In this document: positions 1 to 64,000 of the stretch, one piece after another
How the letters are laid out: each line of letters starts with the position of its first letter
How positions within the stretch are numbered: position 1 is the first letter of the stretch
From: a virus
Direction: 5' to 3' (one strand)
Length of the DNA: 64,000 nucleotides
Virus record (IMG/VR): IMGVR_UViG_3300029217_000180
Translations under genes and position numbers: made by a program
Notes under the pieces: model-generated
Database searches by the model: none
Told to the model about the DNA's origin: nothing
What the model saw: the letters and a program-made list of their open reading frames with translations, nothing else

Positions 1-31
1 TAGATGGTCTGACGGATTACATTAAATTTTT

Positions 32-325
32 TTGAAGAGAATGTTTAGCCAGACAAACAAAATTATGAAAGAAAGGAGAAAAATCGGTATGTTAGGAAAA
101 ACCGCAAAGGGAAAACAGGCAGAGGATAAAGAGACGGAGTATGCTTCCTATGAGATTTGCCGGAAGAGCAAAGTGGGAGAGTATATTCAGGCAGGGCAGG
201 AGTTTTTTGTGGCTGATATGAAAAAGAAAAAGATTTACAGCTCCAATGATCTGCGCCTGAGAGAGTTATCGGAAAAGGTAGACTCTGAGGACACATTCGT
301 ATTCAAAGAAGCAACTTATATGTAA
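32..325 (+). CDS. hypothetical protein
   Basis: 97-aa ORF in provided track, same strand as downstream operon; no recognisable motif. Confidence 0.35.
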   Translation: MKRMFSQTNKIMKERRKIGMLGKTAKGKQAEDKETEYASYEICRKSKVGEYIQAGQEFFVADMKKKKIYSSNDLRLRELSEKVDSEDTFVFKEATYM

Positions 326-348
326 CACCAGAAAGGAGAAACAGAGAA

Positions 349-1484
349 GTGAGTAACAAACACGTTATATCCGACCTCTACCAGATGCAGTCCTTGCCGC
401 TTAATGCAAAAATCAGCATGACACAGCGGAGAATCAGGGAGTGGGTAGATGAGTACGGAGAGGATGGTGTGTATATCTCTTTCTCTGGTGGAAAAGACAG
501 TACAGTTCTTCTTGATATTGCGAGAAAACTGTACCCCAACATTAAGGCAATGTTCATAGATACAGGCCTTGAATATCCAGAGATAAGAGAGTTTGTTAAG
601 ACTTTTGAAAATGTGGATTGGATAAAACCAAAACTGACATTTCGGAAAGTAATTGAGAAATATGGCTATCCGTTCATAGGAAAAGAAATCAGTAATTGTA
701 TATATGGTGCAAGAAAAGGTTCTAAAACAAGATTAAAACGGCTTCAAGGCGCAGTAACGACAGGGGGGGCAGCAAGAAATCAAGATTTAATTGTGAAAAA
801 TGGCGGTTCATGCTTGAAGCTCCATTTGAAGTGAATGATACGTGCTGCGCTGTAATGAAGAAAAGACCGGCAAAGAAATATTACAAAGAAACCGGTAAAA
901 GACCAATACTTGCGATGCTTGCATCGGAAAGTCAAAAGAGGACGATAGGGTGGCTGAAAACAGGGTGCAATGCGTTTGAATTAAAATATCCGCAAAGCCA
1001 ACCAATGGCATTTTGGACGGAGCAGGACATACTTCTCTACATACGGCAGTTGCAGGACGAATACGACCAGAACTTAGCAGCTTGCAACATGGAAGTCCGA
1101 TGCAGGGCAGATAAGACCAAAAGAAGAAAAGCCAGAAAATACATTAAAAAACAGCCAAAGAGGTTTGAAATCTGTTCCGTATACGGAAAAGTTGTGACAG
1201 AGGATGAGGCACACGGTCAAATGACATTAGCTGATGTAAGCAATATGGAAATCTTCGACCTCGGCAGGCCGGTTCTCAAAACGACCGGATGTGAACGTAC
1301 TGGTTGTATGTTCTGCGGCTATGGATGCCACCTTGAAAAGTCCCCAGGAAGATTTGAAAAGATGAAACTCACTCATCCAAAACAGTATGAGTACATTATG
1401 AAATCGTGGGATGAGGGAGGTCTTGGATTCAAGGAAATTATTGATTGGATCAATGAACATGGAAATCTAAATATCAGATATTAG
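349..1484 (+). CDS. PAPS-reductase/DndC-like PP-loop ATP pyrophosphatase, encoded as two ORF pieces (349-834 and frame-0 continuation to 1484) joined by a -1 shift at G7 tract 763-769
   Basis: SFSGGKDSTVLLDIA PP-loop motif of PAPS reductase family; adding one G to the 7-G run fuses both pieces into one ~378-aa protein; C-terminal part has CxxC motifs. Confidence 0.7.
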
Positions 1485-1490
1485 GAGGTA

Positions 1491-1805
1491 ATGGTATTGA
1501 CACAGGAACAGATGAGAAACCTCAACACCATCGTAGAAACGTATGGAAACGATGCACAGGAGGATATGGCTATTGAAGAGTGTTCGGAACTCGTCAAAGC
1601 CATTCTGAAATTCCGCCGTAGCGATGAGAAAACAGCGGAAATGAGAGAAGCAGTGATAGATGAAATTGCAGATGTACAGATCATGCTCACACAGTTGGAA
1701 ATTATTTTTAACTGTGTAGCGGAGGTTGAGGATCGAATTGATTTCAAAATCAATCGACAGATGGGGCGAATTAAGGAAAGAGAGGCAAAACGTGATGTTT
1801 GTTAA
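1491..1805 (+). CDS. MazG-like nucleotide pyrophosphohydrolase (small all-alpha NTP-PPase)
   Basis: AGGAGG RBS then ATG; EExxE / IADV motifs of MazG-like family (MAIEECSELVKA, EIADVQIML). Confidence 0.5.
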   Translation: MVLTQEQMRNLNTIVETYGNDAQEDMAIEECSELVKAILKFRRSDEKTAEMREAVIDEIADVQIMLTQLEIIFNCVAEVEDRIDFKINRQMGRIKEREAKRDVC

Positions 1806-2103
1806 GTCTCAGGATGGAGCAGTAGTTCTGAACAACGACAAGGTAACAGAATACAGCACGGACAGCAAATATGATGGGCGGTACAAGGTTGCTGCCCTCG
1901 TAGGAGAAAGTAGAGTAGTGATTGGCAGATACTCTACGAAAGAAAAATGCAGAATGGCGATTTCGATGCTTATGGACTGCTACACCATGAATTTGCTGTT
2001 TGAAAGAGGACAGGATGAAAACCCCAGAGACTTAGTATGTGAATATGTGGCGGATCAACCACTTGGAGTATTCGAGATGCCGCAGGAGGATGAGATCGAA
2101 TAG
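1794..2103 (+). CDS. hypothetical protein (starts MFVKSQDG)
   Basis: ORF between MazG-like and MazF-like genes; start chosen at internal ATG with upstream GGAAAGAGAGG. Confidence 0.4.
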
Positions 2104-2112
2104 GAGGACACT

Positions 2113-2649
2113 ATGAACAAAGAATTTTATAGAGGGGAAATCTTCTATATCCGCAACGAGAGTGAATATAGCGGAAATGTACAGGGGGGGGGTAGACCTG
2201 CGGTAATCATAAGCAATGATATTGGTAACAACGCAGGTCCTATATTGGAAGTGGTTTACCTTACCACCCAGGAAAAGAAACCGTTGCCGACACACGTTAA
2301 AATTAACAGTTCAAAATATCCGTCCACTGTGCTTTGTGAGCAGATTGACACGGTAAATAAGGATAAGGTTGGAGACTACATAGGGCAGTGTTCTATGGCG
2401 GAAATGAAAAAGATTGATGCGGCATTGGCGGTAAGTATCGGTATTGGAATTAACATCAAATCAAATGATCTGGTAAAGAAGTGGGCGGAAGCTGCAAATG
2501 AAGCAGTGAAGCCAGACGAGAAAGAACCCGAACCTATTGCAGAAAAGGTGGAGATGCCGGACATTGAGACACAGTTGGAAATTGCAAAGATAACTGCTGA
2601 GAGGGACGTGTATAAGCGGTTATACGAGGATGCAATGGCACGGAGATAG
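2113..2649 (+). CDS. MazF/PemK-family endoribonuclease toxin-like protein with C-terminal acidic extension
   Basis: GEIFYI..GRPAVIISND..ILEVVYLTT pattern matches PemK/MazF fold motifs; AGGAGG RBS; contains in-frame G9 tract (2184-2192, encodes GGG). Confidence 0.5.
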   Translation: MNKEFYRGEIFYIRNESEYSGNVQGGGRPAVIISNDIGNNAGPILEVVYLTTQEKKPLPTHVKINSSKYPSTVLCEQIDTVNKDKVGDYIGQCSMAEMKKIDAALAVSIGIGINIKSNDLVKKWAEAANEAVKPDEKEPEPIAEKVEMPDIETQLEIAKITAERDVYKRLYEDAMARR

Positions 2650-2657
2650 GAGGAAGC

Positions 2658-3383
2658 ATGGCTCTAATAAAGAGAGATAGAGAAAACTTCTGGATGTTAA
2701 ATTGGCTTGATGAATACATGACCGGTCACAAAGGATTTATATGTGGAGGATGTTTCAAAAACATATTCAATAAAGAAAAGGTAAAGGATCTTGATATTTT
2801 CTTTGAGAATAAAAGTGATTTTGATGATGCGGTACAGTATTTTGACAGCCAGACACCGGGATATGACGGAGACGATGTAAGAGATGAGAAATATCATTTC
2901 CACTACGAAAACGACAACGTAAAGGCGTACAAACACATTGAAACGGGTGTTGTGATTGAACTTTGTTGCAAAATATTTGGAAAACCGGAAGAAATTCTGA
3001 ATAAGTTCGATTTCACAATTACGAAGTTCGCATATTACAAAGAGGAAGTAGAGGATGAAACTGGTGCGGTAGCGGAAAAACAAGAACTTCCGTTTGAAAC
3101 TCTGGAAGATGAACATTTCTTAGAGGAAATTGGAAGAGCGGAAACACACATTGAGTACAAAATCCTGATGGATGATGCGTTTTTTGAACATCTACATCTT
3201 AAACGGATTGTGATTGATAAAGATATTCCATTTCCAATGAGCACTTTTGAACGGATGCTGAGATATGCAAAGTACGGATATTTCCCATGCAAAGAAACAA
3301 AGATGAAGATAATCAATGCACTTAGGGATTTGACAGACGAACAGGTTGAATTATCTGAAAGCCTTTATGACGGCATGGATTAA
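2658..3383 (+). CDS. Pol-beta superfamily nucleotidyltransferase
   Basis: ICGGCFKNIFNKEKVKDLDIFF fits hG[GS]x9-13DhD minimal NTase motif; AGGAGG RBS. Confidence 0.5.
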   Translation: MALIKRDRENFWMLNWLDEYMTGHKGFICGGCFKNIFNKEKVKDLDIFFENKSDFDDAVQYFDSQTPGYDGDDVRDEKYHFHYENDNVKAYKHIETGVVIELCCKIFGKPEEILNKFDFTITKFAYYKEEVEDETGAVAEKQELPFETLEDEHFLEEIGRAETHIEYKILMDDAFFEHLHLKRIVIDKDIPFPMSTFERMLRYAKYGYFPCKETKMKIINALRDLTDEQVELSESLYDGMD

Positions 3384-3392
3384 GGAGGAAAG

Positions 3393-3923
3393 ATGAAAAA
3401 GACAGCGAGAGTAATTATCACATCAAAGTGTGACCGGAAGTGCCCGGGGTGCTGCAACAGCAAATTGGACTACACATCATTGGCGAAAGTGATTGGCGGT
3501 ATCACGGCATTAAAGGACTATGAGGAAGTTGTGATTACCGGCGGAGAGCCTATGATAAATCCGGCACAGCTCTACACAGTCATTAAAATGCTCAGAAAGC
3601 AGAATAAGAGACAGAAAATCTATCTTTATACGGCTTGTCTGACAATGGACGATCATCCGGTAATTTTAAAACACTTGGACGGTATCACAGTAACAGTCCA
3701 TGCGGAAGCCACAGATGAGGATATTCGTAATCTGAAATACATGAGTTCCAATCTCTACGATGAGGACTTGGATATGCGCCTGTTTATCGACAAGAGGGCG
3801 TACGACAGGTACGACTTATCTAATATCTGCATGAAAACATGGGATGTAGTGAGAAAACTGGAATGGAAAGAAAAGTGCGATCCGGCAGAAAACGAAGAAC
3901 TGTTTTTGTGGAATCTTTATTAA
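3393..3923 (+). CDS. small radical SAM protein (QueE/NrdG-like single 4Fe-4S cluster activase family)
   Basis: CDRKCPGCC = CX3CX2C radical-SAM motif; ITGGEP glycine-rich SAM-binding motif; 176 aa. Confidence 0.7.
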   Translation: MKKTARVIITSKCDRKCPGCCNSKLDYTSLAKVIGGITALKDYEEVVITGGEPMINPAQLYTVIKMLRKQNKRQKIYLYTACLTMDDHPVILKHLDGITVTVHAEATDEDIRNLKYMSSNLYDEDLDMRLFIDKRAYDRYDLSNICMKTWDVVRKLEWKEKCDPAENEELFLWNLY

Positions 3924-3933
3924 GGAGGCTGCC

Positions 3934-4203
3934 ATGGAAACTTATAGAGTTGTATCAATTACAGACAGAAAAGGCAATCCGAGAATTGAGGGCAGATACC
4001 CTCTCAGAGTAGGGAGAATGTGCAAGAAACCCACTCCAAGAAACGGAGATGCCATGATGATTGAATGGTTGGCTCAGCCGGATGGAACGCCGTATGTCGG
4101 CATGATTGTTACGAGTACGGTTATCGGATTCAAGACCGAGGATAGAGGAAAATACATCGAGGTAACAACCAGAAATTCAATCTACACATTTGAGAGAGTA
4201 TGA
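3934..4203 (+). CDS. hypothetical protein
   Basis: 89-aa ORF, AAGGAGG RBS, tight spacing in operon. Confidence 0.45.
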   Translation: METYRVVSITDRKGNPRIEGRYPLRVGRMCKKPTPRNGDAMMIEWLAQPDGTPYVGMIVTSTVIGFKTEDRGKYIEVTTRNSIYTFERV

Positions 4204-4772
4204 GAGAAACAGAAACTTTTGAGTATATCCGCCGGAAGTACCCGGATAAGGAAGAAACATGGAGAAAAGTCACACAGCTTGTCAAGTTTGATGAGAATTT
4301 GGAAGTAAAGAGCGTGCATGACTTCAACATGGAGTGCTACATATCGTCATTTGGCAGGCTCATACGGAATGGAATCCTCTGCAATATGGCATACGGAGAT
4401 AAATACGATATTTCCAGTATGTTCACAGATACGGACGGAAACCAAGTACGGTTTAAGAGACACCAGATTGTTATGCAGACTTTCTTCATGGGCGATAGAC
4501 GGCGGTATGACACCGTAGACCATATAAACAACATGGAGAGGTTTGACAACAGCATATACAACCTCAGATGGGCGGATAAGGGCATACAGTGCGGAAACCG
4601 TAAGGACAAGCCAGGGAAACACAGAATGGTTATCTGCATAGGCGATGAGGAAGAAATCTTTTTCTCATGCCGGGAGGCGGAACGTCTGTACAATCTACCG
4701 CCGAACTCAGTTGGTAAGGTGTGCCGTGGAGAACTGGAATCCATATATGGTTATAGATTTGGATATTTATAA
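4200..4772 (+). CDS. HNH endonuclease
   Basis: TVDHINNMERFDNSIYNLRWA HNH_3-type motif (His..Asn..Asn). Confidence 0.7.
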   Translation: MRETETFEYIRRKYPDKEETWRKVTQLVKFDENLEVKSVHDFNMECYISSFGRLIRNGILCNMAYGDKYDISSMFTDTDGNQVRFKRHQIVMQTFFMGDRRRYDTVDHINNMERFDNSIYNLRWADKGIQCGNRKDKPGKHRMVICIGDEEEIFFSCREAERLYNLPPNSVGKVCRGELESIYGYRFGYL

Positions 4773-4783
4773 GGAGATCAGAG

Positions 4784-5389
4784 ATGGGAAAAGATTGGAC
4801 CGGAAACGGCAAGAGTATTTTTACAACCCTTGGTGCATCCAACCACACAGAGAAAGAAAGAGAGATTAACGACTACTATGCGACAGACCCTATCGCAGTA
4901 GACGCGTTGTTACAGGGGGGGGCAGAGCTGAATCGTAAGATTTGGGAGTGCTCTGCAGGACAAGGACACTTATCAGAACGTCTCATAGAACTCGGTTATG
5001 AGGTCCGCAGTACGGATCTTATCGACAGAGGGTATGGAGAGGGTGGAATAGACTTCTTGCAGACAACAGAAATGTGGGATGGCGATATTCTTACCAATCC
5101 TCCGTACAAGTACGCAAAAGAGTTCATTGAGCACGCAATGACGATCATACCGGACGGGAGAAAGGTGTTCATGTTCCTTAAATTACAGTTCTTGGAGGGA
5201 AAGGCAAGAGGCGAGCTGTTTAAGAAATACCCTCCGAGATATGTATATGTGTCACGCAGCCGTATTCTGTGCGCCAAAAATGGAATGTTTGAGGAAATGA
5301 AAGCCGGAGGCGGAAGTGCAGTTGCGTATGCGTGGTATGAGTTTCAAAAAGGTTATAAGGGAGTGAGCATTATTAAGTGGATAAATTAG
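4784..5389 (+). CDS. DNA N6-adenine methyltransferase (small NPPY type)
   Basis: ILTNPPYKY motif IV; AGxG-like SAM motif ECSAGQGHL; contains in-frame G8 tract 4915-4922. Confidence 0.7.
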   Translation: MGKDWTGNGKSIFTTLGASNHTEKEREINDYYATDPIAVDALLQGGAELNRKIWECSAGQGHLSERLIELGYEVRSTDLIDRGYGEGGIDFLQTTEMWDGDILTNPPYKYAKEFIEHAMTIIPDGRKVFMFLKLQFLEGKARGELFKKYPPRYVYVSRSRILCAKNGMFEEMKAGGGSAVAYAWYEFQKGYKGVSIIKWIN

Positions 5390-6078
5390 ATTTTGGTTAC
5401 TACAACATGGACTGTATGGCCGGCATGAAACTTTTCCCTGATAAATACTTTGATGTGGCAATCGTAGACCCACCATACGGAATCAATGCGCCGAACATGG
5501 CGATGGGAACCAATAAGAGCCGGACGAAGAACGGTTATCCATCCGAAAGCACCGCAAGCAGATTGAAACGGAGTGGACAGGTAAAGGAATGGGATAGCAA
5601 ACCGCCAACGGAGGAATACTTCAAAGAATTGTTTCGCGTATCGAAAAATCAGATTATATGGGGCGGAAATTATTTCAATCTGCCACCAACAAAGTGCTTT
5701 GTTGTATGGGATAAGGTGCAGCCGTGGGATGCCTTTTCGCAAGCGGAGATTGCGTGGACTTCTTACAATCTCCCGGCAAAACTGTTCAGATACTCAAACA
5801 CTGGCGGACCAAATTCAGAGAAGCGCATCCATCCAACCCAGAAACCGATAGCATTGTACGAATATCTAGTAGGTGCTTTTAAGCTATCGGGGGGGGTGGT
5901 ACTTGACACCCATGTAGGATCTGCGTCAAGCCTCATTGCATATCACAGAAACGGCGTGAGGTTTGTAGGGTTTGAGATAGACACCGAGATGTACGAGGTT
6001 TCAAATGCGAGACTGGAAAGAGAAAAAGCACAATTATCCCTATTCGATTTAGGGATGGAAAGGAATGGAGATGAGTAG
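5377..6078 (+). CDS. beta-class DNA methyltransferase (DPPY; N4-C or N6-A)
   Basis: IVDPPYGI motif IV followed by HPTQKPIALYEYLV and VLDTHVGSASS motif I order typical of beta-class MTases; in-frame G8 tract 5889-5896. Confidence 0.75.
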   Translation: MDKLDFGYYNMDCMAGMKLFPDKYFDVAIVDPPYGINAPNMAMGTNKSRTKNGYPSESTASRLKRSGQVKEWDSKPPTEEYFKELFRVSKNQIIWGGNYFNLPPTKCFVVWDKVQPWDAFSQAEIAWTSYNLPAKLFRYSNTGGPNSEKRIHPTQKPIALYEYLVGAFKLSGGVVLDTHVGSASSLIAYHRNGVRFVGFEIDTEMYEVSNARLEREKAQLSLFDLGMERNGDE

Positions 6079-6628
6079 TTTTGTACCGATTTATGCGGTT
6101 GATTTTGACGGAACACTCTGCGAAAGTAAGTGGCCCGGAATTGGCGCGCCGAACAAAAAACTGATACAGCATCTTATTCAACGCAGAACAGAGGGAGCAA
6201 AAGTGATCCTTTGGACTTGCAGAGTGGAAGAACATCTGAAAGAAGCGGTGGACTGGTGCGGTAAATTTGGCTTAGAGTTCGATGCGGTCAATGATAATCT
6301 GCCGGAAAACGTTGAAAAATATGGTAACAATCCAAGAAAAGTGTATGCCACTTGCTATATTGACGATTTGGCTGTGGATAAAAGAAAATACGATCTTCCG
6401 TTTCATACGGACGAAAAGATCGACTATTCAAAATTCGATAAATACCCTCTTGGAAGTGAGTGGATGTTAAAGACGGAATATGCAGAGCTTCCGGTGGTAG
6501 TAGAAGAGGTAAATGCTTTTCACGGGTGTATCGGTGTAAGAAGCACGAGCGAAGAGGATAAATTTAGATATTTCAAGATTCGCCGTGACATTGAATGGTT
6601 TTATGACAAATTATTTCCAAAGGAGTGA
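6065..6628 (+). CDS. HAD-superfamily hydrolase (nucleotidase/phosphatase-like)
   Basis: AVDFDGTLC DxDGT motif I near N-terminus; 187 aa. Confidence 0.5.
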   Translation: MEMSSFVPIYAVDFDGTLCESKWPGIGAPNKKLIQHLIQRRTEGAKVILWTCRVEEHLKEAVDWCGKFGLEFDAVNDNLPENVEKYGNNPRKVYATCYIDDLAVDKRKYDLPFHTDEKIDYSKFDKYPLGSEWMLKTEYAELPVVVEEVNAFHGCIGVRSTSEEDKFRYFKIRRDIEWFYDKLFPKE

Positions 6629-6635
6629 TGCGTTT

Positions 6636-6791
6636 ATGAAGAAAAAGAAAATCAATCCACAGGAATTTGACTGCGGATGTTGTGGAAATCAGATTTATAA
6701 GAGCCGCCTTAGAGACGAGGTAAAATGCTGTTATTGCGGTTATATCAACCATGTAGGAAAATACACAGGTAGGAGGAAGAGACTTGGATAA
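6636..6791 (+). CDS. small zinc-ribbon protein
   Basis: CGCCGN..17..CCYCG two Cys pairs; likely start MKKKK at 6636 rather than the overlapping upstream ATG. Confidence 0.35.
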   Translation: MKKKKINPQEFDCGCCGNQIYKSRLRDEVKCCYCGYINHVGKYTGRRKRLG

Positions 6792-7596
6792 AACGAAAAT
6801 AGAGTGGGCTGACAGCACATGGAATCCGATTACCGGCTGCCGTCATAAATGCCCTTATTGTTATGCCAGAGGCATTGCAAACCGTTTTGTATCACGGAAA
6901 GGATGCCATCTGGTAGAACCGGAGACGTACAAACTCGGAGACGATGGTTCTGAAACTTATGAGATAAATGAGCAACCGTATTATGTTGATGATGAGACCG
7001 GAAAACAATTCAGATGCGCCTATCCGCATGGATTTGTGCCGACAATCCACAGATACCGCATGGGAGAATACAGAGACAAAAAGAGGCAGAGAAATATCTT
7101 TGTCGGTTCAATGTCGGATGTGTTTGGAGAGTGGGTCCCTGATAGATGGATCAGGGAAGTGTTTAATGCTTGTGAGAAAGCTCCGCAGCATAATTACCTC
7201 TTCCTCACGAAGAATCCTGGAAGATATATGGAGCTGCATCATTACGGAGAATTACCACTCAGAGATAATATGTGGTACGGAACGACAGTCACAGATCCAG
7301 ATACGGAGTATATGGGGCAGGACGGACACTATGAGTTCCATACGTTTTTGTCAGTAGAGCCTATACTGGCAGACTTTGGAGAGCTGAGTGAGAAATCATA
7401 CATCCCGGAGTGGATCATCGTAGGAGCGGAGACTGGCAGCAGAAAAGATAAAGTCATACCAAGACGAGAATGGATTGAAAATATTGTGGAGCAGTGCAGA
7501 AAGTACAACATACCGGTATTTATGAAACCGAGCCTCACGGACATTTGGGGCGAAGAACTCATTCAAGAGTTTCCGAAAGCTCTTATTCATGCCTGA
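6784..7596 (+). CDS. phage Gp37/Gp68 family protein (DUF5131)
   Basis: N-terminal KIEWADSTWNPITGCRHKCPYCYA signature of Phage_Gp37Gp68 family; TTG/GTG-type start region. Confidence 0.65.
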   Translation: MDKTKIEWADSTWNPITGCRHKCPYCYARGIANRFVSRKGCHLVEPETYKLGDDGSETYEINEQPYYVDDETGKQFRCAYPHGFVPTIHRYRMGEYRDKKRQRNIFVGSMSDVFGEWVPDRWIREVFNACEKAPQHNYLFLTKNPGRYMELHHYGELPLRDNMWYGTTVTDPDTEYMGQDGHYEFHTFLSVEPILADFGELSEKSYIPEWIIVGAETGSRKDKVIPRREWIENIVEQCRKYNIPVFMKPSLTDIWGEELIQEFPKALIHA

Positions 7597-7801
7597 TTTA
7601 TTCCAGAGCATTGATAAGAATATGCTTAAATCGCCGGTAGCGTACTGCAAAACACATAAAGGGTATCTATCAACAAAGCAAATGAAAGTCCATAAGTGCC
7701 TGCAGATAGGATGCACTGGACTGGAAAGGTTGGAACATCCCTACTGGGAGGAACGCCAACGGAAAAAGGATGAAGCAAAGAGGAAAAAGAAGCAACAGTA
7801 A
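7589..7801 (+). CDS. hypothetical protein
   Basis: 70-aa ORF, Lys-rich tail. Confidence 0.3.
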   Translation: MPDLFQSIDKNMLKSPVAYCKTHKGYLSTKQMKVHKCLQIGCTGLERLEHPYWEERQRKKDEAKRKKKQQ

Positions 7802-8381
7802 ATTGGTTCACGTTTCATTTGATGAAGTAGAGAGATTTGTTCCGAGAGTTCCGAAACAGATTTGCCCGGATGAGGATAACACCACTCCGAGGATATGCGT
7901 AGCACCTAACATATTGAGTGCAATCCAGGCGATGCCGCAAGGCGGAACAGTGGCGTACAACATGGCAAGAATCGGTGTGCCGGTTGTTATCCATGCGTAT
8001 TACATAGAGAGTGATGCTATCCTCATGCCGGAGCAGATAGCGGATAAAGTGCCGGATGCCGTTGCCACAGGAGAAATGTGGGTTATGGCAGTTCCGGCAG
8101 CAGTCCGGCGGATAGATTACGAGATTGTTGATCCGTATGTGCCTATGAGGATTGATAGGAATGGCACGAGAGAACGATTTCTTGTATGGTACGGAGAATT
8201 GAAACGGGTTCAGTATCAGGATAATTGGAGAAATCTATCTACCAGAACAGCCAGAAATCAAAAGGCGGTAGAGTGGTTTATGGAAAATAAGCCAGACATA
8301 TCGTACAGAACATTTATGTCAAATATGGACGATGAACTATTGAAATCATTCCATGTGGAATTACAGGAGGTATGGGAGTGA
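7770..8381 (+). CDS. hypothetical protein
   Basis: 203-aa ORF in operon. Confidence 0.4.
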   Translation: MKQRGKRSNSKLVHVSFDEVERFVPRVPKQICPDEDNTTPRICVAPNILSAIQAMPQGGTVAYNMARIGVPVVIHAYYIESDAILMPEQIADKVPDAVATGEMWVMAVPAAVRRIDYEIVDPYVPMRIDRNGTRERFLVWYGELKRVQYQDNWRNLSTRTARNQKAVEWFMENKPDISYRTFMSNMDDELLKSFHVELQEVWE

Positions 8382-8683
8382 ACAAACAGAAGAAATTAGC
8401 AAAGCAGAACACGCCGTTGTATAAGAGAGTACCGACACTTAATCTGGTGGACTATTCAGATATAAAAGTGCCGCTAGTAGTGATATGTGACAGCCCGAAA
8501 GACTTTCCGGGAAAAGTGGTGGCAAGAGTGTGGGACGGAGAGAAGAATCGGCCAACGAATGTTTACTGCGAATATGAAAACCTTAAAAGATGCGAAGATG
8601 ATGTAATGTCAGCCGGATTTATTTTTAAGTTCCCGAGGACACCAGAGGACGATGCGTGCATCGTTGAAACATACATGAGATAG
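8372..8683 (+). CDS. hypothetical protein
   Basis: 103-aa ORF overlapping previous stop. Confidence 0.4.
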   Translation: MGVNKQKKLAKQNTPLYKRVPTLNLVDYSDIKVPLVVICDSPKDFPGKVVARVWDGEKNRPTNVYCEYENLKRCEDDVMSAGFIFKFPRTPEDDACIVETYMR

Positions 8684-8693
8684 GAGGATTGCA

Positions 8694-8993
8694 ATGGCAA
8701 AGAAGAGAAGCTGCCGCAGAACAGTAAATGAAGATAAGGTACATGAAAAAGCGGTTAAAATCCGCAAAATGACTGATGAACAGTTGGTGCAGTATGTCAA
8801 TGACAGAGTGGAAAAAGCCAGGAGCGAGGGATTTAATCAGGGAAAGAAATCGGTTACCGGAATAACAGTCAACGAGTTTCTGAAAGAAATCTCAAAAATC
8901 AAAGGTGTCGGAGATGCCACAATCTGCAAAATCATGGAGCATTTCAGAGAGAAAGGGATCAAGGATGAAAAAGACACCACTACAAATATTTGA
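8694..8993 (+). CDS. hypothetical protein
   Basis: AGGAGG RBS + ATG; 99 aa. Confidence 0.45.
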   Translation: MAKKRSCRRTVNEDKVHEKAVKIRKMTDEQLVQYVNDRVEKARSEGFNQGKKSVTGITVNEFLKEISKIKGVGDATICKIMEHFREKGIKDEKDTTTNI

Positions 8994-9192
8994 GGAACGG
9001 AACGAAAAGGCGTGCTGCCTCAACTGTGAAAAACTGATAGTCAAGCACACAAAGACAGGACACATAAATTTCTGTGGAGAGAGTGAGAAAATCATTCTGG
9101 ATATGTTTCTTGATACCGGAACAAACTTCTCAGGATGCAAATATGCAAGAAAGGAACCGGATGATGATAAAAACATGGTTCAAGGAGTATGA
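8965..9192 (+). CDS. hypothetical Cys-containing protein (starts MKKTPLQIF)
   Basis: internal ATG with AAGGA RBS chosen over longer overlapping ORF 8905-9192. Confidence 0.35.
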   Translation: MKKTPLQIFEERNEKACCLNCEKLIVKHTKTGHINFCGESEKIILDMFLDTGTNFSGCKYARKEPDDDKNMVQGV

Positions 9193-9445
9193 AAAGATCA
9201 AGGACAAGGCAGTTGTGGTATATCCGTATGAGTGGGATTGTATGTCAGAGAAACAGCGGAATAAGATTCTTTCCAAGAAAACCGTTATTATGAGCGGAGA
9301 AAGCGGATATGCCTGTAAATATTATGAGATTATCGGAAACGTAAATAATCTGTCCGACCATGACTGTGCAATCATAGCAGACGGTGGAAACCTATGTTTT
9401 GGTTACAGAATGGAGGGACGGAAAATAGTGGTATACACGGATTAA
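9161..9445 (+). CDS. hypothetical protein (starts MMIKTWFKEY)
   Basis: GAAAGGAA RBS before ATG at 9161; frame of track ORF 9074-9445. Confidence 0.4.
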   Translation: MMIKTWFKEYEKIKDKAVVVYPYEWDCMSEKQRNKILSKKTVIMSGESGYACKYYEIIGNVNNLSDHDCAIIADGGNLCFGYRMEGRKIVVYTD

Positions 9446-9454
9446 GGAGGATAT

Positions 9455-9844
9455 GTGATGATTACAGCAAGAGAATTAGCAGACAAGCTCAATGGAAGAG
9501 CATACGGAGACAGTTTTGACGATGTAAAGCAGGAAGCAAAGGAAAGCGGCCTGGTTATCGTTTACGGAGCATCTGACGATCTCATGGAGTTCGATGGTGC
9601 AATCTACGATGAGGGTGGTTGCTTCGATGGAGGAAGAGTGTACTTCGACAGAGACGGCGTAGACCAGGAGGGAGAAGAACGTGCAAACTGGATAGATGCT
9701 GTCTGGTGTGATGGCATGAACAGGGACGGACTTCCGGCAACATGGACTTACAAAACAGACATTCCTTGCGAACAATTTGACATCTGGGAAGATGGAGAGA
9801 TTTACTGTGTAGGTCTTGTATTCTCAATCGAGGATCTGAAATGA
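9455..9844 (+). CDS. hypothetical protein
   Basis: AAGGAGG RBS then GTG/ATG; 129 aa. Confidence 0.45.
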   Translation: MMITARELADKLNGRAYGDSFDDVKQEAKESGLVIVYGASDDLMEFDGAIYDEGGCFDGGRVYFDRDGVDQEGEERANWIDAVWCDGMNRDGLPATWTYKTDIPCEQFDIWEDGEIYCVGLVFSIEDLK

Positions 9845-10464
9845 AAACAGCGGAAACCGTAGCACTGGAAAAAGCAATCAGACTGGCCACAAGAAAGACA
9901 GGTGTATTTGGCTGCTATGAGGTAACAATCGGATTTTGCGGAAGAGAAAGAGTTGATTACATGACCTATGACACAAAGGGCATTTTCCGGTGCTATGAAA
10001 TTAAGGTGTCGAAAGCGGACTTCCATAGTGCTGCTGCAAAATCCTTTGTAGGCCATTACAACTATTATGTTCTCACAAGGGAATTATACAATCAGGTCAA
10101 GGAAGAGATACCGGACTGGATTGGTGTCTATATCGGAGATTACTGCGCTAAGAAAGCAAAGAAACAGGATTTATCCGGCAGAGAGTATAAAATGCGCCGT
10201 TCAGTCAATGGACGCAGTACAGAGGTATCTACTCCGTGGGTAGATATGCTCAAAGAGAGTATGATCCGTTCGTTGTATCGGGATTCTGATAAGCTGATAC
10301 AGACGGAGGATGAGCAGTATATAAGCCGTATCAGAAGTCAGATTGATAAGGCAAGGACTGAAAGGGACAGAGAATCCAAGAAGTACCTCAGATTGTGGAA
10401 AGCCGTAAGGAAAGAATTTGGCGATGAAAAGGCATGGGAACTCATAGAAAAGGCAGAGGAATAA
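9841..10464 (+). CDS. PD-(D/E)XK nuclease-like protein
   Basis: D..EIK (CYEIKVSKAD) motif spacing compatible with restriction-endonuclease-like fold; last gene of rightward block. Confidence 0.4.
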   Translation: MKTAETVALEKAIRLATRKTGVFGCYEVTIGFCGRERVDYMTYDTKGIFRCYEIKVSKADFHSAAAKSFVGHYNYYVLTRELYNQVKEEIPDWIGVYIGDYCAKKAKKQDLSGREYKMRRSVNGRSTEVSTPWVDMLKESMIRSLYRDSDKLIQTEDEQYISRIRSQIDKARTERDRESKKYLRLWKAVRKEFGDEKAWELIEKAEE

Positions 10465-10475
10465 AACCTCTGCCT
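10451..10475. terminator. bidirectional stem-loop between convergent genes
   Basis: AGGCAGAGG-aataaaa-CCTCTGCCT perfect 9-bp stem between stop of 9841-10464 (+) and stop of 10480-11160 (-). Confidence 0.6.
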
Positions 10476-10479
10476 TAAA

Positions 10480-11160
10480 TCATTTCCTGCCATTTATGGC
10501 AATCACTACATCATCAAAACCGGAATCAGAGTAGCAAGTGCCCTCCTGAGAAAGAGTTGTACCGGGCTGCAATTCCTGGTTATCATCCATAAAAGATAAT
10601 TCGCTAAAATTAACCATCTTCCCATCTTTAAGGTACACCACATCCATTAACACATAATCTACGGCGGAAGTTGCGTTGTTTGTCACGGATGCAACAATGC
10701 CGCTGTCGGTAGTATTGTAGTCAACGGATAAGTCAGAATAGACAGGAGAGTATTCCTTTTCCTCTGATACCGACAGTGTGTAATCGAAACTATCAATCTT
10801 ATCCCATTCATCAAATGTGGTCCATATACCGGCTGTTTGCCCTGGAGCAACCGCTTTTGTTCCATCGCTGGAAGAACCAACCATACTGCCGGAAGAATCC
10901 AATGCGGTCACATTCAGATCAATACTCACAACCTTATCTGAATTATTTGTTACATACATAACGTAATACATAAAAGAATCATCCACAGTACAGGAATAAT
11001 CCTGCGTACTCATCAAATCTGCAAGGTCTGTTTTGTCTTTACTTTCTGTCGTAGTCGTGACCGCAGTAGTGCCATTTTTGGTAGATGTACCGCCACCACA
11101 ACCAGTCAAAAGAACGGCCGACAGTAACAGTACGGCAAAATATCTCATCTTCATAGACAT
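10480..11160 (-). CDS. lipoprotein (signal peptide + lipobox LLTGC)
   Basis: MKMRYFAVLLLSAVLLTGCGGG; Thr/Ser-rich mature part. Confidence 0.6.
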   Translation of the reverse strand: MSMKMRYFAVLLLSAVLLTGCGGGTSTKNGTTAVTTTTESKDKTDLADLMSTQDYSCTVDDSFMYYVMYVTNNSDKVVSIDLNVTALDSSGSMVGSSSDGTKAVAPGQTAGIWTTFDEWDKIDSFDYTLSVSEEKEYSPVYSDLSVDYNTTDSGIVASVTNNATSAVDYVLMDVVYLKDGKMVNFSELSFMDDNQELQPGTTLSQEGTCYSDSGFDDVVIAINGRK

Positions 11161-11217
11161 ATCCTCCCTATATAAATGTTTAGTCCATTATACATCAATG
11201 TGTCTATCAATGCCACA

Positions 11218-12423
11218 TTATTCGCTTGCCTTGAAATTATATATAGGTTTCAGAATCGCAAGAATATCAACGGTTTCTCCAATACATTCCACAATCTCAT
11301 CAATAGGCTTGTATGCCATCGGTGCCTCATCTATGGTTTCCTCTGATACGGAAGTAGTGTAGATGCCATCCATAGAGTTTGAATAATCACTCATGTTTAG
11401 AGTTTCCTTTGCTTTCATCCGTGACATAAGCCGTCCAGCTCCATGCGGCGCAGAACAGTTCCAATCCTCATTTCCCTTGCCAGTTCCGAGAATACACCCA
11501 TCACGCATATTGATAGGGATAAGAACCTTTTCTTCGTACTTGGCAGAGATAGCACCTTTACGGACGATGTTGGAGTCGTGGTCGATATAATTGTGGATGC
11601 ACTCAAAATAATCCGGTATTTCCGCACCGACTCCCCATCCCATATGATTGCATATAATCTGTGCGATCATCACACGGTTGAAATATGCAAACTTCTGGCA
11701 GATACGCATATCATGTAAATACTGTTCACGATACTTTCCCTCTAAGTAGCACAGATCCTTTGGTAACTTCGGAGTAGTGGCGCGGAAGTTTTTGTGCAGT
11801 TCTTTTATTGCACCCTCAATCTCGGATTTCCTTCCGGCAGCCTTGTATTCCTCAATGAGCTTATTCTGACGCTCGTACAAATCGTCCTTGCCACACATCA
11901 ATTCATAGGCAAGGTTCTGATAGTAGTCCGCCACCTGTTTTCCAAGATTGCGGCTGCCAGTATGAATAACCAGATACTTATAACCGTCCTCCGCAACATC
12001 AACCTCAATGAAATGATTGCCACCGCCGAGAGTGCCGATAGAACGCTCAATGCGTTTGGTATCTCTCAATTCTCGGTAGCAGTAAAGATCCTGCAATTCA
12101 TCAAAACGGATCTGCCGGCCGTCATGCACATTTCTTCCGCTTGGAACATAAGTGCGAATGACTTTATCCAATCTATCAAAGTCGATTTCTCCGTGTCCGA
12201 TGCTTACGCAGAGCATACCGCATCCAATATCCACGCCAACGATGTTCGGAATTACTTTGTTTCCGAGATCCGCAGTAAAGCCAATGACACATCCCTTTCC
12301 GGCGTGAACATCCGGCATGATACGAACCTTACAGTCCTTAAAGGCATCCTGAGACAGAAGAGTGTTAATCTGTTCCAAAGCCTCATCTTCGATGGTTTTT
12401 GCATAAACTTTCAAATTACTCAT
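11218..12423 (-). CDS. rtcB: RtcB-family RNA 3'-phosphate/5'-OH ligase
   Basis: RIMPDVHAGKG, GTLGGGNHFIE, HTGSRNLG, SAPHGAGR conserved RtcB motifs; AGGAGG RBS before MSNLKVYAK start at 12423. Confidence 0.85.
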   Translation of the reverse strand: MSNLKVYAKTIEDEALEQINTLLSQDAFKDCKVRIMPDVHAGKGCVIGFTADLGNKVIPNIVGVDIGCGMLCVSIGHGEIDFDRLDKVIRTYVPSGRNVHDGRQIRFDELQDLYCYRELRDTKRIERSIGTLGGGNHFIEVDVAEDGYKYLVIHTGSRNLGKQVADYYQNLAYELMCGKDDLYERQNKLIEEYKAAGRKSEIEGAIKELHKNFRATTPKLPKDLCYLEGKYREQYLHDMRICQKFAYFNRVMIAQIICNHMGWGVGAEIPDYFECIHNYIDHDSNIVRKGAISAKYEEKVLIPINMRDGCILGTGKGNEDWNCSAPHGAGRLMSRMKAKETLNMSDYSNSMDGIYTTSVSEETIDEAPMAYKPIDEIVECIGETVDILAILKPIYNFKASE

Positions 12424-12433
12424 AGTGATCCTC

Positions 12434-13123
12434 CTATACTTTGTATGTTTTGTTATTTCCAGAATTTCCATTGTATTTTGTGAAAGGGCGAACCCATACA
12501 CGTTTACCGGTTTTGGTAGTTCGGTAAAATCCCCTCACACTTACCTGTTCGGTAGGCTTTGTGTAGTGCCTTTTTGTACCGTCTGCAGGAACAGGTCTGC
12601 TATCAATGCGGTATGTGGTTATCAGTGGTGTAGCACCGCCGGAACGGCGCAGGATTTTTCGATGCTTATGAGAAATGCGTTTCTCTTTCTGCTCCGTAGT
12701 CTCAATGCAGTTGCGGTAATGAGTTGCAAAACACATGAGAGAATGGAACTTCAATGCCTCCTTGTATGGCGTTCTGTCAGCGGCAAGAACCATCCGGGCA
12801 ACCTTTCGTTTCTCTTTGCTTAATCCGGCAGGAAAGACAATGTTTTCGATTTCCTGAGTTTTCGGATCATACCGATAATTGCAGACATACACGCCACCCA
12901 TATACAGATGCAGCCTGACGAATACACCCTCCTGCTCATAATAGAATTTAATATCTTCCTCCGGCAGCTCAACCAATGCGGAGGGGATGGGGATGCGGAA
13001 CTCTTCGGCATCCAACCAATCTTTATTTTGCTGATACCATTCAATGATCTTCTCTGTTTTCCCGATGGTATCGACTATGATTTTATTGCAGTTTGTAATA
13101 TCAATCATGCCTAAGACCTCCAT
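12434..13123 (-). CDS. hypothetical protein with basic C-terminus, upstream of rtcB in same operon
   Basis: 229-aa ORF, 10-nt gap to rtcB. Confidence 0.5.
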   Translation of the reverse strand: MEVLGMIDITNCNKIIVDTIGKTEKIIEWYQQNKDWLDAEEFRIPIPSALVELPEEDIKFYYEQEGVFVRLHLYMGGVYVCNYRYDPKTQEIENIVFPAGLSKEKRKVARMVLAADRTPYKEALKFHSLMCFATHYRNCIETTEQKEKRISHKHRKILRRSGGATPLITTYRIDSRPVPADGTKRHYTKPTEQVSVRGFYRTTKTGKRVWVRPFTKYNGNSGNNKTYKV

Positions 13124-13129
13124 TTCTTC

Positions 13130-13383
13130 AATGGTTCCTTATAGCATTTGTCTATTTGGACACGTTCTTATCAAGCGGCATCGTGCGCTCCGCCGGAGAT
13201 ACGCGAATGTCAGGAGATCCCACTATCCTTATCCGGTTTCGCATTAAAGCCGGAAAACCTGTCAACCAACAAAGGGATGGTGTATGCCGTTATCAACCCT
13301 CATACCGGCAGCAGTTTTCACATTAAAAACTGCCAGAAACCTGTTACACGACACTCAAATAGACAAATCTTATAAGGAACCAT
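13130..13383. repeat. ~250-bp element bounded by 29-bp imperfect inverted repeats, directly downstream of recombinase gene
   Basis: AATGGTTCCTTATAGCATTTGTCTATTTG (13130-13158) vs reverse complement of CAAATAGACAAATCTTATAAGGAACCATT (13354-13383), 27/29 identical. Confidence 0.45.
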
Positions 13384-13398
13384 TACTATATATGCGCC

Positions 13399-13995
13399 TC
13401 ATTTGGGGCGGTAAATAATATCAACGTGGGAATCTAATGCCTGTTCAATCTTTTCGTCCGTAACACCCAAGTAACGAGCCGTAACGGCGGCGGAACTGTG
13501 CTGATACAGGCGGCGGACCAGTTCAATGTCCTTTCCGTTCTTGTAGTAAATCTCTGTTCCGAAGTATTTACGGAACGAATGGGTGGATATATCCTCATAC
13601 CCAGGACCGAGCCAGTCGCAAACCTTTTTCAGATGCTTTTGCACTGCCCGGACACCGATAGGGAATATCAGATCATCGCCCTTAATGCCCTCAGAGTCCG
13701 CATATTCAAGGAGGAAGTTGTAGACCTGTTCCTGGACCTTGAAACGGCGAACCTTTCCGGTCTTATGCTCAACGATATTGAAAGCGTGGCCGGAGGGCGT
13801 CTTAATGAAAGAGGAACGCCGGAGGGAGAGCGTATCGCCAATGCGAAGCCCTACATTCGCCTCAATAACGAGGATCGTAGCAATCCGGGGATTAGGCTGT
13901 ATGCAGTCTCCAATGCCCTCATATAAAGTTTTTATGATAGTCTCGTACTGTTCATGTGTACAAGCTGTTGTTGTCTTTCCTGCCATTCTAACCAT
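13399..13995 (-). CDS. tyrosine recombinase, catalytic domain only (198 aa)
   Basis: RIGDTLSLRR (Arg I), HSFRKYF (His-x-x-Arg), LYQHSSAAVTARYLGV (catalytic Tyr region); no N-terminal SAM-like/arm-binding domain. Confidence 0.7.
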   Translation of the reverse strand: MVRMAGKTTTACTHEQYETIIKTLYEGIGDCIQPNPRIATILVIEANVGLRIGDTLSLRRSSFIKTPSGHAFNIVEHKTGKVRRFKVQEQVYNFLLEYADSEGIKGDDLIFPIGVRAVQKHLKKVCDWLGPGYEDISTHSFRKYFGTEIYYKNGKDIELVRRLYQHSSAAVTARYLGVTDEKIEQALDSHVDIIYRPK

Positions 13996-14003
13996 CCTCC
14001 TAC

Positions 14004-15251
14004 TTACTGATTTTTCATCAAACCGGCAACGATATTGTTGATTGCCGTCTCAGATACAAACCCACCTTGCAACCTTACCGGGGAAAGAGAACCATTAGGG
14101 AGAAATAGCATATCGCCATGTCCCATGAGCTTTTCGCCGCCGGCCATATCCAATGCAACCATAGAGTTTGTGACTGTACCAACACGGAGACAGATCTTTG
14201 TAGGCATATTTGCCTTAATCAATCCAGTAACAACCTTTGCAACCGGGTACTGTGTAGCGATTACAAGGTGGATGCCACAGGCACGGGCTTTCTGTGCAAT
14301 TCTTACAATATGTCCCTCAACGGATTTCCCACCCATGCTCATAAGGTCGGATAACTCATCAATGAAAACTATGTCACGCCTCATAGGAGCATCTGCGAAC
14401 TTTGTATTATAGCTGTCAATGTCACGGCAGCCGGTAGAGGCAAGAATGGAGTAGCGGCGATCCATCTCAATACAAAGGTTCTTCAATAGTTCAACCGCAC
14501 CATTTACCTCAGATACAACCGTACACGCTGCAAGGTTCTTGTAATACTCAAACTCTGTTGCTTTTGGGTCAATGATATATAAGTGCATCTGTGCCGGATT
14601 CTTTTTCATCAATAGAGACAAGATGAGGTTATGCAGAACGATTGATTTACCAGATCCGGTCATACCAGAAATGAGGATATGGCAAGCCTTGGCAATATCA
14701 ATGTAATGCTTGGAACCGTCAACCGCCATGCCGATCGCCATTGTGAAACCACTGGAGGACTGATACGCATTATCAATGAGCATATCGCCCAGGAACACGG
14801 TTTCTGTACCGGTCGGAACCTCAATATACACATAGCCATTATCAAATCTCAAAGAGGCGTTGCAATGTAAAGCTGCCTGAAATTCCTTTTCATGTCTCAA
14901 AATGGCTTGCACCTGAGTTCCGGGAGCCGGTTCAATAACATACTGTGTAAGGCGTGGCCCTTGATTGATTTTTGCAAGGGTGGAGCGGAGGCGGAAAGAG
15001 TTCAATACACTCAATATGGTTTCGGCTTCGTTCTTTACTCCATGAGATCCCCATGAGGTGTGATAAGTCATATTGCCATCAACGGCAGGGAAGATATACG
15101 GCTTTGTAAGTTCATACGCCGGAGCGGTGGCAGCGGTCTGTCTCTCTGCGGACTCTTTCAGTCCTACATTGAGAAGTGCGCGGGCCTCGCTGTGTTTTCT
15201 ATTTGCGGTCAATGCCTCCATACAGTTAATAAATACGCTTTTCTTTCTCAT
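14004..15251 (-). CDS. FtsK/SpoIIIE-family DNA translocase-like ATPase
   Basis: GMTGSGKS Walker A, FIDELSDL Walker B, HLVIATQ motif; start placed at MRKKSVF with AAAGGA RBS. Confidence 0.75.
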   Translation of the reverse strand: MRKKSVFINCMEALTANRKHSEARALLNVGLKESAERQTAATAPAYELTKPYIFPAVDGNMTYHTSWGSHGVKNEAETILSVLNSFRLRSTLAKINQGPRLTQYVIEPAPGTQVQAILRHEKEFQAALHCNASLRFDNGYVYIEVPTGTETVFLGDMLIDNAYQSSSGFTMAIGMAVDGSKHYIDIAKACHILISGMTGSGKSIVLHNLILSLLMKKNPAQMHLYIIDPKATEFEYYKNLAACTVVSEVNGAVELLKNLCIEMDRRYSILASTGCRDIDSYNTKFADAPMRRDIVFIDELSDLMSMGGKSVEGHIVRIAQKARACGIHLVIATQYPVAKVVTGLIKANMPTKICLRVGTVTNSMVALDMAGGEKLMGHGDMLFLPNGSLSPVRLQGGFVSETAINNIVAGLMKNQ

Positions 15252-15268
15252 GGTTCTCAATCCTTTCT

Positions 15269-15472
15269 TTACCGGATGCCGGTAGTACACAACTTTCTGT
15301 TTAATGCCTGTAATTCTTTGATGTGTATGTCAATAGCTTTCTGCGATTCAGCGTCACATACAAGGCGTTGCGCCTGCCCTGCGTTCTCTATCATCGTCAA
15401 TACGCTGTCACTCAATAATGTCTGTTCTCTATCTGTCAATGAAATAACTACCACGTTCATACCTCCTACCAC
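15269..15472 (-). CDS. hypothetical protein
   Basis: 67-aa ORF overlapping neighbours by few nt. Confidence 0.3.
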   Translation of the reverse strand: MVGGMNVVVISLTDREQTLLSDSVLTMIENAGQAQRLVCDAESQKAIDIHIKELQALNRKLCTTGIR

Positions 15473-15705
15473 ATATCATTACTTGAAAAAGTATTCAAAA
15501 GGATCTCATTGTCGGTTTCTGTTATATCCAGATAGTTGCCGGAATCATCAATAATACTCAATGCTTTTTCTTTGGTTATAGGTCTTTTCTCTGCACCCCT
15601 AAAAGCGAAGCCATATCGGAACATCAAAGGCTTTTCGGATACCTCAACAACTTCCCTTGCCTTGGCTCTGTCCAAGGTACCTTTATAGAATGACATTTCT
15701 AACAT
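15466..15705 (-). CDS. hypothetical protein
   Basis: 79-aa ORF. Confidence 0.4.
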   Translation of the reverse strand: MLEMSFYKGTLDRAKAREVVEVSEKPLMFRYGFAFRGAEKRPITKEKALSIIDDSGNYLDITETDNEILLNTFSSNDMW

Positions 15706-15757
15706 TTTGTGTTACCTCCATATTACAACGTGTTACATATCGTTACAATGTAACGGA

Positions 15758-16123
15758 TTAGATTAAAATACTCTCAATCAATCGGCGGTTTCCGGGTGTA
15801 ACCTCTCCGCCGTAGTTGGAAACGGTTAGAATCAGGTCAATAGCCGTTCTCAATCCTCGAAGCTCGGCAGATACCCGGCTGCGCTCATTGTGGTAATTTT
15901 TCAACGCCTCACGCTGAATAGGAAGCTCAATAGAAAGCTCAAAGCGTGTGCGGCGCGGTGTGGATGGGTTGTTATAGGTGCGATCCATTGCATCAATGGC
16001 AGCCATGCGGCGATCCTCTTCAATGCTCATGCGCTTTTCTGTTGCTTCAAGGCTTGACACCTTGGCCTGCAGTAACTCAAAACTGCTCATACCGTTCTCA
16101 ATTCTCAATGCTGTATTATTCAT
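15758..16123 (-). CDS. hypothetical protein
   Basis: 121-aa ORF. Confidence 0.4.
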   Translation of the reverse strand: MNNTALRIENGMSSFELLQAKVSSLEATEKRMSIEEDRRMAAIDAMDRTYNNPSTPRRTRFELSIELPIQREALKNYHNERSRVSAELRGLRTAIDLILTVSNYGGEVTPGNRRLIESILI

Positions 16124-16151
16124 GGTTTCTTATCCTCCTAAACTCAATATG

Positions 16152-16727
16152 TTATGCTGTGACTACTTCATAATTTGCTGGGATCCTGGTTGCTGGCATA
16201 TAACGGCCGGATGATTGGCAGAACCAGAAAGGGCGTTTGAACTGATACGCCGCGGCGTGTTTCAATAGTCCGATGCTTTCCCCAGTGTGGAGAGTAAAGC
16301 GGATCACTGCGCCGACAGGTAAATTTTTCAATGCGTGCGGATCTTTCTTTGCTTCAATGTTCTTTCTGCATCTCTCGCGCCAGTTATTGGCATATTCTGA
16401 ATCAGTAGGGGAGAGAAGAGAGAGAATAGAAGCCGGGCAATGATCTTCACATGGTCCAGAACTTTCTCCCATCGCCTTAACTCCAAAGTTGAAATAATCC
16501 CGGCTGTTGGTGTGCGTCAATACAACGGCGGCGAATGTCTCAGACTCTCCGGTGCTCAATATGGTTACTTTAACAGCGGCGTAATATGTACCGCCTACCA
16601 TTGCGGAGCGCACAACCTCGACTTTTCTGGTGTCGTTCTGCCATGTGTAAAGCTCGTCAATTTCTGCTTTCCGGTCAATAGCTCCGGTTCTGGTGTAGTG
16701 TGTAGCGTGTGTATAATCCCATCCCAT
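16152..16727 (-). CDS. hypothetical protein
   Basis: 191-aa ORF. Confidence 0.45.
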   Translation of the reverse strand: MGWDYTHATHYTRTGAIDRKAEIDELYTWQNDTRKVEVVRSAMVGGTYYAAVKVTILSTGESETFAAVVLTHTNSRDYFNFGVKAMGESSGPCEDHCPASILSLLSPTDSEYANNWRERCRKNIEAKKDPHALKNLPVGAVIRFTLHTGESIGLLKHAAAYQFKRPFWFCQSSGRYMPATRIPANYEVVTA

Positions 16728-16742
16728 AATATAAAGGCCTCC

Positions 16743-17039
16743 TTAATCCTGCACCGGCTCACATTGTAAGCGGTGGTTTTTGCTGAATGTTATCAATATA
16801 CGCTTTGCGTGGTTCCTATGTTTGAAATCCTCAAAGAATTTTATCAATGTATCATACTTGAAATAGTGCAAGCCGATTTCCATATACTCAATATAGCGGC
16901 TGTCTGTTATATAGATCCCCTGACAGTTCCCGTATTTCTTGAAAAACTGCATTTTCTCTATATACTCATCAATATTTACGGTTTGCCCCTCTTGCAGATG
17001 TTCCAATACTGCGGAACGGTTCAGGCATTTATAAGCCAT
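16743..17039 (-). CDS. hypothetical protein
   Basis: 98-aa ORF. Confidence 0.4.
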   Translation of the reverse strand: MAYKCLNRSAVLEHLQEGQTVNIDEYIEKMQFFKKYGNCQGIYITDSRYIEYMEIGLHYFKYDTLIKFFEDFKHRNHAKRILITFSKNHRLQCEPVQD

Positions 17040-17103
17040 CCTAAAGCCTCCGATCTTTTAATATATCCGGCAGAGCCGGGGCGGATGATCCGCCGCCGTC
17101 CGT

Positions 17104-17484
17104 CTATGCCTGCCATACTCCGCAATATTTACAAGTGCTATTAGGTGCTTCGGGTTCTCCGAAGATAAACCGGCGGATCTGGTCTTGCATGGTGTCCGGG
17201 ATAAGCCGCGCCCACTGTGTAGCGTTCCGCCATCGGTTCACGGCTCTAGTTGCAATATAAAGCCGGTTGCGTGTCTCTGTGTCCATTTGGAAAACCTCCG
17301 CCAATGTATCAACGGCGTTTTGTTCCCTGTCGTGAACCTCTCGCGCATAATTAACATGATTTTTTCGGGTTGTGATTTCCTCAAAGGGACCACGGTATAA
17401 GGTTTTAGAGCTATAACAATATTCGTTGTAGGCCTCATTTTCTGCGGCTACTGCGTCAATAAGTCTTTCAATGTCGATTTTCAT
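17104..17484 (-). CDS. hypothetical protein
   Basis: 126-aa ORF. Confidence 0.45.
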   Translation of the reverse strand: MKIDIERLIDAVAAENEAYNEYCYSSKTLYRGPFEEITTRKNHVNYAREVHDREQNAVDTLAEVFQMDTETRNRLYIATRAVNRWRNATQWARLIPDTMQDQIRRFIFGEPEAPNSTCKYCGVWQA

Positions 17485-17485
17485 A

Positions 17486-17884
17486 CTATGCGCCCCCTTT
17501 CTTTTTCGGCTCCATCTTGGAGAGTTTCACAATGTCATAAAATGGGATAGAGGAACGGGAACCGCGGAACGTGTCGCGGATGTCCTCAATGTAGTTATAA
17601 CGGGCTTTTAAGTTCTCAATATCTGCGGTTACTTCCTCATATTCTGCCGGGGTCAAGTCGTGCAAATGGCAATGATCCCACTTTTCAAAGAAGCGGCGAG
17701 CCGGTGAGAACTTCGGCAGCAGATCCCGCTGAGCCTGTCCGCATCTGGTATAATCTCGCTTACTTCTGCAGAACTCATTCGCAGAGGTTGAGAAGTACGG
17801 CGCGGAGTTGGTACCGAGGGTGTAAAACTCCACTTCAAAAGTGATCAATTTTGAAATCTGGAAAACATACATAAATTCTTTCAT
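17486..17884 (-). CDS. hypothetical protein (starts MKEFMYVF)
   Basis: internal Met chosen so that gene abuts 17889-18161 with 5-nt overlap. Confidence 0.4.
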   Translation of the reverse strand: MKEFMYVFQISKLITFEVEFYTLGTNSAPYFSTSANEFCRSKRDYTRCGQAQRDLLPKFSPARRFFEKWDHCHLHDLTPAEYEEVTADIENLKARYNYIEDIRDTFRGSRSSIPFYDIVKLSKMEPKKKGGA

Positions 17885-17888
17885 AACT

Positions 17889-18161
17889 TTATACAACCTC
17901 CTTTGCTGCTTCTCTTGCACCCCATTTTGTAGCGTGTTCCTGGAACTCTCCGACCGTCTCAACGTGGAGAAAGTCAGGAGAGAAACGGCGCACGGTGTAA
18001 GCTCTGCGGCTGCCGTCAAAATTGTTTTCACTGGTAACAAAACAGCGGTTTTTATACAAAGAGGATTCTATACGAGATCCCCAATATTTGAACGTTTCAC
18101 GGTCGAAAAAGGGGCCTTTTCCGGTTCTATAAATGGCTTTCGCCTCTGATAATGTCATCAT
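17889..18161 (-). CDS. hypothetical protein
   Basis: 90-aa ORF. Confidence 0.4.
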   Translation of the reverse strand: MMTLSEAKAIYRTGKGPFFDRETFKYWGSRIESSLYKNRCFVTSENNFDGSRRAYTVRRFSPDFLHVETVGEFQEHATKWGAREAAKEVV

Positions 18162-18226
18162 AATATATAAGCCTCCTATATTTTGAGAGGGAGCGCCCCG
18201 GAGGGCGCGCGCCTCGTTTCTGTCAA

Positions 18227-18628
18227 TTAGTAATTTTCGTAATATTCATTAAGGGCGGTTTTTTCGTCCTCTGTAAAAATACGGTCAATAGCTGCCGCGG
18301 TACGCTTGCAAGCCTTATAAGCCTTTAAGCCTTTGCGAACCTGATCCGCTCCGCCGTCAATATATCCAAACTCTGTTAAAAAGTCCGCCTCATCTGTGCA
18401 GCTATCAGCACAAGAAGCATCAGACAAGAGACAATATAAACAATCTTTTTTTGTTGGCTCATGCGTTGCGCTTGGGTTGCATTGATAATCAAAAGTGTAG
18501 CGGCGATTATTTGCCGGGTTGATAATGCGGCATTTATAGAGAACGTGGGACGGTGTAAAAAGGTCCTTTTGTTCGTCTGCCTCTGTTACTGTGAATCTCA
18601 AAGAATCAATAATTTTTTCTGCTGTCAT
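18227..18628 (-). CDS. hypothetical Cys-rich protein, first gene of leftward operon
   Basis: start at MTAEKIID with AGAGGGAAAG RBS; CxxxxxxxxCLYC..C...C. Confidence 0.45.
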   Translation of the reverse strand: MTAEKIIDSLRFTVTEADEQKDLFTPSHVLYKCRIINPANNRRYTFDYQCNPSATHEPTKKDCLYCLLSDASCADSCTDEADFLTEFGYIDGGADQVRKGLKAYKACKRTAAAIDRIFTEDEKTALNEYYENY

Positions 18629-18649
18629 GGTCTTTCCCTCTCTTTTCTG

Positions 18650-18678
18650 TTGTTCCATCCGGGAAAGCCTGTTATAAT
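18650..18678 (+). promoter_or_regulatory. sigma-70-like promoter (TTGTTC-17-TGtTATAAT) pointing rightward, antisense to leader of leftward operon
   Basis: perfect extended -10 TGTTATAAT at 18670-18678, -35 TTGTTC at 18650-18655. Confidence 0.4.
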
Positions 18679-19268
18679 AGGAGACAAGCCCCGGAGGGGT
18701 GGCGGCGGTCCGTGTCGCTTGGTGGGTGTAGCGGATCGCCCTTTTTTATTTTGTTTCAAAGTCGTTTACGTCAGACTTGCAGACGGCGGCTTGCAGGGGT
18801 TCGCCTGTCCTATTCCCTTTTATGCTGCGTGTATATAGGCAACTCGTTCCAGCCATCGCCCCGGCTCAATAGTTCCGGAGCGGTTCCCGCTTTCCCGATC
18901 TCGTGCGGTTCTGAAAGTTTCAAAGTGCTTTCATACTTCCAATAACTTAATTATCTTTTTTATATGTGCGGTGTGAATTGGTACACCCTAGCACAGGTTT
19001 ACAATTTTCCTTTTGCCTGATATATGCACTCATTACCACAGGGGCAGCCCTCACAGGAGATACAAGCCGGAGGCGGTGGGGCGTGTGTTTCGGTCTCGTC
19101 TTAATAAGTGCCGCGCCGCCGTTGCCTTGGTCCGGGTTGGTTCCCTTGGTCCGGTCTGCGGTGCGTTGTTCTTTTGGGGTACACCGTGCGCCCTTGCCTG
19201 CGCTTGTTTGTTTTGTTGAACGTCCGGCGGTTCGTTGTTGTCCATTGCGGTTCGTTCTTTATGCTTGT

Positions 19269-19430
19269 ATTGTAAAGCGTATTCTTTACAAAGTCAAGCG
19301 GAAAATTTACAAATTATTGCGGTTTGTGAAATGTGTATAGCCGACTAAACAAAACAAGGGCGGTTTGTTGTGTAAATTGTACACTTTACAAAGTGCAAGA
19401 AAAACCCGGCGCAGTGTTTACCATGTAAAC
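19269..19430. promoter_or_regulatory. cluster of palindromic operator-like sites with TTTAC/GTAAA cores
   Basis: TTGTAAAG-n8-CTTTACAA (19269-19292), GTGTAaattgTACAC (19367-19381), CACTTTacAAAGTG (19383-19396), GTTTACcatGTAAAC (19416-19430) immediately upstream of rightward promoter. Confidence 0.45.
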
Positions 19431-19437
19431 GGCAGAC

Positions 19438-19466
19438 TTGACAGGCGGCGCAGATTCCTATATATT
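19438..19466 (+). promoter_or_regulatory. sigma-70 promoter TTGACA-17-TATATT for rightward (Cro-like) operon
   Basis: consensus -35 and near-consensus -10 with 17-bp spacer, followed by GAAAGGAGGG RBS. Confidence 0.6.
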
Positions 19467-19522
19467 AAAGGGGTACAGAGAGAAAGGAGGGCGGAGCCGG
19501 TGCGGTTGAGTTTTGGCGAAAA

Positions 19523-19733
19523 AATGCGCGTTATGATGAAACGGCGCGGGGTATCGGTGCAAGAGGTGGCGGATCGTCTGGGCGTGTCCCGGCAGAACGT
19601 AAACCAGAGACTAAACGCCGATAAATTCACGCTTGACGATATGGAGAAATACGCCGCCGCCATTGGTTGCGGTATAGAGATAGAAATAACAGAGCCGCCG
19701 GAGGGCGGAGCAGATCCACATATAAATAAATAA
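19523..19733 (+). CDS. XRE/Cro-like helix-turn-helix transcriptional regulator
   Basis: VSVQEVADRLGVSRQNVNQRL HTH; first gene of rightward operon. Confidence 0.6.
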
Positions 19734-19864
19734 GGATAGCCGAAAAAGTAGAACGTAGGGCACAGAGAGAAGCACAAGAAAGCTTTTCCCGGTGTCCTTT
19801 TTATTTTGCCCATGTGAGAACGTAGGACCGCCACAGAGGGCACAGAGGAAAGGAGGGCGCAGAG

Positions 19865-20503
19865 ATGGCAACAGAGAAGAAAGAAACGGCACAGAGAGAC
19901 GCGCAAGGCGTGAGAAAGCAGAGCTATAAACGTTTTAAGGAGGGGCGCGACTACGAACCCACGGACGCAGAAACAACGGCGGCTTTGTGTGATGCCTTTT
20001 TAACTGGATTCTTACAGACAGAGGAAACGCCGGAGGGCGGAGAGGTACAGAACAAAGGGGGACGGCCTAGGAAGTTGGAAACGGTAGAAGAATTTACAGA
20101 GGTAGCTGAAAAGTACATTTTATATATTAAGGATAGAGCGGCGGAGGGTGTGCGCTTGGTGCCTGATGTAGAGGGATTTTGTAGTTTTGCCGGTATTTCT
20201 AGGGAAACGCTTAATAATTGGGAAACAGCCCGCCCGGGTGCGTATTCTGACACAATAAAAAGATTGAAAACAAGTATAGCAGCATTTAAGAAACAGCTCG
20301 CCTTTGCTGGCAAGATCCCGCCGATCGTATTTGCTACGGATATGAACAACAACCACGGTTACACGCAGGCGGCGCAAAAGATAGATTTAAACGTAGGCAA
20401 GCAGGCGGCAGAACTGCCAACGGCGGCAGAGATCGCGCAGCGTTTACCGGTGGAAATGAGCGGAAAAGATCCGGCAGACACGGACGGGGATATAAATATA
20501 TAG
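19865..20503 (+). CDS. terminase small subunit-like DNA-binding protein
   Basis: GGRPRK..FCSFAGISRETLNNWE..PPIVFATDMNNNHGY resembles TerS N-terminal HTH and C-terminal NNHGY-type motif. Confidence 0.5.
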   Translation: MATEKKETAQRDAQGVRKQSYKRFKEGRDYEPTDAETTAALCDAFLTGFLQTEETPEGGEVQNKGGRPRKLETVEEFTEVAEKYILYIKDRAAEGVRLVPDVEGFCSFAGISRETLNNWETARPGAYSDTIKRLKTSIAAFKKQLAFAGKIPPIVFATDMNNNHGYTQAAQKIDLNVGKQAAELPTAAEIAQRLPVEMSGKDPADTDGDINI

Positions 20504-20901
20504 AGTTTATGCGGTTTTGCGGTTCGTTTTCTTTTACTTTTACGAACTCCGGCACGTTTCCGGCGGTTCTGGTGTAGCGTTCCGGGGACAGGTCCGGCAG
20601 CTTATACCCTGGGGCGGGGGTGTAGGGCGGAGCGGATTAGGGGCAACTCACCCCTCTGAGTTCCCGAAAAATTAAAAAGCCACAAACCACCCCAATCGTA
20701 AAATGGCAAAAGACCCCAAAAGCGTAAACCACCCAATTTACAATGTAAGTATAAACACGGCATCCGAATAACAAAAGGAAAGTGAGAACTTTACAAAACC
20801 ACAAAATCTAAAAATGGCGGATGCCTACCGGCATAGAAAGAGAGAAATATGGAACAGAACAAAGAAACAGCAACACAGAATAAGCAGAGAGAGGCGGAAG
20901 T

Positions 20902-21204
20902 ATGCAGAGAGAAGAAGCAGACCGCATGGGACAAATGGAAAGAGGACACACTGCGGAAGTTCAACCGAACTGCATGACAGAGGCATACACCGTAGGGATC
21001 TCTGAAACGCATATCAGAAACAATGCAACGGTATTCCGAGTATGGCAGATGATAGAGCGCGGAGAACTTACCAGAGAAGAGGGATTGTACCTCATGGTAA
21101 ATACGCTTGCGGATGAAAACCATCGTCTGAATCAAATGTGTAATGACCTCATAATGAGGATGCCGTCACGTCTGCTCGTAGAAACAATAACAGGCAAAAA
21201 TTAA
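20902..21204 (+). CDS. hypothetical protein
   Basis: ORF in purine-rich region; start uncertain. Confidence 0.3.
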   Translation: MQREEADRMGQMERGHTAEVQPNCMTEAYTVGISETHIRNNATVFRVWQMIERGELTREEGLYLMVNTLADENHRLNQMCNDLIMRMPSRLLVETITGKN

Positions 21205-21244
21205 AAATCGGCGGAGGCTTACGCCTCATAAGAGGTAAAACCGG

Positions 21245-21490
21245 ATGAGCAATGAAAACAGCAATTCCAAAAATTCCCCGGAAAATAAAAAGAGGTCTTG
21301 GCACAAGGAACCGTGGTATAAAAGGTTATTCGACAAGATTTTGGTATCGCATTTTCTTCCGTGCAAGCATGAGTGGGAAGTATTGGAAGTTCTCTGGACG
21401 CTACCTGGTTACAGCGGATTTAAGTACGAGGTATGCAAATGCGGGTGTAAGAAATGCGGAGAAATAAGCATTGAGCAATTATTAGTATGA
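21245..21490 (+). CDS. hypothetical Cys-containing protein
   Basis: 81-aa ORF, CKCGCKKCG. Confidence 0.4.
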   Translation: MSNENSNSKNSPENKKRSWHKEPWYKRLFDKILVSHFLPCKHEWEVLEVLWTLPGYSGFKYEVCKCGCKKCGEISIEQLLV

Positions 21491-21500
21491 GGTGTAGGGC

Positions 21501-21734
21501 ATGGATAGACCGGTAGAAATCACAAGAAGCTATGCAGAGTGCAAATTCTGTAACGATATTGCTGATATGTGCAATGAGATACCAGATTGTACTCACTGTG
21601 AGAATAGAAAAGGAACATGGATAGATACAATCACGAGCCTGCTTGGCACAAAAGCGGTTGTCGTTCTGGAAGATGGCAAAGTGGAGACATATCCACTGGA
21701 TAGACTTAAAGTTATCACAAAGAGGGAGAGATAA
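21501..21734 (+). CDS. hypothetical Cys-containing protein
   Basis: 77-aa ORF. Confidence 0.4.
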   Translation: MDRPVEITRSYAECKFCNDIADMCNEIPDCTHCENRKGTWIDTITSLLGTKAVVVLEDGKVETYPLDRLKVITKRER

Positions 21735-22003
21735 TGAAAATTATTGAAGAAATTGGCGAAGCTGCAATGTTGGAACAGCTTGCCGAGGAAAGTACTGAAC
21801 TGGCAAAGGCGGCTCTCAAAATGGCAAGGATTATCCGCAAAGAGAATCCGACACCGGTTACTGAGAAAGAAGCCATTGCCAATATCCGTGAGGAATATAC
21901 GGATGTCGTGCAGTGCGCCGGAGAACTTTCGCTTACGGTAGATGAGGAACAGATGGCACGAAAACATGAGAGATGGGAGAAAAGAGTGAGGGATAGAGAA
22001 TGA
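21734..22003 (+). CDS. MazG-like nucleotide pyrophosphohydrolase (second copy)
   Basis: EEIGEAAMLEQLAEESTELAKAALKMARI parallels EExxE region of 1491-1805. Confidence 0.45.
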   Translation: MKIIEEIGEAAMLEQLAEESTELAKAALKMARIIRKENPTPVTEKEAIANIREEYTDVVQCAGELSLTVDEEQMARKHERWEKRVRDRE

Positions 22004-22296
22004 TACCATTCAGACATTGCATAAGGGAACCACACGGATCAGCAGTGAAATTTGAGATACTGGCAGCAACAACGAATGAGTTTCAGGTACGTTACCCAGA
22101 TTACGATTACATCAAAATGGGAGCCGGACCGTCAGTGCTGTATAACAGAGAACAATTACTGTGTTTCCTACTGGCGTATGATAAGGCGGAGTGTCTTGGA
22201 TTTATGGAAAAACTGTATCATCACATGGGATGGCCTACTGAAAAGCTGCGTGAGAATCCGGCGTTTGCCGAAGTGATAAAGGAGAAAGAGGCATGA
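22000..22296 (+). CDS. hypothetical protein
   Basis: 98-aa ORF, 4-nt overlap. Confidence 0.4.
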   Translation: MIPFRHCIREPHGSAVKFEILAATTNEFQVRYPDYDYIKMGAGPSVLYNREQLLCFLLAYDKAECLGFMEKLYHHMGWPTEKLRENPAFAEVIKEKEA

Positions 22297-22484
22297 TAGC
22301 ACGTTTCTTACAGAATATTGTCGTAAATGACATTGAGAAGAATATGGAAATGAATATTGATAAGGGCGAAGAACTTTTTGCCATCGACAGAGGAACCCAT
22401 TATGAGCTGAGAAAGGCTGACGGATGGGGAACTATGGCTCCGAAAGAGTGCGAGGGCGAATATTATGAGATCATCAAAGAATAA
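22293..22484 (+). CDS. hypothetical protein
   Basis: 63-aa ORF. Confidence 0.35.
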   Translation: MIARFLQNIVVNDIEKNMEMNIDKGEELFAIDRGTHYELRKADGWGTMAPKECEGEYYEIIKE

Positions 22485-22728
22485 AAATCCGTGTTTTGAT
22501 TGCCTTGCATCAGAAAAAGAAAATGAGGAAGTGTGCAAGACCATACGGGCGATGCTGAATAAAAGCAATAGCGTACAGGTGGAAATGAAAGATCCTGGCA
22601 GCATAGGAACATTAACCATAGGGGATTGCACATATAATGTTTATCTTGGAAACACAACACTGAATAAATTGCGGTGTCTGCCGGATAAGGATGTGTATAA
22701 ACGTGTATTCACACTGATAGAGGAATAG
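22465..22728 (+). CDS. hypothetical protein
   Basis: 87-aa ORF. Confidence 0.35.
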   Translation: MRSSKNKNPCFDCLASEKENEEVCKTIRAMLNKSNSVQVEMKDPGSIGTLTIGDCTYNVYLGNTTLNKLRCLPDKDVYKRVFTLIEE

Positions 22729-22739
22729 GAGGAATATGG

Positions 22740-23066
22740 ATGGAAAATGAGACCAGACCACAGCTCTTTATCATGGATGAATGGCTCGGAGATCCCATAC
22801 CGCTTGCGGAAATTAAGGAAATATCCGAGCCTACACTGGATGAAGAGTATGATATGCCGGATATTGCTCATCTGAGAGATGGATTTGAAATACCTTTTGA
22901 AGTGAAAATGAAGAAATCTGTCATAAACAAGCTGTTTCAACCGTGTTTTGGCAGAGAACCTTACAGAAATCTCGAAAAATGTGCTAAGTGCATACTGAAA
23001 AAGGACTGCGTTGTGGCGAAAATCGAGAACAATTTCAACATGAGATTAAGGGCATACCACCCTTGA
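22740..23066 (+). CDS. hypothetical protein
   Basis: 108-aa ORF, AGGAGGAATATGG RBS. Confidence 0.4.
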   Translation: MENETRPQLFIMDEWLGDPIPLAEIKEISEPTLDEEYDMPDIAHLRDGFEIPFEVKMKKSVINKLFQPCFGREPYRNLEKCAKCILKKDCVVAKIENNFNMRLRAYHP

Positions 23067-23090
23067 TAATAAATCACAAGGAGGACACCA

Positions 23091-24014
23091 ATGGAAGAGA
23101 AAGAAAAGAAACCGTGGAGACCGCCAGAAGCGGCACAGTTACCCGATCCGATAGCGTTTGCCATGCAGGGTTTTGAACGCTTTGGATTACCGAAAGAACG
23201 GCTGATACCACCATTACAAACATTTGACAGAGTGATGCAACACTCGGCATTTACCGAAAACCGATGGTGGGAAAATGCAAGACAGGTAACGGCAACAACA
23301 TCGGCAGAACAGTGGCGGAGAGTGAGCATCGAAAGAGCACGCTGCCTCGGAGAACCATGGCCGGATTTTGATGATATACCGGTTGCGAGTATCGCAGAGG
23401 ATTTTTCACAGAAATGTCAAAATGCCACAATCGGATTATTAAGAGATCAGGTAATAGCATCATGCACTATTCCGGGAGAAACATTGTTTGGAGACATTTT
23501 TAACCAGTTAGGTATTAAGGAGGACAATATGGATAGAAGTTTAGCAGACAAGAAATTTAAGAAAGTAACTATCGAGTGCGAGGACGGCACGACTTACGCT
23601 GGAAAGATCAATCATGTATGTGGTAGCCCGTATCGTTGGGATAAACTTTGTGTAGAAGCAATGGTTGAGGACAAGCCTATTGGAGCATACGGTATCGAGA
23701 AAGTCCTGTTCCAGAATCCGGCAACAATCGTGTTCTGGTCTGACGGAACAAAGACGGTTGTAAACTGCATGGATAATATGGAAATCAAGAAAAAGGTTGT
23801 TGATGGCAAGGAAGTAACCATTCGTAAGCCTAAAAAGGCTGATACCTATTCCGAGGAAGCCGGTCTGGCTATGGCTATCGTGAAGAAATGGGCCGGCAAC
23901 AACGGAAATTACAACAACATTTTCCGTGAGTTCATTCCTGAGATGGCACAGGCTGAGAAAGAGGCAAAGAAAGCCGCAAAGAAAGCTAAAAAGGCGCAGA
24001 AATCGGAGGAATAA
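23091..24014 (+). CDS. hypothetical protein with KA-rich C-terminus
   Basis: 307-aa ORF, AAGGAGGACACC RBS. Confidence 0.5.
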   Translation: MEEKEKKPWRPPEAAQLPDPIAFAMQGFERFGLPKERLIPPLQTFDRVMQHSAFTENRWWENARQVTATTSAEQWRRVSIERARCLGEPWPDFDDIPVASIAEDFSQKCQNATIGLLRDQVIASCTIPGETLFGDIFNQLGIKEDNMDRSLADKKFKKVTIECEDGTTYAGKINHVCGSPYRWDKLCVEAMVEDKPIGAYGIEKVLFQNPATIVFWSDGTKTVVNCMDNMEIKKKVVDGKEVTIRKPKKADTYSEEAGLAMAIVKKWAGNNGNYNNIFREFIPEMAQAEKEAKKAAKKAKKAQKSEE

Positions 24015-24017
24015 TCC

Positions 24018-24263
24018 ATGACACTGAGGGAATTTGCCAAGGGATATGACGGTAACATTATGCTGAAAGCATTTGAGAATGAGAAATCAACAGCTCCGGC
24101 AGCAATTATGATGACTCAGATTACGGATTCTATCAAGGATGAGGTTCTTGACAAAGAAGTATACAGCTACACAATGGTTTGCGCTTCACTGTTTGAACGG
24201 TATCTGAGAGTGAATTTTGAAGCTGTGCCGGAGATCCCAAACGAAACGGAGGGAACTGAATGA
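24018..24263 (+). CDS. hypothetical protein
   Basis: 81-aa ORF. Confidence 0.4.
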   Translation: MTLREFAKGYDGNIMLKAFENEKSTAPAAIMMTQITDSIKDEVLDKEVYSYTMVCASLFERYLRVNFEAVPEIPNETEGTE

Positions 24264-24865
24264 GAAAGATATTTTTTGACACAGAGTTTACCGGTCTGCA
24301 TCAGAACACAACACTCATAAGCATCGGACTGGTTTCTGATGAGGGCGAAAGATTTTATGCGGAGCTGACCGATTACGATGAGACGCAGTGCGATGATTGG
24401 ATTACCAAGAATGTGCTGGATCATCTGCTCCTGAGCGGCAACACGGAGCTGGAAAAGGAACTGGAAGAGGATGAGCTTACGACAAGAGTAATCGGCAACA
24501 GGGACGATGTGAGAACAGAATTGCTTAATTGGCTTGATGGTTTCGGAGATGATATTCAGTTTGTCTCTGATGTGTGCCATTACGATATGGTTTTATTATG
24601 CGAACTGATTTCAGACGGAGCTATGTTGCTGCCGGAGTACATCAATCCGTTTTGCCACGATCTCTGCCAGGACATTTCAATGATTCTGGATATTTCAGAA
24701 AAGGCAGCTTTTGACATTTCGAGAGAACAGCTCCTTACAGACAGAGGAATTGATTTGCCGAAAGGTCAAAAACACAATGCACTCTACGATGCGGAAGTTA
24801 TCAAAGCGATACATGAGGACTTTTTCTCTGTGGGGGGGGTAAAACAGGGAGGTAAGAATGGATAA
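24260..24865 (+). CDS. DEDDh 3'-5' exonuclease (DnaQ-like)
   Basis: FFDTEFTGL (Exo I D-x-E), HNALYDA (Exo III H-x4-D); contains G8 tract 24832-24839 near C-terminus. Confidence 0.7.
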   Translation: MRKIFFDTEFTGLHQNTTLISIGLVSDEGERFYAELTDYDETQCDDWITKNVLDHLLLSGNTELEKELEEDELTTRVIGNRDDVRTELLNWLDGFGDDIQFVSDVCHYDMVLLCELISDGAMLLPEYINPFCHDLCQDISMILDISEKAAFDISREQLLTDRGIDLPKGQKHNALYDAEVIKAIHEDFFSVGGVKQGGKNG

Positions 24866-25475
24866 GGGACAAATCTTAATGGATTACCGCTTGGCGAAGA
24901 ACCATAAGAGACAGATACCCATTCTTGCGGACTTGAATGTGTGCGACACGCAGACAATAGTAGAAATTCTGGAAGAGGGCGGCTACAAGCGTATGTTCAA
25001 TACGAATGGTGTGGATATTTCCGTGAAGAAAACAGAGATTGAGCAAAAGTATTCTTCCGGGGAATCCATAGCCACCCTTGCAATGGCATATCACATTTCA
25101 AAGAAACAGATTAAGGTACTTCTCGGAGTAGAAGAGACGGAGGAAAAAGGAACCATGTCTGAGCAGGAAATGATAAAGAAACTCGGAGAACTTACGAGCG
25201 AGGTTGAAAAACTGAAAGCAAACAAGAAATCTCTGGAAGAAAGAAATGCGCAAGTAGAAAAAGAGAATGATGATCTGAGGAAACAGATTGAACAGCTTGA
25301 AAGTTTCAATGCAGAGTTGGATGCCACAGTCAAGGAACAGACTGAAATGTTGAACGGTGGAAAGTTATATGAGGACTATCAGGAAGTTTGCATTAAGAAC
25401 AGCAAACTCAACGCAACGGTTGATGTTCTGGTAGAGAAAATCAGTATGTTAAAGGCGGTGGGATGTCATGGATAA
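24858..25475 (+). CDS. hypothetical coiled-coil protein
   Basis: 205-aa ORF with long heptad-like Glu/Lys region. Confidence 0.45.
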   Translation: MDKGQILMDYRLAKNHKRQIPILADLNVCDTQTIVEILEEGGYKRMFNTNGVDISVKKTEIEQKYSSGESIATLAMAYHISKKQIKVLLGVEETEEKGTMSEQEMIKKLGELTSEVEKLKANKKSLEERNAQVEKENDDLRKQIEQLESFNAELDATVKEQTEMLNGGKLYEDYQEVCIKNSKLNATVDVLVEKISMLKAVGCHG

Positions 25476-25686
25476 TGGAATGGAACTCAGAGTGAAAGAT
25501 TATTGTGCTTTCTGCCCTGATTTTGAGGCTGACGTTGATAAGGTTGATATTACTGTATTGGCGGATCATACCCAAAGGGCATTAACCACAATCAGATGCG
25601 AACACGCCGAAAAGTGCGAAAGAATATACGGGAGAATACAGGAGGGCAGAACTAATGAAACAACGGTGGTACAAAGTAGTGTTTGA
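25468..25686 (+). CDS. hypothetical protein
   Basis: 72-aa ORF. Confidence 0.35.
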   Translation: MDNGMELRVKDYCAFCPDFEADVDKVDITVLADHTQRALTTIRCEHAEKCERIYGRIQEGRTNETTVVQSSV

Positions 25687-25824
25687 AACCATTGAGAGAA
25701 AACCAATCCGCAGAACTGTTACCGTATGCAGCACGGACAGTGTTCATGCGTCTGCTCTGGTATATCAGCAGTTCGGTAGAAAGAAAATCAAGGTAAAATC
25801 TGCCAAGAAAGTAAAGGAGAGCGA

Positions 25825-26466
25825 ATGATGGATAATTTGAACTTGAAACCGCAGTCCCCGGATGAAGTAAAAACTATGATGTGGACTGGGGAAAATCAGC
25901 GTGAAATGTTCGATCTGCTTACTTGCGGCAAGAAAATTGATGATTATATGACTGCCAGTGGAGAGAACTTTTTCATAGACCATAGCACCGTAAAAGGCGG
26001 GTTGGTGCTTATTGCCAACATAGGAAATCAGTGCGGATGCAAAATACCGGTAAAGATAGGGGATTATGTGTGCGGTCGCAGATATGGAGATAAATGGTGT
26101 TTTTCCGTTGCGGACGGTACGACTTTTGAAAACAACACTTGCGGAACTCTCGAAAAGAGAGAGGGGAAAGAAAAACCGATAGACATATTCAAAAACCAGG
26201 AGCAGTTAGAAGAGTGCCTGAGAGAGTGGCAACACAGATTATTTCTTGATGGGTGGCTAATACTGGCACACGTTAAGGATAAGATTATGAACCCTAACGG
26301 AGAAGAGGTAATTGACGCTGCCGGATATAACACATTCATATTTGAATCCAGTCAGGCAAACATCCAGTTACTCAGCGATGAATCTTACAAAGAGAACAAT
26401 ACACTGTTCAAACACTGCATGGAAAAGGATCTTGTGCATGAACTTTTACATTGCAAGTACGATTGA
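25825..26466 (+). CDS. hypothetical protein
   Basis: 213-aa ORF. Confidence 0.45.
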   Translation: MMDNLNLKPQSPDEVKTMMWTGENQREMFDLLTCGKKIDDYMTASGENFFIDHSTVKGGLVLIANIGNQCGCKIPVKIGDYVCGRRYGDKWCFSVADGTTFENNTCGTLEKREGKEKPIDIFKNQEQLEECLREWQHRLFLDGWLILAHVKDKIMNPNGEEVIDAAGYNTFIFESSQANIQLLSDESYKENNTLFKHCMEKDLVHELLHCKYD

Positions 26467-26588
26467 ATGGGATGTCAGGGTGGAACCTATGAGGGCGTGT
26501 ATCTGGATGCGACCGAACACCAGAAGCTAGAGGAAATGGCAAAGAGTCTTATCATGGCAAAATATGGTGTCGGTTATGATTACTTCAT

Positions 26589-26807
26589 GTGAGGTGCAAT
26601 ATGACAACGGTGGTGGTCTATAAGGCCGATACAAAAGAAGTTCTGGCAGCTATTCCGATGGACGGCGGAGATGCCGTCTGCCGGAATGATGTGGAATTTC
26701 AGATTTACAACGGAACAGAGCCAATATTCACGGAAACTCCCGGAGGAATCGTATTGGCAGAAAACAAATTTATGATAAAGATGGAGGGCAACAACAATGA
26801 AAAATAA
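26589..26807 (+). CDS. hypothetical protein
   Basis: 72-aa ORF with GAGGTG RBS. Confidence 0.35.
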   Translation: MRCNMTTVVVYKADTKEVLAAIPMDGGDAVCRNDVEFQIYNGTEPIFTETPGGIVLAENKFMIKMEGNNNEK

Positions 26808-27348
26808 AGGAACATGGATTATTGTCGGCATTGTAGCCGCATTTGTATTACTGATAGCAGGAATTTTTGTAAGTACCAACAACAGAGCGGTTTCGTTGGA
26901 GGAACAGGTCTTTACGGCTGACTCTGATATTCAGGCACAGGAGAAACGCAGAACGGATCTTATCTACAATCTGGCAGATTGCGTCAAGGAGTACGATAAG
27001 CATGAGGCAGAGACTCTTCTTAATGTCGTAGAAGCAAGAGGAAACAATGGCAGCACCACAGATATTGAGAATGTGACAACTTCCATAGCTGCGGTTGCCG
27101 AAGCATACCCGGAATTAAAATCCAACGAGAATTACAAGGAACTGATGAATGAACTTTCAACAACAGAGAATATGATCCTGCAGTACCGCACTGCCTACAA
27201 TAATGAGGTAAGGGCGTATAAGAAATATGTGCGTAAATTCCCACATAAGCAGATCTTGGGAGTTATGGGATATGAGGTTATCAATTATGACTATCTGGAA
27301 TACAGCGAAGAGGACAGACAGCCGGTAAGCAATCTGTTTGGAGAATAA
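26797..27348 (+). CDS. LemA-family membrane protein
   Basis: N-terminal TM helix then LEEQV..SDIQAQ..RRTDLIYNL..HEAETL pattern typical of LemA. Confidence 0.7.
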   Translation: MKNKGTWIIVGIVAAFVLLIAGIFVSTNNRAVSLEEQVFTADSDIQAQEKRRTDLIYNLADCVKEYDKHEAETLLNVVEARGNNGSTTDIENVTTSIAAVAEAYPELKSNENYKELMNELSTTENMILQYRTAYNNEVRAYKKYVRKFPHKQILGVMGYEVINYDYLEYSEEDRQPVSNLFGE

Positions 27349-27352
27349 GCCT

Positions 27353-28132
27353 ATGAGGAAATGGAGTAAGATAATCTACTCCGGCAACGGTTGGGATATG
27401 ACGGTGCGTGAACTGATGTTTAGCATCGTCATTATCCTTATCATGCTTATGGGTGGATTTTTCATTAGTGAAAAGATAGCTTCACACAATGACGAACAGA
27501 ATCAGGAATACTATCAAGCCATGCAGATTGATGGAAATGCAGAACTGTTTCAGTACGGTATGCGAACTGATGTAGGAAATGCGTTTGTGAAAGGAAATCT
27601 GGTGGCAGTAGATCCTGTTACAGATCCGGGAATAGGTGGAGTACCAGCTGCCTACATAAAGGTTGAGGAACAACACTACAACCGACATACGAGACAGGTG
27701 GCACATACACGGACGGTAAATGGGAAAACGCAGACTTATTACACTACGGAGGTATATTATTCGTGGGATTACTACGATAGTTGGGAAAGCCATAGTCAAA
27801 CGGTGTCATTCCTTGGCGTGGAGTTTCCGTATGGAAAAATCCAGATGCCGGGGTCTTACCTGTATGACACAATTAAGCAATCGTCCCATGTGAGGTATTT
27901 GTACTATGTTATCAACACGGAATACAGCGGAGTTATCTATGCCAATCTCAAAGATAATACCATAGAGGACAGAACACCGTTCATTCAGGCAGATACGATA
28001 GATGAAGCGGTGGACTATATGGTTTCAAACGGAACTGCCGGGCTGGTAATTTTCTGGGTTGTATGGGTAATTCTGATCGGAGCAGCCGTGTTCGGGTTCT
28101 GCTATTTTGATAATAAGTGGTTGGAGGATTAG
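27353..28132 (+). CDS. membrane protein (LemA-associated, TM helices at both ends)
   Basis: hydrophobic segments IVIILIMLMGGFFI and LVIFWVVWVILIGAAVFGF. Confidence 0.5.
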   Translation: MRKWSKIIYSGNGWDMTVRELMFSIVIILIMLMGGFFISEKIASHNDEQNQEYYQAMQIDGNAELFQYGMRTDVGNAFVKGNLVAVDPVTDPGIGGVPAAYIKVEEQHYNRHTRQVAHTRTVNGKTQTYYTTEVYYSWDYYDSWESHSQTVSFLGVEFPYGKIQMPGSYLYDTIKQSSHVRYLYYVINTEYSGVIYANLKDNTIEDRTPFIQADTIDEAVDYMVSNGTAGLVIFWVVWVILIGAAVFGFCYFDNKWLED

Positions 28133-28452
28133 AGATGTATATTGTAGATCAGGACCGTAGCAACGTAGTGAACATCGGCAACGTTAAAAGCATTGCACTC
28201 AGCGGAAAAAGAATTACCGCCGATGATTACACACTTGCGGCTTACGATACAGAACAGAGGGGGAAAGAAGTATTTGAACAGTTACTTGGGAATGCTTTTC
28301 CTCCTGATATGATAGTAGCCAAGAATTGCAACATATCCGAGGATGCCGTAAATGACCTAGCAATGGATCATAGCATTATTATGGTTCGTGGCAACGGACA
28401 GGCGGATGTTACAGCGTATAGCTGCGGAGTTTATTATATGCCGGAGGAATAA
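28117..28452 (+). CDS. hypothetical protein
   Basis: 111-aa ORF. Confidence 0.4.
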   Translation: MVGGLEMYIVDQDRSNVVNIGNVKSIALSGKRITADDYTLAAYDTEQRGKEVFEQLLGNAFPPDMIVAKNCNISEDAVNDLAMDHSIIMVRGNGQADVTAYSCGVYYMPEE

Positions 28453-28456
28453 AAGA

Positions 28457-28747
28457 ATGGTAGATGTTATTTTAGCAATCATTTGGATTGCGATATTGGT
28501 ACTTTACATTGTTGTGGGTTGGAAAGATGCAAAGTCCAACAATGAAGTAAAGAAAGAAATTACACAGATGAATGAGCTGCTGTTGGAACAGAACTCTCAG
28601 CTCAAAGAACAGAATAAGCATCTTAATATGGTTATTCTGAGTGTTTGCAGTAAGAGTGTACGAGATAGAAAAGACCAGGAGGAAAAACGTGAAAAAACAA
28701 CGGAAAGAGACACGCCTGAAAAGGAAACGCCTGAAAGCAGCGTATAA
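28457..28747 (+). CDS. small membrane/coiled-coil protein (starts MVDVILAIIW)
   Basis: TM helix then coiled-coil; internal start preferred. Confidence 0.35.
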   Translation: MVDVILAIIWIAILVLYIVVGWKDAKSNNEVKKEITQMNELLLEQNSQLKEQNKHLNMVILSVCSKSVRDRKDQEEKREKTTERDTPEKETPESSV

Positions 28748-36203: not shown

Positions 36204-37655
36204 ATGAGCTTCGCAGATGCAATGAGAAAAGACGGTTCATTTACCAGAACCGAAAACGGTGCTGTGGCTTTGAATACCACAGGAGACGCAAGACTGGATT
36301 TGTTCGGCACAATCGGATCCCTGAGAGAAGCTGATGAGGGCAGAATCGAAACACTGTTCGCAGAGGCATACAATCAGGATGCTCTTTTTGCCACAAAGAT
36401 TGCGTTCTATGCAAGGGATATTCGTGGAGGTCTTGGAGAAAGAAAGACTTTCAGAACAATCATCCGTTACATGGCGGAGAAACACCCGGAAGCACTCAGA
36501 CCGAACCTTGATTTGATTGGAGTATTCGGAAGATATGATGATATGTATTCTCTGATCGGAACTCCGTTAGAGGAAGATATGTGGGCTGCCATGAAGAAAC
36601 AGTTTGAGGAAGATTTGAAGAACCTCAATGACGGCAAGGCAATTTCCTTACTTGCAAAGTGGATTAAGACTGCGGATGCAAGCAGCAAGGAGACACGCAG
36701 ACTTGGCGTTATGACCGCACAGAAACTTGGCTATCCGGTCTACAATTTCAAGAGAATTGTCCGTAGCATGAGAAAACAGATCGGCGTTGTTGAAAGCCTT
36801 ATGTCTGCCGGAAAGTGGGATGAGATTAAATACCCAGAAGTTCCGAGCCGTGCAATGATGATTTACCGCAAGGCATTTATGAAGCATGATGAGGCACGAT
36901 TCAATGAATTTATCGGCAAGGTAGAAAAGGGAGATGCAAAGATCAATGCCTCAACACTATTCCCTTACGATATTGTTGAGAAGATCCTTTACGGCAGAGA
37001 GAGCAACAAGGTACTTGAAGCCCAGTGGAAAGCCTTGCCGGATTATGTGGAGAAAGGAACAAACGCTTTAGTTATGGCGGATGTGTCCGGTTCCATGAGA
37101 GGCAGACCTATGGCAACATCAATCGGTCTTGCAATCTATTTTGCAGAGAGAAATGTGGGTGCATACCACAATCTGTTTATGACATTCTCTGACAGACCAG
37201 AGACGGTTATTCTGAGGGGAGAAACCCTTGAACAGAAGATCCGCAACGTAAGCAGAGCAAATTGGGATAATAACACAGACCTTAAAGCTGCTTTTGAGAG
37301 GGTTCTTGAAATTGCGGAAAAACACAATACTCCGCAGGAGGAAATGCCGAAAGCAATCGTTGTCATATCAGACATGGAAATTGACTGTTGTGGAAACCGT
37401 GAGTGGTCTTTCTATGACAAGATGGCAAATAAGTTCCACAAGGCTGGTTATGTAATCCCAAACATTATCTTCTGGAATGTGAATAGCAGACACGAGGTAT
37501 TCCATGCAGATCACAACCGCAAGGGCGTGCAGCTTGCAAGCGGACAGTCCGTGACGGTATTCAAACAGATTCTGCAGAACCTTGGTTACAACCCGGTTGA
37601 GGCAATGGAGAACACAATCAATTCTGAGAGATATGATTGCATCACAGTTGAATAG
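36204..37655 (+). CDS. vWA (MIDAS) domain protein, probably Ro60/TROVE-like RNA-binding protein (DUF2828-type)
   Basis: LVMADVSGSM MIDAS motif, ..TFSD.. and IVVISDMEID vWA strands in C-terminal half; ~480 aa; N-terminal ARDIRGGLGER helical region; genomic context next to tRNA-like RNAs and phage RtcB. Confidence 0.55.
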   Translation: MSFADAMRKDGSFTRTENGAVALNTTGDARLDLFGTIGSLREADEGRIETLFAEAYNQDALFATKIAFYARDIRGGLGERKTFRTIIRYMAEKHPEALRPNLDLIGVFGRYDDMYSLIGTPLEEDMWAAMKKQFEEDLKNLNDGKAISLLAKWIKTADASSKETRRLGVMTAQKLGYPVYNFKRIVRSMRKQIGVVESLMSAGKWDEIKYPEVPSRAMMIYRKAFMKHDEARFNEFIGKVEKGDAKINASTLFPYDIVEKILYGRESNKVLEAQWKALPDYVEKGTNALVMADVSGSMRGRPMATSIGLAIYFAERNVGAYHNLFMTFSDRPETVILRGETLEQKIRNVSRANWDNNTDLKAAFERVLEIAEKHNTPQEEMPKAIVVISDMEIDCCGNREWSFYDKMANKFHKAGYVIPNIIFWNVNSRHEVFHADHNRKGVQLASGQSVTVFKQILQNLGYNPVEAMENTINSERYDCITVE

Positions 37656-37749
37656 AGTGTGTAACAGTAGGTGGCGGTCGGAATGACTACCACCTATTTT
37701 TTATGGAGAATTGAAAATGAACAATCAAAATTAGAATTTGGAGGTTAGA

Positions 37750-38145
37750 ATGGTAAAGAAAAGGACTATCTACACAACATCAGACGGAAAAGAGTTTGAT
37801 AATGAGAAAGAAGCGAAAGAACACGATGAAAAGATCATACGAGAATCAATCAAGGTCTATAAGGTGTACTACAATCCAGATTTGAATGAGGGCAGAGGAT
37901 ATGAAGATGATGGATATGTGTATGTTCATGCGAATAAGCATCACGATCAGTTTATAGAGTATTTCCTTTGCAAGAGGTTTGGGAATCCCATTTCCTTTGT
38001 CATGGGTACTTTTGGCTCAAATGCAATCATGCAGACATATATCTATCACGAAGTTCCTGAAAGTGATGTGAAAGCTGATAAGGTTCTGGCAAGGATAGAA
38101 GAGACCTTTGTGGATAAATTATGGGAGGATTCAATCAATGGATAA
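37750..38145 (+). CDS. hypothetical protein
   Basis: GGAGG RBS before ATG at 37750. Confidence 0.4.
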   Translation: MVKKRTIYTTSDGKEFDNEKEAKEHDEKIIRESIKVYKVYYNPDLNEGRGYEDDGYVYVHANKHHDQFIEYFLCKRFGNPISFVMGTFGSNAIMQTYIYHEVPESDVKADKVLARIEETFVDKLWEDSING

Positions 38146-38803
38146 ATACCTGAGTGTAATAACAAACTTTGGTTGCCACGGCAGGTGCCCTTACTGCATA
38201 GTCCGGGAGAATGGAATTAAAGTGCCGAAATCCACGGTGGACGGTCTGGATAAATTGGAGGATGCCATTACATTGACCGGAGCGAATATCGTATCTATCT
38301 CCGGCGGTGGAGATCCGCTTTACCGGTATAGTGACAATCCTCTTGTGCCTATGTATCTCGGAATGGTTATGGGTATCTGCATTAAAGCCGGTATTCCAAT
38401 GGAAATGCACACGAGCTACACAGAGTCGGAGTTTCCGTACCATTTCTGCAAAAGAGTGGTGTATCATCTGCAATCTGTTGAAGATTTGGAATGTGTGGAG
38501 AGACACGGAACGGAAATCGTAAGAGTAGTGTTCGTTGCAACAGAGAAATTATCGAAAGAGGACATTACCAAGATTTCAGACTTTGTTCATTCCTCAGACC
38601 AGATAGATGAACTCAGTTTCCGGCAGATGGTTAATGAGCGGTATGAGACGGAGTATTACAACCATGACTTTCTGAAAACCGGTCACGAAAAAGGATTGTG
38701 GCATTACATCCGGCAGAAAGATTATAACATCTACTACGCTGAGAACAGGATATACACGAAGTTCTCGGAGATCGGAGAGGACGATGGCAGAACAGACCTG
38801 TAA
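38138..38803 (+). CDS. small radical SAM protein (second copy)
   Basis: CHGRCPYC CX3CX2C motif, ISGGGDPL motif; GGGAGG RBS before MDKYLSV. Confidence 0.65.
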   Translation: MDKYLSVITNFGCHGRCPYCIVRENGIKVPKSTVDGLDKLEDAITLTGANIVSISGGGDPLYRYSDNPLVPMYLGMVMGICIKAGIPMEMHTSYTESEFPYHFCKRVVYHLQSVEDLECVERHGTEIVRVVFVATEKLSKEDITKISDFVHSSDQIDELSFRQMVNERYETEYYNHDFLKTGHEKGLWHYIRQKDYNIYYAENRIYTKFSEIGEDDGRTDL

Positions 38804-38993
38804 ACACAAGTTTCAGTTGACGTGTAAATCAAAGATTTTCGGAATTAAATCCTGCGAAATGCGATTAGAAACCGGAAAGCTGCTTACTTATATGCCGATC
38901 CCTGATGGAGTGAGGTTTTGTTTCGGAACAATTCAAAGGTTTTATGAGAGTGAAGAGGGACAGAAAATCATTCAGGAAAGGTTAGGACGGTAG
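38784..38993 (+). CDS. hypothetical protein
   Basis: 69-aa ORF. Confidence 0.35.
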   Translation: MAEQTCKHKFQLTCKSKIFGIKSCEMRLETGKLLTYMPIPDGVRFCFGTIQRFYESEEGQKIIQERLGR

Positions 38994-39260
38994 ATGAAAG
39001 TATCAAAAACAACCGTAAGGAATTATGAAATCTATGATTGCGCCAAGTGGCAGAGTACAATCGGAGAAACACTAATGTTCCGACAGTCACTCGGAGTTAA
39101 GAATAGAGGATTAGATAAGTGCTTTGCGTGCGGATATAAATTCGGTTCTGAGGAAAAACCGTATCTTGGTCTTATCAAGAACCATTCCAATCAATTTATA
39201 TGCCGGGAGTGTGCCATGAAAGTGAATCCAGAACGCGTTAGATACTCGGAGGAAAACTGA
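38994..39260 (+). CDS. hypothetical zinc-ribbon protein
   Basis: CFACG..n..CRECA. Confidence 0.4.
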   Translation: MKVSKTTVRNYEIYDCAKWQSTIGETLMFRQSLGVKNRGLDKCFACGYKFGSEEKPYLGLIKNHSNQFICRECAMKVNPERVRYSEEN

Positions 39261-39261
39261 T

Positions 39262-39417
39262 ATGAAATCGTGGTATTCAAATAGTGATGATATAGAACTG
39301 AAAGACGGAAGCAGAAAGAAAGAATACAAGGTTGTGTTTGAAACAGATTCAAAAGAACTCAAAGACGAAATTGAAAAATTCTTCCAGTGTTTGATGGATA
39401 GAAAGGATGGTAATTAA
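39262..39417 (+). CDS. hypothetical small protein (51 aa, not in ORF track)
   Basis: GGAGGAAAA RBS then ATG at 39262; MKSWYSNSDD... Confidence 0.35.
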   Translation: MKSWYSNSDDIELKDGSRKKEYKVVFETDSKELKDEIEKFFQCLMDRKDGN

Positions 39418-39419
39418 AA

Positions 39420-39623
39420 ATGGCATTTTGTCAAAGATGCGGAGGCTATTGTCAGGATCATTACACATACTGCAGGAAATGCTATTACGCATTAGGACAA
39501 CCGTATGGGAAAGCAATAGAGCGAGGACATAAATGCAGGGGATGCGGAGGAATCATTTACGGCAGATACAATTACTGCATGAGTTGCGCTCAACGAAAAG
39601 GTTTTATAAAAAACGATTATTGA
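39420..39623 (+). CDS. Cys-rich zinc-finger protein
   Basis: CQRCGGYC..CRKC..CRGCGG..CMSC four CxxC pairs. Confidence 0.4.
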   Translation: MAFCQRCGGYCQDHYTYCRKCYYALGQPYGKAIERGHKCRGCGGIIYGRYNYCMSCAQRKGFIKNDY

Positions 39624-39659
39624 CAGACGATATGCAGACGGAAAGAGGTTTACAGAAAT

Positions 39660-39974
39660 ATGAACACTACAAATTATGAAATGTGCAGATCATACCTTGG
39701 AACAATAGATTCCGTGAGTACAGAGGCAACTACGTTAATTCAAAGCATGAAAGCATACCATGCGGATCAGCAAGGACAGGCCAAACTCTATATTCACGCA
39801 GATGGAGGCAGAGATACAGCGACCTTACTCAGTCAGGAAGAGACAAATAAGACAATGGCATTGATATTGGAAACCTATGCTGCCAACATTAAAAATTCCA
39901 GAGATAAACTGATTGAGATTATAAATGCCGAGTATACCACGGTCCTTGAAGAAATTGAAAAACTGAAAGTTTAG
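39660..39974 (+). CDS. hypothetical protein
   Basis: 104-aa ORF. Confidence 0.4.
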   Translation: MNTTNYEMCRSYLGTIDSVSTEATTLIQSMKAYHADQQGQAKLYIHADGGRDTATLLSQEETNKTMALILETYAANIKNSRDKLIEIINAEYTTVLEEIEKLKV

Positions 39975-40016
39975 GAGGATGAGGTGTGAGATTGACCGAT
40001 GAAAGGAGAAGATATA

Positions 40017-40313
40017 ATGACAGAAGCACAGAAAAAAGCGGTTGAGGTGCAGAAAGAGATCGAAGAGGCCTGCATCCGGCATGGACTTAATCTTACTATC
40101 TTTGAAAATGGTATTGGATTTGTGGATCCCAAAGACAATAAAATTGTCATGGTATGGAGACCTAAGTATAAACCGGCACCGTCAGAAACACCACCTACAC
40201 AGAAACCGTCCGGCGGAAATATGTCCGCTTTCATATTTGGCGGTTCAAAGGGAAGTGGCAGATTTATGGGAAACAAAAGGAAACATACAGTCAGAGGAAT
40301 GAAACGGAGGTAG
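40017..40313 (+). CDS. hypothetical protein (starts MTEAQKK)
   Basis: AAAGGAG RBS before ATG 40017. Confidence 0.4.
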   Translation: MTEAQKKAVEVQKEIEEACIRHGLNLTIFENGIGFVDPKDNKIVMVWRPKYKPAPSETPPTQKPSGGNMSAFIFGGSKGSGRFMGNKRKHTVRGMKRR

Positions 40314-40319
40314 GTTGAT

Positions 40320-40676
40320 ATGCCAAGTTTTAAATTAAAACCGGAGCACATAAAGATTATGACAGACCTTAATTTTAGAATCTCCATTTTAATAGATTCT
40401 AAGGATAGGTATAGACCGGCAATAGATATTAAAAGACCATTCGGGAACAGCGGCCCCACAACGAATGTGTGTGAAATCATGGGATGGCACTGCGATGAAG
40501 AAAGTGGAGAATACGCTGCTGAGGATATTGAAAAAGCCGAAATGCTCATTATCGAGCTTCCAGTTGCTTTGCAGATCGTGATGCAAAACCACACATTTGA
40601 ACCCGGAGAGTATGAAGTAGGGAATATTCCTCGGCATACTTCAATTATGTTCACATTCGCAATTATCACGCATTAA
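40320..40676 (+). CDS. hypothetical protein
   Basis: 118-aa ORF. Confidence 0.4.
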   Translation: MPSFKLKPEHIKIMTDLNFRISILIDSKDRYRPAIDIKRPFGNSGPTTNVCEIMGWHCDEESGEYAAEDIEKAEMLIIELPVALQIVMQNHTFEPGEYEVGNIPRHTSIMFTFAIITH

Positions 40677-40723
40677 AATCTCCTATCGCAGAAATAGAGG
40701 AAAAATATAAAGACTGCGATCAA

Positions 40724-41062
40724 ATGGAAAGGTTACATGAAGTTTGTATGAATGTATCTGGCGATAACCCGTGGAAAGTGATTGACGATCTGAAATGGTT
40801 TGCCCAGACCGACTTTCTGGCAGATGCAATAGCGGTATTTGAAAAGCATCGAGACGAACAAATCCTTGATGAATGGCTGAAAACACATGACGGAGAGGAT
40901 TATTGCAAATATTGTCCCGAAAACGATGAATGTCCTCATGGAATGGCTTGTTATGGTGGAGAACCTATCGAGCCGTCTTGCTACGGAGCAGATATGAAAG
41001 AATTTCTTTACACGGACTCTATTATTGAGGATGCACTGGAGGAAAGATATGGCGAAGAATAA
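40724..41062 (+). CDS. hypothetical Cys-containing protein
   Basis: 112-aa ORF, CKYCPENDECPHGMAC. Confidence 0.4.
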   Translation: MERLHEVCMNVSGDNPWKVIDDLKWFAQTDFLADAIAVFEKHRDEQILDEWLKTHDGEDYCKYCPENDECPHGMACYGGEPIEPSCYGADMKEFLYTDSIIEDALEERYGEE

Positions 41063-41357
41063 CAAACTGATAAATTCCCTGAATGAAATCGCCAGAAGAA
41101 ACCGCTCACAGAACGTTGCTACTGCGGCAGACCAGATGGTTCCACAGATATATGCTGCGATTGCCATAGCACTTCACAGAACCTATGGATTCGGATATAA
41201 GCGTATCAATGATGTGTTCGTAGAATCACAGCATATTTGGGAAAGCTATGCTGGGGACGGAGCCGGTATGGTAAAGAAGTGTGAGGAAGAAACCGGAGTG
41301 ACGGTATGTAGCCCGGAAGAAGCACAGAGATTGATGGAGATGCAGAATGGAATGTAA
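41050..41357 (+). CDS. hypothetical protein (starts MAKNNKL)
   Basis: internal start with GGAGGAAAGAT RBS. Confidence 0.4.
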
Positions 41358-41496
41358 AGGAAATTGCGGATCATGTGCTTGGCATGATAATTTTAATGGG
41401 ACAACGGATTGGATATGCAGCAACGAGGACAGCGACAGCTACGGAGCAGTCACATCCTATGACGATTACTGCATTGATTACGAACCGAAACAATAA
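41347..41496 (+). CDS. hypothetical small Cys-rich protein (50 aa, not in ORF track)
   Basis: GGAG RBS then ATG; MECKGNCGSCAWHD.. Confidence 0.3.
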   Translation: MECKGNCGSCAWHDNFNGTTDWICSNEDSDSYGAVTSYDDYCIDYEPKQ

Positions 41497-41690
41497 AAAA
41501 CGAACTCAATTACACCATAAACTTTCAATTATATCATTTGACAAAGGATGACTATGTTAAAATATCGGTCTCACCGATATTCTATACATTTATCATCCTT
41601 TTTCTGTTAGAATGAGGGTGTCTTGGTAAAGGCGTTGGTGGATTATCCTTTTCTTATGTGGAGTAGTGCAATGCTACTCCATATTGCTAA

Positions 41691-41763
41691 GCCCGGATAG
41701 CTCAACTGGTAGAGCACTTGACTTGTAATCAAGAGGTTGTGGGTTCGACTCCCATTCTTGGCT
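41691..41763 (+). tRNA. tRNA-Thr (anticodon TGT)
   Basis: D-arm GCTCAACTGGTAGAGC, anticodon arm CTTGA-CTTGTAA-TCAAG, T-arm GTGGG-TTCGACT-CCCAT; one acceptor mismatch. Confidence 0.65.
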
Positions 41764-41837
41764 CTTACCTCTCGATAGAGGGTAATGGTTCCTCCATGAT
41801 AATATAGGGGCATGGGCGGCGATGAACCGCCCAGTAA

Positions 41838-41921
41838 TGTGCGGTGGTGCAGCATGGTAGCACGTCTGTCTGATACGCAGGAGATCATAGGTTCAAATCC
41901 TATTCGCACAACTATTTAATT
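41838..41921 (+). tRNA. tRNA-Ile (anticodon GAT)
   Basis: acceptor TGTGCGG/TCGCACA, D-arm GTGC-AGCATGGTA-GCAC, loop CTGATAC, T-arm ATAGG-TTCAAAT-CCTAT. Confidence 0.7.
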
Positions 41922-41940
41922 ACAGAAAGGAGCAGCTATA

Positions 41941-42117
41941 TTGGAAACGGAAAACGTATACTGCCCTGTATGTAAGGCACGGGCAAACCGTGAAAAACTT
42001 CTTTTCAAGAAAGCACCCGGAGCATCCGGCACGATTTTCATAAACTGCCGTGGGTGCAAGGAAGTAATAAAAATAGAATTAAGCAAAGAGCCTTTGAGCC
42101 GGTTAAGTCATAAGTAG
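41941..42117 (+). CDS. Mu Com-like zinc-ribbon protein (TTG start, not in ORF track)
   Basis: translation ..CPVCKARANREKLLFK..INCRGCKEVIKIEL matches Com-family two-CxxC layout; AGGAG upstream. Confidence 0.45.
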   Translation: METENVYCPVCKARANREKLLFKKAPGASGTIFINCRGCKEVIKIELSKEPLSRLSHK

Positions 42118-42159
42118 ACTTGATCGGTTCTTTTGTTTTATTCGGAAAGGGGAAACTTC

Positions 42160-43749
42160 ATGTACGCAAGCAACCGTCCGACTCTCGGTAGGCGAATGTT
42201 AATGACTGATGAGAGGGAGATAACGAAAGACAATATCATACAGGTTGTGTCAAAAGCATTTATGGAACATCAGGAAAATGTTGCCGAGGAAGTATACCTT
42301 TTTGAGTATGAGAGAGGAAATCAGCCAATTCTCAACCGTGAAAAGAAAATCAGATCGGACCTCAATGCCACAGTCGTAGAAAACAATGCTTCAAAGATTG
42401 TGGACGTGCATCTGGGATATTGTTTTTCCAACCCGATTACTTTCGTACAGAGAGCAAAGATAGAGCCTACAAAGAAACAGAAGAGAGCCTTATTCGGCTT
42501 CTTAAAGAAAAAGGACGAGGATAACGGAGAGAACATTGACGATTTGAAAATCGCCATGCTCAACAAAATGATGCAGGAACAGAGCAAAGCGGCAAAGGAC
42601 ATTGCCCTTGGAAGAAATCTGTTTATCTGTGGAGTCGGTTACCAGATGATGTTGCCGAACAGAAATCCAAGCCGTTATTCTCCATTTGAGCTTTTGGTTC
42701 CGAGTCCACTGACAACATTCGTGGTGTATTCCAATGATGCGTACAGAGAACCGGTGCTTGGATGTACCTACTTCATACACGATGATGGAACCATCACTCT
42801 AACAGCATATTCAAGTAGATTCTGTTACACCATTGAGCATGAGCTTAATACAACGGATTATCATTTGAAAGAGAATATCACTCCGAACCCACTGAGAAGA
42901 ATACCGGTCGTAGAATTTGCATTGAATGACCGCATGGGTATCTTTGAAAAGGTTATCCCGCTCATGGATGCCATGAACCTTGTGGATTCAGACCGTATCA
43001 ATGATATATTGCAGCACGTTCAGTCCCTACTTTGGATGCACAACTGCCAAGTAAATGAAGAGGGTAAGAAAAATCTCGTTGACGGCGATGGTGTCATTAT
43101 GACAAAGAGTACCGGAGACGGCAAGGAAGCAAAGATTACCTACCTCAATCAGACATTGAATGAGAGTGAGGTACAGAAACTTGTGGATCATCTCAATTCC
43201 CAGTTGGAGCAGATTACTTCTACTCCGTCATGGCAGGAAGCAAGCGGCGGCTCTACCACAGGAGCAATGCAGCTATCCAACGGATGGCAGTGTTTGGAGA
43301 TTTCTGCAAAGACCGTTGAGCAGTTATTCACGGAACCGGAAATGCAGATTATTGATTTGGCAATAGAGATAATCAAGGCAGATCAGAGACCGTATGACGG
43401 TCTGAAAGATATAGAGACGGCAGACGTTGAAATACGTTTCTGCAGAACCAAGACATACGATCTGGTGTCTAAAACAAACTCCCTTGTTGCATTACTTAAT
43501 GCCGGAGTAGACGGTCTCACTTCATTCAATACTGTTGGACTGTTTACAGATCCTCAGCAGGCATGGGTTGACAGTAAGAACATTATTGATGGAATCCAGA
43601 AGAAACTTGCATCCAAGGAAGAGAAAACACAGCAGCCGAACCCTAACGCCTATAAGGATGATGAGGGGAACGGCGGAGAGAACAACGAGGAAAAGGATAA
43701 GACAGAGGAATCAAAGCAGCCGAGCAAAACGGCAATGGTAGAAGAATAG
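42160..43749 (+). CDS. portal protein (SPP1 gp6-like)
   Basis: ~530 aa, position after terminase module, acidic C-terminus, GGAAAGGGG RBS before MYASNRP. Confidence 0.85.
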   Translation: MYASNRPTLGRRMLMTDEREITKDNIIQVVSKAFMEHQENVAEEVYLFEYERGNQPILNREKKIRSDLNATVVENNASKIVDVHLGYCFSNPITFVQRAKIEPTKKQKRALFGFLKKKDEDNGENIDDLKIAMLNKMMQEQSKAAKDIALGRNLFICGVGYQMMLPNRNPSRYSPFELLVPSPLTTFVVYSNDAYREPVLGCTYFIHDDGTITLTAYSSRFCYTIEHELNTTDYHLKENITPNPLRRIPVVEFALNDRMGIFEKVIPLMDAMNLVDSDRINDILQHVQSLLWMHNCQVNEEGKKNLVDGDGVIMTKSTGDGKEAKITYLNQTLNESEVQKLVDHLNSQLEQITSTPSWQEASGGSTTGAMQLSNGWQCLEISAKTVEQLFTEPEMQIIDLAIEIIKADQRPYDGLKDIETADVEIRFCRTKTYDLVSKTNSLVALLNAGVDGLTSFNTVGLFTDPQQAWVDSKNIIDGIQKKLASKEEKTQQPNPNAYKDDEGNGGENNEEKDKTEESKQPSKTAMVEE

Positions 43750-43761
43750 GCGGTGTGATAT

Positions 43762-44421
43762 ATGTATGATCCGGTACAATACTTTGATGAAATGAATATC
43801 CTCAAAGATGATAAGCTCCGCCGGATAAAGACCGCCAAGGAATTTATCAATGCCCTTGTTGATTTCTTCGCAGCACAGTTTATGAATCTTCTCTCCGGGA
43901 TATTCCTTTACGAGAAGTCGAGTTCTGATTATGAAAATGAGCTTATGGATCTTTATTTTGCCATGGCTCCTGAATATCAGTACGAGACGGAGGTAAGAGA
44001 AAAGGCATACAGATTTGCAAGGTACATCCAGGAGGCAACCGAAAGAGCGGTAGCAAACGCCAACGGAAACGATGATTATAAAATGTCTCGCATGACCGGT
44101 GGCATTATGAAAGAAGAGGATGTTCCAAAGAGTGTTAAGCGGATGTTCTCGGAAGTCAGAGCAACCGAGATTGCCTTAAATGAAACCAACTGGATATATA
44201 ACTGGATCAATCATCAGAACCTTGCCGAGAGGCAGGACACCCATACATGGGTAAGCATGAGAGATGAACGTGTCCGGGTAAGCCATTGGGAGGCTGACGG
44301 GCAGACAGTTCCGATAAATGAGCCTTTTACCATCAATGGGTACAAAATGATGTTCCCACTTGATGATAGTATGGGCGCACCGATAGATGAAATAATCAAC
44401 TGCCGGTGCGTAGAATTATAA
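43762..44421 (+). CDS. head morphogenesis protein (Mu F / SPP1 gp7 family)
   Basis: RVSHWEADGQTVPINEPF...CRC motif of Phage_Mu_F domain. Confidence 0.75.
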   Translation: MYDPVQYFDEMNILKDDKLRRIKTAKEFINALVDFFAAQFMNLLSGIFLYEKSSSDYENELMDLYFAMAPEYQYETEVREKAYRFARYIQEATERAVANANGNDDYKMSRMTGGIMKEEDVPKSVKRMFSEVRATEIALNETNWIYNWINHQNLAERQDTHTWVSMRDERVRVSHWEADGQTVPINEPFTINGYKMMFPLDDSMGAPIDEIINCRCVEL

Positions 44422-44438
44422 ATTAGGAGGTAGAGCCA

Positions 44439-44624
44439 ATGGCAACAGCAAGCAAAAAGACGGCAGCAGGCAAGAAGAAAATGGACGATAAGAAGAAAGT
44501 AGCAGCTTCCAAAAAGGAGACTGCGAAGAAATCTTCTGATAAGAAAGCGGCAGCTAAGAAGTCCACTGCAAAGAAAACTGCCACCAAGAAAACTACTGCC
44601 AAAAAGGCAGCAAAGAAAAACTAA
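44439..44624 (+). CDS. lysine/alanine-rich basic small protein (histone-H1-like)
   Basis: 61 aa, ~45% Lys, AKK repeats; AGGAGGTAGAGCC RBS. Confidence 0.45.
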   Translation: MATASKKTAAGKKKMDDKKKVAASKKETAKKSSDKKAAAKKSTAKKTATKKTTAKKAAKKN

Positions 44625-44828
44625 CTTCATACAGTTAGAGCCTATGAGCCGGATGTGATGATGAATCGTGTCCGGCTCATTTTTCGGTTATTCAGGGAGA
44701 AATCCCTATCACATAACGGGTTAGAGAAAATCCTTACAAAACGCATACAACTATTGTCTTGCAGAGACGCAAGTAAAAAAACGCAGAAATTTATACGGAG
44801 AGAACCGTTCAAACGCAGGAGGTCAATT

Positions 44829-45503
44829 ATGGCAGATGTAAACAGTACAGCAACTCAGAACCAGACACAGCAGCAGACTCAGACAGAACCGCAGAAACAG
44901 CCTACTACTCAGGTTCCCGGTACACAGCAGCAGACTCAGACAACCAAGCCGGAGGATAACAGCAACGGCAATGAACTTACAGTTGAAAGCCTTATGGCAC
45001 AGCTTGCGCAGGAAAAGGCCAATAATGCCAAGTTAAAGTCTGACAATGACAAGTTATGCACATCCGAGGGCAATCTGAGAAAACAGCTCAGAGCTAAGCA
45101 GACAGCCGAGGAACAGGAAGCGGAAGCAAAGGCAGAACAGGCGGCACAGAGAGATGCCTATGTCAAGGAACTGGAAAAGTTCAAGTCGGTAACAGAATCA
45201 TCGGAGCGTTACTTAGGAATGGGTATGCCTACCGAAATGGCAAAGGCAACAGCAACGGCAGAGTATGAGGGAAATATGGATGTCGTTACTGGAAACATCT
45301 CTAAGTTCATGGCAGAGAGGGATAAGCAGAAAGAGTCTGAAATCCGCGCACAGTATTTAGCTCAGATGCCTACACCGCAGTCTGGAAACGTAGGCCAGGT
45401 TGACTATTCAGCACAGATCAAGCAGGCAATGGACGCAGGCGATACACAGGCCGCCGTTCTTGCAATATTAAGTCAAAATGCCGCTAACAATCAGCAGGCA
45501 TAA
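44829..45503 (+). CDS. scaffolding protein
   Basis: Gln/Thr-rich N-term then long coiled-coil, directly upstream of MCP; start at MADVNST with GGAGG RBS. Confidence 0.55.
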   Translation: MADVNSTATQNQTQQQTQTEPQKQPTTQVPGTQQQTQTTKPEDNSNGNELTVESLMAQLAQEKANNAKLKSDNDKLCTSEGNLRKQLRAKQTAEEQEAEAKAEQAAQRDAYVKELEKFKSVTESSERYLGMGMPTEMAKATATAEYEGNMDVVTGNISKFMAERDKQKESEIRAQYLAQMPTPQSGNVGQVDYSAQIKQAMDAGDTQAAVLAILSQNAANNQQA

Positions 45504-45524
45504 CTTTTAAGGAGGTAATGAATT

Positions 45525-46517
45525 ATGGCACAGGGCACAGCAACATCATTCGCTGTTCCTAATTTTAGCGGAATGTTATTCGCTAAAGGGCAGCAGGCAA
45601 CACCGTTCTCTACTATGATTGGCGCAAGACCTCTTGTAACCAATCATGTAGAGTTTACTTGCGGTCAGGAGTACAACACAGAAACAGGCGAACAGCCTAA
45701 GATTTCTGAGACAGCATCCCTTACCGCTCCACAGCCGGAAATCGTAACCAGAAGTCAGCTTACCAATGTAACTCAGATCTTCCAGAAGTCCGTAGCGATT
45801 TCTTATGGAAAGCAGAGCAACATGGGTACACTGCAGGGCATCAACGTAGCCGGTCAGCAGGCAAATCCTATGGATGAACTTGCGTTCCAGGTATCTCGTA
45901 GAATGGCGAAGATCGCACAGGATATTGAGTACACTTTCATCAACGGTAAGTATGCGAAAGCTACTACTGATGCAGAGGCAAACCAGACCAGAGGACTTCT
46001 GACTGCGATTACAACCAACATACTCGATCTTGCAAAGAAACCTCTTACCTACTGGCTTGTAGCAGAGGGATTAAAGTCCATTCACGATCAGGGTGCAAAG
46101 ACAGACAATATCGTTCTCGGTGTAGATGCAACCACTATGTTGCAGCTCAACCTTGACGCTCAGCAGAACAACCTGACTATCGTTCCTCTCGGAAGAGAAG
46201 TAAACGGTATCAAGTTACAGACCGTAGTGACCCCTCTTGGAGAGGTAGCAGTCGCATTGTTCGATACCATGCCTGCCGGTACTGCCGTTCTGTTTGATCC
46301 GTCCATCATGGCCCCTGTTCATCAGATGGTTCCTGGTAAGGGTAATTTCTTCTTAGAGCAGCTTGCAAAGACAGGTGCAGGAGAAACTTATCAGATCTTC
46401 GGTCAGATCGGTCTGGATCACGGTCCTGAGTGGATGAGTGCGAAGTTTACTAATATTTCCACAGATCTTCCTAGCAAGATCACGGCAAGCGGTACAACGG
46501 GTACAGCGGGGGAATAA
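45525..46517 (+). CDS. major capsid protein (HK97 fold)
   Basis: 330 aa following scaffold, AAGGAGG RBS, typical MCP composition. Confidence 0.85.
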   Translation: MAQGTATSFAVPNFSGMLFAKGQQATPFSTMIGARPLVTNHVEFTCGQEYNTETGEQPKISETASLTAPQPEIVTRSQLTNVTQIFQKSVAISYGKQSNMGTLQGINVAGQQANPMDELAFQVSRRMAKIAQDIEYTFINGKYAKATTDAEANQTRGLLTAITTNILDLAKKPLTYWLVAEGLKSIHDQGAKTDNIVLGVDATTMLQLNLDAQQNNLTIVPLGREVNGIKLQTVVTPLGEVAVALFDTMPAGTAVLFDPSIMAPVHQMVPGKGNFFLEQLAKTGAGETYQIFGQIGLDHGPEWMSAKFTNISTDLPSKITASGTTGTAGE

Positions 46518-46758
46518 CAGGTCATACCCTTAACGGTAGTTCCGAGGTAGTTGATTCTTCTGAATCCACATCAACGGATGCGGATTCAGAAGAGACGGCT
46601 ACTGACAAGAAGTACACAGAGGAAGAACTTAACGCTCTGACAGTAGCACAGATTAAGGCTATCGCAGCGGAACGTGGGTATGACATGAAAGAAACCGTAA
46701 AAGCAAAGCTGATCGCAGAGTTTTTAACTCAGCAAGGGTAAGAAAGTGAGGACGGATT
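46509..46758 (+). other. -1-frame extension of MCP (81 codons, no start codon) reachable by -1 slip on GGGGG 46508-46512
   Basis: frame -1 relative to MCP open from inside MCP to TAA 46756-58; encodes ..EEELNALTVAQIKAIAAERGYDM.. HeH/Rho-N-like motif. Confidence 0.45.
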
Positions 46759-47124
46759 ATGGACGCTAAATTGTTGAAAGTCATTTTAGATGATGAAACT
46801 CTCACTGACGAACAGATTGCCGTCCTCCTTGTGAAAGCTCAGAAACAGGCTGCAAATCAACACTTTTGGGCGGATGATGATATTCCGACAGAGGCAGAGT
46901 TGGAGAGATTTTATAACCGGTATGAGTTTGAAATCTATGATTTGGCGAAAGCCATAAACTCTGATGATGCGAGGGGCGGACTTGTATCTCACACAGAGCT
47001 TGGAGTTACCCGGAACTGGGGACAGACAGGTAAGAAAGATATTGAGTTGGCCTTGGCAAAGATTCCACCCAAAACCTATGTAGGTCTGTTAAGGAGGGAT
47101 GGCAATGCCGAAGCTGAGACTTAA
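46759..47124 (+). CDS. head-tail connector/adaptor protein
   Basis: 121 aa directly after capsid gene. Confidence 0.5.
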   Translation: MDAKLLKVILDDETLTDEQIAVLLVKAQKQAANQHFWADDDIPTEAELERFYNRYEFEIYDLAKAINSDDARGGLVSHTELGVTRNWGQTGKKDIELALAKIPPKTYVGLLRRDGNAEAET

Positions 47125-47530
47125 AGACCTCAGATTAAACCAAGTCCCTTTTTATTACCAGACTTATGACGGAACGGTGGATGAAGTGGACGAGGATGGC
47201 AACCTTACCGGAGAGAGCATACCGAAGTATTCAAATCCGGTTCGTGTTCTTGCGAGAGTAAGCCCGAACTCAGGAAATGCCGAGGACTCTCCGTTTGGTA
47301 AAGATATTGTCTACGACAAGACCATATCAACCGTACAGAAATTGCCGATTGATGAATACTCAAAACTCTTCATAGATGTGGTTCCTATTCTCAACGAGGA
47401 CGGTTCCACAGATACAGAACCGGATTATATATGTGTCTGCCCGAAACATGATTTGCAACAGAATCTATGGGCGATACGGAAGATTAAGGGGAATATCCAT
47501 GCAGGACAAAATAACGATCAATCCCTTTGA
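47099..47530 (+). CDS. head-tail joining protein (hypothetical)
   Basis: 143-aa ORF in structural operon. Confidence 0.4.
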   Translation: MAMPKLRLKDLRLNQVPFYYQTYDGTVDEVDEDGNLTGESIPKYSNPVRVLARVSPNSGNAEDSPFGKDIVYDKTISTVQKLPIDEYSKLFIDVVPILNEDGSTDTEPDYICVCPKHDLQQNLWAIRKIKGNIHAGQNNDQSL

Positions 47531-48011
47531 CCCGGACAGCATAGATGAGGCCATTAAGAAGCTGGAAAAGCGGAAAGAACGTATACACAAATGCGCAGAG
47601 AAACTTATACAGAGGCTTACAGACCTCGGAGTTGAAAAGGCACAGGAGTTAGTTCCGGTTGATACCGGTACGGCAAGATCTTCCATTATCGGTTATCTGG
47701 ATGAGGCAGAGGGAGTTGGAATCATAAGTGCCGGAGGGTACTGCAAGTACATTGAGTTTGGTACTGGCGTAAAGGGTAGGGACAGTTCCCACCCAAGCGA
47801 AGAGTACAAGGCAATAATGAACTGGGCGTACAATTCCGGGGCAACAATCTTTACCACGAAAGACGGCAGAGAGGGTTGGTATTATCCGGCTGATGATGGC
47901 ACATGGCGATTTACAGAGGGTATGCCGTCAAGACCGTTTATGTATGAGACGGCACAATATCTGAGGAAAGAAGCACAAAAAATAGCAAGCGAGGTATTCA
48001 AGGATGGTTAA
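47499..48011 (+). CDS. HK97 gp10-family tail component
   Basis: LVPVDTGTARSSI motif typical of HK97_gp10 family; internal start MQDKITI. Confidence 0.6.
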   Translation: MQDKITINPFDPDSIDEAIKKLEKRKERIHKCAEKLIQRLTDLGVEKAQELVPVDTGTARSSIIGYLDEAEGVGIISAGGYCKYIEFGTGVKGRDSSHPSEEYKAIMNWAYNSGATIFTTKDGREGWYYPADDGTWRFTEGMPSRPFMYETAQYLRKEAQKIASEVFKDG

Positions 48012-48372
48012 GGACAATGTGAATTTGTATTTTACGAACCTCCTGAAAGACTTGCAGAAACAATATAGCAGTTTGAAAGGAGGACAGGTGTATAAAGCTA
48101 CACCACCGTCATTTCCCTATATGTATTTCAAACAGATAGGTGGAGACGGAGCATTATCCACACTTTCAAATACAGAGGACGGTATCAATCTTGGATTGGA
48201 AGTCAAATTCTACTCCAATAAATCCGCCTCAGAAGTGCGGAAGTTAGCAAATTCCGCAAGGGAATATATGGTAGGGATTGGATTTCATTGCGACTACTTC
48301 TCCCCTGTGGAGAATGTAAGCGATACTTCCATTTCACAATTCCTTACCCGGTTCTCAAAACTGGAAACATGA
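48004..48372 (+). CDS. tail completion protein (hypothetical)
   Basis: 122-aa ORF. Confidence 0.4.
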   Translation: MVKDNVNLYFTNLLKDLQKQYSSLKGGQVYKATPPSFPYMYFKQIGGDGALSTLSNTEDGINLGLEVKFYSNKSASEVRKLANSAREYMVGIGFHCDYFSPVENVSDTSISQFLTRFSKLET

Positions 48373-48490
48373 TTAACTCCATCGGCTAGGGTCGCTCCCG
48401 AAAAGCACTCGCCTGGTGTCTGCCGGTGGTTTTAATAAATTCAAGGCTTTACCTCTTAGGCAAAGGAAAACACAAGGAGGTAGAACGAAG

Positions 48491-48907
48491 ATGGCAAAAT
48501 GTACGAACGTCACTTATCTGATGAAGAAAAAGGATGGCGATGCCACATTTGAAAAACTGCTCGACATTACAGAGTACCCGGATCTCGGTGGAGAAAAGGA
48601 AAAACTCGATGTAACCACTCTTTCTGATAAAAAGAAGAGAACCATCAACGGTATTGAAGATACCGGAGATCTTAATTTCAAGGCATGGTACGAGTTAGCA
48701 GATTACAAGAAGTTACTTGCCATCCAGGAGTCCGGCAAGGTTGAAACCTACCAGATCTGGTTTGGAGAAGAGGGTGTTGACGGTAAGTGGGAGTGGTCCG
48801 GTGTTATGGCGGTATATCCGAACAGCGGTGCTTCAAACAACGCAAGAGAGATGTCGTTCTCTATCACTGATGAGGGCGAAGAGGCACTTCATTTTGTAAC
48901 TGAGTAA
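48491..48907 (+). CDS. major tail protein
   Basis: ~139 aa, precedes chaperone pair and TMP; CAAGGAGG RBS before MAKCTNV. Confidence 0.55.
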   Translation: MAKCTNVTYLMKKKDGDATFEKLLDITEYPDLGGEKEKLDVTTLSDKKKRTINGIEDTGDLNFKAWYELADYKKLLAIQESGKVETYQIWFGEEGVDGKWEWSGVMAVYPNSGASNNAREMSFSITDEGEEALHFVTE

Positions 48908-48983
48908 TTAAAGTAACTTAGTGGCAGGGGATTATTCCTCTGCCACATAAATAGGACAGATTAACGAAAGGACGGTTAATAAT

Positions 48984-49337
48984 ATGATTTTACAGACGGC
49001 GAATGGACCCAAGGAAATTAAAGTAGCAGAACTTGATTTTACAAACATTATGTGTGATCTGGAAGATCACGATGTAGATGTCATGGGACTTCTGGATGAT
49101 GATACCAGAGAGAACATGAAGATTTTTAAGACAATCAGAGCAATCATCGCGGTATTGACCGGTACAAAGGATCTTACTACAGCCGGGAAGATTTTAAGCG
49201 AACATCTCAAATATGGCGGATCTATGGATGAAGTCATGGGGGCGTTTACGGAGGTAATGAAAACCGCGGGTTTTGGCGAGGAAGCCGAGGAAACTCCGAA
49301 GAACAGCGGAAAGAAAACCAAGGCGGCAACAGAGTAG
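48984..49337 (+). CDS. tail assembly chaperone
   Basis: 117 aa acidic protein immediately before TMP with overlapping -1 frame ORF. Confidence 0.55.
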   Translation: MILQTANGPKEIKVAELDFTNIMCDLEDHDVDVMGLLDDDTRENMKIFKTIRAIIAVLTGTKDLTTAGKILSEHLKYGGSMDEVMGAFTEVMKTAGFGEEAEETPKNSGKKTKAATE

Positions 49338-49720
49338 AGGAAATAGATCTCAGCAAATACAAATCGTTTACTGAGATTATCAATAAAGTTTGGCTTCCAA
49401 ACGCTCTTCTCTATGGGGTTTCCTATGATACTTTCTGGAAACTGAACCCTAAAAAATTAGAACCATTCCAAAAGAAGAGAGAGATGGAGGCAAAAGAGCA
49501 GGCTACGGCAATAGATACATTGGCGTGGTCCGTTGGTTCGTATGTCGTAGATGCCATGGCGATATTCCTTGACAAAAATTCTCCGGCATACCCAAGCCAA
49601 CCGAGAAGCATGAACAGCACAGAGAGCGCACCGCCGGGAGCAAAAATGACGGATGCAGACAGATTCGCTGCCTTTGCCGCAGAACATAATAAGCGATTGA
49701 GACAGCGAAGAGAAAAGTAG
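49238..49720 (+). other. -1-frame extension of tail chaperone (gpGT-like fusion) reachable at GGGGG 49238-49242
   Basis: frame -1 open from 49232 through 49720, no RBS/start of its own until late; canonical position for tail-chaperone frameshift. Confidence 0.45.
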
Positions 49721-49846
49721 CTGATTACATGGGGATAGGTTGACGAACCGAAACGGCGCAAGTCCGGCGCAGTTCCCCATGTTTTCTTATATTCGGACAA
49801 AACAATACCACCCACGGACAGGGTTTCAACGAAGTGAGGTGGCAAA

Positions 49847-52800
49847 ATGCCTGATAACAGAGTAGATAGCATTTTATTGGAAATAGAAGCCACCACTGAT
49901 AAGGCAGACGGTGGTATTGATAAAGTAACAAAAGCTCTTACCTCAATGAAGAAAATCACTGAGGGATTAGATACAGAAAAGTTAAAACAGATTCTTGATG
50001 TAATGCGTGGTTTCTCCGGCGTTGGAGATGATCTTAAAAATGCCGGAAGTGGCATGAGAAACATTGCATCATCCATTAAGTCTCTGTCAGGAGTTGATAC
50101 GGCAAAACTGAAAGAGGTTGCGGCTACCGTAAAGGAAGTCAGCACAGCACTTGGAAACCTCGGATCAAATAACCGTGTCAGTATCAGAATTGATTCTGAG
50201 GGCGCACAGAGACGTGTACAGCCTTTGGAGAACGGTCAGCAAGCAGCAGCAGCCACAGAAAACGTTGCGACCGCATCAGAAGAGGCACAGGCAGCAATGA
50301 ACGGTGCTGCATCAGCGGCAAGTCAGTTGGCGCAGGAGGAAAGTAACCTCGGAACCGCCGGGCAGAGTGCAGCAGCCGGACAGACAAACTTAAACGAAAG
50401 TCTCAATCAGGCAAACACAAATCCGGCTAATAGACGTATTCAGGAACTCATAGACCAGATCAATAAGTACAAAGCCACTGTTAGCGGTATGGAGAGTGGG
50501 AAGATACGGTTTGATACCGGTCAGTATGAAGAAGCTGTGAATGGTCTCAGACAGGCTCAGGAACAGTTTAAGCAGTTCAAGGAAACGGTTTCACAGTCTC
50601 CTAAGAATATGGAGGATGTGGCAAAGTCCATTAAGTCCATAGGGGATGCCGCACAGAAATGCGGACTTGGAACTTTTTCTTCTATATTAAGTGGAATTGC
50701 ATCAATTCTTCCGGCCATTGAAACCGGGGGCATGGCGGCAAATGCCGGATTCCAGTCTATGGCAGTTGGATTGGAAGCAGTACAGTCGGCAATTCCTATT
50801 ATCGGTATCATACTGACAATACTCACTGCCATTATCAATGCCGTAAGACAGGTAGCAAATGCCGTAAAGAATGAGGTGCAAAAAATAATTTCTGCCGTGA
50901 AAACGGTAGTGAATAAAATCCGTTCTGGGATTGCTGCAATTATAAACAAATTCAAGGAACTCAAAAAGCGTATCAGAGAGAGCCTTGGTTTTTCTGAAAA
51001 ACAGAGTGGAGCGTTTGCAAAGAAACTGGGTTCCATCCTCCGACTTGGAACATTCATGTTACTGCGCTCAATGTTTACACACCTATTTGAACTCGTAAAA
51101 ACAGGATTCGACAACCTTGTTATTTATTCAAAAAGAGCCGGAACAGAGTTTCACAAAAACGTAAATCTTCTTTATAACGATTTACGTCAGCTTGGAGCAT
51201 CACTGACAACTGCATTTGAACCAATCCTGAATGTGGTTACTCCAATTCTGGATTATCTGATTCAGAAGCTCGTTGCAGCAACAAACGCGTTGGCACAGTT
51301 CTTCTCAGCACTTACAGGCAAGAAGTTCTACACCAAGGCAATACGACAGAACAAAGATTATACAGATTCTTTAAATAGCGCAGCAAAGGCGGCAAAGAAC
51401 CTTACCACCGGCATAGATGAGCTTAATATCCTGAGTGACGATAAAAGCGGCAGCGGCAGCAACAGCGGAGCTGATGGAAGCGGATATGAGACAGATGCGG
51501 TAGCTGATAAGTACAAAGACCTTGCGGAAATGGTTAAGGACGCATGGGCGGATGCTGATTTCACAGAGATAGGAAGAATGTTCGGAGAGAAGCTAAAAGA
51601 AGCTCTCGAAAACATTCCGTGGGATGGAATTAAGGCAACACTGAGAAAGATCGCCAAGAGTATCGCCACATTCCTGAATGGTTTCCTTGAAACCCCGGGA
51701 TTATTTACAGAAATCGGAGTAACCATAGCACAGGCAATCAACTCAGCGTTTGAGTTTGTTGATTCATTCGTTGAGAACTTCCACTGGAGCAGTCTTGGAA
51801 CAGCCATTGCGGATCTTATCATAGGTGCATTAGATACTCTGGATTGGACTCTGATAAATAAGACTGCAAAGGGGTTGGCACAAGGCATTGTTGATGCAAT
51901 CAACGCTGCCCTGCAGACAGAGGACCTTTGGAAGAAAATCGGCACTGCAATTTCCAATACGATAAACTCAGCAATCACTTTTGCAAAAACATTTGTCAAA
52001 GGGTTGGACTGGGCTTCACTTGGAACTGCAATCGGAAATCTTCTCGGCAATGCGATCGCCGGAATTGACTATGACGGAATCGGAGAAACATTTGCCGGTT
52101 TCGTGAATGGGGTATTTACCGCCGTACTGAATTTCTCAAAGACATTTCCGTGGACGGACATCGCAAAGAACTTTGCAAGCGGTGTCAATACGGCACTGAA
52201 AAACATCGACTGGAAAACAGTTAAGGACGGCTTCGATAGTTTCTGTTCTGGACTTGGTTCAAACCTCAATACGGCAATCACAAACATTGACTGGGAACTT
52301 GTCGGAACGACACTCGGAAACAGCATCAAGACACTTTTCAGTGGTATTGGAAAATTCCTTGCAAAGATTGATTTCAAGAAAATCGGTAGTGACTTTGCGA
52401 GTGCAATTAACAAAGCCGTAAAAACCATCAACTGGAAAGATGCAGGAGGTACAATCAATTCCCTCATCACTGGTGTATGCACACTGATTAACACTTTGAT
52501 AGATGAGGTAGATTGGTACGAACTTCTAAAGGGCGTAGGAACGGCAATGTCCGAGATTGACTGGGACACAATTCTCAAAACAGTATTTAAGGTATTTGCA
52601 GCCAAGTGGACGTTCAAGAATTTGTTCAAATGGGTATCATGGACCGCCATTTGGAACGAACTGAAAACAAGCGTTGTTGAGGGAATATCAAAGAAGTTCG
52701 GAATTGGATCTGATGATGGAGAAATAAATACTGTCGGAGAGAAAATAGTCAGTGGTTTGCTTGGTGGAATATCTAAATCCCTTTTGCCAGCACCATTGCA

Positions 52801-54532
52801 GACAACGTTGAGTTGTTTCGGAAATGTGACGGATGTTGTCAAAGGAATATTTGGCATAGGTGGTTCATCCGATTCAACCGTATTCAGCACACTTGGAAGC
52901 AATCTTGTCACTGCTTTCAATGGAGGCATCGGGAAGAAATTCTCAGACTGTCAAGCAAAAGTTACGGAGTGGGCTGAAAAGATCAATGACTGGTTCTCAG
53001 GTACGAACTTTGGAAAGATTTGCAAAGAGACTTGGGAAACTCACGGTCAGAACATCATAACCGGCTTTAAGGACAAGATAGGCAATGCTTACACCACCAC
53101 AAAAGACAGCATCACGACTTGGGCTACTAAGGCCAAAGAGTGGTTCAACAATTCATCATTTGGTGGAGTCAACATGGAAACATGGACCGGATATGCAAAT
53201 GACATTATCTCCGGTTTCAAGACAAAGGTGGGAAATGCCTATACACAGACCAAGGACAACATTACCACATGGGCCTCAAAGGCAAAGGAATGGTTTAATA
53301 GTTCTTCATTCGGCGGAGTGAATAACGGTACATGGACCACCTACGCAAATGATATTATCACTGGTTTCAAAACAAAGGTGGGTAACACATACACCACCAC
53401 AAAAGATAACATCACAACCTGGGCGAGCAAAGTTAAGGAATGGTATACGAGCAGCGGCTTTGGAAACATCAATAGCAATACTTGGCAGACCTACGCAAAC
53501 AATATCATTTCCGGATTCCGGGAAAAGGTTGGAAACACCTATACCACCACAAAGAACAACATTACTACTTGGGCGAGTAGCCTGAAAGATTGGTTTTCTG
53601 GATCTTCATTCGGAAATATCAACAATGCCACATGGACCACTTATGCAGGAAATATCATAACTGGTTTCAGAAACAAAATCGGACTGTCATACACAGATAC
53701 GAAAAGTAATATCACAACATGGGCGTCAAACCTCAAAACATGGTTCTCTGATAGTGGTTTTGGAGGCATCAATAGCTCTAAGTGGAGCACCTATGCAGAG
53801 AATATTATTTCCGGCTTCAAAACGAAAATCGGAAACAGTTATACGACTTGTAAGAGCAACATTACAACATGGGCTTCTAATGTAAAAACGTGGTTCACAA
53901 ATACCTGTTCTTATGACAAGTGGTATGACATTGCAAAAAATGTGGTAGATGGTTTTAAGAACGGTATAGGAAATCTGTATTCCACCTGCAAGAACAACAT
54001 TGAATCATGGGGCAGCAGTATTATCTCATGGTTCAAGGACAAGTTGGATATAAACTCTCCGTCAAGGGTATTCCGGCAGTTAGGTGTGTATTCCGTAGAG
54101 GGATATAACGAGGGAATCGAAAAAGAGGGAGCGAAAACAAAAGGATTTGTAACATCCTGGACGGATTCGTTCTCAAACATGGAAGTGAACCTCGGCACAC
54201 GTCTGAAAATCGACAATGCTGCATTGAAAGATTACCAGAACAACTACGGCAGTGATTTCACGAATGAAGCCATTGTGCAGAGAGTTACGAGAGAGGTTTC
54301 CACACGAGGAACTGTACAGGCTACCCTCAATTCCGGCGGCGGGCTGAAAGACGCTATAAAAGAGGCCTTAGATGATCTGGGTATCACAACCGCTGTGAAT
54401 GATATTTCAAGAAACACAAAGACACAGGCCGACAAGAAAGAACAGACGATTGTTGAGATTGGCGGCAAGACAGTAACGGATGCAGTAACCACACAGCGTA
54501 ATGCGAACGGTTACAGCTTCCAAGGAGCGTAA
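49847..54532 (+). CDS. tape measure protein
   Basis: 1561 aa, coiled-coil/TM-like segments, internal tandem repeats, follows chaperone. Confidence 0.85.
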   Translation: MPDNRVDSILLEIEATTDKADGGIDKVTKALTSMKKITEGLDTEKLKQILDVMRGFSGVGDDLKNAGSGMRNIASSIKSLSGVDTAKLKEVAATVKEVSTALGNLGSNNRVSIRIDSEGAQRRVQPLENGQQAAAATENVATASEEAQAAMNGAASAASQLAQEESNLGTAGQSAAAGQTNLNESLNQANTNPANRRIQELIDQINKYKATVSGMESGKIRFDTGQYEEAVNGLRQAQEQFKQFKETVSQSPKNMEDVAKSIKSIGDAAQKCGLGTFSSILSGIASILPAIETGGMAANAGFQSMAVGLEAVQSAIPIIGIILTILTAIINAVRQVANAVKNEVQKIISAVKTVVNKIRSGIAAIINKFKELKKRIRESLGFSEKQSGAFAKKLGSILRLGTFMLLRSMFTHLFELVKTGFDNLVIYSKRAGTEFHKNVNLLYNDLRQLGASLTTAFEPILNVVTPILDYLIQKLVAATNALAQFFSALTGKKFYTKAIRQNKDYTDSLNSAAKAAKNLTTGIDELNILSDDKSGSGSNSGADGSGYETDAVADKYKDLAEMVKDAWADADFTEIGRMFGEKLKEALENIPWDGIKATLRKIAKSIATFLNGFLETPGLFTEIGVTIAQAINSAFEFVDSFVENFHWSSLGTAIADLIIGALDTLDWTLINKTAKGLAQGIVDAINAALQTEDLWKKIGTAISNTINSAITFAKTFVKGLDWASLGTAIGNLLGNAIAGIDYDGIGETFAGFVNGVFTAVLNFSKTFPWTDIAKNFASGVNTALKNIDWKTVKDGFDSFCSGLGSNLNTAITNIDWELVGTTLGNSIKTLFSGIGKFLAKIDFKKIGSDFASAINKAVKTINWKDAGGTINSLITGVCTLINTLIDEVDWYELLKGVGTAMSEIDWDTILKTVFKVFAAKWTFKNLFKWVSWTAIWNELKTSVVEGISKKFGIGSDDGEINTVGEKIVSGLLGGISKSLLPAPLQTTLSCFGNVTDVVKGIFGIGGSSDSTVFSTLGSNLVTAFNGGIGKKFSDCQAKVTEWAEKINDWFSGTNFGKICKETWETHGQNIITGFKDKIGNAYTTTKDSITTWATKAKEWFNNSSFGGVNMETWTGYANDIISGFKTKVGNAYTQTKDNITTWASKAKEWFNSSSFGGVNNGTWTTYANDIITGFKTKVGNTYTTTKDNITTWASKVKEWYTSSGFGNINSNTWQTYANNIISGFREKVGNTYTTTKNNITTWASSLKDWFSGSSFGNINNATWTTYAGNIITGFRNKIGLSYTDTKSNITTWASNLKTWFSDSGFGGINSSKWSTYAENIISGFKTKIGNSYTTCKSNITTWASNVKTWFTNTCSYDKWYDIAKNVVDGFKNGIGNLYSTCKNNIESWGSSIISWFKDKLDINSPSRVFRQLGVYSVEGYNEGIEKEGAKTKGFVTSWTDSFSNMEVNLGTRLKIDNAALKDYQNNYGSDFTNEAIVQRVTREVSTRGTVQATLNSGGGLKDAIKEALDDLGITTAVNDISRNTKTQADKKEQTIVEIGGKTVTDAVTTQRNANGYSFQGA
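53040..53960 (+). repeat. ~8 tandem ~120-nt (40-aa) repeats inside TMP gene
   Basis: repeated GN.YT.TKDNITTWASK.KEWF..SSFGG.N..TW.TYANDII.GFK.KV units. Confidence 0.6.
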
Positions 54533-54546
54533 AGGAGGGATAGGGA

Positions 54547-54918
54547 ATGGCTTATATATCAGTTAATGGTTATGACTTCCCACCTCCGAAGCGTGGGGCA
54601 AAACCAACAGTATCTACCATGGTGGATGCCGGAAGAAATGCCAACGGCACGGTCGTAGGGCAGAGGGTTGGTCGGGATCAATACAAACTCGACACCCTCG
54701 AATGGCCGTGGCTTACAGCAGCAGAATGGAGCCGGATGCTTACGGTGCTGAGTGCATTTTTCGTATATGTCACGTTCCCGGATCCGGTAACAATGAAGAA
54801 AATCACGATTAAGATGTACCCCGGAGATAGAACGGCGGAACCGTACTGGATAGATTCAGACGGAAATCCAATTACCTATCAGAGTTGCAAAGTAAACCTT
54901 ATTGATTGCGGAGAGTGA
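54547..54918 (+). CDS. hypothetical tail protein
   Basis: 123-aa ORF after TMP. Confidence 0.4.
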   Translation: MAYISVNGYDFPPPKRGAKPTVSTMVDAGRNANGTVVGQRVGRDQYKLDTLEWPWLTAAEWSRMLTVLSAFFVYVTFPDPVTMKKITIKMYPGDRTAEPYWIDSDGNPITYQSCKVNLIDCGE

Positions 54919-54922
54919 TGGT

Positions 54923-57148
54923 ATGCAGAAAGTATCAAATGAATACAAGGCAAGCATGAAAAGCTCTCTGAGAGAGCGATCATATATGATGATTTCATTC
55001 GGTCTGGTAAATCAGGAAGCACAGGCCAATGCAACCGTCATGGGTAACAACTTTGCCTACTATTCAAAGCAGACCGGTTTATTCGGTCAGCGAAAAGAGA
55101 CAACCGTATATGCCACATTGGAGCAGGATTTCACAAAGGTAGACGGCTCTATGTATTTTCTTCCAAGAGAGAATACTTCCGGGAACTACTACGACACCGG
55201 TTTGGTAAGCAAACCTCTGATTCCGGCAAGCGGATATGAGCTGCTTATCGAACTGAATGTTGTAGCAACGGACATTAAAGGACTGACTATCAATTTTGGA
55301 GAGGTTTATCCTACTCGGTTCGACATACTCACGAGTAGCGGACAGAGGATAGAGATTGTTGACAACGATCAGTCAGAGTTCAGTACAGAACAGGTGTTAG
55401 AGAATACCACATATATAAAATTCATCTTCTATAAGATGAAAAATCCATATTCCAGACTGAGGATTTATTCAATTCAGTTAGGCTACGGTCTTGTTTATTA
55501 CAATGACGATATTATGGATTCTAAATTAGACAGCTACATATCCCCAATTTGCGAGGATGTTCCACAGATAGATTTCATGGTTAAGCTGCAGAACTACGAT
55601 CAGTATTTCAATGTAGACAATCCAAACTCAGCAATTAACTTCTTGGAGACAGGGCAGGAGATGTATGTCTGGTACGGTTATCAGTTGCCGAACTCAGACA
55701 CTATCGAATGGATAAGAGGGGCAAAGTTACAGTGTAGTGCATGGGAAAGTGATGATTACTCGGCAACGATAAGGTGTCAGGATCTTTTCAGAAACATGGA
55801 CGAGGAATATTACAAAGGCTGCTATGCTCCGGCAGGAATCACATATTACCATGCAGCAGAGTTGGTTTTTCAGGATGCCGGAATTGAGGAATACTACATT
55901 GATCCGTACCTCAAAAAGTCAACCACAAAAAACCCCATACCGAGAGTTAAACACAAAGAGGCCTTACAGATTATCGCTAATGCCTGCAGATGTGTTCTTT
56001 CACAGAACCGGTACGGCAGACCACAAATTAAATCCTCATTCGCACCGGAGTACGACATAACGTGCAACGGAGAGACAGAGTATTCCCATGTTCGGAATAT
56101 AAAGAGTGAGACTGCAAAACAGGAGTACGCTTCATTTGCACACAACTACACCACTGTAAATGCAGAAATGTATTATCTCCCGGAGAACCAGAGTAAGGCA
56201 GATAAGTACACCGGATATATTTCATTACAGCAGTCCAATAAGGATTGCCTGTTTGAAGAAAATCCGATTATCTACATCACTCAGGAAACCGCCTGCATGT
56301 ACTATGGTTTGCAGTTGATGTTCGGTTCTACACTGCCGGACGGAATTATATTCAGGACTTTCAATGACGGCAAAAAGGTGGATGAGTATGAGGTAAATTC
56401 GGACATTACAAAGAGGCTGATAGTGCAGCACGATTTTGATGATTTTGATTTGATGGAGATTGAGTTCACAAAGACAAAAGAGCCATTCAACCGCATAGTC
56501 GTTGATTACTTCTCATTTGGCGATATAACGGATTTTACGATGGAAAGGCAGGATATGACCTCTTCTCCAAAATCAATCAAACAGGAGCTTGTCAAGGCTG
56601 TCAGAGTGCCATGCTATTCCTACCAGAAAGGAACTGCGGAAGAAACTCTTATCAGTGAAGAGACTGAGGCAGTAAAGGGAGATATTCAGACGTATTATCT
56701 CGGAGATCCGACTTATGGATGCAGAGCTACGTTCAATTCCTCAGCATCAAACGTCAGCATTGTAGAAAGCGGAGATTATTATGTGACAGTTAAGTTTCTG
56801 ATTACTGGCAAGTACCAGTTTGAAATTATAGGACACAGATACAACATTGTTGAGCAGTATGCCGTAAAAACGCTCAATAGCAGAGGAAAGACCATAACAT
56901 GGAAAAATCCTTTGGTAAGCGATATGGAAACAGCAAACCACTTGGCAGACTGGCTTGGGGATTATTACAACGCCGGTATTGAATACGAATACAATACCCG
57001 TGGAAATCCAGAGATTGATGCGAACGACATTGTTTATCAAGAGAACGCATACCGCCCCGGATTAAAGGTAAATATCTACCGCCACATTGTTAATTTCTCA
57101 CAGAGCTTATCTGGAAAGGTAATTGCCCGTAGGGTATCAGAAAAATAA
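54923..57148 (+). CDS. distal tail/baseplate protein (Dit/Tal-like)
   Basis: 742 aa, position after TMP. Confidence 0.5.
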   Translation: MQKVSNEYKASMKSSLRERSYMMISFGLVNQEAQANATVMGNNFAYYSKQTGLFGQRKETTVYATLEQDFTKVDGSMYFLPRENTSGNYYDTGLVSKPLIPASGYELLIELNVVATDIKGLTINFGEVYPTRFDILTSSGQRIEIVDNDQSEFSTEQVLENTTYIKFIFYKMKNPYSRLRIYSIQLGYGLVYYNDDIMDSKLDSYISPICEDVPQIDFMVKLQNYDQYFNVDNPNSAINFLETGQEMYVWYGYQLPNSDTIEWIRGAKLQCSAWESDDYSATIRCQDLFRNMDEEYYKGCYAPAGITYYHAAELVFQDAGIEEYYIDPYLKKSTTKNPIPRVKHKEALQIIANACRCVLSQNRYGRPQIKSSFAPEYDITCNGETEYSHVRNIKSETAKQEYASFAHNYTTVNAEMYYLPENQSKADKYTGYISLQQSNKDCLFEENPIIYITQETACMYYGLQLMFGSTLPDGIIFRTFNDGKKVDEYEVNSDITKRLIVQHDFDDFDLMEIEFTKTKEPFNRIVVDYFSFGDITDFTMERQDMTSSPKSIKQELVKAVRVPCYSYQKGTAEETLISEETEAVKGDIQTYYLGDPTYGCRATFNSSASNVSIVESGDYYVTVKFLITGKYQFEIIGHRYNIVEQYAVKTLNSRGKTITWKNPLVSDMETANHLADWLGDYYNAGIEYEYNTRGNPEIDANDIVYQENAYRPGLKVNIYRHIVNFSQSLSGKVIARRVSEK

Positions 57149-57172
57149 GAACAGAAAGGAAGAGGAAAATGA

Positions 57173-58060
57173 ATGGCTATTAAATCCGTACAGGCTATCG
57201 TAAATGGCGTGACTACCACACTCACATACGACAGCAAATCAAAGACTTACAAGGCTACGCTTACAGCTCCGGCAAAGTCCTCATACAATCAGTCAGGACA
57301 TTATTACGGAGTACAGATCATCGCCAAGGATGAGGCCGGCAACACGACTACTGTAAACCAGTCGGATGCCACACTCGGAAGCAAGCTGAGGCTTACGGTA
57401 AAAGAGAAAACCGCACCGGTTATCACAATCTCTTCTCCGACAGCATCACAGTTACTTACGAGCAATCAGCCGACAATTTCATTCACAGTCACAGATGATG
57501 ATTCTGGTGTCAATCCAGATACAATCAAACTGCTTATTGATGGTTCTGAAATATCTGGAATCACAAAGACAAAGACAACGTCCGGTTATTCATGCAGTTA
57601 TAAACCGTCCACAGCACTTTCAGACGGTTCACACACCGTTGTTGTAAAAGCATCCGACTATGACGGCAATGCAGCTACTCAAAAGAGTGTTTCATTCAAG
57701 ATCGATACTGTACCGCCTGAGTTATCAGTTACAAGTCCGGTAAACAAACTCGTCACGAATAAAACCACAGTAACGGTAGCCGGAACTACCAACGATGCAA
57801 CATCAAGTCCGGTTACGCTGACAATCAACGGCAGTGCAGTAACTGTATATGACGATGGTACTTTCTCAAAGGATATAACCCTGAAAGATGGCTCAAACAC
57901 CATTACCGTTGTAGCAAAGGACGGAGCCGGAAGAACCACGACCGTCACAAGAACAGTAACCCTCGATACAAAAGCACCGGTTATCTCAGATGTTTCATTG
58001 GCACCGAACCCGGCGGATGTCGGAGCAACCTATGTAATTTCTGTTTCGGTAACAGATTAG
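57173..58060 (+). CDS. tail protein with tandem bacterial Ig-like domains
   Basis: repeated ..TAPVITISSP...DG.HTVVVKA.D..GN / TVPPELSVTSP.. / TKAPVISDVS.. units. Confidence 0.55.
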   Translation: MAIKSVQAIVNGVTTTLTYDSKSKTYKATLTAPAKSSYNQSGHYYGVQIIAKDEAGNTTTVNQSDATLGSKLRLTVKEKTAPVITISSPTASQLLTSNQPTISFTVTDDDSGVNPDTIKLLIDGSEISGITKTKTTSGYSCSYKPSTALSDGSHTVVVKASDYDGNAATQKSVSFKIDTVPPELSVTSPVNKLVTNKTTVTVAGTTNDATSSPVTLTINGSAVTVYDDGTFSKDITLKDGSNTITVVAKDGAGRTTTVTRTVTLDTKAPVISDVSLAPNPADVGATYVISVSVTD

Positions 58061-58070
58061 GCGGTGCGGC

Positions 58071-58277
58071 ATGGCAGCTAACATATTGGTAAGGGACGTT
58101 ACGATAAGTCCAAACCCCGTGCAGGCAAAGGGGAAATACACAATCTCAGTTTCCATTGAGGAACTGAAAGGCGTTGCATTTGTCGGCAATTATGTTGGCT
58201 CCTATGTCAATATATCAGACAAGGAAATTCCTGATAAATTGCCACTGGCATACGTTGGCAATTACACCAAAGGATAG
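58071..58277 (+). CDS. small protein homologous to last Ig-like unit of upstream gene
   Basis: ISPNPVQAKGKYTISVSIEE parallels LAPNPADVGATYVISVSVTD. Confidence 0.3.
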   Translation: MAANILVRDVTISPNPVQAKGKYTISVSIEELKGVAFVGNYVGSYVNISDKEIPDKLPLAYVGNYTKG

Positions 58278-58290
58278 GAGGCGATGAATA

Positions 58291-58908
58291 ATGGCTGATA
58301 TAGCAAATGTCACAGGAACACTTGACGATAAAGAACTGAATTTTCAGCACTCTATCGGAACCGTATATAAAGCCTCCGCAAGCATAGATGGTTCGGAAAA
58401 GGATCATGTAGCCGTATTGACGGCAACGGATTCTGCCGGGAATAGTACAACGGAAACAATGGTTATTTCTATCTCGGGTTCCTGGACCACTCCAAAAACA
58501 GATTGGTACGGTTACACAGACGATGATGGGATTTATCACGGAGACCGGTTCAACACGGAGGATTTCAACCGGATAAAGAACAACCTCGCATATCTCAGAG
58601 AGATAGCCGTGGCAATGTACCAGGAGTTTTCCATAAATGATCTGGGAGACGATAGGAGCAAAGACAAGTATTTTTATGCGGATGAGATAAATCAGTTGGA
58701 AGAAAACATTAAGCTCATAGCTGAAAACACATTTAAGCCGGACATAGGGGAGAACCCCTTATACACAGCGAATGGAAAGATTTTTGATTTCAACGAACTC
58801 AACCGCATTGAAAGCCTAATTTTGGATTTATTCAATCAGTTATTAAACCAATACAGAGGTCGGCAGATGCTTACCTTTAACTTTGGCATAAGGAGGGAGG
58901 CGTTCTAA
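58291..58908 (+). CDS. hypothetical tail protein
   Basis: 205-aa ORF. Confidence 0.4.
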   Translation: MADIANVTGTLDDKELNFQHSIGTVYKASASIDGSEKDHVAVLTATDSAGNSTTETMVISISGSWTTPKTDWYGYTDDDGIYHGDRFNTEDFNRIKNNLAYLREIAVAMYQEFSINDLGDDRSKDKYFYADEINQLEENIKLIAENTFKPDIGENPLYTANGKIFDFNELNRIESLILDLFNQLLNQYRGRQMLTFNFGIRREAF

Positions 58909-59697
58909 GTGGCGTGGGAACGATTAAAGACAGACTACAAGGATGCCGTATGGTCCGGTCTGCGGAAGTTCATACCTATTGATAATGGAGACGGCAGTTA
59001 TTCCGTAAAAGATGTGACCCAGTACACAGTGTACGATGAATCGTTTTTCGGTGCGTATGATGCCAACCGCATCAATACAGCCGTCAACGCAATCATGGCA
59101 GCATTGGAAAACGGAACAGATTTGTATGAGGTATTCACAGAGTTTTTTGAGAACCAGAAAGTTGAGTTTGACAAGAGAGCAAATCTGGATCTCGACTCAT
59201 TCAATATCTTTCTCGACAATTTGCAGGCAACGGCAAATGCGGATGTTGTGCAGTTAAAGAAAGACTACACATCTGAAATGACAACGTTTGAGAACAATCA
59301 GGAAATATTGTTTAATCAATGGTTTTCAATGATTAAAGATCAGTTGTCAGCGGATGCAGCCGGAAAATTACAGAATGAAATCAACGATGTGGAAACCCAC
59401 ATCAGAAACCTTGCAGTGAAGATACATTTCAACGATACCGTTGGAACTGCTGCTGCAATAACTGTACAAAATGTAACATCCGGTAACAAATATACTATTA
59501 CAGATTATACTCAGCCTTTGTATCTCACAGAGGCAGGAGAGTACACAATAAGCATTGCGAATGACAACTATATAGTTGCCCCAAAAACATTTTCTATCAG
59601 CAATGCGGATCTTATGACACATAAGACTTTCAGAATCATGGACGGCAACGGATTGGCGTTTGTCGATGGTTTTGTAGGAGCCTATGTAAATAAATAA
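58909..59697 (+). CDS. hypothetical tail protein (GTG start)
   Basis: AAGGAGGGAGG RBS then GTG. Confidence 0.45.
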   Translation: MAWERLKTDYKDAVWSGLRKFIPIDNGDGSYSVKDVTQYTVYDESFFGAYDANRINTAVNAIMAALENGTDLYEVFTEFFENQKVEFDKRANLDLDSFNIFLDNLQATANADVVQLKKDYTSEMTTFENNQEILFNQWFSMIKDQLSADAAGKLQNEINDVETHIRNLAVKIHFNDTVGTAAAITVQNVTSGNKYTITDYTQPLYLTEAGEYTISIANDNYIVAPKTFSISNADLMTHKTFRIMDGNGLAFVDGFVGAYVNK

Positions 59698-59711
59698 CGG
59701 AGGTAGACAAA

Positions 59712-60155
59712 ATGAGAGATTTCCCTAAGAGACTTGCAACCGCCGAGGACATTAGAAATTGTAAATCCTTGGTGGATGATGGCGCATTTGCAGCAAAAGA
59801 CCTGTTGGAAGCCATCGAAGATCTTGAAAACATGAATTATCTTCACTGCCCTATCCTTGCGGTAGGAGAGGATAAGAAAACAGTAACTATCAACTATTGT
59901 GCAGAGGCAAAGGCCGGAACAAAGGCAATCGTTGGCAACAAGACTGTGAACATCACGAATGTTACCCACGAAGAGGGAGAACCGGATGAGCACACTGGAG
60001 ATACCCAGTTGGAAACAACCATTATCTCCACTTCCGCTATGGTTTCTACCGAAGCCACGGAAATTGCAGTTACCGCACCTTACACAATTTATGACAGTCT
60101 CGGCATGACAGCCGAAGAACTGAATCAGATCAAGGAGGAATTGGCTAATGAGTAA
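59712..60155 (+). CDS. hypothetical protein
   Basis: 147-aa ORF. Confidence 0.4.
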   Translation: MRDFPKRLATAEDIRNCKSLVDDGAFAAKDLLEAIEDLENMNYLHCPILAVGEDKKTVTINYCAEAKAGTKAIVGNKTVNITNVTHEEGEPDEHTGDTQLETTIISTSAMVSTEATEIAVTAPYTIYDSLGMTAEELNQIKEELANE

Positions 60156-61251
60156 ATTCTACGGTTATGATGAGGCAATGGAGAATGATATTGCAAAGAT
60201 AACCACTCCAAAACTTGCTCTCATGTCTGATGTGGTGGCATCAGACAAGAAATTCATCCGCATGGAGAACGGAGCACTTACTGTAATCGCCGGAGTTCTG
60301 ATTGCAGTAGGAAATTCTGTTTTTAAGACAGAAAAGACCACACTCACAGCAAGCAATTTTGACGGAACAGCTTCAAAATTTGAAGTCGGAAAAGATTACT
60401 GCATTTATATCTGTGATCCTACTGGCGGAGATGCCACGAACTTTGCCGCAGAACAGTATCGTATTTCCCTTAATACGACATATCCAAACGGTTATACAGC
60501 AGTTACATCAAGAAAGATCGGCGGTTTCCATTACGGCGTAGTCAGAAAAACAAATAGTTCCGGTATTCCAATCAGCGCATCAGGCGCGGCATTAGGAAGT
60601 GGATGGGAAACAAACGTAACAGAGGGGATTGTTCCTAACTCTGTATGGACTCTTCTCCACAGGCCTACTTGCGATCCTACCGGAATGGTTTATATCGGAC
60701 CGTTCTGGGGAGACATATATCTTTCATCCGACAATGGTGCCAGTGGTTTGCAGAGCAAAAAGGGTGCTGTGCCGATTACTGGAACAGAGGGATTAAACTG
60801 GTATATCGCCAACGAGAGAGCTATGAGAGTAGGCAAGAGACTTCCTACCTACGCTGAGTTCTGTAAGGGTGCATACGGATCTCCGCAGGGAGCGGACGGC
60901 AACAACACTTACGCATGGTCCGCAACTTCCAATACAGCAAGAACCACTTGCGGAAATGTTAAGAACGCAGTTTCTGCAACGAACGTTCGAGACCTTGTTG
61001 GAAACGTATGGAAGTGGCTTGATGAGTTCATTCACGACCCTACCGGATCAGCATGGAACTGGTATGACGTTATGAGCGGTCAGAAAGTTGGCCAGCTTTA
61101 CATGGCCAACAACACCGGTTTGCGCGCGCTCGTTGGCGGTGGCGACTGGGACAACGGGGTTCACGATGGTTCGCGGACTGTGAGTTGCGGCAATTGTCCG
61201 TGGCACGTGAACGCGGACGTTGGCGTGTGGTGCGTCTGTGACTCGCTGTAA
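60148..61251 (+). CDS. tail fibre / receptor-binding protein; DGR target with C-terminal lectin-fold variable region
   Basis: C-terminal 127 nt (VR) match template repeat 61750-61876 with all 12 differences at template adenines. Confidence 0.7.
   Translation: MSKFYGYDEAMENDIAKITTPKLALMSDVVASDKKFIRMENGALTVIAGVLIAVGNSVFKTEKTTLTASNFDGTASKFEVGKDYCIYICDPTGGDATNFAAEQYRISLNTTYPNGYTAVTSRKIGGFHYGVVRKTNSSGIPISASGAALGSGWETNVTEGIVPNSVWTLLHRPTCDPTGMVYIGPFWGDIYLSSDNGASGLQSKKGAVPITGTEGLNWYIANERAMRVGKRLPTYAEFCKGAYGSPQGADGNNTYAWSATSNTARTTCGNVKNAVSATNVRDLVGNVWKWLDEFIHDPTGSAWNWYDVMSGQKVGQLYMANNTGLRALVGGGDWDNGVHDGSRTVSCGNCPWHVNADVGVWCVCDSL
61117..61243 (+). repeat. DGR variable repeat (VR)
   Basis: 127/127 alignable to TR; mismatches only where TR has A. 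Confidence 0.8.
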
Positions 61252-61295
61252 GCTGATGGGGACCGGCGAAAGCCGAGTCCCTTGCAGTTGAAAGG

Positions 61296-61706
61296 TTGGG
61301 TGTAATGGCATACGAAAGCAAATATGAAAATCCCTCCACTCTGAAAATGGACTACATCCATACAGAAGCACACCAGATGGCCTACGACCTATCGGTATAT
61401 CTCCACAAGAAAGTGAGAGAAATGCCACATTATGAGAAATTCACTCTCCAAAAGGATATACGAGAATGTATAGACGGAATCATGGATGAGATAGAAGCAT
61501 ACGAGAGGTCAAAGACAATCAGCCATCTTTACACAGCCGACAGGTTGAAAGGAAGATTGGTACGGAAAATCCGATTGGCACATGATCTCAAATATTCTGC
61601 AATGAACGACAGAGTATACAAATATTGTGCAACACAGATCGGTATTCTTGGTGCGTATATCGGAGGGTTAATAAACAAAGCACAAAAGGAAAAGAAATCA
61701 AAATAA
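61296..61706 (+). CDS. avd: DGR accessory variability determinant (Avd)-like protein
   Basis: 136-aa basic helical protein between target gene and TR/RT, canonical DGR position. Confidence 0.6.
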   Translation: MGVMAYESKYENPSTLKMDYIHTEAHQMAYDLSVYLHKKVREMPHYEKFTLQKDIRECIDGIMDEIEAYERSKTISHLYTADRLKGRLVRKIRLAHDLKYSAMNDRVYKYCATQIGILGAYIGGLINKAQKEKKSK

Positions 61707-61749
61707 GCAACTATCTTGGGGTAGCTGTTAATTCGCACTGTCGCTCCGT

Positions 61750-61876
61750 GGTTTGCACGCGCTCATTGGCGGTGGCAACTGGAACAACGGGGTTCACGAT
61801 GGTTCGCGGACTGTGAATTGCAACAATTATCCGTGGAACGTGAACACGAACATTGGCGTGTGGTGCGTCTGTGACT
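61750..61876 (+). repeat. DGR template repeat (TR)
   Basis: noncoding copy of VR rich in AAC codons, upstream of RT. Confidence 0.8.
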
Positions 61877-62045
61877 ATTTTGAAAACTGTCAGATTGGTG
61901 GAGCTATGGCTTGCCAACAAGGATTATTTGATAATCATTTATTGAATAGTCAGACGGCTATCCCGTCCCGTGCAAACCGGGCGAACTTAAAACAGCGAAG
62001 CCAAATAGTAGCGAAAGCGAAGGAAGTGTGGCGTAAGCATTATTT

Positions 62046-63074
62046 ATGAAGAGAATAACAGGTCTTATGAAAAACATCTGTACCATGAAGAACGCATTAA
62101 ACGCATACCAAAAAGCGAGGCGGTGCAAAAGGTACAGACCGGAGGTTTTGGAGTTTGAAGCAAACAGAGAGGAATATCTCGGCAAAGCCATTCGGGAATT
62201 GGAAAGTTTGACATATACTCCTGGAAAGTACAAGGTATTCAAAGTTTGGGAACCCAAAGAGCGTATAATCATGGCTTTGCCATTTTACGATAGGGTTATC
62301 CAACATATGATTGTCAATTACATAGAGCCGATATTTGAGCATCAGTTCATCTACCATTCCTACGCTTGCAGAAAAGGGAAAGGTGCTCACAGAGCCAGCA
62401 AGCAGTTGACAAGGTGGTTATATAATCTGGAAGTTGTGCAAGGTAAATCAGTCTATGTACTGAAAGCCGACATACACCATTACTTCCAGAGCATAGACCA
62501 CAAGGTTCTGAAAAGAGAAATTAGAACCTACATTAAAGACAAGGACTTACTCGTAATCCTTGACCGGATAATAGACCATAATGGGATATTCCCGGATGGT
62601 GTCGGCATACCGGTTGGAAATCTTACGAGCCAACTATTTGCCAACGTGTATTTACACCGATTGGATATGTTCGTAAAACATACACTTCATGCAGAACACT
62701 ACATGAGATATATGGATGATTTTGTGATTATATCAGAGGATCTTGAACAGTTGAAACGGTGGGAGAAACAGATAGAAATATTCCTTGCGGATGTTCTTAA
62801 ATTACAATTAAATCCAAAAACAACCATTGTTTATGCAAAGAACGGAGTGGATTTTGTTGGATATAGGCATTGGAACTCTACGAAGAAAATCAGAAAGGAT
62901 GCTATGCGTAGACTGAAACGCCTTATGAAGAATTTCAAAGATGGAACTATCACGGAAGAATTTTTCGACAAATCGTTTACAAGTAGAATTGGTTCGATAA
63001 AACACGCCGACACCTATAATCTGGTGCAGAAGATCACCTGTGAAGCAAAGGAGTTAAAGGAAAGTCATGCGTGA
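62046..63074 (+). CDS. DGR reverse transcriptase
   Basis: RT motifs incl. PVGNLTSQLFANVYL (DGR-type SQ motif) and YMDDFVI. Confidence 0.85.
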   Translation: MKRITGLMKNICTMKNALNAYQKARRCKRYRPEVLEFEANREEYLGKAIRELESLTYTPGKYKVFKVWEPKERIIMALPFYDRVIQHMIVNYIEPIFEHQFIYHSYACRKGKGAHRASKQLTRWLYNLEVVQGKSVYVLKADIHHYFQSIDHKVLKREIRTYIKDKDLLVILDRIIDHNGIFPDGVGIPVGNLTSQLFANVYLHRLDMFVKHTLHAEHYMRYMDDFVIISEDLEQLKRWEKQIEIFLADVLKLQLNPKTTIVYAKNGVDFVGYRHWNSTKKIRKDAMRRLKRLMKNFKDGTITEEFFDKSFTSRIGSIKHADTYNLVQKITCEAKELKESHA

Positions 63075-63279
63075 TGGAAGTTATGTCATTGTAGATAGGC
63101 TGTGTGAGGCAACCACACAACTGCTTGAAATAATTAAAAAGCAGGAAGAAATCATTGAGCAGTGCAGAATATCGGATGAACTGCATAAGGAACTCGATGA
63201 TATGAAAAACGACGTGGATCAGAAGATGGATTTAATTGAGTATGATTTGAGATCATACAGACGGGAGCGTGAAGAATGA
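63067..63279 (+). CDS. hypothetical coiled-coil protein
   Basis: 70-aa ORF. Confidence 0.35.
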   Translation: MRDGSYVIVDRLCEATTQLLEIIKKQEEIIEQCRISDELHKELDDMKNDVDQKMDLIEYDLRSYRREREE

Positions 63280-63614
63280 TAGATTTTATCGTGAAATATT
63301 GGATCGAGTTTCTTTTTGGATTGATAATCAGTGGAATGGGCGTGATGGCGAAGCTGATGTACAATCAGCACTTAAAAAACAAAGCCATTGACAAGGGCGT
63401 AGAAGCTCTTTTAAGAAATGGTATCGTTCAGACATACAATAAGTGGTCTGAGAGGGGTTACTGCCCCATATACGCACGAGAGAACGCCACAAGGATGTAT
63501 GAACCTTATCACATACTTGGCGGAAATGATGTTGCGACAGACTTAATCGAAGATCTGAAAGGACTACCGACAGAACCGCAAAAGAAGAAAGAGGGTGTAG
63601 AAGATGATACTTAA
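63276..63614 (+). CDS. holin-like membrane protein
   Basis: N-terminal TM helix WIEFLFGLIISGMGV, 112 aa, end of structural module. Confidence 0.4.
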   Translation: MIDFIVKYWIEFLFGLIISGMGVMAKLMYNQHLKNKAIDKGVEALLRNGIVQTYNKWSERGYCPIYARENATRMYEPYHILGGNDVATDLIEDLKGLPTEPQKKKEGVEDDT

Positions 63615-64000
63615 AATTTTTATAGGTTTCGCTCTCGGTTACATTGCAGCTTGCGTGACATTTTACATCCTGCAGAAAAGAGAGCGTAGGCGGAGAAAAG
63701 AGAAGAAAAAGAAAGTAAGCCTGAACACCTATGCAAAGGTAGCCACTACTGCGGTATTGGCTCATGGGATGATCCTTACATCGTGTTCCTATGTTCTCTC
63801 ATGGATAGGCATGGACCCGGTGGTGGATGTATCAAGCACAATCGTCAAAGAAATCGTAGCTCCATTGGTGGTTTACCTTGGAACAAATACGATTATGAAC
63901 ATCTTTGAAAAGAACAAACTCAGTTTTTCAGTACCAATCAACAGCACCGTCATAAGCAAAGACGGAACCACACACAAAGCCTCTGATGATGAGGCAGTAG
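63603..64000 (+). CDS. membrane protein, partial (runs off window end)
   Basis: ATG at 63603, TM helix FIGFALGYIAACVTFYIL, basic RRRRKEKKKK loop, second hydrophobic segment. Confidence 0.3.

Follow-up and report, generated by a model that had tools for sequence, protein, structure and literature searches.

A predicted -1 ribosomal frameshift at the end of a common gut-phage capsid gene would append a helix-extended-helix domain, with the same signal and domain found behind other capsid families

Introduction

The major capsid protein (MCP) gene on a 64,000-nucleotide stretch of viral DNA (hereafter the window, meaning the whole stretch analysed) is overlapped at its 3' end by an open stretch in the -1 frame that runs on past the capsid stop codon and lacks a start of its own, raising the question of whether this stretch is translated and, if so, how. 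Longer forms of the MCP made by frameshifting are established in phages T7 and T3, in Lactobacillus phage A2 and in the Listeria phages A118, A500 and PSA (PMC5009743). In addition, Ig-like domains are added to phage structural proteins either in frame or by a +1 or -1 frameshift, according to the work of Fraser et al. as it is cited in PMC5009743.

The phage in question is very common, its annotation says just 'major capsid protein', and the extension is left uncalled. Having analysed the locus, its relatives and the equivalent junctions in other phages, we consider it probable, with good confidence, that a programmed -1 ribosomal frameshift at the heptamer G_GGG_GAA adds a C-terminal domain to this MCP, a reading that we reach from comparative sequence data.

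The capsid gene and the open -1 frame at its end

The upstream gene in this arrangement is a major capsid protein gene, as judged by Pfam, PHROG and its HK97 fold. Its product matches SU10_MCP in Pfam (E 4.8e-51) and PHROG 1328, 'major head protein', and the structure model of a homologue with an in-frame extension (P0004) matches the Pa223 and SU10 capsids with E-values of 1e-14 to 1e-12. The gene is preceded by an SPP1-type portal gene, a MuF-like gene and a scaffold-like gene, and is followed by tail genes. Its exact 330-residue product is found on at least 1000 contigs, many of them from human-gut collections, and is deposited at NCBI as DAW86424.1. In the 0 frame the gene ends ACA GCG GGG GAA TAA.

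An earlier note on this DNA, made from the letters of the window, had described an open -1 frame overlapping the end of the MCP gene. The sequence bears this out, with corrected coordinates (Table 1): the frame closes at a TAA and not at 46758, which is the base before the ATG of the next gene (46759), and its post-slip part, from 46511 or 46514 to 46738, comprises 75-76 codons instead of 81. The note had also held that the frame has neither a start codon nor a ribosome-binding site (RBS) of its own, and here it was right. We found no RBS ahead of the frame in the window, and its sole ATG/GTG/TTG is an ATG at 46685-46687, located 18 codons before the stop and within the folded module described below. 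Likewise, no canonical start (ATG/GTG/TTG) precedes the folded module in 11 of the 12 diverged lineages. Gene callers almost never predict the extension, and a protein search with the extension alone gave nine short matches and was otherwise uninformative.

Table 1. Features of the capsid gene end in the window, and capsid genes of other families that carry the same arrangement
Feature	Position or loci	Strand	Description
Major capsid protein (MCP) gene	45525..46517	+	330 aa, 35.3 kDa, HK97 fold; 0-frame product
-1 open stretch	46475..46741	+	88 sense codons plus TAA 46739-46741; preceding TAG 46472-46474
Slippery heptamer G_GGG_GAA	46508..46514	+	In MCP phase: Gly329 = GGG 46509-46511, Glu330 = GAA 46512-46514
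0-frame stop TAA	46515..46517	+	Directly abuts the heptamer
Linker	46514..46612	+	33 aa, Ser/Thr/Asp/Glu-rich, pI 4.1, predicted disordered
Conserved 10-mer GGTCATACCC (consensus RGNYATASCY)	46520..46529	+	Two bases past the stop
Long RNA hairpin, ~25 bp	46546..46603	+	In the linker coding region; starts 31 nt after the heptamer
Helix-extended-helix module YTEEELNALTVAQIKAIAAERGYDMKETVKAKLIAEFLTQQG	46613..46738	+	Rho_N/SAP-like, ~42 aa, pI 4.8
Phage_cap_E / phrog_29 gene	L180 and at least 18 other junction variants		Carries the cassette
phrog_544 major head gene, two subtypes	L184, L293		Carries the cassette
Phage_capsid gene (HK97 gp5-like, PF05065)	L286, L291, L296		Carries the cassette
Partial gene, family not assigned	L284		Carries the cassette

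A documented slip motif lies in phase beside the stop codon

The earlier note had placed the slip at GCG-GGG-GAA, and this string indeed contains, in phase, a G_GGG_GAA heptamer identical to a documented -1 motif (PMC10885494). GGGGGAA is the sole 'five-two' -1 motif and occurs in ~1000 curated SEA-PHAGES actinophage tail-assembly-chaperone frameshifts, where the re-pairing of tRNA-Glu from GAA to GGA is attributed to G:U pairing (PRFect paper, PMC10885494). The G/GT-type chaperone genes of actinobacteriophages offer an identical heptamer with the same proposed re-pairing (PMC10885494); the site described here differs from theirs in that it lies in a capsid gene, belongs to phages of another host phylum and has a stop codon abutting the heptamer.

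GGGGGAA occurs twice in the 64-kb window, compared with 8.3 expected occurrences, and is thus depleted. The tail chaperone pair encoded in the window is itself arranged for a -1 shift in the usual way and has an in-phase G_GGT_TTT at 49268-49274, so the translation system of the host is expected to support -1 recoding. As a separate observation, the A-site codon of the G_GGG_GAA heptamer is non-canonical, in that the step from GAA to GGA requires a central G:U pair, and this counts against a frameshift.

In the mechanism that we propose, most ribosomes would terminate at the abutting TAA and yield the short, 35-kDa capsid subunit, while a minority would slip back by one base on the heptamer. 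This could be a tandem slip, in which tRNA-Gly would re-pair from GGG to GGG and tRNA-Glu from GAA to GGA with its central G:U pair, giving the junction ...TAGE-ITGHTL... and the junction peptide ...GTAGEITGHTLNGSSE... in the product. Alternatively, tRNA-Gly alone would slip in the P site, in which case the junction would read ...TAG-GITGHTL... (...GTAGGITGHTL...), which is also the product expected of transcriptional slippage. The abutting stop codon probably prolongs the pause at the site, and a change in the heptamer that is synonymous in the 0 frame (GGCGGCGAG-type) would be expected to remove the slip.

Ribosomes that had slipped would read on to 46738 and produce an MCP of 405 residues, predicted at 43.2-43.3 kDa under both slip models versus 35.3 kDa for the MCP alone, carrying an acidic, disordered linker of ~33 residues and a helix-extended-helix (HeH) domain of 42 residues. 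If both forms co-assemble, the capsid would bear substoichiometric domains tethered to MCP C-termini, probably on its exterior.

The extension comprises a variable linker and a helical module under purifying selection

In an AlphaFold prediction, made with the extension aligned with its homologues, extension residues 1-30 have a pLDDT of ~50 and the module a pLDDT of ~90. The module contains a short N-terminal helix at extension residues 38-42 and two further helices at residues 46-56 and 65-76, the latter two joined by an extended connector. Between relatives, the linker varies widely in both length and sequence.

When the modules of 12 diverse relatives were scanned against Pfam, seven matched Rho_N (best E 5.4e-7), five SAP and eight DUF7440, while the window's own module gave marginal matches to SAP (E 0.14) and DUF7440 (E 0.029), both below the cut-off. 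A profile of the module searched against the PDB matched the Rho N-terminus (3l0o) and FluMu gp35 (2out) with an E-value of 0.005, as well as YqbF. By structure, its best Foldseek neighbours were the C-terminus of T4 endonuclease VII, YqbF and eukaryotic SAP domains (rmsd 1.4-2.5 Å), with E-values that are non-significant for so small a domain. The earlier note's label of HeH/Rho-N-like is thus reasonable, in keeping with the Rho_N matches of the relatives, the PDB profile and the three confidently predicted helices. An Ig-like fold (Big_2, I-set or FN3) found no Pfam match in the extension, which is all-helical.

Two of these matches, YqbF of the Bacillus subtilis skin/PBSX-like prophage (PDB 2hjq) and FluMu gp35, are small phage proteins whose C-terminal helix-extended-helix motif resembles the module by both profile and fold. 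Each of them, however, is the product of a separate gene and has its own N-terminal domain, and neither is an MCP extension or involves recoding. The fold relatives of the module imply nucleic-acid binding, which is doubtful because the module is acidic; with the linker acidic as well, DNA binding was not adopted as the module's function.

Over the 41-codon core of the module, dN/dS relative to the window copy ranges from 0.06 to 0.33 in the -1 frame, indicating purifying selection. Pooled pN/pS for the module is 0.39 in this frame versus 1.00 and 2.23 in the other two registers. Together, the low dN/dS and the contrast between registers argue that the -1 open reading frame (ORF) is maintained as a protein.

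Relatives keep the -1 relation, the slip site and the stop

A search with the hypothetical 405-residue fusion recovered many MCP homologues of 312-330 residues, plus proteins of 376-398 residues that span the whole query and in which, according to the alignment, the same module is joined in frame to the MCP. From viral and genome collections we retrieved 160 loci, each surrounding an MCP homologue, and located the MCP and the module separately in each. In every case in which the module, lacking a start codon, directly overlapped the end of the MCP, it lay in the -1 frame; these cases range in MCP identity from 100% to 60%. Relatives without an open -1 frame, which the earlier note had named as evidence that would speak against a frameshift, are thus the opposite of what was found, the more so since the frame is also kept in three other MCP families (see below).

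In total, ~90 distinct junctions across four MCP families combine a heptamer in MCP phase, a stop codon immediately following and a module in the -1 frame. The position after the heptamer is a stop codon, alternating between TAA and TAG across relatives, in every frameshift lineage, even where the -1 residue changes from T to A, and the junction NNG GGG GAA TAR is kept though immediately before it the lineages have unrelated sequences. A variant with a run of eight G adds exactly one Gly codon and leaves the phase unchanged. Three lineages have other slippery sites, each of which abuts a stop: G_GGG_GGA_TAA (L047), G_GGA_AAC_TGA (L043/44) and G_GGG_TAA (L114). The -1 arrangement is also present, with a run of five G (G5) and 97% MCP identity, in a prophage of the cultured isolate Diplocloster hominis CSJ-3 (L086; NZ_JAWDIY010000002.1, at about 138-146 kb).

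The module has other contexts as well. Four loci (P0004, P0008, P0020 and L087) carry MCP-module fusions that at the DNA level are cleanly in frame and have no G-run, and six (L035, L088-L092) encode, just downstream of the MCP gene, standalone small proteins that end in the module and have their own ATG and RBS. At the same position, the MCP homologues P0083, P0086 and P0095 have a Big_2 domain in frame. Given the homology to in-frame C-terminal modules of MCPs, the ~90 recurrent junctions and the depletion of GGGGGAA, the -1 ORF is more than a chance open stretch. Moreover, since close relatives lack the module, carry it as a constitutive fusion or encode it as a separate gene, we infer that the appended domain is an accessory, surface-displayed decoration. 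In the GenBank phage collection we found neither a close relative with annotation nor any annotation of slippage, and our literature search found nothing specific on such a cassette, on HeH domains on capsids or on frameshifting in DUF5309/SU10_MCP genes.

Alternative routes to the extension

The -1 ORF could instead be translated alone, through non-canonical initiation or through termination and reinitiation past the MCP stop, and so give a free HeH protein of ~8 kDa. Such a product would resemble the standalone module proteins encoded near other MCP genes, a similar motif lies at the C-terminus of the solved proteins YqbF and FluMu gp35, and the G-run itself is Shine-Dalgarno-like. We nonetheless regard this route as unlikely: in 11 of the 12 lineages the stretch that runs from the upstream stop to the folded module offers no start codon, and reinitiation needs neither a constant -1 relation, nor an in-phase documented heptamer, nor an abutting stop. 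In addition, in-frame fusions to the MCP exist, and the standalone versions possess an additional N-terminal domain, which is missing from the -1 ORF of the window.

Transcriptional slippage, in which RNA polymerase would sometimes add a G within the G5 run so that some mRNAs encode the fusion in frame, predicts the same ...GGI... product as a P-site slip. The site is a homopolymer, with seven or eight G in some relatives, and the length of the run differs among assemblies. Sites of transcriptional slippage in bacteria are, however, typically runs of about nine A or T, next to which five G is short, and neither the GGGAAAC of L043/44 nor the four G of L114 is a long homopolymer. Furthermore, the run always stands as X_XXY_YYZ in MCP phase beside the stop, an arrangement that matters to ribosomes and not to polymerase, which leaves polymerase slippage a distinctly unlikely source of the fusion.

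We also weighed the possibility that the extension is a decaying, unexpressed remnant of an ancestral in-frame MCP-HeH fusion that was broken by a one-nucleotide deletion. Relatives with in-frame fusions do exist, and the junctions of L043/44 and of the in-frame P0020 type differ by a one-base change in length. Yet constraint is confined to the -1 frame (dN/dS 0.06-0.33), the ORF is intact in all of the ~90 junctions from four MCP families, with the same heptamer and stop, and the RNA structure downstream of the slip site exceeds that of synonymous recodings, making decay very improbable.

Lastly, a sequencing or assembly error, the missed G that the earlier note had offered as an alternative, would mean that the true run is G6 and the fusion constitutive; rare variants in run length do exist (G6 contigs; L223, L083, L003), among them an exact 405-residue version on three contigs from three samples, which do carry G6, and G6 fusions in two other lineages (L223 and L083), but the exact MCP with G5 stands on at least 1000 contigs, so that a missed G is not the explanation for the window, the isolate genome also has G5, a conserved 0-frame stop after the run would be pointless with G6 and the diverged lineages are all in the -1 phase, for which reasons we give this alternative hardly any credence.

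Comparison with known capsid frameshifts

A programmed -1 frameshift at this site, our preferred reading, would be of a known kind. In T7 and T3, gene 10A/10B gives a major short and a minor extended MCP through a -1 slip on a G-initial heptamer near the stop, and in T7 long-range 3' sequence contributes to the frameshift (PMC5009743). The T7 heptamer is G_GUU_UUC, in contrast to G_GGG_GAA here, and T3 adds an Ig-like extension and T7 one that is neither Ig-like nor HeH, whereas the extension here is HeH-like. The two systems also differ in MCP family, in host (Lachnospiraceae here) and in that the present cassette is found on several MCP families.

A2 (-1), the Listeria phages A118 and A500 (-1) and PSA (+1) are, like the phage studied here, Firmicutes siphophages. 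In them the frameshift falls at the capsid gene's 3' end and the C-terminal extension is present in virions (PMC5009743), whereas here the long form is predicted from sequence. The slip sites of A2 and of the Listeria phages differ from G_GGG_GAA, and the A2 extension is Ig-like (PMC5009743). The long form is essential in A2, while in the phages studied here close relatives without the module, or with a constitutive one, suggest an accessory role.

As far as the Ig-like additions of Fraser et al. are described in PMC5009743, they share with our system an accessory domain at MCP C-termini for which in-frame fusion, frameshift and separate gene are interchangeable among related phages. The module described here is all-helical and HeH/Rho_N-like and not Ig-like, so that on this description it works like the class without being a member of it, and its recoding signal is conserved and appears to move with the domain, as opposed to arising ad hoc after an out-of-frame insertion. 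If so, Ig-type 'promiscuous' decoration of capsids would extend to a second, helical class of domain. What is new, then, is the HeH/Rho_N-like payload on an acidic tether, the GGGGGAA abutting the stop in capsid genes of Lachnospiraceae phages, the recurrence of the whole, as a single cassette, in no fewer than four MCP families and the excess RNA structure associated with it.

The same cassette lies behind unrelated capsid genes

We searched viral contigs with the junction as a DNA pattern, and found the heptamer, the stop, the 10-mer two bases further on, a variable linker and the module behind capsid genes without detectable sequence similarity to the window's MCP (Table 1). In all of these genes the heptamer is in phase and the MCP ends in ...GE followed by the stop. 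At the protein level, similarity between the MCP families spans from the G-run to the stop codon of the module. Nucleotide identity of the cassette between families is 66-75%, versus 55-65% for the flanking background under the same scoring, which is too noisy for dating transfers or setting cassette boundaries; the protein-level results were used instead.

Since an identical cassette is found on four unrelated MCP families (SU10_MCP, Phage_cap_E, Phage_capsid and phrog_544), the signal and the domain appear to travel together. Slip site, stop, 3' motif, structured RNA, linker and domain would, on the evidence of these junctions, appear to behave as one portable cassette. A broader hypothesis, on which we consider the case evenly balanced, is that the heptamer, abutting stop, 10-mer, structured RNA, linker and HeH domain form a single horizontally exchangeable recoding cassette that could be attached at the 3' end of any capsid gene with an HK97 fold. 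Substoichiometric display would then occur at a set level, the signal would be inherited with the domain rather than evolved locally, and the distal RNA structure would count as a part of the signal that is not of the classical type.

With the cassette recognised, the annotation of many gut phages would be put right. The cassette would also provide a compact natural case of a recoding signal and its payload moving jointly between unrelated capsid genes, useful for studying how frameshift sites spread, and possibly, for engineering, an off-the-shelf part for low-copy display on the capsids of Firmicute phages.

RNA features downstream of the stop

The conserved 10-mer reads G-[H/Y]-[T/S]-L in the -1 frame, and within its region five columns (G14, A17, T18, A19 and C21 of alignment A6) are invariant. 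A proximal hairpin around the conserved YAUA was considered as a classical stimulator and is not supported: under a five-pair model of 19 diverse cassettes, 66% of the cells were paired, compared with 68% in shuffles, so that covariation does not exceed that of the shuffles. More generally, no stimulatory structure was supported at the classical spacing of 5-9 nt. The 10-mer could act through its primary sequence, as a 3' context effect, or could reflect a conserved G-[HY]-[ST]-L peptide.

Further downstream, the hairpin in the linker coding region belongs to a 121-nt fold of -43.5 kcal/mol (z -5.5 relative to dinucleotide shuffles, none of 200 shuffles being as stable). An Rfam scan of this hairpin returned no family and only sub-threshold miRNA-like matches, and on the + strand there is no intrinsic terminator, nor a terminator T-run at the hairpin. 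Complementarity between the proximal motif and the loop of the distal hairpin can be seen by eye in L042, L045 and L076 and is absent in the window lineage, and a kissing or pseudoknot interaction was not adopted.

Strong hairpins are present in every frameshift lineage, at lineage-specific positions that begin 18-75 nt past the heptamer, and are therefore too distant and too variable to be classical stimulators. By analogy with T7 gene 10 and certain IS elements, for which long-range action is reported (PMC5009743), they may exert an effect from a distance; alternatively, they may stabilise the region past the MCP stop, which goes largely untranslated, at its 3' end. Compared with synonymous recodings, the 129 nt past the slip site show excess structure, with z-scores from about -0.4 to -6.3 that fall below -2 in most lineages.

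The strong hairpins are absent from the in-frame and standalone versions of the module. In cassettes with short linkers, the hairpin is formed by the 'EDLN' and 'IK/RSLA' codons of the module itself, and over this region the mean z is -2.24 for frameshift cassettes (n=41), versus +0.41 for in-frame fusions (n=4) and -0.20 for standalone genes (n=3). The window lineage has a z near 0 over this same region, its excess structure lying in the linker hairpin instead.

Variation at the MCP-module junction

Among loci carrying MCP homologues or the slip-site cassette, the length of the G-run at the junction of the MCP gene and the C-terminal module varied (L003/L176, L223, L083, L285, L005 and L297-L299). 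A run of six (G6) in L223, L083 and L297-L299 fuses the module in frame, G7 and G8 runs (L005, L285) retain the -1 phase, and L003, whose G6 run derives from G7, places the module in +1. Such differences in run length may be natural but rare variation of the homopolymer, or may be errors of assembly. A different junction was observed in L043 and L044, which read CTG GGA AAC TGA, compared with TTG GGG AAC CTG in P0020, a homologue bearing the module in frame. The two junctions differ in length by one base, which yields a canonical G_GGA_AAC heptamer with a stop and puts the module in -1; this slip site may have evolved independently.

Downstream of the MCP stop, the 10-mer RGNYATASCY is kept in all cassette lineages and MCP families, its AUA being invariant in an alignment of diverse cassettes (A6). 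A hairpin was considered as the reason for this conservation, and does not account for it.

Other domains on MCP homologues

Precomputed Pfam annotation assigned Big_2 (PF02368) or PF18316 to eight SU10_MCP homologues (P0070, P0083, P0086, P0089, P0095, P0104, P0107 and P0112), and length and coverage suggest that these domains are C-terminal and in frame. The MCP C-terminus therefore seems to act as a docking site for accessory domains in general.

tRNA array and neighbouring genes

The window carries a 13-gene tRNA array, which includes tRNA-Glu(UUC), the A-site tRNA for the G_GGG_GAA slip, and no tRNA-Gly. ARAGORN also called a tRNA with a four-base anticodon, ACCA, in an 8-nt anticodon loop; its fold is cloverleaf-like, with a z of only -1.6 (RNAfold). 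This tRNA could decode quadruplets or act like a frameshift suppressor, or the call could be false.

Judging by where it lies, the 121-aa gene, which has no match in Pfam or PHROG, probably encodes a head-tail connector or head-completion protein. The Lys/Ala-rich ORF, matched by a 61-aa gene call in the relatives L297 and L298, may encode a basic head protein that is internal or condenses DNA.

Coordinates of features in the window and of the comparison loci
Feature	Position	Remark
tRNA array	31127-35124, 41691-41912	
tRNA-Glu(UUC)	33096-33169	in array
tRNA call, anticodon ACCA	33373-33446	within array
61-aa ORF	44439-44624	extremely Lys/Ala-rich (MATASKKTAAGKKKMDDKKKVAASKK...); between MuF-like and scaffold-like genes
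10-mer	46520-46529	2 bases 3' of stop
121-aa gene	46759-47124	directly 3' of extension
Tail assembly chaperone pair	48984-49720	usual -1 arrangement
117-aa ORF of pair	48984-49337	
Chaperone -1 frame, open	49232-49720	
Chaperone heptamer G_GGT_TTT	49268-49274	canonical, in phase
Loci compared for the G_GGA_AAC junction	L043:3246-3446; L044; L166:2930-3010	comparison loci

Follow-up and report, generated by a model that had tools for sequence, protein, structure and literature searches.

A BPP-1-type diversity-generating retroelement with an adenine-specifically hypervariable repeat in a common siphophage of the human gut

Introduction

Ever since BPP-1, phages have been known to carry diversity-generating retroelements (DGRs) that act on C-type-lectin receptor-binding proteins, and many such elements have been catalogued in gut viromes. 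Elements of the BPP-1 type have architecture B1, in which a gene for an Mtd/CLec1 target is followed by avd, the template repeat (TR), and the reverse transcriptase (RT) gene (Wu et al. 2018, PMC5758913). A hairpin with a 7–10 bp GC stem and a GRNA loop lies 4–34 bp from the variable repeat (VR), and its size, loop, and distance are experimentally required for BPP-1 retrohoming (Guo et al. 2011, PMC3240598). In the BPP-1 spacer (Sp), A56 lies within the sequence GGTCAGC and pairs with TR U118 (PMC6182149). RTs of DGRs are distinguished by an [I/V/L]GxxxSQ motif, as opposed to QGxxxSP; in vitro, misincorporation by the BPP-1 enzyme (bRT) favors dATP, i.e., A-to-T substitution (PMC7826257).

Prophages of gut Bacillota (Lachnospiraceae, Faecalibacterium) offer the same setting as the element described here: the DGR cassette lies between the tail and lysis modules, the targets are CLec tail proteins, and VRs diverge between otherwise similar genomes. 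Examples come from the GuFi-phage and “Hodor”-megaplasmid prophage preprints, a Faecalibacterium prophage study, and the Eubacterium rectale element (Guo et al. 2011). The targets in the Hodor preprint have “no obvious homologs”, whereas the target here has a recognizable Mtd second domain; no name or accession in these studies matched the present phage lineage.

Here, we describe a DGR located in a 64,000-nt stretch of viral DNA (IMG/VR record IMGVR_UViG_3300029217_000180; the window hereafter), for which a complete element had been proposed in a first-pass annotation made from the sequence alone.

Results

Organization of the Element

All four components proposed in the first-pass annotation are present and intact. 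They lie on one strand in the order target-avd-TR-RT, identical to that of BPP-1, and the span given previously (60148–63074) begins with the target ORF and ends with the stop codon of the RT ORF. The positions of individual features are listed in Table 1.

Table 1. Features of the element and their positions in the window
Feature	Position (nt)	Strand	Basis or remarks
Target gene, 367-aa Mtd-like receptor-binding tail protein (Mtd second domain and C-type-lectin/FGE-sulfatase fold)	60148–61251	+	Pfam, PDB, and PHROG matches
Variable repeat (VR)	61117–61243	+	Codes for the last 42 residues ahead of -SL*; 17 codons diversifiable
VR 3′ end, almost A-free, GGCGTGTGGTGCGTCTGTGACT	61222–61243	+	Invariance; BPP-1 identity
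Putative target-recognition DNA hairpin/cruciform, GGGGACCGGC-GAAA-GCCG(A)GTCCCT	61258–61282	+	Folding; covariation; BPP-1 likeness
avd, 133-aa accessory variability determinant (four-helix-bundle protein)	61305–61706	+	NCBIfam; Pfam; orthologue profile; position
Template repeat (TR)	61750–61876	+	27 A, 26 of them mutable
Predicted cDNA start G61871 (~BPP-1 TR G117) and TR-side duplex strand TGACTATTT	61871–61880	+	Motif position; pairing
Spacer (Sp) of the DGR RNA, 169 nt	61877–62045	+	Blocks conserved down to BPP-1: ATGGCTTGCCAAC; AATAGTCAGACGG; TAGTAGCGAAAGCGAA
Spacer strand of the predicted priming duplex, AATAGTCA	61945–61952	+	BPP-1 likeness; pairing
DGR reverse transcriptase, 342 aa	62046–63074	+	Pfam; PDB; PHROG; motifs

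The VR and TR coordinates of the first-pass annotation were reproduced: the repeats form an ungapped alignment of 127 nt, beyond which homology ends abruptly on both sides. Our recount of their differences was likewise identical, with 12 mismatches, each at a TR adenine (A to G in 11 cases, A to C in one), and the probability that 12 random mismatches would all fall on A is ~8e-10 (hypergeometric; 27 A among 127 TR positions). In the reading frame of the target, all 12 sit at codon position 1 or 2. Re-translation of the VR gave the sequence quoted before, GLRALVGGGDWDNGVHDGSRTVSCGNCPWHVNADVGVWCVCD(SL*). Among the 17 mutable codons, nine are AAY, and a stop codon cannot be reached by adenine substitution. 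No further VR was found on either strand of the window. A mechanically called ORF that runs across the TR and spacer (61753–62049) is not considered a gene: it corresponds to a reading of the TR in the frame of the VR, and this frame is broken by the spacer lengths (166, 168, and 169 nt) found among close relatives.

Compared with BPP-1, the sizes of the components are similar rather than equal: 367 aa versus 381 aa for the target (Mtd), 127 nt versus 134 nt for the repeats, 133 aa versus 128 aa for Avd, 169 nt versus 144 nt for the spacer, and 342 aa versus 328 aa for the RT.

The Target Is an Mtd Homologue

The target protein matched Pfam mtd_2nd (5.4e-28, 98 bits versus a cut-off of 24.6) and, above the cut-off, Pfam FGE-sulfatase, a family with the C-type-lectin fold (3.6e-7). 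Sequences of the Mtd crystal structures (PDB 1yu0–1yu4 and 2iou) aligned with target residues 34–367 (E 1e-15), i.e., from the second domain of Mtd to the C-terminus, while the ~33 N-terminal residues were unalignable to Mtd; identity to the BPP-1 target is ~28%. The lectin fold proposed in the first-pass annotation is thus borne out by both the Pfam match and homology extending up to the C-terminus, and the Mtd domain expected of a B1-type target is present. In tblastn searches, the target matched mtd genes of BPP-1, BMP-1, and BIP-1, as well as a gene annotated as a DGR target in Chromohalobacter phage YPCBV-1 (OP380511). No phage in the deposited collection has a closer homologue of the target than this gene, which shows 39% identity at 81% query coverage. 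The YPCBV-1 element has the same target-Avd-TR-RT order with an annotated Avd, the TR 3′ motif GCGTCTGTGAC, and a GGTCAG motif in the spacer; its carrier, in contrast, is a myovirus-like phage of a halophile, with baseplate genes.

Because the protein is homologous to Mtd, matches PHROG 11262 “tail protein” (7.7e-68), and is encoded by the last gene of the tail module, it is probably located at the tail-fiber tip. That location had been stated outright in the first-pass annotation; homology and synteny favor it, and as a statement about the virion it should be read as a prediction. The VR occupies the 3′ part of the gene and falls in a fold that tolerates variation, with AAY codons at the variable sites, as is characteristic of DGR targets. 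An ungapped alignment of 38 aa places 12 of the 13 A-containing TR codons of BPP-1 at the same positions as ours.

Avd and Reverse Transcriptase

Matches of the Avd protein to NCBIfam DivGenRetAVD (5.5e-11, 42.7 bits) and Pfam bAvd (2.6e-9, 37.9 bits) were below the curated cut-offs of 80 and 40 bits, respectively. A phmmer search of PDB with the single sequence returned nothing relevant. When a profile built from 16 orthologues was used, BPP-1 Bbp7/Avd was recovered twice (4DWL, E 1.6e-5, and 8UB7 chain B, E 9.6e-5), and these were the only significant PDB matches. One public record calls the protein “Avd-like protein”. The gene sits between the target and the TR, directly upstream of the latter, and its position and size agree with those of BPP-1 avd, as is characteristic of B1-type elements.

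The RT matched Pfam RVT_1 (3.7e-21) and PHROG 1423 (5.9e-126). Its best solved relative is bRT (PDB 8UB7 chain A), with an E-value of 1.5e-50 over residues 2–327 and 36% identity, while the next RT classes followed at ~1e-17 (group II intron RTs at 4e-17, and PDB chains deposited under the name “retron-type” RT at 5.5e-17). Inactivation of the YxDD motif, which had been named in advance as an observation that would speak against a functional element, was looked for; an intact YMDD is present at residues 222–225 (nt 62709–62720). The SQ motif reported in the first-pass annotation was located as VGNLTSQ, residues 190–196 (nt 62613–62633), and Arg73 corresponds to Arg74 of bRT. The two enzymes also share YMDD and the xGxxxSQ motif, in which Val is found here at the position of bRT Ile181. 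Assignment of the enzyme to retrons or group II introns was rejected, as the NCBIfam models of both scored far below their cut-offs, the region 59500–64000 had no match to any Rfam family at E up to 1, and the SQ rather than the QGxxxSP motif is present. Sequence homology to the solved structures of Mtd, bRT, and Avd thus settles the questions of fold.

Conserved Elements at and Downstream of the VR 3′ End

The 3′ end of the VR is constant in 34 loci of near-identical phages, except for one G/C polymorphism that is common to the TR, and the 11-mer GCGTCTGTGAC within it recurs unchanged at the corresponding place of the BPP-1 VR. By analogy, this segment may correspond to the GC-rich portion of the BPP-1 IMH, the zone of integration of the cDNA 3′ end (PMC3240598, PMC5758913).

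The hairpin begins 7 nt after the stop codon of the target gene, whereas that of BPP-1 (CGGGGCC-GAAA-GGCCCCG), at the equivalent place, follows directly and has no counterpart of the bulged A seen here. The folding z-score is −2.4. Compensatory changes across clades were found at six of nine pairs, and the observed covariation was reached by none of 500 shuffles; the loop is GRAA in every clade, and the A bulge is conserved. The published size, loop, and distance rule is followed, as expected of a B1-type element. A GC-rich stem just past a stop codon could also be merely a transcription terminator, or an mRNA-stabilizing stem of the target gene, with no role in the DGR, and group IIC introns, which are relatives of DGRs, target terminator stems (PMC3240598), so that the two roles are compatible. 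However, no T tract follows the hairpin and a terminator scan makes no call; the avd start codon lies only 22 nt downstream, and avd probably needs read-through or a promoter of its own. A constant GRAA loop and a bulged A combined with a covarying stem represent more constraint than a terminator needs, and the agreement is with the very rules required for BPP-1 retrohoming. We therefore consider a terminator-only function unlikely and favor a role of the hairpin in target recognition.

The Spacer and a Predicted Priming Site

The cDNA start was predicted from the position of the common GCGTCTGTGAC/GCGTCTGTGCC motif. A complementarity search revealed a potential duplex of nine consecutive pairs between the TR end and the spacer, while the corresponding BPP-1 duplex is shorter and contains a C-U mismatch; in both phages, the spacer strand carries a GTCAG motif. 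Priming is predicted at A61952, the counterpart of BPP-1 Sp A56 (coordinates counted from the BPP-1 spacer sequence). At the VR site (61241) that matches the sole TR adenine 3′ of the predicted cDNA start (61874), all 34 VRs have A.

The pairing is preserved by double changes, being TGACT/AGTCA here, TGATT/AATCA in one clade of relatives (L139), and TGACC/GGTCA in YPCBV-1. The covariation score was reached by five of 500 shuffles, a moderate statistic that involves six hand-chosen segments. In one relative (L023), the predicted priming adenosine is replaced by T, and the VR is nonetheless diversified; this exception may mean that the VR is old, that the assembly is in error, or that the priming nucleotide is not assigned exactly. 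A MAFFT alignment of BPP-1, YPCBV-1, and Lachnospiraceae spacers was set aside because it misplaced the GTCAG motifs, and a small ACGG/CCGT spacer stem was dropped, since close relatives carry CCCGACC instead. RNAalifold, applied to 16 sequences comprising the TR end and spacer, yielded no confident structure (weak consensus of −3 kcal/mol, 10 pairs).

Natural Variation of the VR

Absence of VR variation had been named as a second observation that would speak against the element. Among 34 near-identical copies of the phage from independent assemblies, we found 32 distinct VRs, and 416 of 430 VR-TR differences were at TR adenines. Nucleotide diversity (pi) among these relatives was 0.130 in the VR versus 0.010 in the TR, and, within the VR, 0.553 at A-templated sites versus 0.016 at the 100 non-A sites. 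Over the 34 loci, 47% of mutable adenines were changed, a value close to the ~52% reported for bRT-Avd (PMC7826257). The statistics of protein clusters agree with a constant TR and a varying VR: in the target cluster, 16 of the 17 mutable codons vary, plus one other VR position only. The exact RT sequence was found on at least 1000 contigs and the exact Avd on at least 1000, while the exact target was found on four; the target cluster at 90% identity has 3,535 members. In the ORF upstream of the target gene (59712–60155), a mosaic patch was observed that is not adenine-specific.

These data bear on a reading in which the repeats are a drifted, tandem-like duplication of the 3′ end of a gene, or a product of phage recombination, next to an unrelated retron or group II intron RT. 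Public names of the RT do include “retron-type reverse transcriptase”, its best NCBIfam match, far below the cut-off, is a group II intron RT/maturase model, and mosaicism without adenine preference does occur just upstream. Against this stand the adenine specificity of the mismatches in the window and in relatives, the near-invariance of the non-A sites of the VR, bRT as by far the best solved relative, the DGR-specific SQ motif (PMC7826257), and an Avd gene and a GRNA hairpin, both of them DGR-specific accessories. We regard the duplication reading as having a negligible chance of being correct.

A second question is whether the element is a fossil, its parts recognizable, its diversification ended, and the 12 mismatches a record of past activity only. 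One genome cannot tell present from past activity, the relative with T at the predicted priming nucleotide could be taken as a sign of decay, and two pairs of loci share identical VRs. The members of these pairs are also identical over all 5,528 nt of flanking sequence, so each pair is most likely one phage sampled twice. On the other side, all ORFs are intact and retain catalytic motifs, and the TR, hairpin, and spacer motifs are conserved. Phage pairs that are ~99.8–99.9% identical outside the VR (5–13 differences in 5,528 nt) differ at 11–22 of the 127 VR positions (9–17%), and thousands of target variants contrast with essentially one RT sequence. Decay is thus very improbable. VR differences between samples show repeated diversification; they say nothing about its rate or about present activity of this particular copy.

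Natural VR substitutions were mostly A to G (62%, range 57–63%), rather than the A to T favored by bRT in vitro. It is conceivable, though we consider it rather doubtful, that RTs of this lineage intrinsically prefer to insert C opposite template A, and such a bias could be linked to the Val at the position of Ile181. Selection on the binding surface is the alternative source of the A-to-G excess, and the two are inseparable in the present data.

The Phage and Its Host

The carrier is a siphophage of ~80 kb (versus 42 kb for BPP-1) with a tRNA array and genes for a portal, major head protein, tape-measure protein, and terminase, as well as an integrase-like gene. An RT 100% identical to that of the window is encoded within a 355-kb contig of Diplocloster hominis CSJ-3, a cultured Lachnospiraceae isolate. 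The host is probably Diplocloster or a related member of the Lachnospiraceae, where the phage would live as a prophage, i.e., a Gram-positive gut anaerobe rather than Bordetella. RTs with 55–64% identity are present in dozens of Lachnospiraceae genomes and MAGs, with the same VR/avd/TR/RT spacing. An apparent lack of a VR in the clade of RTs with 58% identity proved to be a threshold artifact (alignments overran the repeat), and the layout there is the same. Megablast of region 58900–63300 returned no match among 50,697 deposited phage genomes, a collection in which the phage thus has no close relative, cultured or deposited. In human-gut Lachnospiraceae, this temperate phage is very common.

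Discussion

The locus almost certainly is a complete BPP-1-type DGR of a temperate siphophage of gut Lachnospiraceae, and it probably carries out mutagenic retrohoming on an Mtd-like receptor-binding protein. It is a textbook DGR and not a new kind of system. The likeness to BPP-1 extends to the GAAA-loop GC hairpin past the stop codon and to spacer complementarity with the TR 3′ end, while sequence identity is low, and Avd is recognizable by profile only.

By analogy with the prototype, diversification may proceed as follows. The avd-TR-spacer-RT region would be transcribed, and a complex of RT and Avd would bind the TR-spacer RNA. Pairing of spacer AATAGTCA with TGACTATT at the TR 3′ end (61872–61879) would set the 2′-OH of A61952 to prime cDNA synthesis, with TR G61871 as the first base copied. 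The RT would then copy the TR toward its 5′ end, faithfully at G, C, and U, while misincorporating at roughly half of the 26 mutable adenines. The cDNA would replace the VR, marked as the target by its invariant GC-rich 3′ end and the GAAA-loop hairpin; the TR, which is without both flanking marks, would remain unchanged. The outcome would be up to ~2.5e15 protein variants that differ at 17 surface codons of the C-type-lectin domain and contain no stops, by which the phage presumably changes or widens its receptor specificity. Should the tentative C-insertion bias be real, the accessible repertoire would be skewed to Ser, Gly, and Asp.

For a DGR, the element is unusually clean and complete, and it is evidently active; its carrier is a very prevalent human-gut phage. 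With the conserved hairpin and the predicted TR-spacer pairing, the cis-element rules of BPP-1 extend to a distant lineage. Given the prevalence of the phage and the availability of cultured D. hominis CSJ-3 with an identical RT, the system could serve studies of DGR-driven tropism switching in Gram-positive gut anaerobes.

Gene content of the cassette

The first-pass annotation had claimed a complete diversity-generating retroelement (DGR), with an Avd-like gene and a reverse transcriptase (RT) bearing the SQ motif in canonical order, and each of these components was recovered, all on the plus strand (see the table). The target product exceeded the curated Pfam cut-offs for the "Mtd second domain" (5.4e-28) and for FGE-sulfatase, a C-type-lectin-fold family (3.6e-7), and crystallised Mtd variants of the prototype element, that of Bordetella phage BPP-1, align with it from residue 34 through to its C-terminal end (E 1e-15). 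PHROGs classes it as a tail protein; its relatives among deposited phages are limited to Bordetella-phage mtd genes, a few tail proteins, and a gene annotated as the DGR target in Chromohalobacter phage YPCBV-1.

The RT matched the cryo-EM chain of the BPP-1 enzyme (bRT) at 1.5e-50 and, much less well, group II intron RTs and chains deposited as retron-type at ~1e-17. It retains the YMDD motif, with no inactivating change there, the DGR signature VGNLTSQ, and an arginine equivalent to bRT Arg74. Ile181 of bRT is replaced by Val, which the DGR signature permits (PMC7826257). Judged by single-sequence scores, Avd (accessory variability determinant) is the weakest part of the cassette: it fell under the Pfam and NCBIfam cut-offs, and a phmmer search of the PDB with the single sequence gave no match. 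When a profile was built from 16 orthologues at diverged loci, BPP-1 Avd (4DWL, 8UB7 chain B) alone gave significant matches among solved structures, and one public record names this very protein "Avd-like protein".

A 98-aa ORF with a TTG start (61753-62049, plus strand) spans the template repeat (TR) and the entire spacer up to the RT start; it was rejected as a gene because the spacer measures 166, 168, or 169 nt among close relatives.

Coordinates of the DGR cassette in the window
Feature	Position	Strand	Place in cassette
Target	60148-61251	+	first
Variable repeat (VR)	61117-61243		
Hairpin	61258-61282		
avd	61305-61706	+	second
TR	61750-61876	+	third; followed by a 169-nt spacer, then RT
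RT	62046-63074	+	last

Repeat pair and codon design

Re-alignment of the repeats bore out the original description of the pair, its mismatch counts, and its adenine specificity in every detail. The two 127-nt copies align without gaps, and their similarity stops sharply at both edges. They differ at exactly 12 positions, where the TR base is always A and the VR base is G (11 cases) or C (one case), and all 12 fall on codon position 1 or 2 of the target ORF. With 27 A among 127 TR nt, the probability of 12 random mismatches all falling on A is ~8e-10. No additional VR or TR copies were found on either strand of the 64-kb window.

Translation of the VR gives the C terminus of the target (...GLRALVGGGDWDNGVHDGSRTVSCGNCPWHVNADVGVWCVCDSL, followed by the stop codon). 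Twenty-six TR adenines lie 5' of the predicted initiation site of cDNA synthesis and affect 17 codons, nine of which are AAY. Their A-to-N substitution can yield a repertoire of 4.5e15 DNA and 2.5e15 protein variants, in which a stop codon is never reachable. When TR translations of the window and BPP-1 were aligned without gaps over 38 residues, 12 of the 13 A-containing BPP-1 codons matched A-containing codons, so the diversification scaffold of the window is itself homologous to that of Mtd.

Diversification among related phages

Querying IMG/VR with the RT protein gave 227 related stretches, of which 80 loci were kept; in ~45 of these, identity reaches 95% or more, and the contigs are as long as ~85 kb. 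Both repeats were available in 34 loci, the window included. These carry 32 distinct VR sequences, so the VR variation whose absence was to count against the first-pass annotation is present across assembled loci, and their TRs differ by at most 1-2 bases with one odd exception (L001, below). TR adenines account for 416 of the 430 VR-TR differences (258 A>G, 88 A>T, and 70 A>C).

Since background π among these phages is 0.04-0.08, which is not negligible, the VR has only ~2 times the average diversity per 100 nt. Finer comparisons left no ambiguity. Within the VR, π was 0.553 at A-templated sites versus 0.016 at the remaining 100 sites. Phage pairs with 5-13 differences in 5,528 flanking nt had 11-22 differences in the 127 nt of the VR. 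A separate protein collection agreed: at least 1000 contigs carried the exact RT and at least 1000 the exact Avd, an identical target was present on four, and the 90% cluster of the target held 3,535 distinct members. Fourteen sampled members of this cluster each differed from the window protein at 9-15 VR residues, with 16 of the 17 mutable codons affected and just one VR position outside them. Mutable adenines were changed in ~47% of cases, in the window and across loci alike, which is near the ~52% misincorporation measured for bRT-Avd of BPP-1 (PMC7826257).

In the exceptional locus, L001 (IMGVR_UViG_3300014778_000012, repeats at 3071-3198 and 3704-3831), the TR copy is itself changed at adenine positions. 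Its mismatches go both ways, eight at TR-A and four at VR-A, the simplest explanation being that short-read assembly produced a TR/VR chimera.

Predicted priming site and hairpin

The sequence GCGTCTGTGAC at the 3' end of the window VR is identical in BPP-1. In that phage, cDNA synthesis begins at G117 of the TR, primed from the 2'-OH of A56 in the spacer, and TR-spacer pairs adjoin this site (PMC6182149); by the coordinates of the BPP-1 record, A56 is the adenosine within GGTCAGC. The window spacer contains AATAGTCAGACGG, and its segment AATAGTCA, which ends at A61952, pairs with TR 61872-61879, immediately 3' of G61871, the predicted equivalent of G117. A complementarity search extended this helix to nine consecutive pairs, one further G-U included. 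Pairing is kept through double changes in the clade of locus L139 (TGATT/AATCA) and in YPCBV-1 (TGACC/GGTCA), with only moderate statistics from six hand-picked segments. As in BPP-1, cDNA would be primed at A61952, with synthesis starting at G61871. This model predicts that the lone TR adenine 3' of the start (61874, equivalent to VR 61241) is invariant, matching its unchanged state in all 34 VRs.

One locus, L023 (IMGVR_UViG_3300045988_075989), has T at the equivalent of the predicted priming adenosine (AATAGTCTGACGG). The element is otherwise near-identical, and its VR carries 13 adenine substitutions; the T may be a variant or an assembly error.

Seven nucleotides past the target stop codon lies a hairpin, GGGGACCGGC-GAAA-GCCG(A)GTCCCT. 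Its stem varies with compensation in diverged relatives (GGCGG.CGGC, CGGC.GGGC, CGGC.GGAC), and the GRAA loop and bulged A are kept. Double changes affect six of nine pairs, and the observed covariation was matched by none of 500 shuffles. The BPP-1 counterpart occupies the same location (CGGGGCC-GAAA-GGCCCCG), and retrohoming is known to need the structure, not the sequence, of such a stem, together with a GRNA loop (Guo et al., PMC3240598). The hairpin lacks a T tract, and a terminator scan did not score it.

Carrier phage and probable host

The window is phage DNA throughout. Genes for terminase, portal, and major head protein are present, as are those for Ig-like tail proteins and a tape-measure protein of 1,561 aa. 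The last tail gene is the target, and small membrane-protein genes come next; an integrase-like gene is also present. A 100%-identical RT lies mid-contig (355 kb) in Diplocloster hominis CSJ-3, a cultured Lachnospiraceae isolate, with its own, different VR bearing 17 A-substitutions. The exact Avd sequence also occurs on a 2.47-Mb contig, and the phage is thus temperate. The same cassette, with RTs 55-64% identical, recurs among Lachnospiraceae, in dozens of genomes and MAGs.

A near-uniform DGR-bearing element (RT ~58% identical; L052-L080, L123-L136, and L163) shares the VR/TR layout of the window. It occurs in assemblies labelled as widely differing taxa (Phascolarctobacterium, Segatella copri, Roseburia, Coprococcus, and Oscillospiraceae), which points either to a prophage with a wide distribution or to contamination introduced during binning.

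The major head protein (45525-46517, plus strand) has one relative at 63.5% identity, in an unannotated human-faecal phage record. The next-closest deposited relatives (31-38% identity) are from phages infecting Actinobacteria (Mycobacterium, Propionibacterium, Eggerthella, and Bifidobacterium), yet the apparent host is of the Lachnospiraceae. An array of 13 tRNA genes occupies 31127-41912; ARAGORN called the one at 33373-33446 with a four-base anticodon, "acca". Two further genes (11218-12501, minus strand, and 36177-37655, plus strand) encode a tRNA ligase of the RtcB type and a DUF2828/VWA "RNA-binding protein"; taken with the array, they resemble a module for repairing or replacing tRNAs, perhaps directed against host anticodon nucleases.

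Directly upstream of the target, a 147-aa ORF (59712-60155) that matched nothing in a family search differs from its Diplocloster prophage counterpart in a dense patch at 59846-60100 and, outside the VR, is where relatives are most diverse. Because the differences are not adenine-specific, the ORF was ruled out as a DGR target, and mosaic or recombinational variation is indicated.

Relation to known DGRs

The cassette has the same layout as the BPP-1 record, with similar sizes. In the scheme of Wu et al. (PMC5758913) it falls under architecture B1 with a target of the Mtd/CLec1 type, the class of the prototype itself. Prophages of gut Bacillota have repeatedly been described as carrying DGRs that act on C-type-lectin tail proteins, and Guo et al. 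(PMC3240598) had already included one from Eubacterium rectale. The only mildly unusual feature of the element is its A>G-dominated substitution spectrum. Among VRs of L001-L172, A>G made up 57-63% of substitutions at TR adenines for two Lachnospiraceae-phage clades and 40% for a third, and the commonest outcomes at AAY codons were N, S, G, D, and Y. In contrast, A>T prevails in the BPP-1 record (11 T, 4 G, and 3 C), and bRT misincorporation in vitro favours dATP (PMC7826257). The dominance of A>G may reflect enzyme bias or selection.
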